IMG/VR virus record: IMGVR_UViG_3300024252_000008
DNA: 64,000 bases
Strand: one strand, 5' to 3'
Source: an uncultured virus (IMG/VR IMGVR_UViG_3300024252_000008)
Taxonomy: Duplodnaviria > Heunggongvirae > Uroviricota > Caudoviricetes > Schitoviridae
Shown here: piece after piece, positions 1 to 64,000 of the stretch
Position numbering within the stretch: the first letter of the stretch is position 1
Layout: each line of letters opens with the position of its first letter
Made by a program: the position numbers and the translations under genes
Notes under the pieces: model-generated
The model's input: only the letters and a program-made list of their open reading frames with translations
Database searches by the model: none
Told to the model about the DNA's origin: nothing

Positions 1-300
1 AATCCAGCAGACAGACGATTATATATTGAAGAATCCCACGACTGCGATGACTTTGTTAATGAAACAACTGGATGGTTGTCAAGGTGGAACTACGGCAATC
101 TGGTCTTTGGCAAAAGGTCTGATGTAATATTAAGGTATCAAGGTCAAGATATAATTAAACACGCAATCACACATATCCTTGATGATAATATGGATCTATG
201 GATGTACGATCCACAAGTGGAAACTTTTGTTTGGAAATATGGTGAAAAACCACCTTATTCCAAATATGATGAAATAAGAATTTTAAGGATGACGGTGTAA
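1..300 (+). CDS. Partial (5'-truncated) transglutaminase/papain-like cysteine protease domain protein
   Basis: Frame 1 is open from base 1 (NPADRRLYIEESHDCDDFVNE...HAITH...YDPQ). DCDDF plus a downstream His is a typical catalytic arrangement. Confidence 0.5.
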   Translation, partial: NPADRRLYIEESHDCDDFVNETTGWLSRWNYGNLVFGKRSDVILRYQGQDIIKHAITHILDDNMDLWMYDPQVETFVWKYGEKPPYSKYDEIRILRMTV

Positions 301-313
301 ATAAGGAGATATT

Positions 314-466
314 ATGCAATGGTTAAAAGAAATGAAACCAAAAACTAAAATGTTTGCAATGGGCTGCATTACTACTATTGCTCTTGCTCTTATTATTGCT
401 GCAGCATACTCAGGTGACTTAGATTTATTAATTAGTTTATTTGATAAAGTGGAGGCTAAGAAATGA
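314..466 (+). CDS. Small single-TM membrane protein (holin candidate)
   Basis: AAGGAG RBS; 50-aa ORF MQWLKEMKPKTKMFAMGCITTIALALIIAAAYSG..., stop overlaps the next ATG. Confidence 0.5.
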   Translation: MQWLKEMKPKTKMFAMGCITTIALALIIAAAYSGDLDLLISLFDKVEAKK

Positions 467-1041
467 AACAGATGCCTTATGGTATGGCCAGAGACTTAAT
501 GCTTCCCGGAGATGCAATTGCGTTTAATGGGACAGGTTTAGCTTCTTCAATAATTAAAGGTTATACTAAATCTAATGTCTCTCACATTGGTACTATCCTT
601 CAAGTCAAGATATCCAATACAACTATTAAACGAATTAATCTTATTATTGAGTCTACCAGTATTGGTGATGGTTTTGCTGGTGTACAGATTAATCAGATGA
701 GTACCCGGGTTAAAGCCTATAAAGGTGGGATGTGGTGGCTACCATTATCCAAGTCAGCCAGAGCTCTATTTGATGAGGATAAATTCTTTACCTGGATGAG
801 GGCCCAAGAGGGTAAGCCTTATGATTTGGTTCAAGCACTGGGTAGTGCCATTGATTTCCTGCCTGATCAGAAAGAAGACTTTGATAAGCTTTTCTGTTCA
901 GAGCTTTACGCTGAGGGTATGGAACGAGCAGGTGTTATTGGACCAATTAATGCAAGTGAGATGACTCCAATAAATGGTTGCCTACTTCCAATATTTGATG
1001 AAACAAAACAATTAACCGGTGAACCAAAAGAATTAATGTAA
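463..1041 (+). CDS. Permuted papain-like amidase (YaeF/YiiX, NlpC/P60 superfamily)
   Basis: PGD...SHIG...IES N-terminal His motif; GKPYD and C-terminal FCSEL Cys motif. Confidence 0.75.
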   Translation: MKQMPYGMARDLMLPGDAIAFNGTGLASSIIKGYTKSNVSHIGTILQVKISNTTIKRINLIIESTSIGDGFAGVQINQMSTRVKAYKGGMWWLPLSKSARALFDEDKFFTWMRAQEGKPYDLVQALGSAIDFLPDQKEDFDKLFCSELYAEGMERAGVIGPINASEMTPINGCLLPIFDETKQLTGEPKELM

Positions 1042-1055
1042 TACGGAGCTGACAA

Positions 1056-2882
1056 ATGGCAGATATATTATTATTAGAAGATGGTTCCAATCTACTCCTT
1101 GAAGACGGTTTTAGTCTTGAATTAGAAAAGACATTTATTGACCTTACTACATCTATTGAAAACACTTCAGTTACTACTGCTATTGAAATAACCCACACAA
1201 GGGCCATAATAGTCGATTTAAGCAATGTTTCTGCTTTACTGGACGTATCCCCTACGGTAACCCGGAACCTCTCTGTAATGGCATTAAATGCTTCAGCTCT
1301 ACCAGGAGGAGATGCTTTAGCATTAGAAAATGATAATAATTTATTATTAGAAGATGGGTTTAAGCTTATATTAGAAACAGGAATAGACCAACAAATTACT
1401 ATAAAGTATATTGTTGATTTAAATAATATTTCTGTAATTACTGCTACTGATATAATTATCACAAGACCAGTAGTTGCTGATTTACAGAATACCTCTGCTC
1501 TAACTACAGTAGATCCAACTACAGTTAGACTGCTTACCACCAGTCTTGCTAATGCTTCAGCTACTACAGCCATAGATCTGAAAAAGACTTTGAACCAAAC
1601 AATAAATTTAGCTAACGCTTCATCTACCACAGATATTGTAGTACCAACAATAACTCGGAATATTACAACTGTTTTATTAGATGATACACTTACTTCAGAT
1701 ATTGATCATCTGTATGTTTTTTATTTGGTTTCAGCTTTGGCTAATACTTCAGTTACATCTGGAATTGATCCGACAGTTGAAAAAACAATAACTGCTACTC
1801 TAACCAATCTTTCTGCTGTAGCTGGTATAGATAAGACGGTACCTAGAGTTTTTGTTGCAGCATTACTTAATGCTTCTTTAACTGCTGATATTGATAATTT
1901 ATTTGATGCTCAGTATGATCGAATCATACTTGAAGATGATTCTGGTTTTCTCTTATTAGAAGATGGGTATGATTTAATAATGGAAACAAGGGAACGTTTC
2001 CTTCTTGTTAATCTTGCTAATAGCTCTTTTACTACCGATGCTGGTCTTGTTGCTAACATTAATTTATTGGTTGATCTGGTTAATGCTTCAGCTGTAACTA
2101 CTACTGACCCAATAACTACTAGAGATATTTTATGTGCTTTAACTAATACTTCAGCAGTTACTGATATAGATTGGGAAAGACTTGCTAACATTATTGTTAA
2201 TTTAGCTAATACCTCAACTGTTACTGCTATTGATTTACAATTTACCAGGGACTTATTAACTAATATAAATAATCTTTCTATTACTCCTGGCATTGATCCA
2301 ATAGTTAATAGACTGCTGTTAGCAGTTATAAATAATTTATCTGCTACTACCGGAATAATCCATGGATTTATAAGATCTCTTGTTACAAGCCTGGCTAATG
2401 CTTCGGCTACAACTGCAATTGATCATAAAATATATTTACAGTTAATTGCTGATATTGCCAATGCTTCCAGTGTTACTGATGTTGATAAAATTTTTATCTA
2501 CCGATTGATTACTAATTTAGTTAATACATCAAGTACCACTGGTATGGATGCTAATGTTATCCGTCCATTGATTACAGAGATTTTAAACACCAGTAGTACC
2601 AGTACAATTGATGATGCTTTAGTTTTAAATTTACTTATGGCTTTAGAAAATGATTCTTTAACAACTGACATCACAATGGAATTCTTATTAAACTTGGTTG
2701 CTGCTTTAGCTAATCAAAGTTTAACTACTGATGACCTGGCAATTATTACACATATATTAATTTTATTGCCAACAGATGTTTTAAGTTTTATAACCAGTCA
2801 AGACCTTTTGACTATAATAAATGCCACTGATGCTTTAGCCTTAAGTGTTACGCAAGATAATATGATTGTAAATATTAATTAA
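1056..2882 (+). CDS. Repetitive Thr/Leu/Asn-rich putative virion protein
   Basis: 608 aa with about 18 imperfect ~25-30-aa repeats (LxNxSxxTxID) and three LxxEDG/LLLEDG blocks; lies in late operon. Confidence 0.55.
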   Translation: MADILLLEDGSNLLLEDGFSLELEKTFIDLTTSIENTSVTTAIEITHTRAIIVDLSNVSALLDVSPTVTRNLSVMALNASALPGGDALALENDNNLLLEDGFKLILETGIDQQITIKYIVDLNNISVITATDIIITRPVVADLQNTSALTTVDPTTVRLLTTSLANASATTAIDLKKTLNQTINLANASSTTDIVVPTITRNITTVLLDDTLTSDIDHLYVFYLVSALANTSVTSGIDPTVEKTITATLTNLSAVAGIDKTVPRVFVAALLNASLTADIDNLFDAQYDRIILEDDSGFLLLEDGYDLIMETRERFLLVNLANSSFTTDAGLVANINLLVDLVNASAVTTTDPITTRDILCALTNTSAVTDIDWERLANIIVNLANTSTVTAIDLQFTRDLLTNINNLSITPGIDPIVNRLLLAVINNLSATTGIIHGFIRSLVTSLANASATTAIDHKIYLQLIADIANASSVTDVDKIFIYRLITNLVNTSSTTGMDANVIRPLITEILNTSSTSTIDDALVLNLLMALENDSLTTDITMEFLLNLVAALANQSLTTDDLAIITHILILLPTDVLSFITSQDLLTIINATDALALSVTQDNMIVNIN

Positions 2883-2894
2883 ACAGGAGAGATT

Positions 2895-3719
2895 ATGGGA
2901 ACTTTATCCGATTTTGCTACAACTGAGCTTGTAGACCACATTTTTAAGGCAGCATACACTCCAGCTGCAACTTTATATCTTGCATTGTGCACTGCAGCAC
3001 CAACTGCTGCGAGTACCGGTTCAACTATTGTGGAAACTGATTACACTAATTATGTAAGAAAATCTTTTACCGTAACTTCTTTCAATGCAGCTGCTTTAAG
3101 AAAGATTGTTCAGGCATTGGATATTGAATTTGCTCAAGCTGGTGGAGCTTCTGGTAGTGTTATTACTCATTATGCTATCTGTGATGCCGCTTCTGCTGGA
3201 AATATGCTTGCTTTTGGTGCATTTAACAGCTCTTGGAATGTTGTGAATGGTAACACCCCAAAGATTCCTGCAGCTGAAATAGAGATATCAATTGGTGCCT
3301 CTACCAATGGCTTTACTGATGTTGCGGTACACTTGATGCTTAACCTAATGTTTAGAAATGTTGCCTGGGCTTCTCCTAATGCAACTATTCATTTTGGTTT
3401 GGCTACTGCTACTATTTCTGATTCAGATGGTATTGGGGATGTTACTGAATGCTCTGGTAATAATTATGCCCGGGAACCTGTACCTGCTTCAAGTATCGAT
3501 GCTGCAGCTGCAGGGGTAACAACCAATAATACTGGAATAGTGTTTGATATTCCTTCCGGAACCTGGGGCCTGGTAACCTCTCTCTTTATTGTTGATGATT
3601 TGTCAGGTGTTGGTGGAGATCTGCTGGCATTTGATAATACCAACATAATTGATCAGACCCCAACTACTGGTGATACAGTTCAATTGGTAGCCGGCGCCTT
3701 TGATGTAGATCTTGATTAA
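2895..3719 (+). CDS. Putative virion/tail-associated protein with two tandem homologous domains
   Basis: Two ~135-aa repeats (YLAL..T...E...NYxR...I.F....G.W/G...T...I.D...GN/D.LAF). Confidence 0.6.
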   Translation: MGTLSDFATTELVDHIFKAAYTPAATLYLALCTAAPTAASTGSTIVETDYTNYVRKSFTVTSFNAAALRKIVQALDIEFAQAGGASGSVITHYAICDAASAGNMLAFGAFNSSWNVVNGNTPKIPAAEIEISIGASTNGFTDVAVHLMLNLMFRNVAWASPNATIHFGLATATISDSDGIGDVTECSGNNYAREPVPASSIDAAAAGVTTNNTGIVFDIPSGTWGLVTSLFIVDDLSGVGGDLLAFDNTNIIDQTPTTGDTVQLVAGAFDVDLD

Positions 3720-3729
3720 GGAGTAAATT

Positions 3730-4074
3730 ATGGTTGCTAAAGCAATAATATATGAAGATCGTAGTAACCCTATTTTGATTACTTTAGTGAAAAATGGGGT
3801 TACATTAACTGAGTCTGAAATGAACCAATTCCTTAAATTTGAAATTAAGTATCAGAATACTTATTATGATTCTGATACCTATCCTCTTGCTTTTGTTGAG
3901 GATAACCCTAATGGTCAAGTAGAAATTAAACCTTATTCCCTTGGTCTAGCTGCTTCAAGAAAAAAAGGTGAATTAGTTGAATTCATTGTCTATGATGGGA
4001 ATGATCATGTTAATGGAATGTTATGGTCTCAGTTTATTCTTATCGTAAAAGATGATGCAGTTTTAGCAGCATAA
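3730..4074 (+). CDS. Hypothetical protein, probably structural
   Basis: AAGGAG RBS, 114 aa, beta-rich, in late operon. Confidence 0.5.
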   Translation: MVAKAIIYEDRSNPILITLVKNGVTLTESEMNQFLKFEIKYQNTYYDSDTYPLAFVEDNPNGQVEIKPYSLGLAASRKKGELVEFIVYDGNDHVNGMLWSQFILIVKDDAVLAA

Positions 4075-4086
4075 AAGGAAAACAAT

Positions 4087-4290
4087 ATGAAACGTGCACT
4101 TTTAATTTTTATCTTATTACTTGGTCTGGTACCCTCACTTGTTTGGGGGACGATTACTACTACAGTAAAAACAACACTTAACACTTCCAGGCATGTACCT
4201 ATTGTTGCTGCAGCTGATATTGATGTAAGAGCAATTGGTACTGCAACTGGTGCAGGTATCGCTTATAGTTTTGAAGGTTGGGTAGAATAA
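4087..4290 (+). CDS. Small protein with signal peptide
   Basis: MKR followed by a hydrophobic stretch; 67 aa. Confidence 0.45.
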   Translation: MKRALLIFILLLGLVPSLVWGTITTTVKTTLNTSRHVPIVAAADIDVRAIGTATGAGIAYSFEGWVE

Positions 4291-4313
4291 TTTAACGCGC
4301 ACCGGAGCTGATT

Positions 4314-4742
4314 ATGAGTACCCCTCAATTACTTAAAAGACGTTATACTGATCATCTGACAAAAGCATCAGATCATGATATTCTCATTGAACTATCTACT
4401 AAAATGACTGCGGTATGTTTAGCCCATACAGTAACTCAAAAAGATTTAAAAGATTTTATGAAAAGAAGTGAAGACAAATGTGACAAAAGAATCGGTGGTG
4501 TGTATACCAAGATTGACGACAAAACCAGTAAACAAAGTTCATTTAAAATTATTGGTATTGCCGTTGGTTTATTTGTTATTCTGTTTGGTGCAATGGGAAT
4601 TAATAGAGTTTCTACCACTAGTAATGCTGTACTAATAGCAAACAACGCAGAACATATTGAAAAGAATGCCAAAGCAATAAATGCTTTGGCTGGGCAACAC
4701 AAGCATTCTAAAGATTTATCCAATCTGCCGGATTCTGACTGA
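4314..4742 (+). CDS. Coiled-coil single-TM membrane protein (holin/spanin candidate)
   Basis: TM segment IIGIAVGLFVILFGAMGI flanked by coiled coils; last late gene. Confidence 0.45.
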   Translation: MSTPQLLKRRYTDHLTKASDHDILIELSTKMTAVCLAHTVTQKDLKDFMKRSEDKCDKRIGGVYTKIDDKTSKQSSFKIIGIAVGLFVILFGAMGINRVSTTSNAVLIANNAEHIEKNAKAINALAGQHKHSKDLSNLPDSD

Positions 4743-5103
4743 TTCTATCTATTTGAAGGTGTATATGGGGGAGCATGTCTTCCCCATGCATCTTTGAAAT
4801 ATCTTGAGCAAACCCAATAACCATTCCCTCTCGTACATTATTCCCAACAATTTCTGATAGTGGTTTAAAGTAAAATAACTTAACTGTCATGGCTTTACTG
4901 GCAATAACCAGGCCACTATACTCCTGTCCCACGTAAGGTACTGCTACACGGGTTATTTCACCTGAGATAGGCGCTACTATTGCTGCGCCCGGAATAACAG
5001 TATAATCAGTCCCTAAATGCTTTCTGTGGCCTCTGGGAGCACCATATACACCACTACCCATTAAATCCATTCTTATTTCATTTGAACCAGTTGGTGATCT
5101 CAT
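4708..5103 (-). CDS. M23 family peptidoglycan endopeptidase
   Basis: HxxxD (HLGTD), IVAPISG and HxH (PHIHLQI) motifs. Confidence 0.8.
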   Translation of the reverse strand: MRSPTGSNEIRMDLMGSGVYGAPRGHRKHLGTDYTVIPGAAIVAPISGEITRVAVPYVGQEYSGLVIASKAMTVKLFYFKPLSEIVGNNVREGMVIGFAQDISKMHGEDMLPHIHLQIDRISQNPADWINL

Positions 5104-5279
5104 ATTTTCTCCTTTAATCCTGGATGTCGTTTAATATGTTTTATGATTGCTGAAGATCTTAAAGGAACATATTTCTTCCTCAACTCATGCCAGTATTTCT
5201 TTTCTTCTGGTTCAGTTGTTTTAACCTGATTACAGGCTGAAAGTAATAGAACCAAAAATATAATAAATAATTTATTCAT
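5100..5279 (-). CDS. Small lipoprotein
   Basis: 59-aa ORF absent from the track: MNKLFIIFLVLLLSACNQVK..., LSAC lipobox; overlaps both neighbouring genes by 4 nt. Confidence 0.6.
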   Translation of the reverse strand: MNKLFIIFLVLLLSACNQVKTTEPEEKKYWHELRKKYVPLRSSAIIKHIKRHPGLKEKI

Positions 5280-5464
5280 TTCTTTTTCTTGTAATATGAT
5301 TTCTTTGGTTTAAGGGCTTTCTTTTTATTATGATTTGGCATCCCTTTACCAGTACCATCGTAAGCACCAAAGTCTGGTACTTCATGGTAATGACCACCTT
5401 TAACTAATGGATCATGCTCTCTTCGCATCCGTTGAACGCGTTCCCACTCTTTGCTACTTTTCAT
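5276..5464 (-). CDS. Hypothetical basic protein
   Basis: ORF coupled in minus-strand operon. Confidence 0.4.
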   Translation of the reverse strand: MKSSKEWERVQRMRREHDPLVKGGHYHEVPDFGAYDGTGKGMPNHNKKKALKPKKSYYKKKK

Positions 5465-5930
5465 TAGTTACCTGCTCTGCTCTAATATCAGCTTCAGCTT
5501 TAGTTGTAAAATAATGTTTACCACCAGAATAGCAGCCCATACCTATAAGAGCACATTTATGACTGAAGGTACAAGAAGAATCAAATAAAGTAGCCTTTTG
5601 GCCTATCTCTTGTAACTTAAGTTCAAGTCGAGCCAAAGCATTCCATGCAAGGTGGGCTTCATGCAGTAACCCTGAATCCAGATCAAGCGGTTCTAAGGCC
5701 TCTTTGAGGTAATGGCGTATCATAGCATCAGAATATCTTTCTTGGCCATTCTTGACGTGTTTCCAGCCCCCTCTGCTGTACTTATTTGCACCAAAGGTGG
5801 CTACCTCCAGAACTGCAGTAAGGGCTAATGAAAATTGTTGAAGTATTCCAGCCAATAATTTACCTTGGTCTAGTTTAGCACCTGGATCATGTTGATCAAT
5901 GTTATTAGGATCTTTTTCTTTTTGGTTCAT
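5454..5930 (-). CDS. dATP/dGTP diphosphohydrolase-domain protein (DUF5664-like)
   Basis: GAKLDQGK...V.TFGANKY....W...RY.DA..RH...D.DSGL.H.AH.AWNAL signature. Confidence 0.8.
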   Translation of the reverse strand: MNQKEKDPNNIDQHDPGAKLDQGKLLAGILQQFSLALTAVLEVATFGANKYSRGGWKHVKNGQERYSDAMIRHYLKEALEPLDLDSGLLHEAHLAWNALARLELKLQEIGQKATLFDSSCTFSHKCALIGMGCYSGGKHYFTTKAEADIRAEQVTNEK

Positions 5931-6153
5931 TTTTATAGGTCTCCTTATTTAGTAATAATTTAACCATTTTAAATTCTGGGTCATTTCTTATAGTTTCTTG
6001 GATCTGAAGTTTAAGATCTGCACGTAAGACATTCATTTCAGCTTTATTTTTATTTTGTTGCTCCTCTAATGCCACCACTAATGCTTGTACGTGTGCACCT
6101 AATTCTGTTAAAGACATATGTATATAAGTACAGATTTCATTAAGATCAGTCAT
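5905..6153 (-). CDS. Hypothetical coiled-coil protein, paralog of 6378-6602
   Basis: Shares NDP(E/D)FKM(V/I)KLL C-terminus with 6378-6602. Confidence 0.5.
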   Translation of the reverse strand: MTDLNEICTYIHMSLTELGAHVQALVVALEEQQNKNKAEMNVLRADLKLQIQETIRNDPEFKMVKLLLNKETYKNEPKRKRS

Positions 6154-6162
6154 TACAATTCC

Positions 6163-6381
6163 TTACCTAAAAGGTTGGGATAATTCTTCTTTAAATTCTT
6201 TCACTGACAAACCATGAAGACCTGAATAGACCGTACCATCAACTAAATAAGTACGCAACCAAGTATTATAACCTGATAATTTAACCTTTTTATTTTCCAC
6301 AATTTCATTAAAAGAATACCAAGTGTTCTTATTCTTTCTTCTGTGTGTATTAACTATTTTTATAAAATCTTCTGATTTCAT
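6163..6381 (-). CDS. Hypothetical protein
   Basis: ORF in operon, overlapping start/stop. Confidence 0.45.
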   Translation of the reverse strand: MKSEDFIKIVNTHRRKNKNTWYSFNEIVENKKVKLSGYNTWLRTYLVDGTVYSGLHGLSVKEFKEELSQPFR

Positions 6382-6602
6382 AGCTCTCCTTTTTGAAACA
6401 GTAATTTAATCATTTTAAAGTCTGGATCATTTTGAACCAATTCACTAATTTTAGCAGTGAGTGCCTGTTCAAGTTTAGCTACCCGTTCCTGTAAGTCAAG
6501 AACTGCATCACTACTTGCTACAGCTGTAGCTATTGTAATAGCATTTCTTGAAGTTACTCCAGCATTCAAAGCAGTTGCACTTATAGGACCATTTTTATTC
6601 AT
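6378..6602 (-). CDS. Hypothetical coiled-coil protein, paralog of 5905-6153
   Basis: Shares NDPDFKMIKLL motif. Confidence 0.5.
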   Translation of the reverse strand: MNKNGPISATALNAGVTSRNAITIATAVASSDAVLDLQERVAKLEQALTAKISELVQNDPDFKMIKLLFQKGEL

Positions 6603-7900
6603 TACAGTTCTTTTAAGTCAAAGATTTCTACTTCTTCCGGAACTTTGTCTTCATGTACTTTGTTAAAATGCCCAAATTGGAATCTGCCCGTTTCAGGGAA
6701 CCGATTATCATAGCCAACTTCGATGACACAGGGGAAGCTCCAGTTAGCTGGGTCGGTCTCTCCTTCTTTTGGTTTGAGACCTCCAACAGTACCAAGATCA
6801 ACCATATTACCTTTGGCGTCATATTGACAAATTTTAAGGGCCCCAATAATACCAGCAGGTTTGTTATTAGCGTTTTCCCAACCATAAGCTATCACATCCT
6901 TTTCATTTTTAATTTTGATTTTGTATGCAGCTCTTCTGACCGGTTTACCATTCATGGTAACTTCCATGGCTTTAGTAGTATCCCAGATAACAAAACCTTC
7001 AATTAATTTTTGATTAGCAGTAGCTGCATCAATAACAGCTTTAACTGTATTCAGACCAATATTTTGTGGTTGAAATATTAATTGCTGAGTACTGAGTAGT
7101 GGAACAATCTTTTCAATTAATTTTAACATAATTTCATATGGTTGGTTCCAAAGTTGAGCACCATTATAATAAAGGATTCCAAACACTGCAGCTTTAATAG
7201 AATATAGCGGGTTCTCTTGCAGTGCATGGCTCTTGGTCAAGTCTGCTTTAAGAGTTCCCCCGCTATTATTCGTTTTGGCTACCTTACTTGCATTCTTAAG
7301 ACATGTCATGTGAGGTAGATTCAATAATGGATCAATACATAATTCAACTGCAAATAAAGAGTTAGGAGGATATTTTTCATCTAAAATTGTTTGTACTATT
7401 TTAGGATACTTAGCTGTATGGTTATCCCAGCGCCTGGTGTATATTTCGACATTGCCTTTTGAACCAATAACAACATAATGGCATCCGCCGTTATACTTTA
7501 TAAATATTCTGGCATGGCCTGAAGCCAATAGGGTACCCATTGCTGCATCAGATATCTTTGCAGTTGGTTTGGAAAGACAGAAAGATTTAGGAATATTATC
7601 CAGGTCAAGTTCAGATAAGAAATCAGGTAGTGCTGGGATAGCATCTAAAGATGGGGTGGGTACATAACCTTCTTTAATTTTTTTATCCCAGATATATTTG
7701 TATTTAGCCTCTGCAGCTTCTTCAGGTGATTGCTCATTAGCTTTGCCAACATTAATTGCTTCATAGGTGTTAACAGTACCTTGAGCTACACCACCAATTA
7801 AACCCCATTCCCGGGTTAACGTTGCACCATTAAGAGCAAATTGGATAAATTTAATTTTACCATTGGTATTCTTTTGAATTAAATAAGTAACAGTTTCCAT
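6602..7900 (-). CDS. ATP-dependent DNA ligase with N-terminal WGR-like domain
   Basis: N-terminal REWG...AEA...KIKEGY; adenylation motif KYNG; EGFVI; YKIK; C-terminal OB fold (GTVGG...IEVGY...F). Confidence 0.75.
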   Translation of the reverse strand: METVTYLIQKNTNGKIKFIQFALNGATLTREWGLIGGVAQGTVNTYEAINVGKANEQSPEEAAEAKYKYIWDKKIKEGYVPTPSLDAIPALPDFLSELDLDNIPKSFCLSKPTAKISDAAMGTLLASGHARIFIKYNGGCHYVVIGSKGNVEIYTRRWDNHTAKYPKIVQTILDEKYPPNSLFAVELCIDPLLNLPHMTCLKNASKVAKTNNSGGTLKADLTKSHALQENPLYSIKAAVFGILYYNGAQLWNQPYEIMLKLIEKIVPLLSTQQLIFQPQNIGLNTVKAVIDAATANQKLIEGFVIWDTTKAMEVTMNGKPVRRAAYKIKIKNEKDVIAYGWENANNKPAGIIGALKICQYDAKGNMVDLGTVGGLKPKEGETDPANWSFPCVIEVGYDNRFPETGRFQFGHFNKVHEDKVPEEVEIFDLKEL

Positions 7901-8088
7901 TATTTCTCCATTGATTTAATAAGTGCATGGAATTCTTTATCAAGAGTAGAATCAAAATTTCGACATCTTTCTTTTGCTTCTCCTTCACTGGCATAAAATA
8001 AACCTTCTAAGAAATCATGTTCTTTTTGTGACTCAATAGTTAAAATATATGGAATAAATGGGATAGGTTCTCTTTGAATTTTAGCCAT
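7900..8088 (-). CDS. Hypothetical protein
   Basis: AAGGAG RBS, coupled to ligase. Confidence 0.45.
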   Translation of the reverse strand: MAKIQREPIPFIPYILTIESQKEHDFLEGLFYASEGEAKERCRNFDSTLDKEFHALIKSMEK

Positions 8089-8153
8089 TGGTACTCCTTT
8101 TTTAAATAGATCCCCTATATTTCAAGGGGATCATTTGATTAGTTAATTAATTG

Positions 8154-8318
8154 TTATGGGAGTGGTTTATCAGTAAATAGGATCCAGCCAATAAAACCTA
8201 AAGCAAGACTAATACCAAATATAATTATAAGTGGAACACTTAATAAGAATAGGAAACCAAAAAAAGCAACTAATATCAAACTCCCAATGATTTTAACATC
8301 ATCCCAGAGTTTCCACAT
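8154..8318 (-). CDS. Small two-TM membrane protein
   Basis: 54-aa hydrophobic ORF MWKLWDDVKIIGSLILVAFFGFLFLL... immediately after the gp46-like gene. Confidence 0.5.
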   Translation of the reverse strand: MWKLWDDVKIIGSLILVAFFGFLFLLSVPLIIIFGISLALGFIGWILFTDKPLP

Positions 8319-8320
8319 AA

Positions 8321-8695
8321 TTAAGTATTAAACAATGAATCAACACCTGTACCAACAGTAGGTGTCTGAGGCACTGGGGTTTCTTCAACCACTGGATCAC
8401 TGTTTGGTTCTTCAGCGTTATCTTCTTCTTCAGCTTTTTGTTTAGCTGCAGCATCTGCTTTCATTTCAGCCTGAGAACGTCTTTTACGTTTAGGCTTGGC
8501 TGGCATTGGTTTAACTTCAGGTCCTACATGTTCAGCAATTGCACCACCAACAGTAGTCGGTCCTTCAATAAGACTGTCACTGACTACATTGCCAGCATAG
8601 TCTTTAATGGCCTGAATAATCCCAGCTTCAATGATAGCACCACCATGCTTTTTAATGGTTTTAAGGATCTTGTCCTCGTTAATACTGATTTCCAT
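8321..8695 (-). CDS. N4 gp46-like protein
   Basis: Synteny after SSB; KRKRR patch; SLF C-terminus. Confidence 0.5.
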   Translation of the reverse strand: MEISINEDKILKTIKKHGGAIIEAGIIQAIKDYAGNVVSDSLIEGPTTVGGAIAEHVGPEVKPMPAKPKRKRRSQAEMKADAAAKQKAEEEDNAEEPNSDPVVEETPVPQTPTVGTGVDSLFNT

Positions 8696-8768
8696 ATTTT
8701 AATCTCCTTATAATATGAATTAATGATAAAGGCCCTACTGTTTAATAGGACCTTTGGTAATTTAAAAA

Positions 8769-9521
8769 CTAATCCTGGAAGAGTGAATCTGCTTTAGCAG
8801 TGGTTCCACCAGTAGCAGTCTGGACTTTATTGGCTTTAGGGGCCCCACTAACTACTCCTGCTTTAGCTGCAGATTTGTCTTTAACTTTTCCTTCCCAACG
8901 TTCAAGCCAGGTATCTTTAAAAGTAGCTGGTTTTTTAGCCCGGATTTCAGTAATGGTACGGCCATCAGTATGGAAAAGCTTATCTACTTCATTTTCAACT
9001 CGGGTCTCACCGGAAGGTACATATGCTCCAGTATCATTTTGAACATTTTTATCAACAATCTGTTTAATGACACCGGCAGTAATTTCTTTGTCAATCAGCT
9101 CTACAATCATGTCAACGTCTTTTGGTACTTCTTTTTTCTGATCATAATCATAGAGATTAATGGTTTTGGTTTCAGTTACCATCTGGTTAATGCCTTTGTT
9201 GCAAGTCAGCAGGGCAATACCATTAGCTTGGTTAAAACCAGGTAAGTAGTGTTTTTCTTTAGTCTTCTTGTTGATATAGAAATTCTTCTTACCTTTGTCC
9301 TTGCCGGAAGTCATCCAGAACTGCTGTCTGATTCTCTGTTTAGTTGGGGTCTCAAACAGAATGTTTAGGGCCATGGCTTCACCTGCTGAGATGGTGATAT
9401 AAGCAAATATAACCTTCAGCAGATATAGACCACTCTCTAAGGGTGAAAAACTGGTTCCAACGGAATCAGTTTCTTGCTGGATGTCTTTGTCATCAGTTGT
9501 TAGTTGATCAAGTAAACTCAT
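8769..9521 (-). CDS. ssb: N4-like single-stranded DNA-binding protein (gp45-like)
   Basis: LESGLY...YLPGF...YVPSGETR.ENEVDK.F...W.GK..DK, SLF C-terminus; synteny. Confidence 0.85.
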   Translation of the reverse strand: MSLLDQLTTDDKDIQQETDSVGTSFSPLESGLYLLKVIFAYITISAGEAMALNILFETPTKQRIRQQFWMTSGKDKGKKNFYINKKTKEKHYLPGFNQANGIALLTCNKGINQMVTETKTINLYDYDQKKEVPKDVDMIVELIDKEITAGVIKQIVDKNVQNDTGAYVPSGETRVENEVDKLFHTDGRTITEIRAKKPATFKDTWLERWEGKVKDKSAAKAGVVSGAPKANKVQTATGGTTAKADSLFQD

Positions 9522-9553
9522 ACGGTATTCTCCTTGTTAAAAATTAAAATCAA

Positions 9554-11213
9554 TTACACATAGTATTTATGTAATCGATCCATTAAAAATTGTGCATTGT
9601 TATCAATGAAAGTTTCTTGTTGGGTCCACATACCCATACTGGCACGGATCCTTTCATTGACCGTTTCTTTGGTTAATTGGGTTTGGTATACATACTTAAA
9701 TCCTAAAGTTTCTTCTTCAGGTGTAACAGTAAGTAGTGGATTCTTAAAGTTTGTCAGTTTATTTACCGTTATGGTTCGTGCGCTCACAATAGTACTGAAA
9801 TAAGCCTCAACACCATTTGCTTTTAAAGCACCCTTAATAGGTACCTTTTTCTCAAGAACCATATCTGTCTCATTAAGGATTGACTGAACATGGGCTGTGA
9901 ATATGATATTCTTTGTAGACTTTGCAACATGTTCCTGCATAAGTTTTTTAAAGAATTTTTGGTATTCGGCCCATCCTTTCATTGTATCAGTTATCCGGTC
10001 ATCCAGAATAAACTGTAACTCACACATATCCATTAAAAAGGTTAAACTATCAATTACAATAGTATGAATATCAGGTTTGGATTCAGCATGTACTAATCCC
10101 TCATGAACCTGGTAAGGATTGGTAATATTAAACTGTTGAAATTTAGCTGGAAATGGTAATTTTTTATTCCTTATATTCATATTAGTTCGTTACGCTAATA
10201 TCGAGCTTTTAACTCTGCTCATACTTTCATATGAGAGTAGACTATATCATACGTATTTCTACGTCCCACCGCTTCCACCCACTTGGGTGTACTCTACTTG
10301 CTTATCTTATATAAGATGCTTTCGATAGTCGTTGAACGTTACTTAATGTGTTGATAGGACTGTCTTTTTACAATTTTACTCATGGCGGCGATACTAACAT
10401 TAAATTGTGTAGCTAATGCAGTACAACTAAAATTTTTATCTCTTGCAATATATACTTTTCTAACATATTTGACTTCATCAGGAGTCAGTTTAGATTTATT
10501 CTTTAAATTTGCAAGACATTTAGCTTTAATTTGGGCACTACTATATATGCGTTTTAGCCCAAGACATCCTTTATTTATACCAATTCTATAAGCATGTTGG
10601 ATATTTTCTTGGGCTGTACACCATTCCAAGTTTAAAGCGCAATTATTTAGTTTGTTACCATCAATATGGTTCACTTGAGGCTTATTACACGGATTAATTA
10701 CAAATACTTTAGCGATTAATCTATGCACCATAAAAGTTTTTTTCATAATTCCTACTGATAAATACCCTCTATTATTGAGAGTATATGTTAGTTCCCTTTC
10801 AGGTTTTGTTATCATGTGGAATTTTCCTGTATGTTGCATACCTTTTCCCACAATAGGTATTTTAAGCTTACTTTGGGAAAAGATCTTACCTCTTTCGGTT
10901 ATTCTGTAAATTCCAGTTTCAGTTTCTTCTATGTATTCTTTCATACAATTTCTCCTTTATTTAATTGAGAAGTTGTTCAAAGTACCATATTTAAACTGCT
11001 CTGTCAAGACACGTTAAGTCTTCGCTGCTGATTGCCCACAACATTATTTGTTTGGGGTTTCCAGCAATTCAATGGGTTTAACGAAGCCAATTATTTAGCT
11101 TCACAATTGAAGTAATATACATTTTGGGGATCTTTAATATCCCGTAATGATGCTGATTTACCACCACCACTTGAACCAACAATTAATACAAGATTATCAT
11201 TTTGATCGACCAC
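9554..11213 (-). CDS. N4 gp44-like AAA/Sak4-like ATPase, spliced: exon1 11213-11097, exon2 10168-9554 (243 aa)
   Basis: Exon1 MVDQNDNLVLIVGSSGGGKSASL...YFNCEA joins in frame to NKKLPFP...IVIDSLTFLMD. Confidence 0.85.
10169..11096 (-). mobile_element. Group I intron in gp44-like ATPase
   Basis: P1 GAAGCU/GGCUUC with U.G pair; core elements GAAUUGCUGGAAA, AAUCAGCAG, UUCAACGACUAU, GAUAUAGUCU; terminal omega-G. Confidence 0.9.
10339..10944 (-). CDS. Intron-encoded HNH homing endonuclease
   Basis: VHRLIA...VNHIDGNKLNN...NLEWCT..EN..HA; C-terminal HTH. Confidence 0.9.
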   Translation of the reverse strand: MKEYIEETETGIYRITERGKIFSQSKLKIPIVGKGMQHTGKFHMITKPERELTYTLNNRGYLSVGIMKKTFMVHRLIAKVFVINPCNKPQVNHIDGNKLNNCALNLEWCTAQENIQHAYRIGINKGCLGLKRIYSSAQIKAKCLANLKNKSKLTPDEVKYVRKVYIARDKNFSCTALATQFNVSIAAMSKIVKRQSYQHIK

Positions 11214-11232
11214 ACTTAACCTCCTTTATAGT

Positions 11233-13389
11233 TTATGGTTTTTCTCTTTTAATAATTGCTTTAGATACTGTTCTCATAATAGTATCATCAATTTCTTTAT
11301 CCGGCAGACTGTCAGGTAACCCGGCATTAAGTTTCTTAACCTGGGTTTCAACTATATCTACTGGATAGCCCATATCCACTAAAACTAAAGCATAACGGAC
11401 TAATTGGTTGTTACGGCCACCCATAGTAGAATTCTGTACAAACCAACGCTGTATATTACTTAAAGACTGGTATGTTTGAATTGTTTTCTTTCTTTCATCA
11501 TTCTTACTGGTTCGAGGAATGAATAATCTGGCATCAATTAATTTAATACCAGTATTGTAAGTAAAGAAGTGTTTATGGGTTAGCCATTTACGGCATCTGT
11601 CTTTTGCCTGGATGTCCACATCAAATGGTAACCATTCAAATATATTACACATGAACTCACTGTAATCATCTGTGTCCAGTGTTAACCGGTAATTCATTGG
11701 TAAGATTATTCTGAATCGATGATGAACTGGTGTATGACGTTTTGTAGTATATAAGAAGAATTTGTAGTCTTCTAATAATTTTGAAGCTGCTTCAATAGTA
11801 ACGCCTTTATCATCTATATCCAAAACAATTAAATCAAAGCCTGGCTTAAGGGTATCATTACTTCGATGGCCATTCATGGTAAAATGGTTGATCCAATTAT
11901 GATGAGGCAATTGAGTTAAGATGTGCATCTTGTCCCATGGTGCTGGATCATTTGCATAATTATCTGAGATGTCTGCACTATGAGCAATTCGTAAAGCTCC
12001 TAAATCAACTCTTTTAAGGGTCTCGCCTGTAATGAACTCAATACCATTATTCGTAACATGTTTAATTACGATATGGTTACGATAACCCCAATCAATAGCA
12101 TATTGCATCATCTCTTGTTTTACTTGATTAGAACCACGATAGAATGGCAAGTCTTCAAACAGATCGCCATGAGTAACCTCTCGGCCGATACTGGCAATAT
12201 ACTTAGCTAATTTTACATAAGCCCTGTCCCGGGTTAACATACGATTAAAAGCTTTACCTGATTCTTCGATCATATGAACTGCATGATAAAAATTATCTTC
12301 AGTGATTTCTACTTCATTACCAATGAATGCATAACAGCCAGCTAACTTAAGGGCTTTAAAGTATCGATGAGCCATCTCTGCTTTAGCCGTCTCTTCATGC
12401 TCACCCATCTTTTCAGCTAAATCTTCACAATACATGGTATACTCAATAATTAGGATACTTACTTTTTTGGATACCAATAATGTTTTATTATAATTGGCTA
12501 TGTTAGCCAGTTCCCCAAAAGCAATTGAGGTATCTGATATAAAATCACTTATTGTAGCATCCGTTAAAGAGTTATACCGTTGTTCAGGTGTTAAGGTTTT
12601 GTCTTTTTTGGTTGTTTTAGTGTAACCAAAGATACATCTACGAGCATAACCGGTTTCCAGAAAAGAATCATATTCAGCTTCAGTTCGGCCACCATCTAAT
12701 AATTTACTGGGTGTACCAAATAGTAAAAGATTAGTAGGCGTCCTACCATCAATCTCTTCTGCTCTAAGGTTTTCTTTTGTATTTTTGGTTAGCTTCTGTT
12801 TGATTTTACCAACATCAAATAGTTCCAGGAAAGAAGAGAGTACATCAGCATTACCTAATAGATTGCTGCCAATCTCATCTATCTCCAGATTCATTGAACC
12901 AATACCACCCATTAATAGTTTATACCGCATCTGTTTGATAGCAGCAGTAGTGCCTGAATCAAATGAGAAGGCTAAGGCGCCTAAAGCAGCAAATTCTGAT
13001 TTAACTCTCACTTCAACAGTATCTGGATCCTCATTATGTACAAAGGCCCGTTCTACTGCCAGTTTGGCTAAGTTTTCAGCTGATACAATTGGTTCAGTTA
13101 CATCAAAGAATGTTGATCTGAACTTATCAATTAACTGCTCTTCAATTATATTAGTTGAATGGCCTTTACCCTGTCCACTGGGCGCTAAATTAATTGCATA
13201 CAGATTTACAGGTATTTCACCTCTATCCTGAGTAGCAATCTTAACCCGCATCATAGCTGTAATCTTTGCAAGATAATAACTGATTAATACTCTGAAGAAC
13301 ATTGGATTGGTATTCTGGGTTTTCTTACAGAGTATGTCTACAATCTTTTCAGCAGTTGGATGAAAAGTTAACGTCTGTAAATCTCTCAC
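11233..13389 (-). CDS. N4 gp43-like DNA primase (primase-helicase type)
   Basis: NLAPSGQGKG, FSFDSGT, LDID, YTTKRH...RFRII.P, GGRNNQL; synteny. Confidence 0.85.
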   Translation of the reverse strand: MRDLQTLTFHPTAEKIVDILCKKTQNTNPMFFRVLISYYLAKITAMMRVKIATQDRGEIPVNLYAINLAPSGQGKGHSTNIIEEQLIDKFRSTFFDVTEPIVSAENLAKLAVERAFVHNEDPDTVEVRVKSEFAALGALAFSFDSGTTAAIKQMRYKLLMGGIGSMNLEIDEIGSNLLGNADVLSSFLELFDVGKIKQKLTKNTKENLRAEEIDGRTPTNLLLFGTPSKLLDGGRTEAEYDSFLETGYARRCIFGYTKTTKKDKTLTPEQRYNSLTDATISDFISDTSIAFGELANIANYNKTLLVSKKVSILIIEYTMYCEDLAEKMGEHEETAKAEMAHRYFKALKLAGCYAFIGNEVEITEDNFYHAVHMIEESGKAFNRMLTRDRAYVKLAKYIASIGREVTHGDLFEDLPFYRGSNQVKQEMMQYAIDWGYRNHIVIKHVTNNGIEFITGETLKRVDLGALRIAHSADISDNYANDPAPWDKMHILTQLPHHNWINHFTMNGHRSNDTLKPGFDLIVLDIDDKGVTIEAASKLLEDYKFFLYTTKRHTPVHHRFRIILPMNYRLTLDTDDYSEFMCNIFEWLPFDVDIQAKDRCRKWLTHKHFFTYNTGIKLIDARLFIPRTSKNDERKKTIQTYQSLSNIQRWFVQNSTMGGRNNQLVRYALVLVDMGYPVDIVETQVKKLNAGLPDSLPDKEIDDTIMRTVSKAIIKREKP

Positions 13390-13400
13390 TTATTCCTCCT

Positions 13401-14423
13401 TTAAGGTAACTGTAGTGTTCCATTGTTTAAATATGCATTTTTCTGAGTACACAGTTCATATGCGGTACAATAACCACATCGGCGTACTGTGCCCTTAAAT
13501 TCTTTGATTAAGCCACAATTACCGTCTTTGAGTAGTCTGGCATGGGCTAAGTGGTAATCATCAAAATTTGCGGTACTCCTCTTCGTTTTAGTAGGGTTTT
13601 TGAAGTATTTATACACTGGTTTGCTCTGCCATAGTTCTTCATCAGTGCAAAGGGGTAATTCATGTTCTGGAACCAATTCTAAAGATTTAACTAATTGGAT
13701 CTTCTGACGGATCCAGGATTCAGTTTCCGGAATAGATTTGAGCATTAATTTTTTGGGTACAATGCGAGATGCTGGGTAACCTCGTTTAGCCCTGATCTTT
13801 GAATCAAGCTTGGACCAATCAGTAAATACATATTGGATAAGCATATGATCTGCAGTAACAATATCAGGATTGAGCCAACGATAAATACTACCCTGTAATA
13901 TTTTAAGTTCATCATCATGTGGATCTTTCTTCATGTAACCATATACACCAGTTGATTTGAAGTCTTCTATGATTCCTTCACCAACAAAATCATATTTACC
14001 ACTGACAATATAGCCTTCAATGGTTTTATGTATACGCTGTTCCATATAAACTGGAATACAGTTAGGAACTGCTTGTCGGTCATTGTATGATGGGTTAATA
14101 ACAATTCTATCAATTATTGCTTGTGGGTAACCCAGATCTTTTAATGCTTGTTTATAGTTTTTGATCCAAGCATTCTCGATACCACTATGAATAGCAGTAC
14201 CCATTCTATTGGGTATATTCATTGAAATATCATATTCTGTTTCTTCTGGGTCTACAGCCTGGGCATCAGTAAGTCTACCACTTAAAACAATCATTCTGGC
14301 TGGTTTAAGCAGTCCAGTGACACTTATATGCAATTGCCCGGGAAAGGGATCTTTATCATAAGAATCGGTTACAAGCCATACGGCTATTGAAAGTGATTGG
14401 TTTTCTGTATTAGTATATTTCAT
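13401..14423 (-). CDS. N4 gp42-like PD-(D/E)XK (Cas4-like) exonuclease
   Basis: MGTAIH, EQR, SGKYD, DFKST, QGSIY, C-terminal CGYC..C; probable start MKYTN at 14423. Confidence 0.8.
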   Translation of the reverse strand: MKYTNTENQSLSIAVWLVTDSYDKDPFPGQLHISVTGLLKPARMIVLSGRLTDAQAVDPEETEYDISMNIPNRMGTAIHSGIENAWIKNYKQALKDLGYPQAIIDRIVINPSYNDRQAVPNCIPVYMEQRIHKTIEGYIVSGKYDFVGEGIIEDFKSTGVYGYMKKDPHDDELKILQGSIYRWLNPDIVTADHMLIQYVFTDWSKLDSKIRAKRGYPASRIVPKKLMLKSIPETESWIRQKIQLVKSLELVPEHELPLCTDEELWQSKPVYKYFKNPTKTKRSTANFDDYHLAHARLLKDGNCGLIKEFKGTVRRCGYCTAYELCTQKNAYLNNGTLQLP

Positions 14424-14610
14424 AGTGCACTCCTCTTGTTCCATAGTTTTCATATATCATTAAATTACCTTTATCTCTGAGCCATTTAGCACAATCAGGG
14501 CATAAACCATAACCATTATCTCGATTCCACCATTGTCTGCCTTTTGTACATTTACCACAACAAGAACATTCTAATTGAATTACCGGATTAGACATTTCAT
14601 ATACTCCCAA
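14410..14610 (-). CDS. Small Zn-finger protein
   Basis: CSCCG...GRQWWNRD.GYGLCPDC. Confidence 0.55.
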   Translation of the reverse strand: MGVYEMSNPVIQLECSCCGKCTKGRQWWNRDNGYGLCPDCAKWLRDKGNLMIYENYGTRGVHYEIY

Positions 14611-14762
14611 TAGATTATTTTTCCAAGTACAGATTCAGCCTCTTTATTTGTTATTGGTTCAATAAATTCTTTACGGTATGGTTCCCAACATATTTGATAC
14701 ATCTTTGATTTATCATTTGAACCAATAGCATTAACTAATGTAAAAGATTTTGGCTTTTTCAT
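14580..14762 (-). CDS. Hypothetical protein
   Basis: AAGGA RBS; downstream of a GGA-loop hairpin. Confidence 0.4.
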   Translation of the reverse strand: MKKPKSFTLVNAIGSNDKSKMYQICWEPYRKEFIEPITNKEAESVLGKIIYWEYMKCLIR

Positions 14763-14777
14763 AGTAATCCTTTTAAA

Positions 14778-14792
14778 CCAACCGGAGGTTGG
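14778..14792 (-). promoter_or_regulatory. vRNAP-type hairpin (CCAACC-GGA-GGTTGG) in middle region
   Basis: 6-bp stem with C-GGA-G triloop, as in the early promoters. Confidence 0.45.
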
Positions 14793-14838
14793 CTATTATT
14801 AAATTAATCTTGATATATTATTTAGTGTAATATTTTAA

Positions 14839-15021
14839 TCATCGGTGCGTTTTGCATTTTGGGCAAAAATCCCGGTGATATTGCCAAAGGTTATAGTTGC
14901 CACAACTTTTGCAAGTATAATAAGCAACCGCTGCATTTACTGATTGAGAGGCTTCTTTGATATCGCATCCGCACTCTCGTAATAGACATTTATGTTGGTC
15001 ACAGAAAATCTTTTTATGCAT
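14839..15021 (-). CDS. Small Cys-rich protein
   Basis: CxxC motifs; GAGGA RBS upstream. Confidence 0.4.
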   Translation of the reverse strand: MHKKIFCDQHKCLLRECGCDIKEASQSVNAAVAYYTCKSCGNYNLWQYHRDFCPKCKTHR

Positions 15022-15088
15022 GTTTTTGTCCTCTCAATAAGTAGTTATACTGTTAATGTGTCTCATTTGAGACAGTCATCTAAATATA

Positions 15089-15349
15089 TCATTTAGTTAT
15101 AATTTTATTTAAGCCTTTTTTAAATATACGATAATCGGTGGGCCGGGTTTCAGGATGGGCTTTGTGGTCTTGCTTCATAATGATCATTCGAGCAGCAGCT
15201 GCCCGGGAGACATCAATAGCACTTTCAATAATATGCCATTGATCCCCAAATCTTTTAGCTATATAAAAATTATCTTCAGGTAAAACTGATTTACTATCTG
15301 GATCTTTAATAAGATTTGAATAGAGCGGTAAGATGTTCATGTCAGTCAT
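15089..15349 (-). CDS. Hypothetical protein
   Basis: AAGGAG RBS. Confidence 0.5.
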   Translation of the reverse strand: MTDMNILPLYSNLIKDPDSKSVLPEDNFYIAKRFGDQWHIIESAIDVSRAAAARMIIMKQDHKAHPETRPTDYRIFKKGLNKIITK

Positions 15350-15362
15350 GTGTTACTCCTTT

Positions 15363-15809
15363 TTATTTTAAATAGTCCCATATTCTAAGGGCTTCTTCTT
15401 GATGTCCCGGACAAAGTATCAGATTTGGGTTAATTATGTAAGAGCCTTTTTGAATTGGTTTAGTGCGGTCAATGGTGAATGCTTTTTTAATAATATTTTG
15501 TTTTTTTAATTCTAAGATCCTGGAGCTGAACATAGTCTTTTGGCTTTTATTCATCTGTGATGTTTTTATAAAAGAAATATTATTAGTAGGATTGCGGTTA
15601 CTTTTTAATTGATTAAATAAAGAATAAGCTGGTTTAGACACTTGATCCAATAAATTAAAAATATCCAAGTTTGTTTCCTTTTTACTGTACATACTATTAA
15701 TTCTCCCTATTGCTTGGAATTTACCGAGTTTTTCTTTATGCGTTTCACTGACAATGAGACGCTTACCTTTAATCTCAATAATATTAATGTTGCTTTGTAT
15801 TTGTGGCAT
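15363..15809 (-). CDS. RepL-like winged-helix DNA-binding protein
   Basis: ..I.EL....II........G.YIINPN C-terminal signature; paralog at 41070. Confidence 0.55.
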   Translation of the reverse strand: MPQIQSNINIIEIKGKRLIVSETHKEKLGKFQAIGRINSMYSKKETNLDIFNLLDQVSKPAYSLFNQLKSNRNPTNNISFIKTSQMNKSQKTMFSSRILELKKQNIIKKAFTIDRTKPIQKGSYIINPNLILCPGHQEEALRIWDYLK

Positions 15810-15909
15810 CTGTTATAGTGACCTCATTATTTAGAAAATAAGACTATTAAAGTATGGGGATACTGTGTCTTATTTCGTTTATGCCATCTTATCTGGTACC
15901 TGTTAAAAG

Positions 15910-15959
15910 ATCAAGTATATATTTGAATTTTACTTTAAAAACAAAAATATATACTTGAT
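15910..15959. repeat. 15-bp perfect inverted repeat (ATCAAGTATATATTT / AAATATATACTTGAT)
   Basis: Arms 15910-15924 and 15945-15959, upstream of the RepL-like gene. Confidence 0.85.
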
Positions 15960-16233
15960 TTTGTCTTTTGTAACTATCTGAATTTATTGCCAATAAACAT
16001 TCTGTCATGTACACATATAGTATATAAAGAGGTTTTATATATAATTTATATGACCTTCCTGCTGTCGTAGACGCACTTACCGGTCGCCTTCGCTTCGCTC
16101 GCGCCCTCTGTGCTCACTCCAGCAGTCGGTCGGGAAGGGTGCAGAGGAGAGAGAGCTTTAGCTCGGGTCGACGATAGTACCCTGTACGACAAGACTGCGT
16201 GGAATTTAAATTAAATATTATTTAAATATATTA

Positions 16234-16542
16234 TTAATCACATCGGAGTATCACTTGACCTATTTCAGATAAAGTATGGGCTGGCTGAATTACTTTACCT
16301 TGTCTGTATTCAGTAAGACAAACAGATTCTCTGTAGAAACCATAAATACCTCTATTATTAATTTCTTCGTATCTTCCACGCTCATCTGAAACATTTTCAG
16401 TGATATTATCGGGTTCTTGTTGGAGTTCAAGTTCTTTTAACCCAAAAGCAATTGGTAATGTCTTTTCAGCAGGCCATCGATGCATGTGTGGATGTTTTTC
16501 ATATTTTCGGTTTATAAATCTTCCTACTTCAAATACACTCAT
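16234..16542 (-). CDS. Hypothetical protein
   Basis: ORF in operon. Confidence 0.45.
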   Translation of the reverse strand: MSVFEVGRFINRKYEKHPHMHRWPAEKTLPIAFGLKELELQQEPDNITENVSDERGRYEEINNRGIYGFYRESVCLTEYRQGKVIQPAHTLSEIGQVILRCD

Positions 16543-16546
16543 ATTA

Positions 16547-16867
16547 TTAATCTAAATTATTTATTTTGGCTATGAGGGTCTTTTCAAATTCAGTAAGAGT
16601 AGGGAGGTAAGTGCATTTATTAGTGAAATCTATAGCAGGTACAGTCTTTCTTCGAATTTTATTATTGGGACAGGTCTCAGCATTCATGAAAGCTTTACAT
16701 GCTCTACCGGCAGCAATAGATCTTCCTCTTTTTTTATTGAATTGATCTTTGTCACTACAGAAGGCAACTCCTCTAGCAACAGCCTTAAAAGTATCTTCAT
16801 TATACATCAAAAATACTGCAGTGGTCTTAGGGCCCACTAAGGGCAAATAGTAAGTTAATTTTTTCAT
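16547..16867 (-). CDS. Conserved phage protein (G-x-A-x-C-x3-D-x-F-x4-G-x2-IA-x2-RA family)
   Basis: RGVAFCSDKDQFNKKRGRSIAAGRA. Confidence 0.5.
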   Translation of the reverse strand: MKKLTYYLPLVGPKTTAVFLMYNEDTFKAVARGVAFCSDKDQFNKKRGRSIAAGRACKAFMNAETCPNNKIRRKTVPAIDFTNKCTYLPTLTEFEKTLIAKINNLD

Positions 16868-17151
16868 TCTTTTTCCTTTGGTTCAGGGTTGGTTGTAATA
16901 ATCTCTTTAAATATCTCACTCAGCTCCTGTCTATGTGCCAACAATTCGTTTCTGAGTTCTGTGAGGGTAGTAGCATCACTTTTGAGTAAACGTCTCTTTA
17001 ACACGTTATTTAAGGCTGATTCTATTGTAGGGTAATAAGTAGCATTGTAATATGTTTTTATTCCTTTTTTACTTATGAAGGGTTCTTTATCAGAAATTAC
17101 AAAATCATTAGGTCCACTGCGTAATACAAGATCTCCTATTATAATATGCAT
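16864..17151 (-). CDS. Hypothetical phage protein (DUF5405-like)
   Basis: YYPTIESAL...TL.EL motif. Confidence 0.4.
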   Translation of the reverse strand: MHIIIGDLVLRSGPNDFVISDKEPFISKKGIKTYYNATYYPTIESALNNVLKRRLLKSDATTLTELRNELLAHRQELSEIFKEIITTNPEPKEKE

Positions 17152-17260
17152 AATATTTTCCTTTTTGGTTTAAAAGTAAGGGCAACTGGGAATCAAAGAA
17201 ACTATATGAGGAAACTTTAATTTTAATCCCCCACCCAGTGTAGTGTTGCCCTTAAATTGG

Positions 17261-17857
17261 TTATCTTCTTTTATTTAAATACATTTTAATAATGTTACCG
17301 TTCTTTAAGGCATGAGCTGCAGCAACTGCATCAGCAATATGTTCAAATTTATTGGCTCCCATTGGTACACCCATTGGATGGTAAATATTATCTAAACGTT
17401 TAAGTTGTTTAGAATTTTTAAAATTAACCCTTTTAGTAGTAATATTCCAAGAATGCCGTTTACAAACCTTTATCATCATTTCTTTTTTAGAAGCTGTTTT
17501 TTTACCAGTAAAAGCTACTTTAACTTCTTCTGGGGTTGCCCATTCCATTGATAAATTAAGCATTGTAAATACAGCCACTGATACAGCCATACTGGCTGAC
17601 ATATCTCTCATTGCTGCTGAATTCTGACTGGCAAATCCTGGGCGTTCTCCAATGACTGCTTTGATCTTAAATGCTCTGATAACCCATTCAAGATCAACGG
17701 TAAGCCTAGCCATCCTGTGCACCATGTCATCAGCTACCAATATATTCTTTCTTTTAGTTTTTTTGGTTTGAAGAAGACCAGTATCACAGATCTCTCCATA
17801 CTCATTCCAAACGGCATAACCATAATTAGATAATCCTGGATCAACTGAAAGTACCAT
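17261..17857 (-). CDS. ruvC: RuvC-like Holliday junction resolvase
   Basis: SVDPGLSNYGYA, IGERP, P.EVK...TG...ASK, EHIADAVA. Confidence 0.8.
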   Translation of the reverse strand: MVLSVDPGLSNYGYAVWNEYGEICDTGLLQTKKTKRKNILVADDMVHRMARLTVDLEWVIRAFKIKAVIGERPGFASQNSAAMRDMSASMAVSVAVFTMLNLSMEWATPEEVKVAFTGKKTASKKEMMIKVCKRHSWNITTKRVNFKNSKQLKRLDNIYHPMGVPMGANKFEHIADAVAAAHALKNGNIIKMYLNKRR

Positions 17858-17877
17858 ATTAAGCCTCCTTATAAGCT

Positions 17878-18135
17878 TTAAGATTGATTATGCATGTTAC
17901 TTTGACTTATATTATATTTTTTAGCTAAAGTTCTTTGTGAAATATTTCCTTTAGCATATTCAGTTTTTATTTTTACTGCGTGTATATTAGTTAAAATAGG
18001 GTTCCACCAAACTCGTGGATAAAATGGTGAATTATACCTATAACCCAATACCCAACATTCTATACAAACAGTTTGATTGTTTTGATGAGTATTATCACAA
18101 TAACATCTTTTTGGTATTTCAACTGATAAGATCAT
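17878..18135 (-). CDS. Small protein ending in an HNH-type C-terminal HTH (possible remnant)
   Basis: NIHAVK...EY..GNISQRTLAKKYNISQS. Confidence 0.35.
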   Translation of the reverse strand: MILSVEIPKRCYCDNTHQNNQTVCIECWVLGYRYNSPFYPRVWWNPILTNIHAVKIKTEYAKGNISQRTLAKKYNISQSNMHNQS

Positions 18136-18337
18136 ATATTTTCCTTTCGCCAGTAGATAGTGTTATGCTCCATAATTTAATAGCTTCTTTTTTGGTTAGA
18201 GCTTTAGGTCCTTTAGCCTCACAACTTATACAAAAGACAATATGCGAAAGAGGTCTCAGTCCTCCGCGTGTGCGTTTTGCATAATATCTTACTGCTTTGC
18301 TTTTACAGAATGGACAGATAAGAGTCACATTTGCCAT
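18119..18337 (-). CDS. Lar-like (restriction alleviation) Zn-ribbon protein
   Basis: CPFC...VFC..C.A.GP....KEAI..W. Confidence 0.6.
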   Translation of the reverse strand: MANVTLICPFCKSKAVRYYAKRTRGGLRPLSHIVFCISCEAKGPKALTKKEAIKLWSITLSTGERKIYDLIS

Positions 18338-18528
18338 CCTATTAATTTAGATATTTCTGGAGTCATCCCTCCAAGTTTTTTAAATCTATCATTGAAATAT
18401 TTAGATAGACCGGTATCCACTGTAAAGAATGGGTGTTCCGAAGGAGCAAATCGATGTATGATTGCCATGTCAGTATGGTCTAATTGACCAATAGCAAGTT
18501 TATGTAAGTCTATGTCTTCAGGTGTCAT
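18325..18528 (-). CDS. Hypothetical protein
   Basis: RFAP..HP.F....G.YF...F..LGG.TP.ISK.IGW recurring phage motif. Confidence 0.5.
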   Translation of the reverse strand: MTPEDIDLHKLAIGQLDHTDMAIIHRFAPSEHPFFTVDTGLSKYFNDRFKKLGGMTPEISKLIGWQM

Positions 18529-18881
18529 GATTTCTTTTTCATAAAAGCAAAACCAGCATAACCATCTTTTTCACAGATAGGTTTACATTTTAATAAATAA
18601 GTAGGTAATTCTGGTATCGCCCCTAATTCCCGGGAGTCATCTACTGCAATAAGCAAAGCAGTCTCATGTTCTGCAAAAGATAATTGGCATCCTTTTACCC
18701 CACAATGACAGGATCCTTTTGATTTTTCATAGGCTTCTATTGCCTCTTTTCCCAGCATACCTCCATGATGATCAGAGGCAAATACTACATGACGGGGTGT
18801 AATACAAAATGGGTGAGGGGTACCAATGGTATCTATAATTTCAAATTTATCTGTTTTTGGGTAATGACTTAGATCTGACAT
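18525..18881 (-). CDS. Hypothetical protein
   Basis: AAGGAG RBS; His/Cys-rich. Confidence 0.5.
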   Translation of the reverse strand: MSDLSHYPKTDKFEIIDTIGTPHPFCITPRHVVFASDHHGGMLGKEAIEAYEKSKGSCHCGVKGCQLSFAEHETALLIAVDDSRELGAIPELPTYLLKCKPICEKDGYAGFAFMKKKS

Positions 18882-18891
18882 AATTTACTCC

Positions 18892-20526
18892 TTATGGTGT
18901 AATTAATTGTTTAGCCTTTTCTTCTTGTTCAGCTTTCAAACAAAGGGCTTTAATTTGCTGTTTAGAAGCGTTATTGGGTATCTTGACCTTATTACCCCAG
19001 GAAGGCCAGTAAATCTCTAATCCAGAGCTTATTTTAATCGTAGGATGCATTAGTTCAGGTAATTGCTGCCAAGCCATACAATCAATGAGATTATCATTGG
19101 CCCATTTGATCAGATCAGCATTATCTTGTCCCATGTAATAAGCTGCATCATGAATTGTAGCAGCAGGTAATATAGTGTAAATATATGGTGAAGCCCATAC
19201 TCTTTCTCTGAATTCATTCATTGCACGTTGGGTCAGGAAACAATATGACTGTGTAGCAGCATTTCCTGCACTCCTAGCCTCCTTTTGAGCTGCAAAGGGT
19301 ACTTTGACCTTCCCTACGGTTTTAGCGAGCAATGGGGTACGTATCCGGCCACCAAATGCTAAGGGAATGTATCCTATTTTTTTGGCTTGCTCTACAAGAT
19401 TATCAACCCATTTATCTGCTACGGTGTAAAGCTGGTGGTACATCTTTTCAATTTGTTTGGCTTGAGGTTTAGTAAATCCACAATTCTTCATTAAAGTATG
19501 AAAACTTCCCCCGTAGGTAAGTGCAAAGGTAGGGGCTTTAGAATCTTGTCTTAGATCAGGATAGAGTTTTTTAATGGAATTAATAGAAGTAACTGTTTCA
19601 ATAATACCATTCATTTTATCGCCAAAGTAAGAGAATGCCCGAAGACAGTGGCCACAAAAACCATCAGTATAGATTTTTAATTTATTTGGATCTTTAGTTA
19701 TTAGAGCATTTGTTTTATCTTCCAGTGCATCAAAGTCTGAACCAAAGAATAACCAACCAATAATCGGTTCGAAGCATTCTTTAATGATTTGAGCAAATAT
19801 TGAATGTGATGGAATATTTTGCAGATTAGGATCTGAACTGGATAGCCTTAAGCTTTGGGTCCCGCCAAGATTAAAGTTACCATATAACCGGTAACTACCA
19901 TCAGGTAATCTTTGTGCTTTCTCCATTGAAGGAATAAAAGTTGAAAGTAAGATACTGACATCAGCTAATTTAATAAGATGTTCAAATATTTCTTTATGTT
20001 CAGGAGTCTTGGCATGATTAATTAACTTCTCAATGGTACCCTTGCTGGTAGAGGCTTGTTTACCTTTTGTAAGATTGATTATATCGTAACCCATATAATC
20101 AAAGATTAAAGCCCTGAGTTGGGTATCACTGCCAGGATTAAATACTTCCCGGGCAATGATTGGATCAGTGATATCGTAAATTTTCTTTTTAGCTTTAGCA
20201 GTCATCTTTTCTGCTAATGCTATTAATTGAGTAAAATGAAAATCTTGGATTAATTTAGAATTATTAAAATAATCTAAACAGGTATGTTCAATAGAAACTA
20301 AATGAAGTTTAGCAAATTGTACTTTTTTTGGATTAATTGGCATGCCACACAGCTCAGTCTGCAAGAGAGTAATTACTGTTGGTTTAAATAATTCTTCATA
20401 TAGTTGCTCTTGTTGATCAGCTATCATTGTTGGTTTATGGGTCTCATTAACGTACCAGGTAGCCAAGCAATCTTGACCATTATACTTTAATAAATCTGGA
20501 GTTGCTATTTTTGCAGTAACACCCAC
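18892..20526 (-). CDS. Family A DNA polymerase, C-terminal fragment (ExoIII motif plus polymerase domain)
   Basis: KYNGQD (ExoIII), RLSSSDPNLQNIP, motif A SDFDALED, motif B RQDSKAPTFALTYG, motif C IHDA; GAGGTG RBS before GTG. Confidence 0.9.
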   Translation of the reverse strand: MGVTAKIATPDLLKYNGQDCLATWYVNETHKPTMIADQQEQLYEELFKPTVITLLQTELCGMPINPKKVQFAKLHLVSIEHTCLDYFNNSKLIQDFHFTQLIALAEKMTAKAKKKIYDITDPIIAREVFNPGSDTQLRALIFDYMGYDIINLTKGKQASTSKGTIEKLINHAKTPEHKEIFEHLIKLADVSILLSTFIPSMEKAQRLPDGSYRLYGNFNLGGTQSLRLSSSDPNLQNIPSHSIFAQIIKECFEPIIGWLFFGSDFDALEDKTNALITKDPNKLKIYTDGFCGHCLRAFSYFGDKMNGIIETVTSINSIKKLYPDLRQDSKAPTFALTYGGSFHTLMKNCGFTKPQAKQIEKMYHQLYTVADKWVDNLVEQAKKIGYIPLAFGGRIRTPLLAKTVGKVKVPFAAQKEARSAGNAATQSYCFLTQRAMNEFRERVWASPYIYTILPAATIHDAAYYMGQDNADLIKWANDNLIDCMAWQQLPELMHPTIKISSGLEIYWPSWGNKVKIPNNASKQQIKALCLKAEQEEKAKQLITP

Positions 20527-21191
20527 TATAACACCTCATTCATAATAAAATTTTGTAAATTATGTGCTACAATATAAGAATCTCTAGCTATAGCCGCTTT
20601 ATATTCGGAAGAGTGAAAACCTAAATGGATACGTTTTTTGTCAACATTAATATATGCTGCCCATAATTTAGTACGTTGGTAAAAACATACTCCAATATAT
20701 TTTGAATTGGTTTTCCTTCGTTTATAAGAATTACGAGTTTGTGTTATTTGGTCTACCCATCTACAATTTAATGGTGTATATCCTAATTTTCCGTTTTTTC
20801 TGTCTATAGTTAAATTAGCGTGGTATCCACTATTTAAAGCCCAAGTACGAAACAAAGTAAAATCTTCTAACCAAAGAGTACAGATTGTGATACCTTTTTT
20901 TCCATAATTTCTATAATTAGTATTTTTTGGATTTAAACAGCGTTGTTTCATATTTTGCCAAATACTGTGTAAACGGGTCCCAGTACCATTATGTTTATTA
21001 GCACAACCACAACTTTTAATACCTGCTATTTTACGTTTTATACTAGACATATGCATTACAGGGGTATTACCACAATCACAAAGTACTTTAAAATACCTTG
21101 AATTGTTTGCTCTTTCTGGTTCTTCATTAATGACTAATAATTTACCAAAACGTTTACCTACTAATTTTTGTTTCATTTTAAAGTACTCCAT
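20526..21191 (-). CDS. Free-standing homing endonuclease (HNH-like plus AP2) inserted in the DNA polymerase gene
   Basis: G.RFGKL.V, CDCG, SCGC, W..MKQRC, YG.KGI.IC..W, TIDR.N...GY.P.NCRW, AP2 C-terminus. Confidence 0.85.
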   Translation of the reverse strand: MEYFKMKQKLVGKRFGKLLVINEEPERANNSRYFKVLCDCGNTPVMHMSSIKRKIAGIKSCGCANKHNGTGTRLHSIWQNMKQRCLNPKNTNYRNYGKKGITICTLWLEDFTLFRTWALNSGYHANLTIDRKNGKLGYTPLNCRWVDQITQTRNSYKRRKTNSKYIGVCFYQRTKLWAAYINVDKKRIHLGFHSSEYKAAIARDSYIVAHNLQNFIMNEVL

Positions 21192-22134
21192 AATTACCCA
21201 TAAAAGGGGAAGACAGTTCTTTTAAACTTAACTTGTTTTGAATAGCATTATTAGTTGCAAGATAAGCTATTAGTTTCGTGTCTTCAAAGTTTTTAGTCAT
21301 AATTTTAATTCCTTTAATCATATTTTTATAATCAGCTAAATGTTGCATCCATAGATTATAAATTAAAACTTTATGATCATAATTTGCATTATGCCATATT
21401 GTTGTACCTTTGTACAACGTAAAAAACTTTCGTAACATGGTTTGTATTTGAATTTGTGTATTTGTGGTGTTGTCTCTTCCTACACAAAAAGCAATAAAAT
21501 TATGTTTATCCCAAGCAAAAGCTATTGTTTCTATCTTTGCTTTATAGAATTTTAAACTAGTTGCTTCAATATCACATGTTAATGCTGGATATTGCTGCAG
21601 ATCATGTAAAGCTGCTTTAATAGCGGATATAGTTTCTGGATAATAGGCAGAATGAATAACATTAGTTCCTGGAACTACATAAGTGTTGCCCACATGATCA
21701 ATGAGGGTTTCATTGGCTGTATCGATCTTACTTTGTATTGCAGGATTATAAAGTACTGATTGGTAGTTGGGTGCTAAAATAATATCTAAGTATTCATAAT
21801 CTTTAATGGCACATTCATAAATATGCCCATAACAGTCATTAACCTTTTTTAATTTGGTTAATATTTTAAAGTAAATTGGATCACAAACCAAAAGAGTAGT
21901 TACATTTAAAATACTTATTTCAGGCAGTAAGTCTTCAAGATATTCTTTAGCCAGTTTAGCAGGACATTTATTATTTAAAGTATATGCTAAATCAAAAGCT
22001 ATAAATTTTTCAGAAGGAATAGTTGATGGGGTTACATAAGCCCTTTGGATTGTACTTTTAGCAAAAGCCGTAGTTTTAATTAAAATAGCAATAGAAACTA
22101 AAGAAGAATCTGAACCAAAAAGAATATGTTGCAT
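21178..22134 (-). CDS. Family A DNA polymerase, N-terminal fragment (ExoI/ExoII)
   Basis: LTCDIEA (ExoI), HNANYD (ExoII), DTKLIAYLATN...LSLK...GNY matches N4-type polymerase N-terminus. Confidence 0.85.
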   Translation of the reverse strand: MQHILFGSDSSLVSIAILIKTTAFAKSTIQRAYVTPSTIPSEKFIAFDLAYTLNNKCPAKLAKEYLEDLLPEISILNVTTLLVCDPIYFKILTKLKKVNDCYGHIYECAIKDYEYLDIILAPNYQSVLYNPAIQSKIDTANETLIDHVGNTYVVPGTNVIHSAYYPETISAIKAALHDLQQYPALTCDIEATSLKFYKAKIETIAFAWDKHNFIAFCVGRDNTTNTQIQIQTMLRKFFTLYKGTTIWHNANYDHKVLIYNLWMQHLADYKNMIKGIKIMTKNFEDTKLIAYLATNNAIQNKLSLKELSSPFMGNYGVL

Positions 22135-22146
22135 AGTTACTCCTGT

Positions 22147-22320
22147 TTAAAAATCTGCAGTATGGGTTATTTGTTTTCCATTTTTCTCTGCAAGAACAAC
22201 TGTCACTTCCCAGGATTTTTTAGCTTTAAAAAACTTAGCAGCTTTTTCCTGAGCCTCTAAAGTCGTATTTGCGTATATTTCAGTTTGTTTCTTTTTATAA
22301 AAACACATATAACCATTCAT
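22147..22320 (-). CDS. Hypothetical protein (57 aa)
   Basis: MNGYMCFYKKKQTEIYANTTLEAQEKAA..., fills the gap in the operon. Confidence 0.55.
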   Translation of the reverse strand: MNGYMCFYKKKQTEIYANTTLEAQEKAAKFFKAKKSWEVTVVLAEKNGKQITHTADF

Positions 22321-22321
22321 A

Positions 22322-22519
22322 TTAAATAAAACCTTTATCTAAAGCTAACCATTCTGGCATTTCAATTGTAACTATATCCCCTACACCAGCTGGGTGTAAT
22401 AGTTCAATTTGAGATTTAGGTACCCAAATATTGCTGTCAAGATCATCAGTATCAGTTACCCTGTAAGCGGCATCTGTTTCTGTTAAAATTTCTACAGTTA
22501 TTTCTATAGGATCTTTCAT
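22322..22519 (-). CDS. Small conserved phage protein
   Basis: ETDAAY...WVPKSQI...MPEWLA..KG. Confidence 0.6.
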   Translation of the reverse strand: MKDPIEITVEILTETDAAYRVTDTDDLDSNIWVPKSQIELLHPAGVGDIVTIEMPEWLALDKGFI

Positions 22520-22641
22520 AGCTACTCCTGTTTAAAGTTGTGGCCTGTCTCGGTGGTAAAGCCTTAAGTATATCCAATGGTATAGGCCCTCACTGCATTG
22601 ACTCCTTATGGATTATATATACTTGAGACAGGCGTGATTAA

Positions 22642-23073
22642 TTATTTAATTAATTCACTCATTTCGTTGAGTTTTTCCAATTCATGAGGAAGAGATTCAA
22701 TAGGGATTAATCCTAATACCGCATTATCCAAAAGACGTTTACTAGCTGTATCAATAGCAGCCCATATATCATCTTTTTTTGCTACTAGTCTTTTATTAAA
22801 AGCTTTATTTGCTTTTTGTGTAGCAGTTTCCGGAAACTCGTAACAACGAATAAGTACTGCCATTGAGTCCGATGCGTAAGAACCGTTACCATCTTTTAAT
22901 TCTGTGTTTGATTTTAAAATACCTTTACCTGCTCGGATCAGCTCTAATCGTTCTTGCTGTGTGTAAGCTATTGGTTTACTTTTTGCATTAATAAAAGTAC
23001 TTATGGTTCCTTTAGTGCACTGTATAACTTGTGTAATTCTATTGGTTAAATGTTCAATTTCAAATTTTCTCAT
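22642..23073 (-). CDS. Hypothetical protein
   Basis: GGAG RBS, operon context. Confidence 0.5.
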   Translation of the reverse strand: MRKFEIEHLTNRITQVIQCTKGTISTFINAKSKPIAYTQQERLELIRAGKGILKSNTELKDGNGSYASDSMAVLIRCYEFPETATQKANKAFNKRLVAKKDDIWAAIDTASKRLLDNAVLGLIPIESLPHELEKLNEMSELIK

Positions 23074-23085
23074 GATTGACTCCAG

Positions 23086-23619
23086 TTATTTGGTTAATAG
23101 TAAACGAGTTAAACATAACTCATTAATATAAGCGATACTTTTTGCTGAGTGTTTTTGAATACTAGCAATCTCTTGATCCGAAAGTGGATCACCAGTATTA
23201 AATATATCTGGATCTACTGCTCGAATTTGAGTTAAAAAAGCATTAGGTAATAGGCGCTTTAAATCATTAACATGCTTGGCTTTCATTAAAACAGTGGAAA
23301 ACATATGACTGATGTGGGTTTTAATAGCAGTAGCATCAAAAGTATGTTTACTTAATATGTCAGATACTTGTTTTAATAAAGAAGGGTGTAGTTCTTTGTT
23401 TATTTTATTGGTTGGTACTGCAGAATCAATTGATCCATGCATTCGACCATTAAAAGTAAAAGAAGCTGTATCACACTTTAATAACAGTTGGTTTTCAATT
23501 GCTATTTTACAGAGTTGTTTAACTTCTGACTTTTCCTGAGCGGAATATAAGTAAGCAAGCATGTTATTTTGTAACTGTCTAATCATTAACATCCTAGCTT
23601 GGATTGGATTCATATCCAT
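23086..23619 (-). CDS. N4 gp38-like hypothetical protein
   Basis: Position after the helicase; LHPSL motif. Confidence 0.45.
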   Translation of the reverse strand: MDMNPIQARMLMIRQLQNNMLAYLYSAQEKSEVKQLCKIAIENQLLLKCDTASFTFNGRMHGSIDSAVPTNKINKELHPSLLKQVSDILSKHTFDATAIKTHISHMFSTVLMKAKHVNDLKRLLPNAFLTQIRAVDPDIFNTGDPLSDQEIASIQKHSAKSIAYINELCLTRLLLTK

Positions 23620-23630
23620 GGTTCAACTCC

Positions 23631-25882
23631 TTATGGTTTGTAACCTCCATATTTAGGGGGTAATTGGCCGTATAAATAGACCTGATGTTTACTGCGACTG
23701 ATGGCAACATATAGCATTCTCGCAACGTCTGATGCAACCCTGCATTTACTTATATCTGCCAGGTCAATAAATACAGTATTGTAGGACCTACCTTGGGCTT
23801 TATGCACTGTACTGGCATATGCTGGTCGGAGGTCAAACCAAGTCTCTTTAACACTGAAATAATCAGTCCATTCTTTCTGTGCAGCTAATGATTTTAAAAG
23901 TAATTTAACATCATGAGGATCATTTGCCATGAAACCAATTAATTTGCCATTGATTTCAATATTGCGTCCGCGTACTCCTAATCTTTCTCGTTCACTGCTT
24001 GCATCAGTAATTTTAACAAAACTATCTGTTTTATAAAAATAACCTCTTTCATTAAGGGCATTATTAGTAATTGCATATTCTCCAGCTTGTAGTAATTTGG
24101 CGTACCCGTTGATTTGACGGATATGAGCATTGTAGGCCTGTACTCTGGCATTGGTCCAAGCCAGTACTTTAATTGAATTGGTTACATAATTTGGATCCAT
24201 GAAAGCGGCATCTACTAATCTTTGAAACTTGGATCCAGTAACATGGGCAACAGTGGGATCTTGTTTAATTGGTTTAAAGATGCCTGTTTCAGCTGTCTCT
24301 CGGAATTGTGCACCCGTCTGCATGATGGCACCACTATTTCTTAAAATCTTATTCATTTTAACTTTTCTGAAATTAAGAGTGGACATGGTTGCAATCTTTT
24401 GTCCTACTGGAGCAAGTTGCCATTCATCTCCAATTAAAACTATTTTAGAGTTTTTAGCTGTAGCATCAATTTCTTTTAATAAGTTATCATCAATCATGCT
24501 GGCTTCATCAATTATAAATAATTTATTATAAAGAGGGGCATAATCTTTTTTACGTTCAAGTTCAGTTTTACCAGTTTTAATATTATTAACAACTTTTAAA
24601 CCAAGAAGAGAATGGATAGTAGTTGCATCACAGTTCGTTAATTCTTCAAGTACTGAGACTGCCTGGTTGGTTGTTGCTGAAACCCTTACTTCAAATTTAC
24701 TTTGTTTTTTATTGGTCTGCAGCAGGAGTGCATACATTTTATATTGAGCTTCCAGTGCTCTCATCAGATATTTAATAAGGGTACTCTTACCCGAAACATT
24801 CAATGTAAGGCGTTAATTTACATCAGTTCGTCAATGAACTTCTACATATTTCTATGCAGTCTAGATCATATCATCATCTCTATAACAATCTGTACATACA
24901 CCACCACGTAATACGGCGGGTGAATCAGATCTTCTACTAAAAACATTATTACAATATTTACATTGATATGTGACTTTTCTACGAGTACCTGAATGTGTAC
25001 TATAAATACTGGTAGTGATTAATCTATTATTTAATAAAGATTTTAATTTTTTTATAGTTTTAATTTTTTTAATTGTAGCAGTAGCTTTACCGCCTAATTT
25101 TTTTACCAAGTCTTGTCGGCCTTGATTAAACGAATGTTTCATATTTTCTTTATGAGTACACCATTCGATATTTGTATTAGGGCCATATAAGTCATTGGGA
25201 TCTATAAAATTATTTTCACCATTATTATCAATATGATTAATAAAAGGTTTATTATCAGGATTGGGAATAAAAGCAATAGCCATTAACTGATGTACTTGAT
25301 AACGTTTTGGTTTGGCGTTTACACTTAATGTAATTCTTCTGTAAGAAGTACATTTTCGTTTGCTTATTTCTTGTTTTAATTCTCTTATTCCTTTTCTGCT
25401 ACCATTAGGTAAAGAAAAAATTTTACCTGTGTTAGTAACTTGATATCTACCTTCATAGCCTTTAATGTCTCGAATCTGTTCTTGCATGATATTTTCCTTT
25501 ATTTATACGTTTAAACCTTACATAAGGTTTACTCTTTAATTTTAGGAAAATCAATGAATTATTTGTTATATAGAGTTCCGCACTTCGAGATCACTTGATC
25601 TCTATGGATTTCATTCCCCGTTCTGGGCAGTATATCCTGATCGTTGAACCTTCAAAGGAATTCCTTCCTAAGCTTGGCTGCTGATTGTCTTCACCATTAC
25701 GTGCTAAGAGTTTCCAGCAATTCACGGAATTTATTTTGAGAGGATTGCTCCTCAAAGGATGCTATAAGTTAACATCCAGCAGCTCCTTGGATTATCATGT
25801 ATTTCTCTTTTGGTTGATTAAGAAAATCAAGAAAAGAGTTAAGAGCATTATCTTGGTCTTGGGTCAATGTTATATTGGGCAT
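23631..25882 (-). CDS. RecD/Dda-like SF1 DNA helicase, spliced: exon1 25882-25772, exon2 24791-23631 (423 aa)
   Basis: Exon1 MPNITLTQDQ...IQGAAGC plus exon2 GKSTLI rebuilds Walker A; IIDEASM, IGDEWQL, YASTVHKAQG, LYVAISR. Confidence 0.9.
24792..25771 (-). mobile_element. Group I intron inserted within helicase Walker A
   Basis: P1 GGAUGU/GCAUCC; GAAUUGCUGGAAA, AAUCAGCAG, UUCAACGAUCAG, GAUAUGAUCUAG; omega-G. Confidence 0.9.
24861..25487 (-). CDS. Intron-encoded NUMOD4-HNH homing endonuclease
   Basis: IKGYEGRYQVTNTG, VHQLMA, INHID...NN...NIEWCT..EN..H. Confidence 0.9.
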   Translation of the reverse strand: MQEQIRDIKGYEGRYQVTNTGKIFSLPNGSRKGIRELKQEISKRKCTSYRRITLSVNAKPKRYQVHQLMAIAFIPNPDNKPFINHIDNNGENNFIDPNDLYGPNTNIEWCTHKENMKHSFNQGRQDLVKKLGGKATATIKKIKTIKKLKSLLNNRLITTSIYSTHSGTRRKVTYQCKYCNNVFSRRSDSPAVLRGGVCTDCYRDDDMI

Positions 25883-26107
25883 TGGTTACTCCTTATTTTA
25901 TCAGACGGGTAGTGGAACGGCTCCCGTATACCGGTTAACTTCTCGACTCCACCTGTGAGTTAACAGACCATTCTGTTAATATGTTAACTAAACTGTTTAT
26001 TTAAAAAATTAGCAGGGCATGAGTAAAAACTAAAGATATGTTAATTTCATTCGTTTAAAAAATATACTCTCTCCCCGATGGAGTGCCCTGCTAAACTGCT
26101 GTATTTA

Positions 26108-26713
26108 CTATGCTGCATCCTCGCCTAATAGATTATGGCACTTAGCTATTGATTTTTTTAAAAACTTAATTTGTTCCTGGGCAGACTTGTAAGCTGTCAT
26201 GAGATCGTTGTATTGGGCAATCAGATTATCATGAGCAGCTTTTTCAGTGACATATAATTCTTTATATGCAGGTTTGGCCGGTGGTAATGGTTTGGCATAT
26301 TTTTTAATAATGGTGTCAATCTGCCCTCGTTTGATTGGAGTCTTAAGCTGTTTGGCTTTAATAGCAATCTCTTTAAAAACTATTTTTTCTTTTTTAAAAC
26401 CACAATCTCTAAAAACTTTGGCTACAAGACCGATTCCATATTTAGTGGCTTCATCAGGAAATCTTAAGGCTGCTCTTATACTATCATCAAATGTACCTTC
26501 TCTCATATTGTAAACGCTCTCAAGGTAAACCTTAAAGCTGCTCTTTTTATATAGAGGATTTTCTTTATACCTTTTGGATGTTTTTAGGAAATATAAGCCT
26601 AACATTGCTTCTAATTTAAGACCCATGGACTTTTCAAAGTTCAGTTTAATTGATTTCTCAATCTGTGCAATAGTCTTTTTTTCATATTTCTGTTTTAGAT
26701 TTTTCTTTTTCAT
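26108..26713 (-). CDS. Basic helical protein directly downstream of the TIGR array (putative Tas-associated)
   Basis: AAGGAG RBS about 15 nt after array end; 201 aa, Lys-rich, C-terminal coiled coil. Confidence 0.65.
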   Translation of the reverse strand: MKKKNLKQKYEKKTIAQIEKSIKLNFEKSMGLKLEAMLGLYFLKTSKRYKENPLYKKSSFKVYLESVYNMREGTFDDSIRAALRFPDEATKYGIGLVAKVFRDCGFKKEKIVFKEIAIKAKQLKTPIKRGQIDTIIKKYAKPLPPAKPAYKELYVTEKAAHDNLIAQYNDLMTAYKSAQEQIKFLKKSIAKCHNLLGEDAA

Positions 26714-26743
26714 TTTATGAATTCTCCTTTAAAATTAATGTTA

Positions 26744-27103
26744 CGCAAACTCTTTATGTATTTCATGCATATAGTAGCTCGCACCCGCATTTTAGACTTC
26801 AGAATATTTTTGGCTCGTAGTTTGTTCATAGACTTCAATTGCATGGTAACTCGTATTTAATCCTTAGATTTTATTTTTCCTTTAACTCGTATATTGGTAG
26901 TAGATTTCAAGTCAATCGTAACTCGCATGAACATAATAGGTTTCAATCATCCTGTAACTCGCACAGCACAGATAGATTTCAGCATATTTCTAACTCACAA
27001 TCTCAGTATAGGTTTCATAGCCGGAGTAGTTTGTATTTTAACAACAGGTTTCAAACCAATTATGACTCGCATAATTTGCCTAGATTTCAATGTGTTAGTA
27101 GCT
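26744..27103 (-). ncRNA. TIGR-type array: 10 x 36-nt dual-spacer guide units
   Basis: Exact 36-nt period; minus-strand unit AGYYA-N9-TGAAAYCTA-N9-TRCG; loop repeats at 26757+36n (n=0-9); 20 different 9-nt spacers; starts 9 nt after the Nop-domain gene. Confidence 0.9.
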
Positions 27104-27111
27104 TTAATATT

Positions 27112-27981
27112 TTATGCTGCTATTTCTTTAGCAACCTTGGGATCAAAGTAAAATGGTGCTACATATCCTGTATGTCCCATGATTGTCATGGCATATGGCA
27201 GTGTTACATCTTTACCACTAAGAGTCCTGGCTACTGTCCAGAAGTGAGCCAGAAACAATTTAACAGTATTATTTTTTGATGCATTATAAATATGGCCTGT
27301 TGTCCAGCGAGTCTTTTCTGGTACCTTATGGTATTTGGCTCTCTCTTCCAACCATACTTTTTTATACAAATGATCTGGTTGTTGTTTGTTGAAGCATTCA
27401 CCGATGAGGAAGCCTAACTTCCTACCTGCTGCTGACCAGTTCATTTGCTCACCCTTTTTCTTTTTTCTCATGGCACCATCTCTAATATCACGACCCATGT
27501 AAGCCCACCATTTAGAGATATTTGCAAAATCTTTTTCTTCAGTTCGGTAATTTAAAAGGCCATCACCTTTAAGAGATTTCTCACATTTACTGCACCAGTA
27601 AGTATCGTTTATCTTTTCAATGTCGGTCTTACATTTAGAGCAGACAGGTATGAACCTATAGTAGTACAGCATAATTAGTTCAGCCGCAGTAACAGGACCA
27701 ATACCTGGGATATCTTTTAACCATAAATTCCATATATCCCAATGAATTAGTTCATTACCTACCATTCGGGCAATACGCCCTTTGATAGTTATAAGACCAA
27801 CTTCTTTATTTTTCCCATTGTCTTCTCCATGTAGAATATTATCAAATTTTACTGGATGGTCACCAGGAAGACTTTGGAGCCTGTTCTTAGTGGATGCAAT
27901 CACTTTTGTAACTGCCTGATAGGTTCTAATTAAATAATTCATGTATGCTATATTGGCTGTGTTTACGTTTAATTCTGACAT
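27112..27981 (-). CDS. Nop-domain/IS110-related RNA-binding protein (TasA-like, no nuclease domain), with CxxC-x12-CxxC insertion
   Basis: N-terminal coiled coil (RTYQAVTKVIASTKNRL), IPGIGPVTAA HhH, F.NISKWWAYMG, KKG..NWS, H...A....VKLFL.H.W; adjacent array. Confidence 0.85.
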   Translation of the reverse strand: MSELNVNTANIAYMNYLIRTYQAVTKVIASTKNRLQSLPGDHPVKFDNILHGEDNGKNKEVGLITIKGRIARMVGNELIHWDIWNLWLKDIPGIGPVTAAELIMLYYYRFIPVCSKCKTDIEKINDTYWCSKCEKSLKGDGLLNYRTEEKDFANISKWWAYMGRDIRDGAMRKKKKGEQMNWSAAGRKLGFLIGECFNKQQPDHLYKKVWLEERAKYHKVPEKTRWTTGHIYNASKNNTVKLFLAHFWTVARTLSGKDVTLPYAMTIMGHTGYVAPFYFDPKVAKEIAA

Positions 27982-28003
27982 TCTATGTCTCCTTATTAGT
28001 TTA

Positions 28004-29158
28004 TTAAAATATATCGTAGTGCACTACTTCTCCAAAGTCACTCTTCCATCTGGGATCATCATGAATTAACCAGATAGTTGGGCAGGACGGATAATGTTTT
28101 TTGTTAGGCATATGAAACTCACCATCAGTAAATACTAACAATACATCAGGTTTATTCTTTTTAGCCCATTTAAGCATATCCAGTACATCAGTCCCACCAC
28201 CACCAGTAAACTTGAGATCGCGGAAGCAATCAGTACCCTCAGTAATTTCCTGGATACTTCGTATTTTAGTATCAAAGTCAATTAAGGTAATTAACTCTGG
28301 TTTCATTAATTCTTGAATAGTAGCAATTTCAACAATAAAGAAACTAAACTCATCTGGCATAACTGAACCACTACTATCAACTGCTACGGCAATATTACAA
28401 ATAGCCTCACTGAAAGCAGTAGGTAAATAATAATCTGGCATGAACCGTTTATTAGGTCTCCACCAGGAGAAATCATCTTTCAGAATACTTTGCATATGGT
28501 TCTGTAAAATAACATTCCAGGGTAATTTTGGATTAATAACACTTTGTAATTGAATATTTATTTCACCAGCTATGGTTCCTGGATCTTCATTTGCAGCTCG
28601 GGATTGTACTGCTGCTCTTAAGACTGTATCAGCAATAGCTTTCTCAGTAGCCTCAAGTGTTTTAGAGTCTTCTGGGTAAGATATGTCTTGTCCTCCAGGT
28701 ATACCAGAACCATTGGCTCCAAACATACCACCAGGATTCTGCTCCGCCTCTTCAAATAATTTATCATATACCAGTTCAGTATTCATGTTTTGATATTGCC
28801 TGTCACATAAACCACCTTTAGGTATTGTATAACCAGCACCTGTCAATTCAAGGTTAATAACCTGGTCACCGGCTCCATTCCATATTCCAGGGTCTCTAGG
28901 GCCCCTACGAGTCATATGACTGAAAGCAACATGATTTACTTCATGAGCCAGCAATCCTACTCTTTCTTTCTCATCTAAACTTAAAAACCATTTAGGGTTG
29001 ATATACAAGAAGGTACCATTGGTTTGAGCGGTCTCAATATCATCTTTCCATTCCTGGACTAATGAGAATAAAATAGTAGTAATAAATACAGTATTTGGCA
29101 TCATCATTAATTGGATCTTAGCTTTTTCTAAGGCTAGGTCTTCTGGTTTCTTACTCAT
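28004..29158 (-). CDS. N4 gp25-like metallopeptidase plus vWA domain protein
   Basis: TAQTNG, HEVNH, VAVDSSGS (MIDAS), GGGGTD, FTDG; probable start MSKKP. Confidence 0.85.
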   Translation of the reverse strand: MSKKPEDLALEKAKIQLMMMPNTVFITTILFSLVQEWKDDIETAQTNGTFLYINPKWFLSLDEKERVGLLAHEVNHVAFSHMTRRGPRDPGIWNGAGDQVINLELTGAGYTIPKGGLCDRQYQNMNTELVYDKLFEEAEQNPGGMFGANGSGIPGGQDISYPEDSKTLEATEKAIADTVLRAAVQSRAANEDPGTIAGEINIQLQSVINPKLPWNVILQNHMQSILKDDFSWWRPNKRFMPDYYLPTAFSEAICNIAVAVDSSGSVMPDEFSFFIVEIATIQELMKPELITLIDFDTKIRSIQEITEGTDCFRDLKFTGGGGTDVLDMLKWAKKNKPDVLLVFTDGEFHMPNKKHYPSCPTIWLIHDDPRWKSDFGEVVHYDIF

Positions 29159-29162
29159 TGGA

Positions 29163-31080
29163 TCACTCCTTAAACAATTGTTGACCTTTAACTGAGATCC
29201 ACCTCTTAACACAATCTTCTTTGATCATTTCTGGATCTCTACGCATAATATTCTGAAGGGTAATTGTTTGAAACTCAAGTGGTAAGCGTTCAATGTATGT
29301 CATTAAAGTAGAAATATTATTTGTTTTAGTGTAAGCAGCAATCATATGGGATACACCAAATCTAAAAGAGGGATCATTGTCCAAACGAGCTAATCCTGGT
29401 CTGGCCATTATTTCTTGGAAATCAGGCATATTGGTGTAGATTTTAGTAAACATTACAAATGATCGAGCAATGGCTTCACTAACAGTACCAGCAATCAAAG
29501 GTAAATATGTATGCAATTGTTTAGTTTCAATGCTACCAATAATCTTTGAAAGGAAATCCCAGGTACGAGGACAAGCAAATGTATGGTCATTATGCTCTGG
29601 GTTAAAATTATAAAGATCATCTGGCTTACTGTTGATATAAGCAATGATACGATGATCAATACCTTCTTTAGCTGCCCACTCCTGCCATAGTTCCGGATCT
29701 GTTACCAGTTCAAGATGAACCAGTCTGGACTGCATTGCAGTGCTTTGTCGGTTCACAATGGCCTTATCCGTAGCAAGGTTACCAGCAGCCACCATCTTGG
29801 TCATTGGATGTAAGTGATGCTGTCCTACCTTCTCATCCAGTATCAGCTTGTAACTCGCTGCCTGCACTGCTAATGAGGATGCATTGATCTCATCCAGGAA
29901 TAAAAGAAAACCTACTTTGCCTTCAGGTATTGGAGTATTTTCTAATGGAAATATATCCATGGGCACATAGGAAGCTTTCTTCCGATCTTCACTAATGAAA
30001 GGAAAGCCCAAACTTAATATTCGATAAAGTTCGTTAATCTTTACCCGTTCTCTTCTGAACTGCTGCATGTTACCATGCAGAATAGACCATATCAACATCC
30101 TACTATTATAAGCAGGACGACTACCGTTTCCACTCACTTGAGTGTACTCCCTTGCGGGATGGTCGTTACGCAATTTAACTAATAACATTTTTTGGACGGT
30201 CTAAATTATAAGTATCTATAATCCAGTTAACATGTAAAGCTGCCTCTATTTCGCTATTAAAACGTTTATTTTTAATAACTTTTCCTTTGTGTTTAACACC
30301 ACCAATCCATTTTTTTCTGGAGTTATCCCAAGATACATTTTTGTATTTGGATCTGGTGTTAAATTTAGTTCCAATCATTCGCTTTACACATTTTTCTCTA
30401 TCCTGTAGCCCAGTTGTAAAAGCATGTTTAACATTTTCTGAATTAGTAGCCCACTCAATATTTGTTTCAATATTATTTATTTTAATACCATCTTTATGAT
30501 TAACCATTGGTTTATTATAAGGATTTGGTTTAAATGCTTGTGCTACTAATCGATGAACTGCTTTTGTTGTTGGTTTATCTTTTCGCCATAATTGTACATA
30601 TAAATATTGACAAGTTTTTGATCTTATGAAACCTGTTATTATTTTAATACGATAATTATGATGATTATCTTGAATAGAGCGTATTCTTCCTAAATTAGAT
30701 ACCTCATATCTTTTTTCAAAATTTTTAATCGGTACCCAAATTTCTGTAATGTTATTAGTATTTAGCACGGTATTGACCTCGCTTTAAAATTAATAGTTAC
30801 CCCACTGTATGTTAAGGGTTTCCATTAGTCAAGGTGTTTCACCGTTTAGATAGTTTTCGACATAAGATTGCTCTTATGAAGCCCTTTGTAACTTAAGGTC
30901 TGTTGGATCACACTGACTTAATCTTACATCAATTAGTTCAAGATTATATTGATCAGCAATTTGTTGTACAATAGCGCTTTTACCAATACCTGGGGAACCA
31001 GATATCATGGTAACAAGATTTGCTTTCATGGCAGCAATTATAAATTTAACCGCCTCTTTACTGTTTATCTTCATACCCAT
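29163..31080 (-). CDS. N4 gp24-like MoxR/AAA ATPase, spliced: exon1 31080-30896, exon2 30012-29163 (344 aa)
   Basis: GSPGIGKS...DVRLSQCDPTD-L|LGFP...LFLDEIN...AAGN...CPRTW. Confidence 0.85.
30013..30895 (-). mobile_element. Group I intron in AAA ATPase
   Basis: AAACGGUGAAAC/AAUACCGUG pairing, GCGUAACGACCAU, GAUAUGGUCU; omega-G; in-frame exon join DLLGFP. Confidence 0.85.
30175..30768 (-). CDS. Intron-encoded NUMOD4-HNH-AP2 homing endonuclease
   Basis: W.PI..FE.RYEVSNLGRIRS, VHRLVA, VNHKDG.K.NN, SKYKNVSW. Confidence 0.9.
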   Translation of the reverse strand: MLNTNNITEIWVPIKNFEKRYEVSNLGRIRSIQDNHHNYRIKIITGFIRSKTCQYLYVQLWRKDKPTTKAVHRLVAQAFKPNPYNKPMVNHKDGIKINNIETNIEWATNSENVKHAFTTGLQDREKCVKRMIGTKFNTRSKYKNVSWDNSRKKWIGGVKHKGKVIKNKRFNSEIEAALHVNWIIDTYNLDRPKNVIS

Positions 31081-31095
31081 GGCTCATTACTCCTG

Positions 31096-31305
31096 TTAAT
31101 AATTATAGATTAATTCTGGTTCTTCTCCGGTGTTCTTTATTAATTCCAAACTTTCTCCACAATCAGAACAAGGAAAAATATCTCCATCTTTATTATTAAA
31201 TACATCAATACTGGCACCACATTCTGGACAACTGGCTTGTCTACCTGGCATGATTAATCCTCCTGTGCTTCTTTTGGGTATAATTCTTTTAACTCTTCCA
31301 TCCAT
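31096..31305 (-). CDS. Small Zn-ribbon protein
   Basis: CPECG...GD...C.DCG..LE. Confidence 0.5.
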   Translation of the reverse strand: MDGRVKRIIPKRSTGGLIMPGRQASCPECGASIDVFNNKDGDIFPCSDCGESLELIKNTGEEPELIYNY

Positions 31306-31599
31306 TCATTTGGAATTACTTTTCTTACAGCAGCATAACGATTTATTGCTAATATAATTTCCCAGATTCTTTTTTCATTGTGGATATGTCTTGGAATTAA
31401 ACCTATTAGTGATTTTTTTGACATGTTTGGATCTCCTATTAAAGTCTAAAAGTGTTATTTTATGGATTTTACTTAAAATATAGTTTTAACTAAAATATAG
31501 CAGTTACGTTATAGTCTGTATATAGTCAAAAATGCTAAATTCAGAACTATTAGTATATCGGAAAGAAGTATTTCTTCACTCTCAAAAAAAATAAGAAAT

Positions 31600-31638
31600 A
31601 ATCCTACAGAACTCACCGGAGGTGAGCCCTATAGGATA
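31600..31638 (-). terminator. Probable intrinsic terminator after RNAP2 (contains a CACC-GGA-GGTG core)
   Basis: Long stem followed by a T-rich tract on the minus strand. Confidence 0.5.
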
Positions 31639-31650
31639 TACTTCAATTAA

Positions 31651-32865
31651 CTAAGATAGGAAGTATTCAGAACTTCTAATTTCAACAGACAAGTCATCAG
31701 ATAATTTAGTAATATTTGTTGGTTTACCAGTAATCATTGTAAGAATAGCATTAATTATATTGCTATTAGCCATCTCTACAAATATGTCATTATAAGTCTG
31801 TCTAACTATATTCATATTATTAGCATGGCATTTAAAATCATCATGAACGAATACTATTGGAAATGCGGGTTTAGCTAATGTCTGCTTAACTAATTTCAAT
31901 AAATTGTAAGCATATTCATAACTATAACTATTCACTCTTTCTTGGGTCAAGTCATGTGCACCAGCCAAAGATATAAACTGATGCTGATCAGCTAATCGTT
32001 CTATCTTACTGGTAGCACCTACAGCAGGTATGCCTTGGAATAACCGGTAATGTAGCATACGTTCAGCTCTTTTCAATGCTGTACGATCATAGTTACATCG
32101 GTAATTCATCTCTCTTACTACAAAGCCATCACCACTGTGGACACAATCAGCAGCTAATGAAATACCTTCTTCTAAGCCTACATTCTCAGTATGCCGATAG
32201 ATGAAGCAAGGATGGCCTTCAAGCTCATCTACCTCAATTTTATCATCAACCATATCTTTTACTTTCTTGTTAACAAAGAAACCATCTGGCATGATCCATG
32301 TATGCTGTAGTGCAAAGGGTTGCCAGGCATTTAACATGTGATGCATCAATTCACTTGCCCCGGGTGCAACTATCTTCTGTGCCTCATAAAAGGCTTCAAG
32401 CTCTGGGGTATCCTCGCCAAAGGCATTCTTAGGTTCAGCCTTTGAACCATAATAATGAGTCATTAAACTAATTTTCACTGCATCACGATTATAGTTACTG
32501 TTTTTACCAAGAATTTTATCCATTGCTTTAACAGTTTCTTTATAAATATCCATTCTGGTTTGACCAGTGAGACCAGTATTACGGGCACCTACTTTACAAC
32601 CCATCCAAGTACTCATGATCTGTGGACCGGAAGCACAGGCATCAAAACCAACCAAATAACCAGTAGGTTGCCCAGCCTGAGTCTTGCGGTAAGCCATTAG
32701 TGCAGCAGCAAATCTAAAGGGTTCCTTGGCATGTTCTACTAATGTTTCAAGTTGAGTTTCATTATCTTGTACCCACTTCAATCGACCACCAAACTGAGAT
32801 TTATCTAAACCAAAATGATTAGCCATATCAATCTGTAAGTACTCTTTACCGGTATACAATCTCAT
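31651..32865 (-). CDS. N4-like RNA polymerase II subunit 2 (gp16-like)
   Basis: YL.ID.AN.FGLDK, GFDACASGPQ, R...K...MT..YGS, HS.DG, VHDDF. Confidence 0.9.
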   Translation of the reverse strand: MRLYTGKEYLQIDMANHFGLDKSQFGGRLKWVQDNETQLETLVEHAKEPFRFAAALMAYRKTQAGQPTGYLVGFDACASGPQIMSTWMGCKVGARNTGLTGQTRMDIYKETVKAMDKILGKNSNYNRDAVKISLMTHYYGSKAEPKNAFGEDTPELEAFYEAQKIVAPGASELMHHMLNAWQPFALQHTWIMPDGFFVNKKVKDMVDDKIEVDELEGHPCFIYRHTENVGLEEGISLAADCVHSGDGFVVREMNYRCNYDRTALKRAERMLHYRLFQGIPAVGATSKIERLADQHQFISLAGAHDLTQERVNSYSYEYAYNLLKLVKQTLAKPAFPIVFVHDDFKCHANNMNIVRQTYNDIFVEMANSNIINAILTMITGKPTNITKLSDDLSVEIRSSEYFLS

Positions 32866-32881
32866 AGTTTAAATTCCTTTT

Positions 32882-33121
32882 CTAGTATGTACCAATTAAT
32901 TTGCCAGATCGTTTAAAACAGAAATTAATGCCTGCTTCAACATGTTTGTCTTTTCCATAAATAGTAATAATTACAGTATTATTTTCTGGTTCATTGACTG
33001 TAAAATCAATATCCAGTCTATTAAATAATTGTATTAATAATACATAATCAAGCGGAGGCCGGGGTTTGGGTGCAAAGACTTTAAATACTAATTTATTAAA
33101 TAAATAAACAAAATATCTCAT
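32882..33121 (-). CDS. Hypothetical protein
   Basis: Between RNAP subunits. Confidence 0.45.
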   Translation of the reverse strand: MRYFVYLFNKLVFKVFAPKPRPPLDYVLLIQLFNRLDIDFTVNEPENNTVIITIYGKDKHVEAGINFCFKRSGKLIGTY

Positions 33122-33399
33122 AAGCCTTTTCCTTTCAATAGTAATTCAGTTATTTGTTCATTAACAGTTTTAAGAGACATGATAATTTTATAAGTCGGGG
33201 TATACACAAAACCTACTCTACCATAACCTAAGCCTTTTTTGTCTATTCCTATTTGTTGACGTTTACCTTCTTCAAAGGCATTAGTGCATAACTCCATCAA
33301 TTGTCTACGAGCCTCTTCAAATTGCCGCTCGTTAAAGGTTTTCTTTTTAAGTTTATCGGCATCTTTAATCATTTGATCCATACTTGGAAATGAAACCAT
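33118..33399 (-). CDS. Hypothetical protein
   Basis: Between RNAP subunits. Confidence 0.45.
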   Translation of the reverse strand: MVSFPSMDQMIKDADKLKKKTFNERQFEEARRQLMELCTNAFEEGKRQQIGIDKKGLGYGRVGFVYTPTYKIIMSLKTVNEQITELLLKGKGL

Positions 33400-33422
33400 A
33401 ATTTATCCTTTCACTAATTTAA

Positions 33423-33611
33423 TTAATATGTATTTCGCATAAACCAAGTAAGAGCGTGTTCAGCATCTTTCCAACGCTTTTTACTATTAAGCATTTGCAT
33501 TCGATGTAGCGGATTTCTTTCATACTTATTTACATTTAGTTTATGTAGTGTAAACCTCTTTTTAATTTCTATCTCTAATAATTTTTCAATGATTTCGTAG
33601 GGTAGTTCCAT
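33423..33611 (-). CDS. Hypothetical protein
   Basis: Between RNAP subunits. Confidence 0.4.
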   Translation of the reverse strand: MELPYEIIEKLLEIEIKKRFTLHKLNVNKYERNPLHRMQMLNSKKRWKDAEHALTWFMRNTY

Positions 33612-33615
33612 AATA

Positions 33616-34440
33616 TTAGCCCTCCACTAATTCCTCATTAGCCAATTCAATAATGGCTTTCTTATAAGAATTACCCTGAGTAGTAACATGGTAACCACAA
33701 GCATAAGTTCTACCACGGGTATCATATTTATGACCCAAATAGAAATAATTATTGTGGTTCAGAATCTCTTGATACTTACCAAAGGATTCATTCATAAATT
33801 GATACCATTGTTGTTCAGCTTTTACACTATTAGGGGCATTCCTAGGCGCCTCGGTATACATATTTACAAAAGCCCTATTCAGTTGCAAAGGTATTTGATT
33901 TAATTGGTTCAAGTGCTGTAAACAGATCTCCTCATCATGATGGTTCATGTTATGCCCCAACAGCATTGAGCCCAGCTCTGGATCCCAGTTAGATTCAATA
34001 GGCTGTGGTCGATGGGTAAGAATAACATGCTTATCTGGTTTAGGGATATCAAGTATCTCATAATCAGTACTAATGAGTATACTGGTACCCTGCCCGGGAC
34101 TAACAATGTCTATCAAACCAGTCTGACTGATCAGAGCAATTACATCAGCTATTATTTTAAATCTATCAAGACTATCTTTTACTTTAATCAAATGGTTTAA
34201 CTTACCAACCATAGCCTGATAAGTAATAGTCTCTTCCATTAAAGTAACAGTAAATACTGATATAATTATCTCTAATGAGTCAGCATTATGAGGAGCCCAT
34301 TGTTTAAGTCTTATATTTTTAGATTTATAGTGGTCTTTACGCCAGTATTGTCTAATCAGTTCAATAGCTTCAGGGATCTCTTTGAGCCCACCTTCAGCAA
34401 TAATATAATCAAGTACAAATTGTTCACTTTGGTTTAACAT
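33616..34440 (-). CDS. N4-like RNA polymerase II subunit 1 (gp15-like)
   Basis: Y.SK..R, NHHD..ICL..LN..N, FYL.HKYDTRGRTYA.GYH...QG. Confidence 0.9.
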   Translation of the reverse strand: MLNQSEQFVLDYIIAEGGLKEIPEAIELIRQYWRKDHYKSKNIRLKQWAPHNADSLEIIISVFTVTLMEETITYQAMVGKLNHLIKVKDSLDRFKIIADVIALISQTGLIDIVSPGQGTSILISTDYEILDIPKPDKHVILTHRPQPIESNWDPELGSMLLGHNMNHHDEEICLQHLNQLNQIPLQLNRAFVNMYTEAPRNAPNSVKAEQQWYQFMNESFGKYQEILNHNNYFYLGHKYDTRGRTYACGYHVTTQGNSYKKAIIELANEELVEG

Positions 34441-34635
34441 GCTTGTCTCCTTTTAAATTTTTAAAATTAATACCCTAATACCAATGATCTCAAATTCCAT
34501 ATGTATATAATATATGTCTGAAAATATTAGAGTATTAATTTTTAATGGGCTACCCAATTAAGGATAACCCATTATGCGGCTCGATGTCTCAATCCCGTTT
34601 TTTATGTAACCTGGGATGACTGTGAGCCAGTTGAT

Positions 34636-34899
34636 TTAGAACAAGTCTTCGGGTTTGACAATAGCTTCAACAGGGGCATTCAAGCAGATACGGACTTTCA
34701 TATCCAACTCAAGAATACCATTCTCGGTCTGACCAGCTGCCGCAACCAACAGATCTTCTTTGGCATTAGGATATTCAGGGTTCTGAAAGATAGGAAAACC
34801 TCTATCAGATTTAACAACAATACCAGTTTTAGTAGTTACTTCCCAATTAACAAATGCTGCAGCACGTTGTTTGTCTTTCTTTTTACTTTTCTTTTCCAT
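34636..34899 (-). CDS. Probable gp2/Drc-like ssDNA-binding RNAPII cofactor
   Basis: RAAAFVNW...G.PI motif; early location upstream of RNAP1. Confidence 0.5.
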   Translation of the reverse strand: MEKKSKKKDKQRAAAFVNWEVTTKTGIVVKSDRGFPIFQNPEYPNAKEDLLVAAAGQTENGILELDMKVRICLNAPVEAIVKPEDLF

Positions 34900-34946
34900 G
34901 GTACATACTCCTTGATTAATGGTTGATTATTTGAGAGCGAATACTC

Positions 34947-34967
34947 CCCTTTTTATGGCCGGAGGCC
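34947..34967 (-). promoter_or_regulatory. vRNAP hairpin promoter
   Basis: Template strand CC-CTTTTTAT-GGCC-GGA-GGCC. Confidence 0.75.
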
Positions 34968-35309
34968 TTTTAGCTTTTAAAGTTAAAGAGTGCTACTGAA
35001 GTAGCTAACAGCATAACACCCAATACATTAACTTCCCAATAGTTTGATTCATTACAAGCCAGAACCAAACCAACAATACCTACAAGTACCAAGAATCTAT
35101 CAAACATAAGAACCTCTTAATTTAAGTGGTTAAATACAATACCTCTGCTCTTAAGGAACTTACTGGCTTGGCGTTTGGTGTACAGCTGTGCATAGTCAAC
35201 ATAGTTACCTTTACCAGCAACTTTCATACAGGCAGTTTTAAACAGTTCAGTTTTCATAAAACCAGCAGCAGTACGATAACCATCAACTCTTTTGGTAAAT
35301 CCGATAATC

Positions 35310-35483
35310 TTACACATGGTTGCCTCTCCTGTTATATTCTTGTTGGTGCCAATGTTTGTAGCATAAAGTGAACTTTGTCCCTGCAGGATCCTTATCAACT
35401 AATCTTTGTTTGATAAGCTTGATACACATCGGGTGAGCACACCGTCTGGTAGACATAATGTTAAATGCAAATTTCTTAGCCAT
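35310..35483 (-). CDS. Small Zn-finger early protein
   Basis: AAGGAG RBS before MAKKF; CAHPMC...LCYKH. Confidence 0.5.
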   Translation of the reverse strand: MAKKFAFNIMSTRRCAHPMCIKLIKQRLVDKDPAGTKFTLCYKHWHQQEYNRRGNHV

Positions 35484-35529
35484 GGTAATCTCCTTTAGTT
35501 TAATGTAAACAGGAGCACGTAATGTACTC

Positions 35530-35550
35530 CCGTTCATATGGCCGGAGGCC
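35530..35550 (-). promoter_or_regulatory. vRNAP hairpin promoter
   Basis: CC-GTTCATAT-GGCC-GGA-GGCC. Confidence 0.8.
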
Positions 35551-35557
35551 TGTTTGG

Positions 35558-35800
35558 TTAAATGTATACTCCTTCACAAACCAGTAAAAACTTATCAAGC
35601 TGTTCCACAGTAAATACAGTATCTGGGCTGTTCTCAATAATATGACAGAGTATGTTCCACATTTTAGCATCTCTGTGCAAATGACTTTTAGCTTTTACAT
35701 TGTCTTGGTTTGTCCAGATGTAATCAATAGCCTCATAAATATTGTATACTCGGACTCTTCGCATACCACCCGAATCAGTTGGTTCCCACTTAAAAGTCAT
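35558..35800 (-). CDS. Hypothetical early protein
   Basis: Coupled to def. Confidence 0.45.
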   Translation of the reverse strand: MTFKWEPTDSGGMRRVRVYNIYEAIDYIWTNQDNVKAKSHLHRDAKMWNILCHIIENSPDTVFTVEQLDKFLLVCEGVYI

Positions 35801-36249
35801 CTGAGTACACCATTAAGATGATCAACCTCATGTTGACCAATACGAGCAGCAAGACCAGTATATTTATGAGTCTGTAATACTGGTTCCTTGGTATACGGAT
35901 GATAGATAACTTTGATACGTTTATATCGTTTAACTCTGAATACCTGTCCCGGGAAGCTTAAGCAGTTCTCTTTCTTGGTAATCCGACCATGGATCAGACT
36001 GGGTACAATAACCGGGTTAATCATAATAACAAACCCTTGGGTTATCCTAACCAGTATAACTCTCTTCTGGTAGCCTATCTGATTAGCTGCAAGACCTAAG
36101 CATCTCTTCTGGTTAGCTTTGTAAGTATCAGTGAGATACATAACTATCTCATCAAGCAAAGCATTATTCTGCAGCTTACCAATTGGTCGACAAGGTATCT
36201 TTAATTTCATTGGATCAGTTATGATTTCTTTGATTAATTCTTTCATCAT
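35797..36249 (-). CDS. def: Peptide deformylase
   Basis: GLAANQIG, ENCLS (EGCLS variant), QHEVDHLNG. Confidence 0.85.
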   Translation of the reverse strand: MMKELIKEIITDPMKLKIPCRPIGKLQNNALLDEIVMYLTDTYKANQKRCLGLAANQIGYQKRVILVRITQGFVIMINPVIVPSLIHGRITKKENCLSFPGQVFRVKRYKRIKVIYHPYTKEPVLQTHKYTGLAARIGQHEVDHLNGVLR

Positions 36250-36686
36250 ATCTCTATTTCCTGTTTAAGGTTTGCATTTATAGCCATATTCTCTGGGTTA
36301 AAACTATCAATATACGTTGGGTAATAGTCATCAGTATTTTCAGTACCAATTTCTAATACTATTTTATTAGTTATTACATCGATAAATTGGATAATATCAC
36401 AATCCCTGTTATAATGGTAATCACCCTTTGTTTTTACTGATACATACACTGCTTTGACCCAAGCTGGCTCAAAAGTATTTTTTACTTGATGATCAGCAAT
36501 AACTTTAACCTCTTCTAGGGCACTACGATAACCATCATTTTCATCTTCAGTTATCTGATAAGTGATATTATTTAATACAAATCGGCAACACCCAATATCT
36601 GAAGAATAACTATTACGTGAAGGTTTGATTGTAGAGAATTCTACACCGGTTAATAAGTACCAACCTTTAAAATCTTGTAATTCCAT
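36246..36686 (-). CDS. Conserved hypothetical phage protein
   Basis: EDENDGYRS...IGTENTDDYYP motifs. Confidence 0.55.
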   Translation of the reverse strand: MELQDFKGWYLLTGVEFSTIKPSRNSYSSDIGCCRFVLNNITYQITEDENDGYRSALEEVKVIADHQVKNTFEPAWVKAVYVSVKTKGDYHYNRDCDIIQFIDVITNKIVLEIGTENTDDYYPTYIDSFNPENMAINANLKQEIEI

Positions 36687-36738
36687 ATCTATTTCCTTTT
36701 TAAAGAGGTATAAAGGGCCATTTAAGACCCTTAAGTGA

Positions 36739-37071
36739 TTAACTGGTACTATGGCATTCGTTTAGTACCCAGCGCTTAATAGAGGCACCGTGGCAACGTT
36801 TCGGGGCACACCAGCAGAACAATCTGAGTTGCTTATGTTCTTTATACAGCTCAACCAGCCTTTCCAATTCCTTGATAAATGATCTATTCTCCATGAGATG
36901 ACCCGCTGCTGCTCTACTCTTCAGATAGTCTTCATACTGAGCACATACCAGATCTCTCTGTTTTTCATTGAGCATATGGTAAGGATTACCAAGAACAGAT
37001 GTACGGTCAATTTTTACATCATACTCTTCAGTCGGTTGATCAGTACGAAGGTTCATAATTTCAATAGTCAT
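36739..37071 (-). CDS. DUF4326 family protein
   Basis: R.S.LGNPY...L.CWCAP..CHG. Confidence 0.75.
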   Translation of the reverse strand: MTIEIMNLRTDQPTEEYDVKIDRTSVLGNPYHMLNEKQRDLVCAQYEDYLKSRAAAGHLMENRSFIKELERLVELYKEHKQLRLFCWCAPKRCHGASIKRWVLNECHSTS

Positions 37072-37259
37072 TTGATCTCCTCTATTTTAATTTTAGATAT
37101 ATAATCAAAGCAGTCTTCATCTACTTTCTCAACAGATGATCTAACTTCATCAGTATCATGAAAGAGCATCTTTTGGGCACTAATCTTATTATCAGCAATT
37201 ATTTCAGTATGATAACTGACTTGTCTGATTTCTGTCCAATGTATTTTATACTTTGGCAT
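37068..37259 (-). CDS. Hypothetical early protein
   Basis: GGAG RBS. Confidence 0.45.
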   Translation of the reverse strand: MPKYKIHWTEIRQVSYHTEIIADNKISAQKMLFHDTDEVRSSVEKVDEDCFDYISKIKIEEIK

Positions 37260-37264
37260 TTGGT

Positions 37265-37540
37265 TCAGTCTCCTTTTGTTTTATTTAATCGGTAAGTATT
37301 CTCTCTGATTAACTTATTAAGTACGCGGATAAGATGCAAGGGTTTATACTGAGACCCACAAGGACATGTATAGTCAGGTAATTCTGGAAAGAGTTTACAG
37401 CAAATACTTTCACATTTTGTATTAATGGGGCATAAAGAAGATTTACCATCTATTTTTATTTGTGCAAGTACTGTTTCACAGTTTTTTAACTCTTGTTGAG
37501 TAAGAACCGGTGAAGGCCTGTCCCAAAATGACTGAACCAT
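37265..37540 (-). CDS. Hypothetical Cys-rich early protein
   Basis: AAGGAG RBS. Confidence 0.45.
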   Translation of the reverse strand: MVQSFWDRPSPVLTQQELKNCETVLAQIKIDGKSSLCPINTKCESICCKLFPELPDYTCPCGSQYKPLHLIRVLNKLIRENTYRLNKTKGD

Positions 37541-37626
37541 AATAATTACTCCTTTATTTATAATTAAACTATTGTTGTTTGTAATGATATTTTAATTTCT
37601 TTTGGATGAGCAGTACCTGTTGCACA

Positions 37627-37818
37627 TTATTCAAACTCCTTTAATGGTTTACGACAAAGACGATCAAGGGCATCATAGATAATAGGTTTCTTGGTTATTG
37701 CAACAAAGCTATCGATCGAAGACTGATCTAAGCTAACCCAGGTATTCTCTCCTCGGCGTTTAAATTGATAACCGGCTTTAATGGTTTCACCGAGTTCAAC
37801 GGGTTCATAGAGTTTCAT
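37627..37818 (-). CDS. Hypothetical early protein
   Basis: AAGGAG RBS right after a hairpin promoter. Confidence 0.5.
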   Translation of the reverse strand: MKLYEPVELGETIKAGYQFKRRGENTWVSLDQSSIDSFVAITKKPIIYDALDRLCRKPLKEFE

Positions 37819-37846
37819 AACTATCTCCTTTATTTAATATTAATAC

Positions 37847-37867
37847 CCAAAGATATAGCCGGAGGCC
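37847..37867 (-). promoter_or_regulatory. vRNAP hairpin promoter
   Basis: CC-AAAGATAT-AGCC-GGA-GGCC. Confidence 0.75.
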
Positions 37868-37890
37868 TGTTCGACCTCCAGCTGTTGTAG

Positions 37891-38166
37891 TTATGCCCAC
37901 CATATTACTTTACCAACTATTAATTTGGTGGTTATGTGGGTTTTATTTCCCTCTACAATGCCTTGGTACCGGTTGGCACTCTTATGTTTGGTAAGCTGAT
38001 AGTGACCCTTGGGAGTTCTAAGGAATGCTCTGTCTGGGCGTATTACCACAGATACTTTGCGGTCAATTGATACGAAGGCTGATACTTGGTCAGCATCAGA
38101 TGTTTTAGCAATATGACCGTCAGGAAGGATGCCTTGTAATTTAATGTTATGAGGCTTTTTGGCCAT
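37891..38166 (-). CDS. Hypothetical early protein
   Basis: AAGGAG RBS. Confidence 0.5.
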   Translation of the reverse strand: MAKKPHNIKLQGILPDGHIAKTSDADQVSAFVSIDRKVSVVIRPDRAFLRTPKGHYQLTKHKSANRYQGIVEGNKTHITTKLIVGKVIWWA

Positions 38167-38199
38167 TGGTCTTCTCCTTGGTTATTAATTCAAAAACAA

Positions 38200-38229
38200 A
38201 AAACCCTTTGGAACAACTCCAAAAGGTTT
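38200..38229 (-). terminator. Intrinsic terminator
   Basis: AACCCTTTGGA/TCCAAAAGGTT stem followed by T-tract on the minus strand. Confidence 0.55.
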
Positions 38230-38253
38230 CTATTAATTTTTATTGAACTGGGT

Positions 38254-38790
38254 TTAATCTGCTATGATGCTGGCAAAGATGAAATCCTGATATTTTTGGT
38301 TTGTTTTCTCTAACCATCCCTGTTCAGAAAAACTGTAATAATTTTCTCCAATAATCAGATGGTCATGCAAGGTTACATCAATGCTTGAAAGTGCAATTCC
38401 AATTCGTGCTGTAATCATAAGATCTTCAGATGATGGCTTTGTGGAGCCCGACGGGTGGTTATGTGTCAAAATTATTGCTGCAGCTTTATTTTTCAACACC
38501 TTTTTTACAATTTCTCTGGGGTATACTGCGGAACTTGTGATTGAGCCAGAAAACATCTTTTCGATAGCAATGATGTGATTTTTGGCATCCAGTAAGATAC
38601 AGTACATTTTTTCGATGTCGTCATGCCTGGCAAAGAAAGGCTTCATGATATTACAGACCTCCTGGGCATTTGATAAAGCATTGCCCTTACTGGATTCCTT
38701 GATCATAGACGCAAAATGCCCGGATTTAAGGTCATCCCAAAACCTGGTTATTTTCTTTGTATTTTCTGAACTGCTTGAATGATTTTCCAT
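38254..38790 (-). CDS. radC: RadC-like JAB domain protein
   Basis: E....LLD.KN..I, VYPREI, HNHPSG...PS.ED, DHLIIG. Confidence 0.85.
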   Translation of the reverse strand: MENHSSSSENTKKITRFWDDLKSGHFASMIKESSKGNALSNAQEVCNIMKPFFARHDDIEKMYCILLDAKNHIIAIEKMFSGSITSSAVYPREIVKKVLKNKAAAIILTHNHPSGSTKPSSEDLMITARIGIALSSIDVTLHDHLIIGENYYSFSEQGWLEKTNQKYQDFIFASIIAD

Positions 38791-39011
38791 TATTTAAGTC
38801 TCCTGTTTTAGTGCGTTTAAGGGTAGTTGCTGATAGTCTAACATATTGTCGGTTGGCAATGTTAATGATGCCATTGAATGACTTATCAGTACGATTGATG
38901 CAGTGATGTAGGTAACGTGCTCCGATTTGGTTACGCATGGTCTATCTCCTTTGGTTAATGTGTGAGCCCGGTTAGGCCCACACTTATAATTTAATTAGAA
39001 AGGTATAATTA

Positions 39012-39185
39012 TTAAGCTTTGCAGTACCAAATACCTTTAATACAATAAGCATGAATAACTGTATCTTTATCAATAAAGAAGAATTGATTTTTAGTAATAT
39101 CAAAGGCTTTAATTTGTTTTTGAAAGTTAGTAATATTAATATTATTGAGTAAGTTGGTTAGTTCTTCAGTTTGAGTATTACGCAT
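39012..39185 (-). CDS. Hypothetical early protein (57 aa)
   Basis: AGGAG RBS; MRNTQTEEL...; directly after a hairpin promoter. Confidence 0.5.
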   Translation of the reverse strand: MRNTQTEELTNLLNNINITNFQKQIKAFDITKNQFFFIDKDTVIHAYCIKGIWYCKA

Positions 39186-39235
39186 GGTTGGTAGCTCCTA
39201 TTAGTAGTAATTAGTTTAAAGAAGTATTAATACTT

Positions 39236-39256
39236 CCATTGATATAACCGGAGGTT
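39236..39256 (-). promoter_or_regulatory. vRNAP hairpin promoter
   Basis: CC-ATTGATAT-AACC-GGA-GGTT. Confidence 0.8.
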
Positions 39257-39329
39257 GGGCAAGTTAATGGGCAGTATTCTTTTAACCTTGCCCAGAGGTT
39301 ATAGCTTTAAGATGATTAGACCAATGTAG

Positions 39330-39663
39330 ATTTAGGTGATATGCTTGCAGTTATTAAGCAACGAGCTATGCATATTCTTTTCAAACACCTCCCCATTCTG
39401 GTCAATCAAATAATGGACTAACCAACTGGTTAGTAATTTAAGACACACGGTCCAAGGTGTGAATTAGTGCGTTGGGAGTTCCAAGTGCACTAAGCTTGTC
39501 GGCTTTATTTATAGTTTCGATGCATGATACTACCGCTCATTGCCGTTCGGCGGTAATGTCTTTCTAGCAAAGGAACAGTTGTTATGCTTTGCTAGTTCAA
39601 CGTGCATATATCTCGTTACGGAGATATGTCACATGGATGAACTTGCCTTTATAACAACTATCC
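39330..39663 (-). ncRNA. Candidate structured early non-coding RNA
   Basis: ORF-free, dense in hairpins, begins at a vRNAP promoter. Confidence 0.4.
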
Positions 39664-39682
39664 GTTTATATAACCGGAGGTA
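39662..39682 (-). promoter_or_regulatory. vRNAP hairpin promoter
   Basis: CC-GTTTATAT-AACC-GGA-GGT. Confidence 0.75.
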
Positions 39683-39926
39683 GAGGTGTTGATACAGACT
39701 GAAGGTGTTAGTATGTCGGGTAGGTATAGTGACCGATGGTCGGAGTGATGAACTATGTTAAATCAAGCTAAACAGTGTAAACATTTAAATAACAGTGTTA
39801 TTACAGGTAATTACGACCTCTTACGCACGGAGCTAAACAGCAATCTTAAAGCAACTATCTTAATGTGTTCTTTGTGTAGTAAAAGAGTAAAGCCATACCC
39901 GATGGACTGGGTATGGCTGGTTAGGG

Positions 39927-40184
39927 TTATTTCTTAGGTTTAGGAGTGGCCAGAAGCGCTTGATGATCGGCATCGAGGTCAATACGTTGTTTTGTGATGT
40001 CATACTTACGCTTGTCAGCGGCAAGAGCAGCATCATCGATACATGCTGCTTTGAAGTCCTCAGCTTTGACGTTACCGCCTTCGCTTATGACTTTAAGTGA
40101 GGACATGTTAATAGATAGGACACCCATTGTGTCCACAATGACATCGGATGTACGGGTCATTACCCGGGTTAAATTTTGAAACAT
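39927..40184 (-). CDS. First early protein (hypothetical)
   Basis: AGGAG RBS before MFQNLTR, downstream of promoter at 40220. Confidence 0.55.
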   Translation of the reverse strand: MFQNLTRVMTRTSDVIVDTMGVLSINMSSLKVISEGGNVKAEDFKAACIDDAALAADKRKYDITKQRIDLDADHQALLATPKPKK

Positions 40185-40219
40185 GATAAATCTCCTAGCT
40201 AGGGATTGTGGCGTTAGTG

Positions 40220-40240
40220 CCATTGATATAGCCAGAGGCC
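40220..40240 (-). promoter_or_regulatory. vRNAP hairpin promoter variant (AGA loop)
   Basis: CC-ATTGATAT-AGCC-AGA-GGCC. Confidence 0.6.
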
Positions 40241-40322
40241 AGGCAGATGGTGGGTGATGAAAACGTAGCCCTAAAGTTTTAAGCACCCGGGGGTGGGTTT
40301 GTGTTGTAGGCTCTTTACAGAG

Positions 40323-40495
40323 CAGAACTACCGGTGTACGTAATTTTTATTTTTTTAAAAAACTCGCAAACTCTTCATCTGTACGTAATTTATTTTTTTG
40401 ACAAAAACCTGGAACCGAACTTCATCTACGTCTAATTTATTTTTTTCTGAAAAACCTGAAACAGAACTACCGGTGTACTCAAATTTTATTTTTTG
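40323..40495. repeat. Four imperfect direct repeats (CAGAACTACCGGTGTAC...AATTT(T)ATTTTTT) at the probable genome terminus
   Basis: Copies near 40323, 40376, 40417 and 40462, in the divergent junction. Confidence 0.7.
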
Positions 40496-41011
40496 AGAAA
40501 AGTTGCAAAAAGTTAAAATTACTTGCTTAAGGTAATTATATAATATAATAGTAATATTAAGGTTTCTCACGGGCCTTTTTTTAACCTCCCTGAAAAAGAG
40601 TGAACTTTAACTAGTTTACTCTTTTTTAGTTTTATTACTTGCAAGTTAAATTTAATTAGTATAGGTTTTAGTTAATGTCTTCTCATGGGACATGTTAAAC
40701 TCCTTTTGGTTAGTGGTTGTTGAAAAAGGATCGGGCTTGGTAAACTCGGTCCTTTTTCTTTTTACGCGCCTCTGGCGCACCCTTAATAATCGGTTACAGA
40801 TCTACCGATCTTGTGTTCTTTCTCTTTGGTTCAGTTTTAGTTGCTCTTAGTTGAGCGTAGCGAAACATGGGTATGCGCAGCATGCTCTTATATACGCGCG
40901 CGCATGTACGCGCAAATAATATATATATAGACGTCACCAATCTGCGAATCACTAATAATTTCAAATAGTTATGAACAATTTCTTACCACACTTTTTATGG
41001 GAAAATAGTCC

Positions 41012-41039
41012 TTGACTTACATGTTTTATATGGTATGCT
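41012..41039 (+). promoter_or_regulatory. Sigma70-like promoter
   Basis: TTGACT-16-TATGCT with extended -10 TG. Confidence 0.55.
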
Positions 41040-41069
41040 GTGTTTATCCATAAAATAAGGGGATAAACT

Positions 41070-41498
41070 ATGACACAGTTTGTAGAGGTTATCGGAGATG
41101 ATGAAGAGGTTTATATTAGCCGGAAGGTTAAGCATAAAGTAGTAACACCATCTTATGATTGTATTGGAGGGAATATGCGTTACCAAACCAGAGTTAAGAA
41201 TTACCCACATTTGTATAAGACCATTCAGGCTATGTCTAAGCAGGTAGCCTGGCTATGGTGGGAGTTGGTTGATTCAAGAGACCCTTACACTAATATTGCT
41301 GTTTACCGGCCAGAGGGTAAAGTTGCTATTAATCGGTTAAGTGTGGCCTACAAAGCCCTTGAGGGTTTGGGATTAGTTAGACGGATTAAACAGCAGCATT
41401 ACTTGATTAACCCCCGGGCAGTTCTATCAGATTTCTCTACTTTTGATGATGTGCTTGAACAGTGGGAGAATAAAGGAGAATTAACCAATGAAAAATAA
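41070..41498 (+). CDS. RepL-like winged-helix DNA-binding protein
   Basis: AYKAL...GLVRRIK...YLINP signature; paralog at 15363. Confidence 0.55.
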   Translation: MTQFVEVIGDDEEVYISRKVKHKVVTPSYDCIGGNMRYQTRVKNYPHLYKTIQAMSKQVAWLWWELVDSRDPYTNIAVYRPEGKVAINRLSVAYKALEGLGLVRRIKQQHYLINPRAVLSDFSTFDDVLEQWENKGELTNEK

Positions 41499-41665
41499 AT
41501 ATTATATAGTAAGACACCAACCCCCATTACCCGCAGGGAATACGGAGCAATGAGACCGGGCGAGCAAGCGTAGCGCAGCGAGAGTCCGGCGTAAATTGCG
41601 TAGTGTATTCCCAAGGGGTATAAATAAAAAATATTATTTTAAATAAACTAAACCAAAGGAATTTA

Positions 41666-41971
41666 ATGATTGATAACCGTGAATTATTCCAGGATAAGAA
41701 GTGGGAAAGGAACTGCTTGTTTGCTGTGAAGCATAAGCGTTCTGGGGCCAGTGTTTACAAAGAAGACTCCAGCTGTGCATGCCATGCATACGTTGAGTCT
41801 TTAGGTATGCTGTTAGTTTATATTTTTGGTTCAGAAGAAGAATGTATTGAGGCTGTTAAAAAACATAATAACGAATTAAAGATGAAAGACCTATTGCTGG
41901 ATAAGGTAAATAAGCCCCAATATGCTAATTTTACTATAGATGCTTTTAAAATAGAGGGGAATTCTTTATGA
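41666..41971 (+). CDS. Hypothetical protein
   Basis: AAGGA RBS. Confidence 0.45.
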   Translation: MIDNRELFQDKKWERNCLFAVKHKRSGASVYKEDSSCACHAYVESLGMLLVYIFGSEEECIEAVKKHNNELKMKDLLLDKVNKPQYANFTIDAFKIEGNSL

Positions 41972-42198
41972 TAGCTGATGCTAAATATAAAAATACTTTG
42001 CCTTTTAGACGGTTGTTACAGCAATTTGGTTATTACAATTTTAAAGTTGATCAACGCTATAATTACCCAATGGATCGTATTGATTTTAAAGTTAAACTCC
42101 CAAAACGAAAGGATGGTTTTATTTTTAATACTTTAAAGGAATTAGAGATAGAATTAAAAGAGTTAAAAATAAAAAACTTGCTTTTAAGAAATGTTTGA
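41968..42198 (+). CDS. Hypothetical protein
   Basis: Coupled to previous gene. Confidence 0.45.
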   Translation: MIADAKYKNTLPFRRLLQQFGYYNFKVDQRYNYPMDRIDFKVKLPKRKDGFIFNTLKELEIELKELKIKNLLLRNV

Positions 42199-42237
42199 CT
42201 ATACTTACCCTATACACTAACCCAAGGAGGAGGAAAG

Positions 42238-42441
42238 ATGGAAGAATTTAAACAGTACAAAAGAAAAGGTTTATCTGAGATGCGTCCTTATGTAAAAGGA
42301 GAAGATTTAACAGATATTTCAGTAGCTGAAGTAGATGACCCTGAAAATGATATGGGTATGGTAGCCCGGAATCCACAGAATCATGCTGACCAGTGGTATG
42401 TGGCCCGTAAGTATTTTGAAGATAATTTAGAACCAGCTTAG
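42238..42441 (+). CDS. Small conserved phage protein
   Basis: EMRPY..GE...ARNP.NH.DQW.VA..YF..N. Confidence 0.6.
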   Translation: MEEFKQYKRKGLSEMRPYVKGEDLTDISVAEVDDPENDMGMVARNPQNHADQWYVARKYFEDNLEPA

Positions 42442-42449
42442 GAGGAAAG

Positions 42450-42974
42450 ATGGAAAAGTTTATTGGTACAAAAATTATTAAAGCAACACCTATGACTCGT
42501 GGAGATTACTGTGATTCACAGAGAATGGATGTTCCGGATGAACCATTAGCTGATGGCTATATGGTTGGTTACTCAAATGCTAAGGGTAAATTTGATGGAC
42601 CCTTGGAAAGCGGTTGTCATTATATCTCATGGAGCCCAATGGATGTGTTTGAGGCAGCTTATAAATCACTTGAAGATTCTATGACCTTTGGAACAGCTAT
42701 TGCAGCACTTAAAACTGGGCATAAGGTTGCCCGGGCAGGTTGGAATGGTAAAGATATGTGGTTGGTACTTATGACTGGAATGACTTTACCTCCTTTCTCA
42801 ACACAAGGGACAGATAGAAAGGTTAATGATCGAACCGCAAAATGGATTGGTGAAGACACACCCCTTGTAACGCTTCCGTATATTGCAATGTGGACTGCTG
42901 ATAAGAAATGGTTACCAGGCTGGTTAGCTTCACAGACTGATATGCTGGCTGATGATTGGATGATTATAAAATAG
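42450..42974 (+). CDS. DUF2829 / Tad2-like protein (candidate immune-signal sponge)
   Basis: N-domain GTK.IKA.PM...YISWSP.DVFE.AY; C-domain M.FG.A..ALK.G.KVARAGWNGK.M...W.ASQTDMLADDW. Confidence 0.7.
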   Translation: MEKFIGTKIIKATPMTRGDYCDSQRMDVPDEPLADGYMVGYSNAKGKFDGPLESGCHYISWSPMDVFEAAYKSLEDSMTFGTAIAALKTGHKVARAGWNGKDMWLVLMTGMTLPPFSTQGTDRKVNDRTAKWIGEDTPLVTLPYIAMWTADKKWLPGWLASQTDMLADDWMIIK

Positions 42975-42982
42975 GATAAACC

Positions 42983-43657
42983 ATGGACCCAATAACTGAA
43001 GAACAATTTAAAGCTGCACTACCGGTAACGGTTAAGAAATTAGTTAATCCTCAGATCATTGATGATATTAATGATATGCTGATGAATCCGGAGGCTTTGG
43101 AACATTTCCGAGAGAACCTGTTAAGCTATACCAATGTGATGACTGAAGGCCGGTTTAAGATGACCAGCTATATCAGTGCAGTGAAATATGTTAGTTTTAA
43201 GTTATTGGGTCATACAAATAAAGATGCTTACATCAAAACCTTTCCGGATAAGTATGTAGGCTTTCTGGCAGATGGTGTAGCTCAAAAGGATATTGCGAGT
43301 TACACCACTGCCTATAACAAGAGTAAATTAGTTAATCTTATTTTTGAACAGACACTAGTACCCTTTCATGTACTGAATGCCCCCGCGTACCAGGATGCTT
43401 TGAATACTCAAGTTGACCTGATGCATCATGCCAAGTCAGAGAAAGTAAGATCTGATGCAGCCAACAGTGTAATGGTTCATTTGAAACCCCCAGAATCCTC
43501 TAAACTGGAGTTAGATATTACAGTAAAACAGGATGACTCTATCAGGACTTTAAGAGAAACTACTCTCAAATTAGCTAAGCAACAGCAAGAGCTTATTCTT
43601 AATGGTTCACACTCAGTTAAGACCATTGCTGAGAGTACGTTGGTGAATGATGACTGA
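42983..43657 (+). CDS. Terminase small subunit (N4 gp69-like)
   Basis: FRENLLSY..V..EGRFK...Y..AVKYVS, SEKVRSDAA; precedes TerL. Confidence 0.8.
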   Translation: MDPITEEQFKAALPVTVKKLVNPQIIDDINDMLMNPEALEHFRENLLSYTNVMTEGRFKMTSYISAVKYVSFKLLGHTNKDAYIKTFPDKYVGFLADGVAQKDIASYTTAYNKSKLVNLIFEQTLVPFHVLNAPAYQDALNTQVDLMHHAKSEKVRSDAANSVMVHLKPPESSKLELDITVKQDDSIRTLRETTLKLAKQQQELILNGSHSVKTIAESTLVNDD

Positions 43658-45242
43658 TAAATTAAAAGATAACCCATCTTTAGAAAAATTACTTAATGAA
43701 GTTAATTATTCTTTTTTCAATGAGCATTATGTCCCGTCAGAAGAAGCACTGGCTTATATTACTTTTATTAAGTTAGTTAATGGTACTGAAGGTGAAGAAA
43801 ATAAGTCACCTGTCTTCCATATGGATATGCTCGATAATATAAATGCTAATAATAATAATCTATTTGTGTCTTTCCGTGGCAGTGCCAAAACGACTGCTCT
43901 ACATGAGTACATGTTTTTATATATTGCAGTATATGGTGAATTCTTTGATTTTGGTGAGGTGTCAGTGGCAATGTATATCAGTGACACCATTGATAACGGT
44001 ATTAAGAGTATGCGTAAGAATTTAGAGTTCAGGTATAATAATTCTGAATTCTTAAAAACTTATATTCCTACTGCAAACTTTACTGATGTCCGATGGGAGT
44101 TTATTAATGCTGCCGGCCATAGATTTTGTGTCAGAGGGTTCGGGGCCAGTACCGGTGTGAGAGGATTTAAAGAATATGGGACCAGGCCATCCTGGGCAGG
44201 CTTTGACGATTTAATGAGTGATAAGAATGCTGAATCAGCTACTATTACCCGGGATATAAAGAATATTATATATAAAGCTGCTCGACAGGCTATGCATCCT
44301 GCTAAGCGTATGGTTATATGGACCGGTACCCCTTTTAATCAAAGAGACCCATTATATGAAGCTGCAGGCAGTAGTGGTTGGAATACCAGAGTATATCCGA
44401 TCTGTGAAGAGTTTCCCTGTGCCAGAGAGGACTTTAAAGGCGCTTGGGAGGACAGGTTTACCTTTGACTTTGTACAGCAGGAGTATGATACTCTCTCAGA
44501 GAATGGTGAGATCAGTGCGTTTAACCAGGAGTTAATGTTGAGAATTATGTCTCAGGAAGACAGGTTAATCCAGGATTCAGATATTTGTTGGTATAAACAT
44601 GAAATGATCTTAAATAATTTAGGGGCCTTTAATTATTATATTACTACTGATTTTGCCACCAGTAAGAAGAGTTCTAGTGATTTTTCTGTTATATCGGTGT
44701 GGGCCCTGAATAATAAAGGCTTTTGGTTTTGGATCGATGGCATTTGTAAAAAGCAGTTAATGAACCATAACATTGATGACTTATTTAGGTTGGCTCAGAA
44801 GTGGCAACCCCAGACAGTAGGTGTTGAGGTGAGTGGCCAGCAAGGTGGATTTATACCCTGGATCCAAAGTGAAATGATGGATCGTAATATTTATTTTATG
44901 CTCGCAACTGACAATAATAGTAACCAGCCGGGCATAAGACCTAACTCCCATAAAATGGTTAGATTTAATATTGTTGTTCCTTGGTTCAAGGCTAAAAAAA
45001 TGTATCTTCCTTTAGAATTAAAAGACACCCCTCCAATGCAAGAGTGCATAAATGAGTTGCAATTAGTTTCTCCGAGCGGTATGAAGAGTAAACACGATGA
45101 CTTTATAGATACTATTTCTATGTTGAGTAGTTTGACAGTATGGAGACCAAGTGATAATGTGATCATGCATAAAGACCAAAATAATGTTTATGAAAGTGAG
45201 AAGGAAGACAATGTATCAACAATTGATTCTTATGTAGTGTAA
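43647..45242 (+). CDS. terL: Terminase large subunit (N4 gp68-like)
   Basis: FRGSAKTT Walker A, FDDL, GTPF, TTDFA, KHDDFIDTISML. Confidence 0.92.
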   Translation: MMTDKLKDNPSLEKLLNEVNYSFFNEHYVPSEEALAYITFIKLVNGTEGEENKSPVFHMDMLDNINANNNNLFVSFRGSAKTTALHEYMFLYIAVYGEFFDFGEVSVAMYISDTIDNGIKSMRKNLEFRYNNSEFLKTYIPTANFTDVRWEFINAAGHRFCVRGFGASTGVRGFKEYGTRPSWAGFDDLMSDKNAESATITRDIKNIIYKAARQAMHPAKRMVIWTGTPFNQRDPLYEAAGSSGWNTRVYPICEEFPCAREDFKGAWEDRFTFDFVQQEYDTLSENGEISAFNQELMLRIMSQEDRLIQDSDICWYKHEMILNNLGAFNYYITTDFATSKKSSSDFSVISVWALNNKGFWFWIDGICKKQLMNHNIDDLFRLAQKWQPQTVGVEVSGQQGGFIPWIQSEMMDRNIYFMLATDNNSNQPGIRPNSHKMVRFNIVVPWFKAKKMYLPLELKDTPPMQECINELQLVSPSGMKSKHDDFIDTISMLSSLTVWRPSDNVIMHKDQNNVYESEKEDNVSTIDSYVV

Positions 45243-45269
45243 ACTAAATATTTAACGTAGAGGGTACTC

Positions 45270-45995
45270 ATGATTACCTTACAAGAGTTTTTTGACACTT
45301 TAGCCTCTGGAGAATTTTCTAATTTGGCTCTAGGCAATTCAGTGTTATCCACTATTACCGAAGAAAAATATCCCAAGATAGTTAGTAATGTAAATTTAGG
45401 TCTTATTGAGATTTATAAGCGCTTTACTCTTAAAGAAAAGAGAATTGATCTTTATGAACAGACTGGTATTACTCATTATTTAATTCGTTCAGATTACCTT
45501 AGCAGCACTGTAGCTGCTGTGTCCTCTAATGGTTATTTAATTGAAGATAGCGATGATCCCTTTGAAGATGATATAATTAAGATTACTGAAGTTATTGATG
45601 CTGATGATGATCCAATCCATCTTAATGATAAACGTTTTCCGGATCTGGGGGTGTTCACTCAAGCATTTGATACTATAAGACTTACGCCTCAAGATCCTTT
45701 AAGAGTTCTGACTTTAATCTATTTGGCCAGTTATCCCAAAATTGTAGTAGAAGATGACTTTAATCCAGAAGAAGTAGAATTATTCTTTCCTAGTTGGATA
45801 CTAGAGCCCCTATTGCTTTATGTTGCTGCCCGGGTGTTCCAGGGAAAGGCTTCTAAGGCTGCTGAAGGTGAGCGAAGTCTTTATACTACTTTTATGTACC
45901 AATATGAAAATTCATGTAAAAAAATAGAGTTACTTGGTTTGGCTGATAAGACTGAGGAATCTTCCGAAAAATTTGAAAGTAATGGGTGGACTTAA
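45270..45995 (+). CDS. N4 gp67-like virion adaptor protein
   Basis: L..GE.SNL, N.GL...YKRF, LLLYVAAR, KFE.NGW; synteny. Confidence 0.75.
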   Translation: MITLQEFFDTLASGEFSNLALGNSVLSTITEEKYPKIVSNVNLGLIEIYKRFTLKEKRIDLYEQTGITHYLIRSDYLSSTVAAVSSNGYLIEDSDDPFEDDIIKITEVIDADDDPIHLNDKRFPDLGVFTQAFDTIRLTPQDPLRVLTLIYLASYPKIVVEDDFNPEEVELFFPSWILEPLLLYVAARVFQGKASKAAEGERSLYTTFMYQYENSCKKIELLGLADKTEESSEKFESNGWT

Positions 45996-46387
45996 TTATG
46001 GTACCTGGTAATTACGATATTACAATTTACAGAGGTGGTACATTTTCAGTAGGTATTAATGCTGAGAATGCTGCAGGAGTAGCAATTGATTTCAGTACTT
46101 ACGATTCGGTACGTATGCAGATCAGACCTGCTTGGATTAAAAAACATGGTAATAGCCCAATGGTACCACTATTAGAGTTGACAACTGATAATGGTGGTAT
46201 TGAAGTAGTAACCACTACTCTTACTATGTTTATTTCTGCAGCTGACACGGCTGCATTAACTTTTAATGAAGGCCGTTATGACCTGGAACTAGTTACTGAT
46301 GCTGTTGTCGGACCTCCGGTAGTTGCTGAAGTGGTTGACAAGATTCTTGTTGGCTTAGTAAAGGTTACTGGCGAAATAACACTATGA
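45986..46387 (+). CDS. Tail-fibre attachment/adaptor-like protein
   Basis: I.RG.TF...RMQIR...YDLEL...G.V.V. Confidence 0.55.
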   Translation: MDLIMVPGNYDITIYRGGTFSVGINAENAAGVAIDFSTYDSVRMQIRPAWIKKHGNSPMVPLLELTTDNGGIEVVTTTLTMFISAADTAALTFNEGRYDLELVTDAVVGPPVVAEVVDKILVGLVKVTGEITL

Positions 46388-48552
46388 GCGATATGGCTGT
46401 TGTAAATGTAGTCCCTACAGTGATAACCGTTACAGTAACTGATAATCAACCTACTGTAACTATTACTGATAGTTCTATTGCTGCAATAACTGTTACAGAT
46501 AATTCTACCTCTCAAGTCACAGTTATAGGCAATGTAATCCCTCAAATTACTGTTACCGGCGCAACACCGGTTACTGTTCTTGGTGATGAGAAGCCAGTGG
46601 TTGTGATTAATACGGGTGTTGGTAATAAGTATGATACAGCAACAGTTATAGCAATGTTGGCCGGTCAATTAACCTCTACACAGATGGCAGCTAGTCTTGC
46701 TTCTGATTTAACTAAATTGGCAGATTTATGGGTTAGTGTTGGTGCAGATGTTCTGTTAACTTTAGGTGCCGGTAATTCTTTAATTGCGACTTCAGTTATT
46801 GCAACAGATGCGAAGATAGCCCTTTCAGCGGTAGATATTAAAGCAGATACTGCTGGTAAATTAAATGCAAGAGCTGCTAGCATTGAGCTAACTGCTATTC
46901 AGATTAGTCAGAGTGTTACTGACCTGGAAACATCTGTTAACGGCTCTCTTTCAGCCCATACTACATTAATAAACCAAACAGCGGATGATATTGATTTAGT
47001 TGCTACAGATGTATTGGCTATTAATGGCCCTGGTGGAGATATTGAAACACTTACTTCTTCTATTGGTATTAATGCTGCTGGATTGATATTAGAGTCTGAA
47101 GCGCGAATATTAGTAAATGGAAAAGCAGATGTAAATACAGCTACTCTTACTATTCAAGGAGATCTTATTGATCTACAAGTAATTGCAACTGATAGTGTTA
47201 CAGGTCGAGTAAATATTGCAGAAACTACAATTTCAGCTAATCAAATTCTTTCCCAAGTCAACAGCACGAAACTTGGTGCAACAAAATATTCTTTAGAGGC
47301 CACCCAAACTTTATTGGCTAATCAATTTGCAGTAAACATTGTTGAAGATGGTAATGGTAAATCTTATGCAACCGGTTTTCAGTTATTACTTAATCCTATT
47401 TGGCTCAGTGGCGAAGACTACCCATTAGACGTTAAAGTTGTTTATGGTAATGTAGTTTATCTTTGTATTTTAGCTCATACGTCTGCTGCAGGCAATGCTC
47501 CTGGTGTAGACCCGGCTTATTGGACAGCTCAACCAGATGATACTAAATCAGAATTTATTGTTAACGCTGACACTTTTAAAGTGTTAACCAGTACTTCGGC
47601 TGATCCTGTATTTTCAGTAGCTGGTGATGTTATTAGTTTAAATTCTACTTATGTAAATATCCCCACAACTTTAATTGTTGGTTCAATTGGTGCAGATCCT
47701 GCATCTGTTAAGTCAGCTTTAAGTTTAGCTGCTATGGCTTATTTATCTTCTGTTGGTTTTAGCAACCTAGATGGCACTATTATTTCAGGAACTAAAATTC
47801 AAACAAGTTTAATAAATACTGGAGCAATAACTGTTGGGGAATTAAATGGCGGTGCTGCAGTTCTTGCTGATGCTGCAAATGGGGTACTTGGCTACAATTC
47901 AACGGTACTCTGGAAATATCCAGGACAAACCTTTATTGATGGCGGAAAGATTTATACTAATTCTATTACTGCAAACCAAATAAATGTATCTAATTTAGCC
48001 GCTCTTTCTGTTAATACTGGTTTACTGAATGTTGGAACCACTGGAAGCCTTAGAGGGGGTAAAACTTCGCATGCTGATCCAACTGCTGGTTTTTGGATGG
48101 GCTATGATGGTGGGACCTATAAATTAGCTTTTGGTAATTCCTCCAAAAGTATTCTTTGGAATGGCTCTACTTTAACTGTTACCGGTGATATTATTGCTAC
48201 TGGTAATATCCAAGATCTAGCTGTTAATACTGGTAAACTTGACGCTAATGCCGCAACAGAGATTACTGGAGATAGTGGACTTTCTACTGATTACACTTTA
48301 ACTCATAATTTTTCTACACATTCTACTGCAAACATATCCGTACAGTTTTCTATGGTAGGGTATACTACTTGTACTGTTAATTTTTATGCAGGTACAACAC
48401 TCATATGGTCTGCTGGTGGTGAGGGAGGAATGTACTCTGGTGGCAGAACTTGGTCAACAGTAGCAGCCGGTTCATATTCTTTTAAAGTACAGGGTACTTT
48501 AGGTGGCGCAACAGGCTATCCTTGTATTATAGTAATGATTTCATATAAGTAG
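46384..48552 (+). CDS. Tail fibre / host-recognition protein with carbohydrate-binding module
   Basis: Coiled-coil repeats; W...Y....V.Y....Y.C..AHTS....P....W (CBM5/12-like); FIVNADTF; FIDGGKIYTNSITA. Confidence 0.7.
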   Translation: MSDMAVVNVVPTVITVTVTDNQPTVTITDSSIAAITVTDNSTSQVTVIGNVIPQITVTGATPVTVLGDEKPVVVINTGVGNKYDTATVIAMLAGQLTSTQMAASLASDLTKLADLWVSVGADVLLTLGAGNSLIATSVIATDAKIALSAVDIKADTAGKLNARAASIELTAIQISQSVTDLETSVNGSLSAHTTLINQTADDIDLVATDVLAINGPGGDIETLTSSIGINAAGLILESEARILVNGKADVNTATLTIQGDLIDLQVIATDSVTGRVNIAETTISANQILSQVNSTKLGATKYSLEATQTLLANQFAVNIVEDGNGKSYATGFQLLLNPIWLSGEDYPLDVKVVYGNVVYLCILAHTSAAGNAPGVDPAYWTAQPDDTKSEFIVNADTFKVLTSTSADPVFSVAGDVISLNSTYVNIPTTLIVGSIGADPASVKSALSLAAMAYLSSVGFSNLDGTIISGTKIQTSLINTGAITVGELNGGAAVLADAANGVLGYNSTVLWKYPGQTFIDGGKIYTNSITANQINVSNLAALSVNTGLLNVGTTGSLRGGKTSHADPTAGFWMGYDGGTYKLAFGNSSKSILWNGSTLTVTGDIIATGNIQDLAVNTGKLDANAATEITGDSGLSTDYTLTHNFSTHSTANISVQFSMVGYTTCTVNFYAGTTLIWSAGGEGGMYSGGRTWSTVAAGSYSFKVQGTLGGATGYPCIIVMISYK

Positions 48553-48557
48553 GAATT

Positions 48558-49028
48558 ATGCAAAATAATGAATATACAGTTTTTAATAAAGTAACAGGTA
48601 AAGTTGTAAAATACTTAGGTTGTTCGCTTCATCAAGCTAAACTTAATTTTGATCCAGTCACAGAAATTTTATGTGATCAAAGGTATGAAGAAACTTGTAT
48701 AATTAATCCTGAAACTTTAGTTGTTACAGAGCCCACAATACCTTATCCAGAATTTCCTGTTACTAATTTGTTCAGTTTAAAACAATATGTAGATTCAGAA
48801 GATAATTTTAATAAAGCAATTATTAATTTAGGTGAAGAACCTGTTGCTTTTAAAAAGAAATACTATACAACTTTCCGTAAGTGGTTATACCCGGATTCAA
48901 ATGATTATTTAGATATACAGTTTAAATTGCGTAGTGATGACCCAAAAGAAAGAAAAAAAAGTAAAGAGCAACTTAAAGCATATGATGCTGTTTGTCGTTC
49001 AGCTAAAAATAGATTTCCAAAAGAATAG
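48558..49028 (+). CDS. Putative tail fibre assembly chaperone
   Basis: Follows the fibre; R...YP...K.RFPK C-terminus. Confidence 0.45.
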   Translation: MQNNEYTVFNKVTGKVVKYLGCSLHQAKLNFDPVTEILCDQRYEETCIINPETLVVTEPTIPYPEFPVTNLFSLKQYVDSEDNFNKAIINLGEEPVAFKKKYYTTFRKWLYPDSNDYLDIQFKLRSDDPKERKKSKEQLKAYDAVCRSAKNRFPKE

Positions 49029-49055
49029 TAAACATATTTAAATAGGATATATCAC

Positions 49056-51227
49056 ATGGAAGATACAGCTAAAACAAAACTTACTGATTGGGCTAATGAG
49101 CCATCTATCGCTGATTTGAAACAAAATTTAGATGATGCCCGGTCGGACTATGATAAGCATATCAATAATGTTGATACCTGGTTAGAGAATTTAAATATTA
49201 CTGGAGCTGCTAAGATTACCACTGCAAAAGGTAGATCTTCTGTTGTGCCCAAGGTTATCCGGAAGCAGGCTGAATGGCGGTACTCTTCTTTATCTGAACC
49301 ATTCTTAAGTACTTCAGATATTTTTAATGTAAATCCAATTACTGCTGGTGACCGAGACCGGGCTAAACAAAATGCTCTGGTACTGAATAATCAGTTTAAT
49401 ACTAAGATAGATAAAGTAAATTTTATTGATGCCTATATCCGGGATGCTGTTGATCTAGGTACTGTCATTGTTAAAGTAGGCTGGGATTCAGAAGAAGAGG
49501 AAGTTGAGGAAGAGATTCCTGAATACGAATTTATTCCTATTACTGATCCGGAAGTACTGCAGCAAACTATTCCTAAATACATTCAGCTATTGCAACTTAA
49601 GAAAGATAACCGGGATGTGTACGAAGAATACAGCAATCCCGGGATGGATCAAACATTACAAATATTTGCTACAACTGGCCAGGCGGTTACACCCAATCAA
49701 ATTGGTGTTCGTATTGAGAAAGTAATGAAGGAAACAAAGAATCAACCAGTTCTTGAAGTGATGGAGCATAAAAATCTTGTTATGGATCCGTCCTGTGGTG
49801 GTGATATTCGTAAGGCAGGTTTTATTGGTGAGACTTTTAAAGCTTCAGTAGCCGGTTTAAAGAAAGACGGTAAGTATCATAATTTAAAGCATATAAATAA
49901 AGAAGCCTCTTCTCCTTTAACTGATCCGGATTATGAAGAGACACCTGATAATGATTCTTTTAATTTTACTGATGAACCCCGTAAGCAGTTTACCGTGCAA
50001 CAGTACTGGGGTGACTGGGATATCCATGGTGATGGTACAGTAGTACCCATTGTTGCTGCTTGGGTTAATGATCGTAAGATCCGTATGGAAGAGAACCCTT
50101 TCCCGGATAAAGAACATCCCTTTGTTAAAGCAGTGTATTTGCCAGTACGTAAATCCCTTTATGGTCAACCTGATGGTGAATTACTGATTGAGAATCAACA
50201 GATTATTGGTGCTACCACTCGTGGTATGATTGATCTTTTGGGTCGATCAGCTAATAGTCAGACTGGCATGCAACAAGGTTTCCTTGATTTTACTAATAAA
50301 CGTAAATTTGATAGGGGTGAGGATTATGTATTTAATCAGGTAATGGATCCCCGTCAAGCAGTATATATGCACTCCTTTCCGGAAATACCTGCTTCAGCCC
50401 CCAATATGATTGCTATGCAGAATGCTGATGCTGAGAGTCTTACCGGTGTGAAGGCCTTCCATTCGGGTATAAATAGCCGCGCATTAGGCGATAGTGTCGG
50501 AGGTGGTAGGGATGCCTTAGATGCAGCTAGTAAACGTGAATTTGGTATACTTAGGCGCCTTGCATTAGGTATAATCCAGATTGGTCGTAAGATGATCAGT
50601 ATGAATGCTGAATTCTTATCTGAAGAAGAAATTATTAGAGTAACCAATGAAAGATTCATTCCGATCCGTAGAGATGATCTTGCTGGTCATTTTGATCTTG
50701 AGTTAAGCATAAGTACTGCTGAAGCTGATAATAAGAAAGCAGAGGAATTAGCTTTCATGCTTCAGACTACCGGTAATAATATGGACCCTGATTTAAGGAA
50801 TATGATTCTTGCTGATATTGCTACTTTAAGAAAGATGCCTGGTATGGCTAAAAAGATTGAAGAGTATGAGCCCAAACCTGATCCAATTGAAGAAGCAAAG
50901 AGAGAATTAGAAATATATCTACTTAAAGCTCAGATTGCTAAAGAAGAAGCATTGGCAACCAAGCATGCTGCTGAAGCGGAACTGAACGGTGAGAAGGGCT
51001 ACCGTGAGATTACTCAGGGTAGACTTAATGAGGCAAAAGCAGGTACTGAGGGCGCTAAAACAAGAGATATCTCCAGTGATGCTGATAATAAAGATTTAAG
51101 TTACTTAGAACAAGAATCCGGAGTAAATCAAGCCCGAGAGTTGGAAAAGTTAGATGTAAAAGCACAAAATGATTTGACTACTAAAATAATATCCGATACC
51201 GTTAAACCAGAAAAAGCTACTGCCTGA
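49056..51227 (+). CDS. Portal protein (N4 gp59-like)
   Basis: LTDW.NEP...LK, PK.IRKQAEWRY..LSEPFL, EENPFPD, AESLTGVKAF. Confidence 0.92.
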   Translation: MEDTAKTKLTDWANEPSIADLKQNLDDARSDYDKHINNVDTWLENLNITGAAKITTAKGRSSVVPKVIRKQAEWRYSSLSEPFLSTSDIFNVNPITAGDRDRAKQNALVLNNQFNTKIDKVNFIDAYIRDAVDLGTVIVKVGWDSEEEEVEEEIPEYEFIPITDPEVLQQTIPKYIQLLQLKKDNRDVYEEYSNPGMDQTLQIFATTGQAVTPNQIGVRIEKVMKETKNQPVLEVMEHKNLVMDPSCGGDIRKAGFIGETFKASVAGLKKDGKYHNLKHINKEASSPLTDPDYEETPDNDSFNFTDEPRKQFTVQQYWGDWDIHGDGTVVPIVAAWVNDRKIRMEENPFPDKEHPFVKAVYLPVRKSLYGQPDGELLIENQQIIGATTRGMIDLLGRSANSQTGMQQGFLDFTNKRKFDRGEDYVFNQVMDPRQAVYMHSFPEIPASAPNMIAMQNADAESLTGVKAFHSGINSRALGDSVGGGRDALDAASKREFGILRRLALGIIQIGRKMISMNAEFLSEEEIIRVTNERFIPIRRDDLAGHFDLELSISTAEADNKKAEELAFMLQTTGNNMDPDLRNMILADIATLRKMPGMAKKIEEYEPKPDPIEEAKRELEIYLLKAQIAKEEALATKHAAEAELNGEKGYREITQGRLNEAKAGTEGAKTRDISSDADNKDLSYLEQESGVNQARELEKLDVKAQNDLTTKIISDTVKPEKATA

Positions 51228-51306
51228 CCAGTATATTTATACTCAGGTATAACCTATAATAGCTCACTGCAGCATATCGCAGGAGGACACAAAGAGGAAT
51301 AAAACT

Positions 51307-51639
51307 ATGACAAATTTAGAAAAGATTGAGTTAAACATTAGAGCAGAACGGGACAAAGTAGAACTGGCTGATGCATTGATTTTCCTGGAGAAAAACAAAC
51401 ACTTTAAAAAGTTATTTACTGAGACTTATTTAAGGGACTTTGCTCTGGGTATGCTGACGTTTACTGCTAGTTTGCAGGCCCAGGAACCAAAGGTTCAGGC
51501 TCATGCTCAGTGTCAGCTTACGGGTGTTGCTGGTTTACAGCAATTTTTGGCTAATGTGAGACAGACTGGTGTTACTGCAAGAGAAGCACTATTTAGTGCA
51601 GAACAAGAGCTAGAGAATATCCTAGCCGAAGAGGGGTAA
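51307..51639 (+). CDS. N4 gp58-like protein
   Basis: AL..L..N..FKKL....Y; synteny. Confidence 0.7.
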   Translation: MTNLEKIELNIRAERDKVELADALIFLEKNKHFKKLFTETYLRDFALGMLTFTASLQAQEPKVQAHAQCQLTGVAGLQQFLANVRQTGVTAREALFSAEQELENILAEEG

Positions 51640-51642
51640 CCC

Positions 51643-52884
51643 ATGGCTGTTGCCGAAGAAACAAAAATGGAAGAAGCACCGATTGAGGCACTGGAATTGT
51701 CTGATGAAGACTTTGCTAAATTAGAGGGTCCTCCAGAACTTACAGAAAAAATTGTTGAGGAAGAGCCGGAAGAAGAGGTTGATCCTGATGCAGTTAAAAA
51801 AGCTGAGGAAGATGCAGAAGCTGAAGCAAAAGCCCAGGAAGAAGCTGATGCAGCTGCTAATAAAAAGGCTGAAGAGCTTGCAGCTGAAGAAGCCAGTAAA
51901 GTTTTCTCAGAAGAAGATAAAGATTTGAAGAAGCCAGAACCAGAAAAGAAAAAAGAGGAGGTTGAAACTGACCTTGAGGCGGATTCGGATAAAAAAATTA
52001 AAACAGATAAAAAAGAAGACAAAGAAGTAAAGTCTGATAAAGCGGGGATTGATTATAAAGCTGAGTATGAAAAGATCACTGCTCCATTTAAAGCAAATGG
52101 TTATGACATGGCTGTAAAGAATACTGATGATGCTATCCGTCTTATGCAGATGGGAGCCAATTATCATAAGAAGATGGCCGGTCTTAAACCTTCAATGCGC
52201 ATTCTTAAGTTACTCGAAAAGAATGGCCTGATGGAAGAGAATGATCTTAACTTTTTAATTGATCTACACAACAAAAATCCAGAGGCAATTACTAAACTGG
52301 TTAAAGACAGTGGTATGGATCCTTTGGATGTAAATGTTAAAGATGACAGTAAATATACTCCGACCCAACATACTGTTAATGAATCAGAACTTGATTTAGA
52401 CGCTGTACTTGAAGATATTCATAGTACGCCCACCTATCAGGATACTCTGAATGTAATAACGAATGTATGGGATCAAGACAGTCGTAACATCATTGCCAAC
52501 TCACCTCAAATTATTAAAACAATCAATGAGCACGTTGCCGATGGGACCTATGATAAAGTCATGAAAGCCGTAGAGTATGAACGCAGCATGGGGAATTTAA
52601 CTGGGATATCTGATATTCATGCGTATAAACAAATGGGTGATCAGCTATACGAAGCAGGGCAGTTTAAAAAGGAGGAAACATCTCCTGTAACAGAAACTAA
52701 ACCTGAACCAGTTATTGCTCCAACTAAAATCGATTCTAAAGCAGAGGAAAAACGGAAAGAACGCAAGAAGGCTGCTAGCCCTACTAAGAGTAAAGGTACT
52801 CCAGCAGTCGTATCGTATAATCCTTTATCCATGTCTGATGATGATTTTGCTAAAATTGACCCTAATGATTTTAAAGTAAAATAA
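51643..52884 (+). CDS. N4 gp57-like scaffold ('tape measure') protein
   Basis: Acidic N-terminus; PFKANG, LMQMGANY.KKM, PLSMSDDDF. Confidence 0.85.
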   Translation: MAVAEETKMEEAPIEALELSDEDFAKLEGPPELTEKIVEEEPEEEVDPDAVKKAEEDAEAEAKAQEEADAAANKKAEELAAEEASKVFSEEDKDLKKPEPEKKKEEVETDLEADSDKKIKTDKKEDKEVKSDKAGIDYKAEYEKITAPFKANGYDMAVKNTDDAIRLMQMGANYHKKMAGLKPSMRILKLLEKNGLMEENDLNFLIDLHNKNPEAITKLVKDSGMDPLDVNVKDDSKYTPTQHTVNESELDLDAVLEDIHSTPTYQDTLNVITNVWDQDSRNIIANSPQIIKTINEHVADGTYDKVMKAVEYERSMGNLTGISDIHAYKQMGDQLYEAGQFKKEETSPVTETKPEPVIAPTKIDSKAEEKRKERKKAASPTKSKGTPAVVSYNPLSMSDDDFAKIDPNDFKVK

Positions 52885-52907
52885 TCTATTAAACAAGGAA
52901 ATATAAA

Positions 52908-54707
52908 ATGGCACTACCTGACGGTGGACGAGGCTTTGTAACAGGCGGAGCGGCGTCTGATATAGGTACTCAGCTAGTAACTGAGTATTATCAGAAAAAA
53001 GCTCTTATTGAGCTGAAAAAAGAACAGTACTTTTCCCAGTTGGCTGATGTAACGGCCATGCCCAAACACATGGGTAAAACAATTAAACGGTACCATTACA
53101 TGCCTTTACTTGATGATGCGAATATCAATGATCAGGGATTGGATGCTGCTGGTGCAACAACGACTTTTGAATCTACCATTACTGTTGCAGGTCCGGACGG
53201 TGAAGGTACCCTTGGCGCAGGAATGAAAGAATATTTTGTTGGTAACCATGCATCAGTTGATGCAACAGCTATTACTGCTGCAAAGACAGCTTTTGTTGCC
53301 TGGATCCAATCACAATTTCCTGATCAGTATGCAACCATGGCCCATGCTTCTGTTGCAGCCGATTATGCCATTCAGGCAGCTACCGGTGAAGCAATTCAGG
53401 TTGATACTATTACCCTGGTTACTCTTACTACTGATGATGTAATTACTATCACTTGGGATGGAGTAGATCTTGAATTTACTATGGCTGGTGTTCAGACTAT
53501 TGATGCTGCTCTGGCTGGTTTGATTGCATCCCCAAATGCTGCAAACTACGCAGCTATGCCTTTCACCCTTGCTCTTGCTACCGGTACCGGTACTAATGGT
53601 GGAACTCTTACTGCAACTTTTGATCGTGCTGGCTATCAGGCTAGTCGTGTAGCCTGTACAATAGCTGGTACTGGTACTGAGTCTGTTGCAGAAACTGTAG
53701 AAGGTGCTAATACTATTTACGATCTGGGTTATGAAACAACCCTGAACACTTCTGTAAATGGTGCTGGTAATCTTTATGGTTCCAGTAAAGATGTTGGTTA
53801 TATCTCCGGTAAACTCCCTGCACTGACCGAGGTTGGTGGAAGAGTTAACCGTGTTGGTTTCAAACGTATTACTCTGGAAGGATCTATTGAGAAATTTGGT
53901 TTCTTTGATGAGTACACCCAGGAATCTCTGGACTTTGATACTGATGCTGAGATGGCCATGCATATTAACCGTGAAATGCTCTTTGGTGCCAATGAAATTA
54001 CCGAGGATGCTCTGCAGATTGATCTGCTTAACGGTGCTGGTGTTATTCGTTATGCCGGTGATGCTTTAAGTAAAGAGGATATGTCTGGTGTTGCTTCTAC
54101 CCTGACTGAAGTTGATTATGATGATCTAAGTAAGCTTTCCATTGATCTTGATAACAACAGATGTCCTAAGAACACCAAGATTATAACCGGTTCCCGAATG
54201 GTTGATACAAAGGTTATTAACTCCGCCCGTATTATATATATTGGTTCTGAGTTGATTCCTACCATTGAAAAGATGACTGATCATTTCAGTAACCAGGCAT
54301 TTATCCCGCTGGCACATTATGCGGCTGCTGGTTCTGAGATTAATGGTGAAATCGGTACCATTGGACATTTCAGAATTGTTGTTGTTCCTGAGATGATGCA
54401 CCATAACGGTGCTGCCGGTTCCGTAGGTATCGCTGAGGGTGTTAACTCTGGTTATCGTGTAACTGATGGTTATTATGATGCGTATCCGATGCTTGTTGTT
54501 GGTGATGCTTCATTTACTACTATTGGTTTCCAGACCAGCGGTAAAAGCACCAAGTTTACCATCTTCCATAAGAAACCAGGTAAAGAGATGGTTTCCACGC
54601 AGGATCCTTACGGTGAATCTGGGCTTATGAGTATCAAATGGTACTACGGTTCCATGATTTTGCGCCCAGAACGGTTGGCCGTGTTGTGGACTGTTGCACA
54701 GTGGTAA
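52908..54707 (+). CDS. Major capsid protein (N4 gp56-like) with ~200-aa insertion
   Basis: MPKHMGK.IK..HY.PLLDD.N.NDQG, GNLYGSSKD.G, GGRVNRVGF, DPYGE.G..SIKWYYG...LRPER. Confidence 0.93.
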   Translation: MALPDGGRGFVTGGAASDIGTQLVTEYYQKKALIELKKEQYFSQLADVTAMPKHMGKTIKRYHYMPLLDDANINDQGLDAAGATTTFESTITVAGPDGEGTLGAGMKEYFVGNHASVDATAITAAKTAFVAWIQSQFPDQYATMAHASVAADYAIQAATGEAIQVDTITLVTLTTDDVITITWDGVDLEFTMAGVQTIDAALAGLIASPNAANYAAMPFTLALATGTGTNGGTLTATFDRAGYQASRVACTIAGTGTESVAETVEGANTIYDLGYETTLNTSVNGAGNLYGSSKDVGYISGKLPALTEVGGRVNRVGFKRITLEGSIEKFGFFDEYTQESLDFDTDAEMAMHINREMLFGANEITEDALQIDLLNGAGVIRYAGDALSKEDMSGVASTLTEVDYDDLSKLSIDLDNNRCPKNTKIITGSRMVDTKVINSARIIYIGSELIPTIEKMTDHFSNQAFIPLAHYAAAGSEINGEIGTIGHFRIVVVPEMMHHNGAAGSVGIAEGVNSGYRVTDGYYDAYPMLVVGDASFTTIGFQTSGKSTKFTIFHKKPGKEMVSTQDPYGESGLMSIKWYYGSMILRPERLAVLWTVAQW

Positions 54708-54746
54708 AATCAACTTGACACTAAGTGTTGAGTAAAATGTAATTTA

Positions 54747-54781
54747 CTCTCTTCCCCTTTAATTAGGGGAAGAGTTTCTTT
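54747..54781 (+). terminator. Intrinsic terminator after MCP
   Basis: ACTCTTCCCCT/AGGGGAAGAGT stem followed by TTCTTT. Confidence 0.65.
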
Positions 54782-54813
54782 AACAGTAACCTGACACAAA
54801 TAAAGGTGGACAA

Positions 54814-55380
54814 ATGGCAAAGCAAGCAACAGAATTAAGTCTTTTAAAAGATAGAGCAACACTAATGGGTATTAAATTTCATCCTTCAATTGGAGTAAAG
54901 TCTTTGAAAGAAAAACTCAATGCAGTACTCAACTCGGAAGAAGAAGTAGAAGAGATGGTTGTACAGAAACCCAAGCCTCGATTTAAACAGAAATCAGAAG
55001 CAACCCGTAAAGCGGAAAGTAATACCCGGTTGAGAAAAACAGCAAACCGGTTAGTTCGTATAAATTTAACATGCATGAATCCAAACAAAAAAGATTGGCC
55101 TGGAGAAATACTTAGTATCAGTAATCGAGTTATTGGTACTATTAAAAAGTTTGTTCCTTTTAATACTGAAGTCGGATATCATGTACCAGCAGCTATTTTA
55201 AGATTGGTGCAGGAACGAAAATACCAGGCTTTTAAAGAAATTAAACTACCCAATGGCCAGAAACAGAAAAGAGGCCATTTGGTTAAAGAATTTGCAATTG
55301 AAATTTTAGATCCCTTAACTCCACAAGAACTGAAAGACCTAGCCCAACGCCAGGCGATGGGTAATAGAATAGAAGATTAG
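54814..55380 (+). CDS. N4 gp55-like protein
   Basis: LK.RA..MGI.FHPSIG, CMNPNK..W.GEI, EFAIE.L.PLT..EL. Confidence 0.8.
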   Translation: MAKQATELSLLKDRATLMGIKFHPSIGVKSLKEKLNAVLNSEEEVEEMVVQKPKPRFKQKSEATRKAESNTRLRKTANRLVRINLTCMNPNKKDWPGEILSISNRVIGTIKKFVPFNTEVGYHVPAAILRLVQERKYQAFKEIKLPNGQKQKRGHLVKEFAIEILDPLTPQELKDLAQRQAMGNRIED

Positions 55381-55389
55381 GAGTCATAA

Positions 55390-56424
55390 ATGGCAAACTT
55401 AACCCTTGATCCAATTGAAGTAGAACCAAATGTTAGTCTGGATGAACCAGATGTTGAGCAGTTAACTACCAGCAGCATTACTGGTACCGGTGTATTTGAT
55501 AAGCTAATGGCTGTTGTTAAGCTCCATTTGCTTGATGAATACAACAATGACCGTATTACTGGTGATGAGTACTCCAAAGTATATTTAGGGGCTCTTAGCG
55601 CTGTTATGCAGCAATCAATTGCTTTCCTTGACAGCCATCAGAATGGCCAACGGATCAGGGCAGAGATTGGCTTGGTAAGACAGAAGACTGTTACTGAGCT
55701 TGCTCAGACTGATGATACTATATTACTTAATCTTGGTTTTAATGGTACGACTGCTGTTGAAGGAGTAGTTGCTGATCAAAAGGCTCTGGTTACCCAGCAA
55801 TTAGCTTTAGCAACTGCTCAGACTACTACTGCTACTGCTGAGAAGGATTTACTTGGTCAGAAGATTATTACTGAATTGGTCCAAACTGGCGACAGTCTTG
55901 TTACAGCTAAAGCTGCTGGATACGGATATAATGGAAATGATAACCTTGGTGGTTTTGCTGAATATAAAAAACAACAACAAGAGATGGATGTAGCTCTAAC
56001 AGAACAGAAAATTGTAACTGAATTATCTAATACTAGTGACTCTAAACCAGCTACTTTAGGACAGATGAACTCTGTTACTGTTATTGAAGGTTTAGCATAT
56101 CCTCAGAGAGAGAAAATTCTATCTGAAAAGAACTTACTTGATCAGAAAAAAGCAACTGAATTAGCCCAGATCCAAGATCTTACTGTTAGTGCTGCAATTG
56201 TTGCTGGTGTTATTGGTAAACAGAAAGCTTTATTCCAAGCTCAGACTGATGGATTTACTCGGGATGCAGAACAGAAAGCAGCTAAGCTTATGGTTGATGC
56301 TTGGTCAGTTTCTGCTACTATGGGTGTTGGTACAGTTAAATCAGCCAATCGTTTAGATGATCCTAATCTTGGTGCAATGTTGGATGTTCTTCTGGCTGGG
56401 GCAAATGTTACACCAATTCCTTAA
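55390..56424 (+). CDS. N4 gp54-like tail protein
   Basis: GTGVFD.LM, RITG.EY, GVIGKQK.L...Q...F.RDAE.KAAK; four QKxxTEL repeats. Confidence 0.8.
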   Translation: MANLTLDPIEVEPNVSLDEPDVEQLTTSSITGTGVFDKLMAVVKLHLLDEYNNDRITGDEYSKVYLGALSAVMQQSIAFLDSHQNGQRIRAEIGLVRQKTVTELAQTDDTILLNLGFNGTTAVEGVVADQKALVTQQLALATAQTTTATAEKDLLGQKIITELVQTGDSLVTAKAAGYGYNGNDNLGGFAEYKKQQQEMDVALTEQKIVTELSNTSDSKPATLGQMNSVTVIEGLAYPQREKILSEKNLLDQKKATELAQIQDLTVSAAIVAGVIGKQKALFQAQTDGFTRDAEQKAAKLMVDAWSVSATMGVGTVKSANRLDDPNLGAMLDVLLAGANVTPIP

Positions 56425-56430
56425 TTAACT

Positions 56431-56456
56431 AATGGGGGCTTAATTAGCCCCCATTA
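56431..56456. terminator. GC-rich hairpin (terminator or processing site)
   Basis: AATGGGGGCT-TAATT-AGCCCCCATT. Confidence 0.5.
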
Positions 56457-56468
56457 CTGTAGGAGCTT

Positions 56469-58685
56469 ATGGCAACTAGAGTTACAGTAGCAACCGCAAC
56501 AATGCAGCTTATGGAGCCTGATAATTCTCCTGTAGAGAATGCTGTCCTTTCTGCCGTTTTATCTGGCAACAATATAAGCAACAGTTTAACTAATATTGTA
56601 CTAGGTGGTATGGCCACCAAAGTAGCCGGCTTTATGGGCTATGCTGAACAGTTTTATACTCTTGGTTTACCACAAGGAACTACTGATACTTTATTTACCG
56701 CCCCTAAAGCTGATGTTGCAGCTGCAATTGTTACTGATATGATCTTACCCCTTGGAGTACAAGTTGAAGCATACTTCACAGATCCTTTATCGATCTACTA
56801 TCTTGTTCTACCATTTTTAACTGCTGACCGAACCTATGATTATTTAACTCAAGAAATAACTACCTTTCCTGCAGGAATGACTATTCCTACTGTTAGTTCC
56901 ACTGGTGCCTTAGCAATTAATAAAGTCACTTTGTATGAACTGTCTTTAGCTGCAGATAATGTTACAGTTACCATTACTTATAAAATTCTAACCTCTTACG
57001 TTGTTCTCCACTCAAAGGCTAATGCTACCGTTGAATCAGATCCTGCTACTTATTACAATGAAGACCAGGTAATCAGTTCCAGCTATGAATTAGGTGCTGA
57101 ATACTGTATGGCCTCTTATTACGAGCTGGATGCTGGTGGCGCAACGACCCTGCCACTCAAATGGTGGGCATATAAACTTTCCGATGGCACACATCCAGCT
57201 TTAAGTGGTACCGTTACAATACAAACTTCTACTGATTTTATGCCAGTGGTTCCTATTAGAAGAGTAAATATTGATCTAACTTCTGCACCCTATCAGAGTA
57301 CTCAACAATATATTACCGGTAAAGCTTTACTAAAGAAAATAAAATTAGATATTGATGAGATTGCGACCCAAATAAATGATAACCCAGATAAAGATGATAT
57401 TGATCATGCTTATGTAATGTTTGGGGTTAATATGCAGACTACCAGTAATGCAGGCATCTGGTACCTTGGAGAATTCTTTGAACATATTGGTGCCTTAACA
57501 ACTGCTACTGCTTGGACCCATGTGGATGATATTCTTAATGGAGATTCAACAGTAAATGTTAATACTAAACAAACCTACACCATGAATACCTCTCTTGTGG
57601 AGTATGGCCTTAAACTTAAAATTGAATTCTTATATATTACTACAGTTTTTATTGTTGGTTCAATTGGGGCTATTGGCACTGCTACTAAGACGTTTACCCG
57701 GAATACTGTTGGTGATGTTTATAATTTAAGCTCTTGGGATGATAATTCTAAAGTAGTCTTCAAATTACAGACAGAAGCTAATTTATATAAAGAAGTAACT
57801 GTATACGCTCCCAGACATAATAATGACATATGGACCGGGCATTCAGTTAATACTTACCTTAATGATGTAATCGATGATGCAGATAATTTAAACTTTATTG
57901 TACCAGTGCATTACGGTGTATCTTTCAATATGAATAAGATAATGCAAAATCAACTTTATCAAGAAGCACTTATACTGGTTATTAATGCTGTAGATGTTGT
58001 TAAGCTTAAATGGTATGAATCTAGTTTGTTTAAATTTATCTTTTTATTTGCATCTCTTGCTTTTGCATTATGGTCTGCTCAGCCTTGGTTGTTAGATCTT
58101 GCTACTGCAGCTTCGGCAGGTTATATGGCCGTTATTAATTTTATCCTACCTCAAGTTGTTTTTGGAGTAGCTTTAAATTATGGTGTACAGCTTATTGTAG
58201 AAGCCATTGGGCCAGAAGGTGCTGCAATTTTAGCAATTCTTATTTTTGCTATTACAGCATTTAAAGGGCCCTCCAGTTCTGGTATATCTGTATTCGGTAA
58301 AGACATGCTTACTTCTGATATATTATTATCCATGGTTCCTGCATTGTTAAATAAGAGTAATGAGTTTATAGCCGGTCAGTTAGAAAACCTAAAGCAAGAG
58401 TATGATAATTTCTTATTGGCTGCAGAAAAGCAATGGGATGAATTAGCACTTATTCAAGAAGAACTTGAACCTAATTTATTGGCTGAGAATCTTTTAATGG
58501 CACAATCAGCCAGGTTATTACAGCATCCTATAACAGATCCAGAAAAGTTTTATGAGTACACAATTCATGCAGGCAATATAGGTACTGTTGTTGCACATGA
58601 TATCGTACCTAATTTTTTTGATATGTCTTTAAAATTACCTGAACCAAATAATTATGCTTTTGCTAATATGGCAAATATAGGTTAA
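56469..58685 (+). CDS. N4 gp53-like virion protein
   Basis: P.VPIR, I..NPD..DID.AY..FGV, KWYE, C-terminal TM helices; synteny. Confidence 0.75.
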   Translation: MATRVTVATATMQLMEPDNSPVENAVLSAVLSGNNISNSLTNIVLGGMATKVAGFMGYAEQFYTLGLPQGTTDTLFTAPKADVAAAIVTDMILPLGVQVEAYFTDPLSIYYLVLPFLTADRTYDYLTQEITTFPAGMTIPTVSSTGALAINKVTLYELSLAADNVTVTITYKILTSYVVLHSKANATVESDPATYYNEDQVISSSYELGAEYCMASYYELDAGGATTLPLKWWAYKLSDGTHPALSGTVTIQTSTDFMPVVPIRRVNIDLTSAPYQSTQQYITGKALLKKIKLDIDEIATQINDNPDKDDIDHAYVMFGVNMQTTSNAGIWYLGEFFEHIGALTTATAWTHVDDILNGDSTVNVNTKQTYTMNTSLVEYGLKLKIEFLYITTVFIVGSIGAIGTATKTFTRNTVGDVYNLSSWDDNSKVVFKLQTEANLYKEVTVYAPRHNNDIWTGHSVNTYLNDVIDDADNLNFIVPVHYGVSFNMNKIMQNQLYQEALILVINAVDVVKLKWYESSLFKFIFLFASLAFALWSAQPWLLDLATAASAGYMAVINFILPQVVFGVALNYGVQLIVEAIGPEGAAILAILIFAITAFKGPSSSGISVFGKDMLTSDILLSMVPALLNKSNEFIAGQLENLKQEYDNFLLAAEKQWDELALIQEELEPNLLAENLLMAQSARLLQHPITDPEKFYEYTIHAGNIGTVVAHDIVPNFFDMSLKLPEPNNYAFANMANIG

Positions 58686-58720
58686 TAATAAATAAATAAA
58701 TTTTAATAAGGGGACTGACT

Positions 58721-59230
58721 ATGGTAAACAATAACGATCAATTTAATTTTGATTTTGATATAGATGAAAATTTATTTAAAACCGATGTGGGCAAAACATA
58801 TGGGTCTTCTCAGAATCAGAATTTTGTTAATCAAGGTTTTGGTTTAGGAGATTTAGCAAATCTTAACACTAATCCTCTTAATCTTCCTGACTACGATGGA
58901 TTTAAGTTTTGGGGTAAAGGAGGTGTTGATGAGTTTGGCAGATATAGAGCTACTGGTATGGAACACCTTGGCGGATACCAAGATCCTCTTACTAAAATGA
59001 AACATGGTAGTTGGGCTGGTGGAGCATTTGATGCTCTTGAAGGGGGAGCTAAAGTTTATCTTGGTTTGAAGAAACTAGGACTGGCTGAAGATTCTTTTAA
59101 CTTCCAGAAGCAAGCATTCAATAAAAACTATGCTGCTCAGAAACAATTAGTTGAGGCAGATTTTAATTGGCGTGAAAATGCAAGAAAACTAGCCAATGCT
59201 TCTTACCAGAAAAAAACTATTAATATCTAA
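58721..59230 (+). CDS. N4 gp52-like internal virion protein
   Basis: LA...F.FQK.AFNKNY.AQ; synteny. Confidence 0.7.
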   Translation: MVNNNDQFNFDFDIDENLFKTDVGKTYGSSQNQNFVNQGFGLGDLANLNTNPLNLPDYDGFKFWGKGGVDEFGRYRATGMEHLGGYQDPLTKMKHGSWAGGAFDALEGGAKVYLGLKKLGLAEDSFNFQKQAFNKNYAAQKQLVEADFNWRENARKLANASYQKKTINI

Positions 59231-59243
59231 GTAGGGGGACAAA

Positions 59244-61091
59244 ATGGCTCAGATTACTTGGCGGAATGTAAATGCACCCTCCTTTGAAGGCCCACTGGAA
59301 GCAATAGGTGATGCTAATGAAGATATTATTAGTGGGTTTGATCCTTTTAAAAAAATACTTACCGATCATCAAAAACTCCAGGAAGAGAATTTTATTCAAC
59401 AAGGAGAAAATGTTGATACTGGTATCCAAGCTAACTTACAAAAGTTAAAATCTCTTGGTGAGTTGAACCAAGCAGAAGATGCAGGTCGGTTTGATATTGG
59501 TACTATAGAACAACAGTACGGTAAGATGGCGAACTTTGATAAGCTTACTAAAAATGTAGCCAAGCAACGTACTGATCTAAGGGCTGATGCACTTAGTATT
59601 GCCTCTGGAATTGGTACTCAAGCAGCCAACGATGGTAAGGATATTACTCTTGGTTCAAAGGCTGTATATGAAAATTTGATTGCTAAAGGCGCTGATAATG
59701 ACTGGGCACTGCAACAGGCTTCTAAGTGGGAACAAGGAGCTGGGGTATTACAGAATAAATTTAATAAAGAAAGAAAAGATGCTACAGACACTTTCTTATT
59801 AAATACAGGACCAATAACTTCTCCAGCAAAAATTCAAGAAACCATTGATGCGGGTAAACAACAAGGGATTAAGGCTAATTGGGATGTTGTCCAGCAAAAG
59901 CTCACTCAAGAAATGTCAGCAAATAGAACAGAAAGTATTTATCAGAGACAAGAAGCTGATAGAGTAGCTCTTAACGCTTTCAACACTGATTTTTTAAAAA
60001 ATATTAATAATGGTATGGATCCTGCACAAGCAGTACAAGTTGGTGCTAAAAAAGCAAACCTTAATGGTACTCAGCAAATAGCTGCTTCTAACATGGCTCT
60101 AGGTTATGCAAAGCAAAAACAAAAACTTAAAGGTCCTCAAGAAGAAATGTATAATCAGCTTAAATTAGAAGCTGATTCACAGCTTACACAACAACAAGCA
60201 GATGCTACTGCGCATATAGATTCTTTAAAGCAACAATTAAGTAATGTTACTGGGCTTGATGAGAATACAAAAACATTTGCTGAAAAAACAGTATTGCAGG
60301 ATGGTGGTATGGTAGGCGAGATTATGAAGAGTCTCACAAAAACAGGAAAAGTCGAACCTTCTGATTGGTGGAGCGCTTTAAAAACTAGCCCAGGTACTGT
60401 TAGTTCTATTTTAAATAATAAATTACAGCAATTAAGAAGTCTTCCTGGTATTAATGATGTTGATGCAAATAGTTTACTCTGGTTGGCTTATCAGGATTCT
60501 GTTGGAGATAGTTATGGTTTTGGTGGAGCAAAAGGAGTAGCCCCAAAAGCTTTAGATGCCACAATTAGAGCTCGAATGAGGCAATATAATGATGGTAAAG
60601 CTATTAGACAACAAATAATTACAGACTCTAAAAGTTTAAAAAGAGAACTTGAAAAAGCTGCAGTTGCAAAGAGTGGTGCATTACTAGGTTGGAGACAAGA
60701 ACAACGAAAAGGAAACCTTTCTGGTACTGTCAATAATGGTTCATTTGTTGAACAAATGAGTACAGCTTTTTCAAAACTTCCTAATGAATCTTCGCCTACT
60801 TTGCAAAAGCAATCTTTGATAGAGGCTAAAGCTGCTTTTAAGAGAGCCTTAGAGAACAATTCTGCTATTTCAAAACAAGTTGGGGATCAACTAACCAAAG
60901 ATATAAAACAAATGTCAGCAGTAGAATTTGAAAAAACTATAAAAAAACTCGGGGGTGTTACCCATACAGGAGCTCCTGTTGAAATAATTAAAAAACTTAA
61001 AAGTGGGGACTTTACAAAAGGAACTTCCCGCCGTTTAAAAAAAGATAGAGACTCATTTTTACGAGCACTTCCGGTTAATCTTAATAAATAG
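59244..61091 (+). CDS. N4 gp51-like internal virion (ejection) protein
   Basis: MAQITWRNVNAP N-terminus; synteny. Confidence 0.75.
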   Translation: MAQITWRNVNAPSFEGPLEAIGDANEDIISGFDPFKKILTDHQKLQEENFIQQGENVDTGIQANLQKLKSLGELNQAEDAGRFDIGTIEQQYGKMANFDKLTKNVAKQRTDLRADALSIASGIGTQAANDGKDITLGSKAVYENLIAKGADNDWALQQASKWEQGAGVLQNKFNKERKDATDTFLLNTGPITSPAKIQETIDAGKQQGIKANWDVVQQKLTQEMSANRTESIYQRQEADRVALNAFNTDFLKNINNGMDPAQAVQVGAKKANLNGTQQIAASNMALGYAKQKQKLKGPQEEMYNQLKLEADSQLTQQQADATAHIDSLKQQLSNVTGLDENTKTFAEKTVLQDGGMVGEIMKSLTKTGKVEPSDWWSALKTSPGTVSSILNNKLQQLRSLPGINDVDANSLLWLAYQDSVGDSYGFGGAKGVAPKALDATIRARMRQYNDGKAIRQQIITDSKSLKRELEKAAVAKSGALLGWRQEQRKGNLSGTVNNGSFVEQMSTAFSKLPNESSPTLQKQSLIEAKAAFKRALENNSAISKQVGDQLTKDIKQMSAVEFEKTIKKLGGVTHTGAPVEIIKKLKSGDFTKGTSRRLKKDRDSFLRALPVNLNK

Positions 61092-61099
61092 GATGTCTT

Positions 61100-64000
61100 A
61101 TGTTTGATCCAGAGCTTGCTCCGCAAAAAGGTATTGATCTTCAAAATACTCTTCAAGCTAAGATAGATATATTGAATAGTAAAACAGCAGAAAAGCAATT
61201 TGATACTGCAACTATGGAAGCACAGTTACGAAGCAGTGTTAACACTTTTCAAGAACCTAATCAGCCTTTAATCCCTTATAAAGAGACTCTTCCTGAAGCA
61301 GCAGCTCGGGGTGTTGTAGAATCAGTTAAGGGCATTCCTATGTTAGCTTCAGGTGTAGTAGCTGGCGGTGCTCTTGTGGCTGAAAAGATTGTAGGGGAAG
61401 GTGGTATTGCTACCAAGATTAAAGAAGCGGCTGCTGGTAAGTATCATAAAATTGAACAAGACATTGGTGTGGGCGCCCAACCAGAAGATTCTTTTACTTA
61501 CTCTTATGAAAAAGCTAAAGAAGGCGATTGGAAAGCATTAGTTTCTTGGTTCTCCCATGGTTCGGGTTATGTGGCCGGGCAATTAACTAGCTTGTTGGTT
61601 GGTAGTGGTATTATTAAAACCGGTGTGGAGCTTACTGGTAAAAAAGCAATTAGTAAGCTTATGGGTGGTTTAGTTAAGAAAGAAGCTGATCGGATAGCTA
61701 AACAGCAATTAATTACTCAAGGTGCTAAAGTAACTACTGAAAACATTGCTAAAGTTGCTGCAACTGATTCAGTATCTAAATTAGCAATATCTTCTGTAAC
61801 CAGTAAAGCTGGTACCCATATTGGTATGGCCTCTGCTGGTTTTGGTTTAGAGGGTGGTGAGATATTTGGTACTCTATCCCAGGAAGCAGATGTAACCTGG
61901 AAACAAATCCAGAAAGCTGGAATTGCTACTGGACTGGCCGGAGCAGTTGAATACTTAGATTTACTGTTTAATGTAAAAGCTTTAAAAGGTGGCCTCAGTA
62001 CCATTGGTGGATTAGGTAAAAAAGTAAGTGGTGTGGCCGGCAAAGCTACCAGAGTTGGTGTAACCGCAGGTAAAGTTGCTCCTGTTGAATTTGCTGAAGA
62101 GTACGCGCAAACAGCCATTGAACAATGGGGTACTGGTAAGAATCCTTTCTCTGCTGAATCTCGTAAAGAACAGTTTGATGCTGGTATGCTTGGTTCACTT
62201 GGTGGACCGGTTACCAGTGTAGGCGGAGTATTTACTCGGTCAGAACAGGAACAGCAAGAATCTACTGAACGTAAAGCAGAACGTAAAGCTCTCAGGGTTA
62301 AAGCGAATCCTAAAGCACAATTAGGTTATGAAGATAAATTATCAGCTGCTGTTGAAACAGAAGACATTTCCATGCATAAAGATAATCCTGTATTGGCAGC
62401 TGAAGCATTACAACAGATTAATCAAAAGAAAGATCTGGATCCATCGGTTAAAATAACCAATCATGATAAAGCAATAGAGATCCATAATGCAGTAGATGCT
62501 GAATTCCAGGAACAAATTAAAGAAGTACAGAAGTACCAGGCAATTAAAGAAGAAAGAGAACTTACTAAAGAAGAGGGTGAGTTAGCCGTCTCTGCAATGA
62601 AACAAGCCATGGCCTCTAAAGCCATCATAGATCAGATAGTACCGGTCATCGATAGTATGGGCCGAGAAGAGACTGCTTCACCTGAGAAACTCAAAGAAGT
62701 TAAGACAATTCTTAAGGGTTCTGATTCTGTTAAGATCCAGGAAGCTATTCTTACTGTTTTTGGTTCAAAAGGTGATTTTACAGATGCTGATATCAATGAG
62801 GTCCTGAATAACCCCAAAATAGACGATATAACGAAGGTTAAGTTCAAACGCATACTCTCCTATCAGAAAAGTGCCAAAGCGACTCTAGAGGGCCAAAAAA
62901 GCCCTATAAACAAGACATCTGTGCAGGTGAACCAAGATATTATCAATGGTAGAATCAAAGATAAATTTAAAGGTATCAAGGGCTACCTGCAATCCATAGC
63001 CATTGCAACACAAAATAAGGACACCAAATTAGCTAAATCTCAGTTATCAGATCTTCAGGCATTCACTGAAAGACATGCCATTAAAGCTGATTTATTTCGT
63101 AGACTTCAGGATGCAGTAATTAAAGCAAAAGCTAAAACAACTGAAGAACAAGAAGCAGTCATTAAAACATTCTCTGCGGCTGATCAGAAATTCTTAGAAC
63201 AACTGAACACTGAACGTGCATCAATTGGTTATAATGCCGATTATGACTTTAATACAAACTTTGAAGCTTCAATTCAATCCATGGAGCGTGAGGCTGATTC
63301 TCTGTCTGAAGCTCTTTCAGTTGCACAGGATATGATCACCCCTCCCCAAGCTCAGCCTACTGCCGAAAAGGTTGTTCAGTCTGAGACTGAGGAGGAGGAA
63401 ATTTCTGCAGCGACAGCGGAAGATGTTTCCTCAGAGGAAGTCGGAAGTAATGAACAACCTTTGAGTGCTGAGCAAGAAATAACTTCTTTAGTTAAAACAA
63501 ATAAAGGAAAATGGGTTACTGTTGATTTTCCTAAATACACTGGTACCTTTAAAGCTCAGGTAACTGGTAATGTGATTCCAGATAGCTTCAGTATAGTTAA
63601 TGGGGTAAAAACTGTTACTGGTTATAGTATTGAAATAAAAACAAATACAGGTAAAGTTCTTACTGCAACAGCACAAGAATTAGGTTTAAAAGCCTATAAA
63701 ACAGACCAAGATATTGAAACAACTACACCAGTACAAGAAGATTTTGTAGTTGAAGAGGAAGATACTTTTTTTGGTCAGGATGAATCTGAAACATTCTTAA
63801 CATTAGAAGAAATGACCAAAGCGGAATTACAAACTCTTTATCAGAATACTGAAAAAACTAATACTGACAGAAGACAAGAAATTGAAGCAGTACTTAGAAC
63901 AAAGCATGCAACTGAAAAGAAACCAAAGAAAGAAGATGGCTCTAAACCCGAAGAAAATGCTGACGACGCGTCGGCATTTTCTGAGTCTGAGCCATCTGAA
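61100..64000 (+). CDS. Virion RNA polymerase (gp50-like), N-terminal part, runs off the window
   Basis: ATG at 61100 (MFDPELAPQK...). The frame is open where checked at both ends and has no stop-terminated ORF in the track. Position follows gp51, and hairpin promoters imply a vRNAP. Catalytic domain not visible. Confidence 0.65.
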   Translation, partial: MFDPELAPQKGIDLQNTLQAKIDILNSKTAEKQFDTATMEAQLRSSVNTFQEPNQPLIPYKETLPEAAARGVVESVKGIPMLASGVVAGGALVAEKIVGEGGIATKIKEAAAGKYHKIEQDIGVGAQPEDSFTYSYEKAKEGDWKALVSWFSHGSGYVAGQLTSLLVGSGIIKTGVELTGKKAISKLMGGLVKKEADRIAKQQLITQGAKVTTENIAKVAATDSVSKLAISSVTSKAGTHIGMASAGFGLEGGEIFGTLSQEADVTWKQIQKAGIATGLAGAVEYLDLLFNVKALKGGLSTIGGLGKKVSGVAGKATRVGVTAGKVAPVEFAEEYAQTAIEQWGTGKNPFSAESRKEQFDAGMLGSLGGPVTSVGGVFTRSEQEQQESTERKAERKALRVKANPKAQLGYEDKLSAAVETEDISMHKDNPVLAAEALQQINQKKDLDPSVKITNHDKAIEIHNAVDAEFQEQIKEVQKYQAIKEERELTKEEGELAVSAMKQAMASKAIIDQIVPVIDSMGREETASPEKLKEVKTILKGSDSVKIQEAILTVFGSKGDFTDADINEVLNNPKIDDITKVKFKRILSYQKSAKATLEGQKSPINKTSVQVNQDIINGRIKDKFKGIKGYLQSIAIATQNKDTKLAKSQLSDLQAFTERHAIKADLFRRLQDAVIKAKAKTTEEQEAVIKTFSAADQKFLEQLNTERASIGYNADYDFNTNFEASIQSMEREADSLSEALSVAQDMITPPQAQPTAEKVVQSETEEEEISAATAEDVSSEEVGSNEQPLSAEQEITSLVKTNKGKWVTVDFPKYTGTFKAQVTGNVIPDSFSIVNGVKTVTGYSIEIKTNTGKVLTATAQELGLKAYKTDQDIETTTPVQEDFVVEEEDTFFGQDESETFLTLEEMTKAELQTLYQNTEKTNTDRRQEIEAVLRTKHATEKKPKKEDGSKPEENADDASAFSESEPSE

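Follow-up and report, generated by a model that had tools for sequence, protein, structure and literature searches.

A predicted nuclease-free TIGR-TasA locus with a linked companion gene in a marine N4-like phage

What kind of system is formed by a phage gene for a Nop-like protein that runs directly into a strictly periodic array of alternating repeats and short unique spacers? The locus lies in a 64-kb stretch of DNA (64,000 nucleotides, referred to here as the window) within a 131,274-bp phage record, and the original prediction took it for an RNA-guided TIGR-Tas-type system in an N4-like phage. The N4-like assignment is supported by a 3,603-aa virion RNA polymerase (phrog_2206, E = 0) and an upstream DUF2201/VWA gene. 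On sequence-based evidence, we consider it likely (probability of about 0.85) that the locus is a TIGR-TasA system, in which a phage carries a nuclease-free module for RNA-guided binding of DNA. The TIGR-Tas assignment is backed by the Tas/Nop fold of the protein, the dual-repeat anatomy of the array, compensated pairs at the unit ends, a Tyr/His dyad and the arrays that lie beside all 45 viral relatives of the gene.

The 289-aa open reading frame predicted to precede the array is present at 27112-27981 on the minus strand (tasA) and encodes a nuclease-free Tas (Nop-domain) protein. Its earlier description as Nop/IS110-like withstood comparison by sequence and structure: phmmer matched TaTasR (PDB 9MTY) at E = 4.1e-21 and TasH at E = 5.9e-4, and the ten best Foldseek matches were all TasR or TasH (E between 2.6e-9 and 1.9e-5), with the bridge recombinases IS621 and ISCro4 coming next. 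The alignment of the model begins at residue 110 of TasR and residue 62 of TasH, past both nuclease domains; the protein is therefore assigned to TasA. Its N-terminal 58 residues are helices, no HNH, RuvC or other nuclease family was found by Pfam, and all Pfam matches fell below the cut-offs (Transposase_20, E = 0.083). Long N-terminal helices forming a coiled-coil region (residues ~8-78) are followed by a helix-hairpin-helix (~82-107), a putative four-cysteine zinc ribbon (~108-149), the Nop C-terminal domain (~150-254) and a C-terminal loop that carries Y263 and H270. The zinc ribbon is predicted from residues 106-149 (C114, C117, C130 and C133), a segment of about 44 residues that stands in place of four residues of TasR (193-196), and over 100 metagenomic relatives share the insertion. 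In a gap-free alignment with SpTasH, Y263 and H270 fall opposite the processing residues Y289 and H296, a register that we checked against H268, R278, R286, E292 and K293 named in PMC13421893. Each is at least 90% conserved in 37 relatives, and the window protein has every residue that is invariant among those relatives, including the four cysteines and the Tyr/His pair.

Downstream of tasA, the TIGR array occupies 26744-27103 on the minus strand and comprises ten 36-nt tigRNA units in exact register, from unit 1 (27068-27103) to unit 10 (26744-26779). Each dual-repeat unit consists of a 5' half-edge (AGYYA), a 9-nt spacer A, a loop repeat (TGAARYCTA), a 9-nt spacer B and a 3' half-edge (TRYG). 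Direct reading and a motif scan bear out the position, unit number and 36-nt period that had been proposed, and all ten spacer pairs were reproduced to the letter. From the tasA stop codon (27112-27114) to unit 1, the gap measures 8 nt (27104-27111, minus strand, read from the sequence) and not 9 nt, as had been given. This gap ends in TTAA at the place of the 5' half of an edge repeat, and thus forms a 5'-truncated edge; at the far end, a 3'-truncated edge remnant (TAACA..., 26714-26743, minus strand) runs directly into AAGGAG, the ribosome-binding site of a further gene, here called the companion. Both ends of the array (TTAA before AGCTA at the start, TGCG before TAACA at the end) have the half edge-repeats originally called there. 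The junction TGCG TAAC ... GGAG ... ATG recurs in three relatives (L002, L003 and L004).

The motif AGYYA-N9-TGAARYCTA-N9-TRYG, with up to two mismatches, occurs 11 times in the 64-kb window, and the array accounts for ten of these; 100 dinucleotide-shuffled sequences averaged 0.17 matches, with no more than 1 in any, and none reached 11. The 131,274-bp record contains no second such array (eight array matches at zero or one mismatch, and one stray match at two mismatches). Tandem Repeats Finder recovers the period of 36 with only 2.2 copies, because the spacers differ, and an Rfam search over 26000-28200 returned no family. Box D (UG) opens and box C (CUA) closes both the edge (URYGAGYUA) and the loop (UGAARYCUA) repeats. 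UG is kept in nine of the ten loops, and C21, U22 and A23 are each at least 90% conserved across the ten units. In a small test of ten sequences, all 20 cells of the unit-end pairs G2-C35 and Y3-R34 remain paired, with a make-up of GC:9/AU:1 and CG:4/UA:4/UG:2 and with double changes at both pairs; the covariation score was reached by 5 of 500 shuffles, and slid controls paired in 23-70% of cells. Units 2, 7 and 10 have degenerate repeats, and the window repeats as a whole (edge TACAAACTA; loops TAAAATCTA and TGAAATACA) are more degenerate than those of relatives, so some units may be poor guides.

A periodic array adjoins the tasA relative in all 45 viral loci examined, with the strongest lag at 36 in 42 loci and at 37 in 3. 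Recognizable units in 43 of these loci yielded 413 distinct spacer pairs. The consensus repeats of the relatives are TGCGAGC[CGT]A (edge) and TGAAACC[CT]A (loop); box C is mostly CCA, CGA or CTA, edge and loop do not always end in the same three letters, and the repeats in relatives such as L003, L007 and L038 are more regular than those in the window. Spacers are unrelated between lineages. Two further public contigs encode an identical TasA and the same array save for a difference in one spacer, and tblastn of TasA against GenBank phage records gave no match at E = 1e-5.

The TIGR-Tas family was published in 2025 from thousands of phage loci, and the account of the arrays given there includes alternating repeats of 8-12 nt, 9-nt spacers, truncated edges, UG...CCA boxes, an A-rich loop and an extra edge pair (PMC12045711). 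The anatomy of the window array agrees with this account as far as it describes the arrays. That account also places a rho-independent terminator typically after the array; the window array lacks one and runs instead into the ribosome-binding site of the companion. A close characterized counterpart is TaTIGR-TasR of a Thermoproteota archaeon (PDB 9MTY; Faure et al. 2025, PMC12045711), the tigRNA1 of which (AGCCA-N9-UGAAACCCA-N9-UGCG, a synthetic RNA from Table S3 of that paper) has the same plan and nearly the same repeats, with box C being CCA in TaTasR and CUA in the window. TaTasR cuts DNA and carries an N-terminal RuvC nuclease (residues 1 to ~109), whereas the window TasA begins at the start of the TasR coiled coil. 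SpTIGR-TasH of Salicola phage CGphi29 (PDB 9W03, 9W04 and 21KL; PMC13421893) has an N-terminal HNH domain and 8-nt spacers (16 nt in total); the window locus, in contrast, has no nuclease and 9-nt spacers. The Tyr/His dyad cuts pre-tigRNA in SpTasH and is stated to be conserved across dual-repeat systems.

By description, the class shared with the window locus, a stand-alone Nop protein plus a TIGR array, includes FpTasA, MbTasA and PlTasA (in the relevant passages of PMC12045711 and bioRxiv 10.64898/2026.09.09.750476 and 10.64898/2026.08.11.744272). According to those passages, FpTasA, which has a dual-repeat array, binds 36-nt tigRNAs (PMC12045711) and MbTasA mediates RNA-guided repression of transcription (bioRxiv 10.64898/2026.09.09.750476); MbTasA and PlTasA are described there with stem-loop guides, whereas the window array is of the dual-repeat type. 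The same passages mention neither a zinc ribbon nor a companion gene ('zinc', 'ParB' and 'accessory' each occur 0 times). By analogy with these proteins, the window TasA is probably an RNA-guided, non-cutting DNA binder. The earlier designation 'programmable DNA-binding module' fits as a class, namely TasA, because the protein has no nuclease domain. Inter-phage competition and host silencing, named along with it, are candidate roles, and the searches described below gave no target.

The module had been placed between a gp25-like gene and a helicase; this placement overlooked the conserved companion gene, which sits between the array and the helicase at 26108-26713 on the minus strand. The helicase gene is itself interrupted by a group I intron. 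The companion, located 3' of the array, encodes 201 residues without a family name, with an all-helical N-terminal domain (~28-145) and one long, coiled-coil-like C-terminal helix (150-200). Of the 45 loci, 37 show linkage of this gene to tasA; among loci found from the side of the companion, all 20 that could be tested do so. Pfam and PHROG searches assigned the protein to no family, a profile search of the PDB gave coiled-coil matches only, Foldseek returned nothing at E ≤ 0.001, the matches of a wide VIA search were taken up by the long helix, and all relatives in protein databases are labelled 'hypothetical'. An Atlas lead to DUF3102 (beside Plasmid_parti_N) was not borne out by the DUF3102 profile. 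The all-helical protein resembles the DNA-binding domains of the ParB family only faintly, and the ParB_N profile does not find it. We suggest that the companion, with its helical, DNA-binding-like domain and coiled coil, probably acts with TasA.

A related arrangement has been described under the name TasParB, a term that our literature search found in PMC12045711 alone. In the part of that paper that deals with tasA-tasParB operons, the second gene is operonic with tasA and dual-repeat arrays lie upstream, downstream or between; TasParB is predicted to dimerize through its C-terminal region, the repeats are 10 nt long and HHpred matches extend to ParB domains, including those of CTPases. The window locus and its relatives share the operon layout as described in that part of the paper and differ from it in having 9-nt repeats and a companion in which the likeness to ParB stops at the faint signal noted above. 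Among the 9,182 rows listed from Table S1 of the same paper, we found neither the window protein, nor the motifs KLFLAHFWTVAR and SKWWAY, nor relatives from three shared metagenome numbers. A literature search returned no publication that joins 'tigRNA' with 'N4-like', and the matches listed for 'tigRNA' with 'zinc' included, by title, no primary TIGR study.

How the module might work can be proposed from the published family. On the minus strand, tasA, the array and the companion would be co-transcribed as one gene string; ribosome-binding sites and gaps of 8 and 30 nt are signs of an operon, and no terminator-like site was found on the minus strand over 25400-30400. An RNA library yielded a 4,241-nt contig that covers 25772-30012 with zero differences, and four RNA-library assemblies contain the region without a difference; as assembled contigs, which could stem from DNA, these are silent on transcription, strand, RNA ends and 36-nt species. 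A TasA dimer would bind the box C/D motifs, and Y263 and H270 would cut the edge repeats between UGCG and AGCUA, freeing ten 36-nt tigRNAs. Each tigRNA would then lead the dimer to an 18-bp site of the form 5'-[spacer A][reverse complement of spacer B]-3', with spacer A pairing with one DNA strand and spacer B with the other, and binding without cleavage, together with DNA bending, may block transcription or replication at the site.

This target geometry follows from Table S3 of PMC12045711. When the phage genome itself was searched, the ten 18-mers (A plus the reverse complement of B) had no match at up to two mismatches and four at three mismatches. Three control geometries gave one, three and one matches at three mismatches (A plus B also gave three at two mismatches), and the counts for the predicted geometry are thus no different from those for the three wrong ones. 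As targets are absent from the phage itself, they would be expected in the host or in rival mobile elements. A scan of viral contigs with four of the ten 18-mers gave 0, 1, 0 and 1 exact matches, in different contigs and unrelated open reading frames; no clear target emerged for these four. By our own estimate, an 18-mer is expected by chance across hundreds of gigabases of host genomes. In the reverse direction, 406 spacer pairs of other phages gave two matches to the window phage genome at up to one mismatch, one of them in the virion RNA polymerase gene. Re-paired spacers gave a mean of 0.26, with 8 of 300 shuffles reaching 2, and we regard the two matches as too weak to use. When all spacer pairs were compared with all 45 loci, the two matches found correspond to background (11 of 200 shuffles).

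Could the locus be something other than a working TIGR-TasA system? The absence of targets from these searches, together with units 2, 7 and 10 lying off the consensus in an array less regular than those of L003, L007 and L038, would be in line with a decaying relic in which the protein or several units are defunct and the array drifts without selection. We give this little credence, given that the open reading frame is intact with all its invariant residues, the unit ends show compensatory changes with every cell paired, which drift would not produce, and the locus recurs with an identical protein in two other contigs and without change in the four RNA-library assemblies. Nor does the array look like the gene of a 12-residue repeat protein, a reading that had been named among those fatal to the original prediction and that we consider highly improbable. 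It draws on a plus-strand frame that is free of stops over 282 of the 360 nt and on an excess of open frames among 48 arrays (47 from relatives and that of the window): a frame is open over at least 95% of the array in 39, against 30.6 expected from mononucleotide shuffles, and none of 300 shuffles reached 39. The excess is, however, not confined to one frame but shared among three, on both strands (-0, 24 versus 14.5; -2, 24 versus 13.6; +1, 17 versus 10.3) and arises because TA is depleted in the spacers (observed/expected of 0.65). TAG and CTA stand at 0.42 and 0.49 of the mononucleotide expectation and at 0.74 and 0.88 of the dinucleotide expectation, and TGA is not depleted (1.14). The window array is fully open in no frame, and across lineages it is the RNA motifs and pairs that are conserved, not codons, with spacers that are unrelated.

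A further idea is that of an IS110-type RNA-guided recombinase (transposase), the repeats belonging to its ends or its bridge RNA. IS110/IS621 recombinases, like box C/D snoRNPs (Nop5), share with the window locus a Nop-type RNA-binding domain and two-part guides with box C/D-like flanks. However, only residues ~121-320 of IS621 and ISCro4 were matched, the Pfam search found no DEDD domain, and the window locus has neither a catalytic recombinase domain nor a methyltransferase partner. The guides, too, are organized differently, as an array of ten 36-nt units instead of a single bridge RNA or dispersed snoRNAs, and we hold a recombinase to be hardly credible. A different job for the same TIGR-TasA machine is harder to set aside: together with the companion, it may mark or bridge DNA sites, for example when the phage or a partner element segregates, recombines or controls its replication, and not silence genes of hosts or rivals. 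That the guides match nothing in the genome of the phage speaks against action on its own DNA; profiles for ParB_N, KorB, SopB_HTH and DUF3102 find nothing in that genome at E up to 10; and repression is the sole TasA activity tested so far. We rate such a role as rather unlikely.

The nuclease-free TIGR-TasA reading leaves room for a wider proposal, which we advance tentatively, as a possibility more than an expectation. The companion would be the obligate third component of a distinct zinc-ribbon TIGR-TasA subfamily, in a module of tasA, array and companion, often followed by a second array, that moves as a cassette between unrelated tailed phages. As a coiled-coil DNA-binding protein and not a ParB CTPase, it would couple RNA-guided site recognition to the bridging, spreading or occlusion of DNA, and the subfamily may be absent from the published 2025 catalogue.

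Apart from the companion and the zinc ribbon, the locus is an ordinary member of the TIGR-Tas family and confirms the published picture without changing it. It offers a well-resolved natural example of nuclease-free TIGR in a complete marine N4-like phage genome, for a class whose natural targets and role are open questions in the field. The companion gene, linked to tasA as tightly as the array, and the zinc-ribbon insertion found in more than 100 relatives may be useful handles, and the ten guides define 18-bp sites that can be searched for once the host is in hand.

By its sequence, the locus is assigned to TIGR-Tas, a kind of system known since 2025; every defining feature of these systems that is testable by sequence analysis was found. 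On the minus strand the array (26744–27103) consists of ten 36-nt units in a row, each made up of AGYYA, 9 variable nt, TGAARYCTA, another 9 variable nt and TRYG, and all ten spacer pairs of the original prediction were re-derived letter for letter. A degenerate one-unit pattern with up to 2 mismatches matched 11 times in the window; the array accounts for 10 of these, all exactly in register, whereas dinucleotide shuffles gave a mean of 0.17 and a maximum of 1. Since half of every unit is unique, Tandem Repeats Finder counted no more than 2.2 copies. No second array was found in the whole 131,274-bp phage record. The adjoining tasA gene (27112–27981, minus strand; ribosome-binding site AAGGAG) encodes 289 amino acids, and its stop codon lies 8 nt from the array, not 9 nt as first given.

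Pfam returned only sub-threshold matches to TasA (helix-hairpin-helix motifs, Transposase_20 at E 0.083 and a zinc ribbon). The best match among PDB sequences was 9MTY chain A (E 4.1e-21), from the TasR–tigRNA–DNA structure reported in PMC12045711, followed by TasH (E 5.9e-4). For an AlphaFold2 model that drew on 37 relatives (mean pLDDT 88.8), the top ten Foldseek matches were TasR or TasH chains, ahead of the bridge-RNA recombinases IS621 and ISCro4; together with the PDB sequence matches, this bears out the Nop-domain Tas identity proposed originally. The model aligns from residue 110 of TasR and residue 62 of TasH, past the RuvC and HNH domains, and has a helical N terminus; the protein is thus a nuclease-free TasA. 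In an ungapped phmmer alignment, Y263 and H270 correspond to Y289 and H296 of SpTasH, described in PMC13421893 as catalytic residues of pre-tigRNA maturation; the register was verified on five further residues named there, and both positions are at least 90% conserved across the 37 relatives.

Residues 106–149 (around 44 residues) comprise short strands and four invariant cysteines (C114, C117, C130 and C133), where TasR has four residues. Rows 5652 and 5671 of Table S1 of PMC12045711 hold TasA proteins with a CxxC...CxxC insertion; in these catalogued proteins it follows the SxLWxY motif, whereas in the TasA studied here it precedes it. These differing sites suggest that Tas proteins may have gained zinc ribbons on more than one occasion. 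A search of 9,182 rows of that longer table did not find the present TasA subfamily.

The synthetic TaTasR tigRNA1 (AGCCA-UGCAAGCCC-UGAAACCCA-UUGCCUUAG-UGCG; Table S3, PMC12045711) has the same plan as the window units and nearly identical repeats, and one strand of its optimised target reads spacer A and then spacer B as reverse complement (Table S3). By analogy, this shared plan fixes the minus strand as the putative RNA strand and A + rc(B) as the predicted target geometry. Section 8 of PMC12045711 describes tigRNA repeats that both begin with UG and end with CCA, a G–C pair between the boxes, an A-rich loop and an extra, covariation-supported edge pair joining both ends of one processed tigRNA. 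The window repeats likewise start with UG and have an A-rich loop, but end with CUA. Terminal pairs 2–35 and 3–34 show standard pairing in 20 of 20 cells (GC in nine units and AU in one at 2–35; CG in four, UA in four and UG in two at 3–34), against 23–70% of cells in shifted-pairing controls, and their covariation score was reached by 5 of 500 shuffles. Pairing within one unprocessed edge repeat is, by our own count, broken in 3 of 18 cells, so that selection appears to fit the 36-nt unit as drawn.

Protein-database relatives of TasA numbered 162 at E ≤0.001, every one unnamed or ‘hypothetical’; GenBank phage records gave none at E 1e-5. Among 45 viral-contig loci encoding relatives, a periodic region adjoins the tas gene in all 45, and the strongest periodicity (lags 28–49) is at lag 36 in 42 and at lag 37 in 3. 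A motif scan recovered 525 units in 43 of the 45 loci, with consensus repeats TGCGAGC[CGT]A and TGAAACC[CT]A and 413 distinct spacer pairs, which are shared only between near-identical contigs. Two loci (L001 and L006) encode a protein 100% identical to the window TasA, and in a comparison of eight units their arrays differ from the window array by one spacer letter. At many loci there are two or three arrays, placed 5′ of tasA, between the two genes and following the companion gene. Section 5 of bioRxiv 10.64898/2026.09.09.750476 puts published TIGR-Tas systems at 20,096 tas loci, with 6,685 arrays annotated; many are in phages.

The original prediction had itself raised translation of the array into a repeat protein, rather than use as guide RNA, and signs of this were looked for. 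A stop-free frame is present in 39 of 48 arrays against 30.6 expected, but the excess is spread over three frames and both strands with no single protected frame, and is traced to depletion of TA in the spacers. Across 826 spacers from 43 related loci, TA occurs at 0.65 of expectation and the most depleted trinucleotides are TAG and CTA, a composition that resembles natural genome sequence and gives many arrays the look of an open reading frame. We consider a translated array very improbable and retain the guide-RNA reading.

The module had been placed between a gp25-like gene and a helicase; this stands only in part, as a 201-amino-acid companion ORF (26108–26713, minus strand) intervenes after the array, its ribosome-binding site directly 3′ of the truncated last edge. 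By tblastn, 37 of the 45 loci have a relative of the companion; nearly all of these sit right after the first array, and arrays often flank the companion on both sides. A search started from the companion gave 22 loci, and tasA lies upstream in all 20 whose contigs reach far enough; the remaining two contigs stop within 185 nt of the gene. The cassette lies between the terminase large subunit and portal genes in L009, L014 and L038, beside DNA methylases in L029, L034 and L037, and beside a DnaB-like helicase in L004. Such widely differing flanks indicate that tasA, array and companion move jointly as a cassette. The upstream DUF2201/VWA gene occurs in only two near-identical contigs among the 45 loci; it shares around 41% identity with genes of three N4-like phages, VBP47 and VBP32 of Vibrio and pYD6-A of Pseudoalteromonas.

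Neither Pfam nor PHROG has a family for the companion. It is modelled (pLDDT 92.9) as an all-helical protein whose C-terminal helix, 50 residues long, attracts coiled-coil matches, and the genome gave no hit to ParB_N, KorB, SopB_HTH or DUF3102 profiles at E values up to 10. The text of PMC12045711 describes ParB-like ‘tasParB’ genes that share operons with tasA and have arrays lying between or around the two; by that description, both arrangements link a second gene to tasA and arrays. Only the companion linkage and the zinc-ribbon insertion may go beyond published TIGR-Tas.

From 30188 to 23631 every gene is on the minus strand, and the gaps between them are short. Within 25400–30400 on that strand, no terminator-like site was found and promoter-like sites were not enriched over shuffles. 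Of the 10 seawater RNA runs listed, 7 contain half or more of the words sampled from the region; contigs from four RNA-library runs, which are no proof of transcription, show 0 differences from the window, and one spans 25772–30012. The Dda-like helicase gene (23631–25890, minus strand) is interrupted within its Walker A motif by a 980-nt group I intron (24792–25771, minus strand; Rfam RF00028, 43.3 bits, E 2.2e-9, under the gathering score of 50) that contains an HNH/NUMOD4 endonuclease ORF (24861–25487). Joining 25772 to 24791 restores ...IIQGAAGCG/KSTLIKYL..., and contigs of 3 of the 4 RNA libraries contain exactly this junction, which could stem from splicing of the RNA or from a variant that lacks the intron. 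Contigs of all four libraries break at 30012/30013 and 30128, with loose ends on both sides, beside a second HNH endonuclease gene (30175–30768; phrog_59); this zone (30012–30768) may be a further mobile insertion or a population variant. Near 40330, a 51% self-match at lag 47 is the second-strongest periodic signal in the window.

The phage record (G000:C1; 131,274 bp) carries terminal repeats of 115 bp; with only 411 repeated 25-mers, it is not a concatemer. N4-like genomes are around 60–80 kb, and the record is therefore large for such a phage. A 3,603-amino-acid ORF (59375–70186, minus strand) matches the virion RNA polymerase family (phrog_2206, E 0), and a second giant ORF (41960–51787, minus strand) encodes 3,275 amino acids. 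Record ORFs 2979–4298 and 58498–59352 share a 113-residue stretch at 95.6% identity.

None of the ten window 18-mers (A + rc(B)) matched the phage’s own genome at ≤2 mismatches, so self-regulation through perfect sites is unlikely; counts at 3–5 mismatches equalled those for wrong geometries. Further searches (406 spacer pairs of other phages against this genome, all spacer pairs across the 45 loci, and four of the ten window 18-mers against viral contigs) yielded nothing usable, and the Discussion of PMC12045711 describes genuine TIGR targets as difficult to identify. With target searches fruitless, the best-supported mechanism is that of the family, carried over by analogy. The array transcript would be processed autonomously into 36-nt guides, and dimeric TasA would bind an 18-bp site on both of its strands, leaving it uncut. 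TasA bound at such a site would then block transcription, as demonstrated for MbTasA (bioRxiv 10.64898/2026.09.09.750476, section 12).
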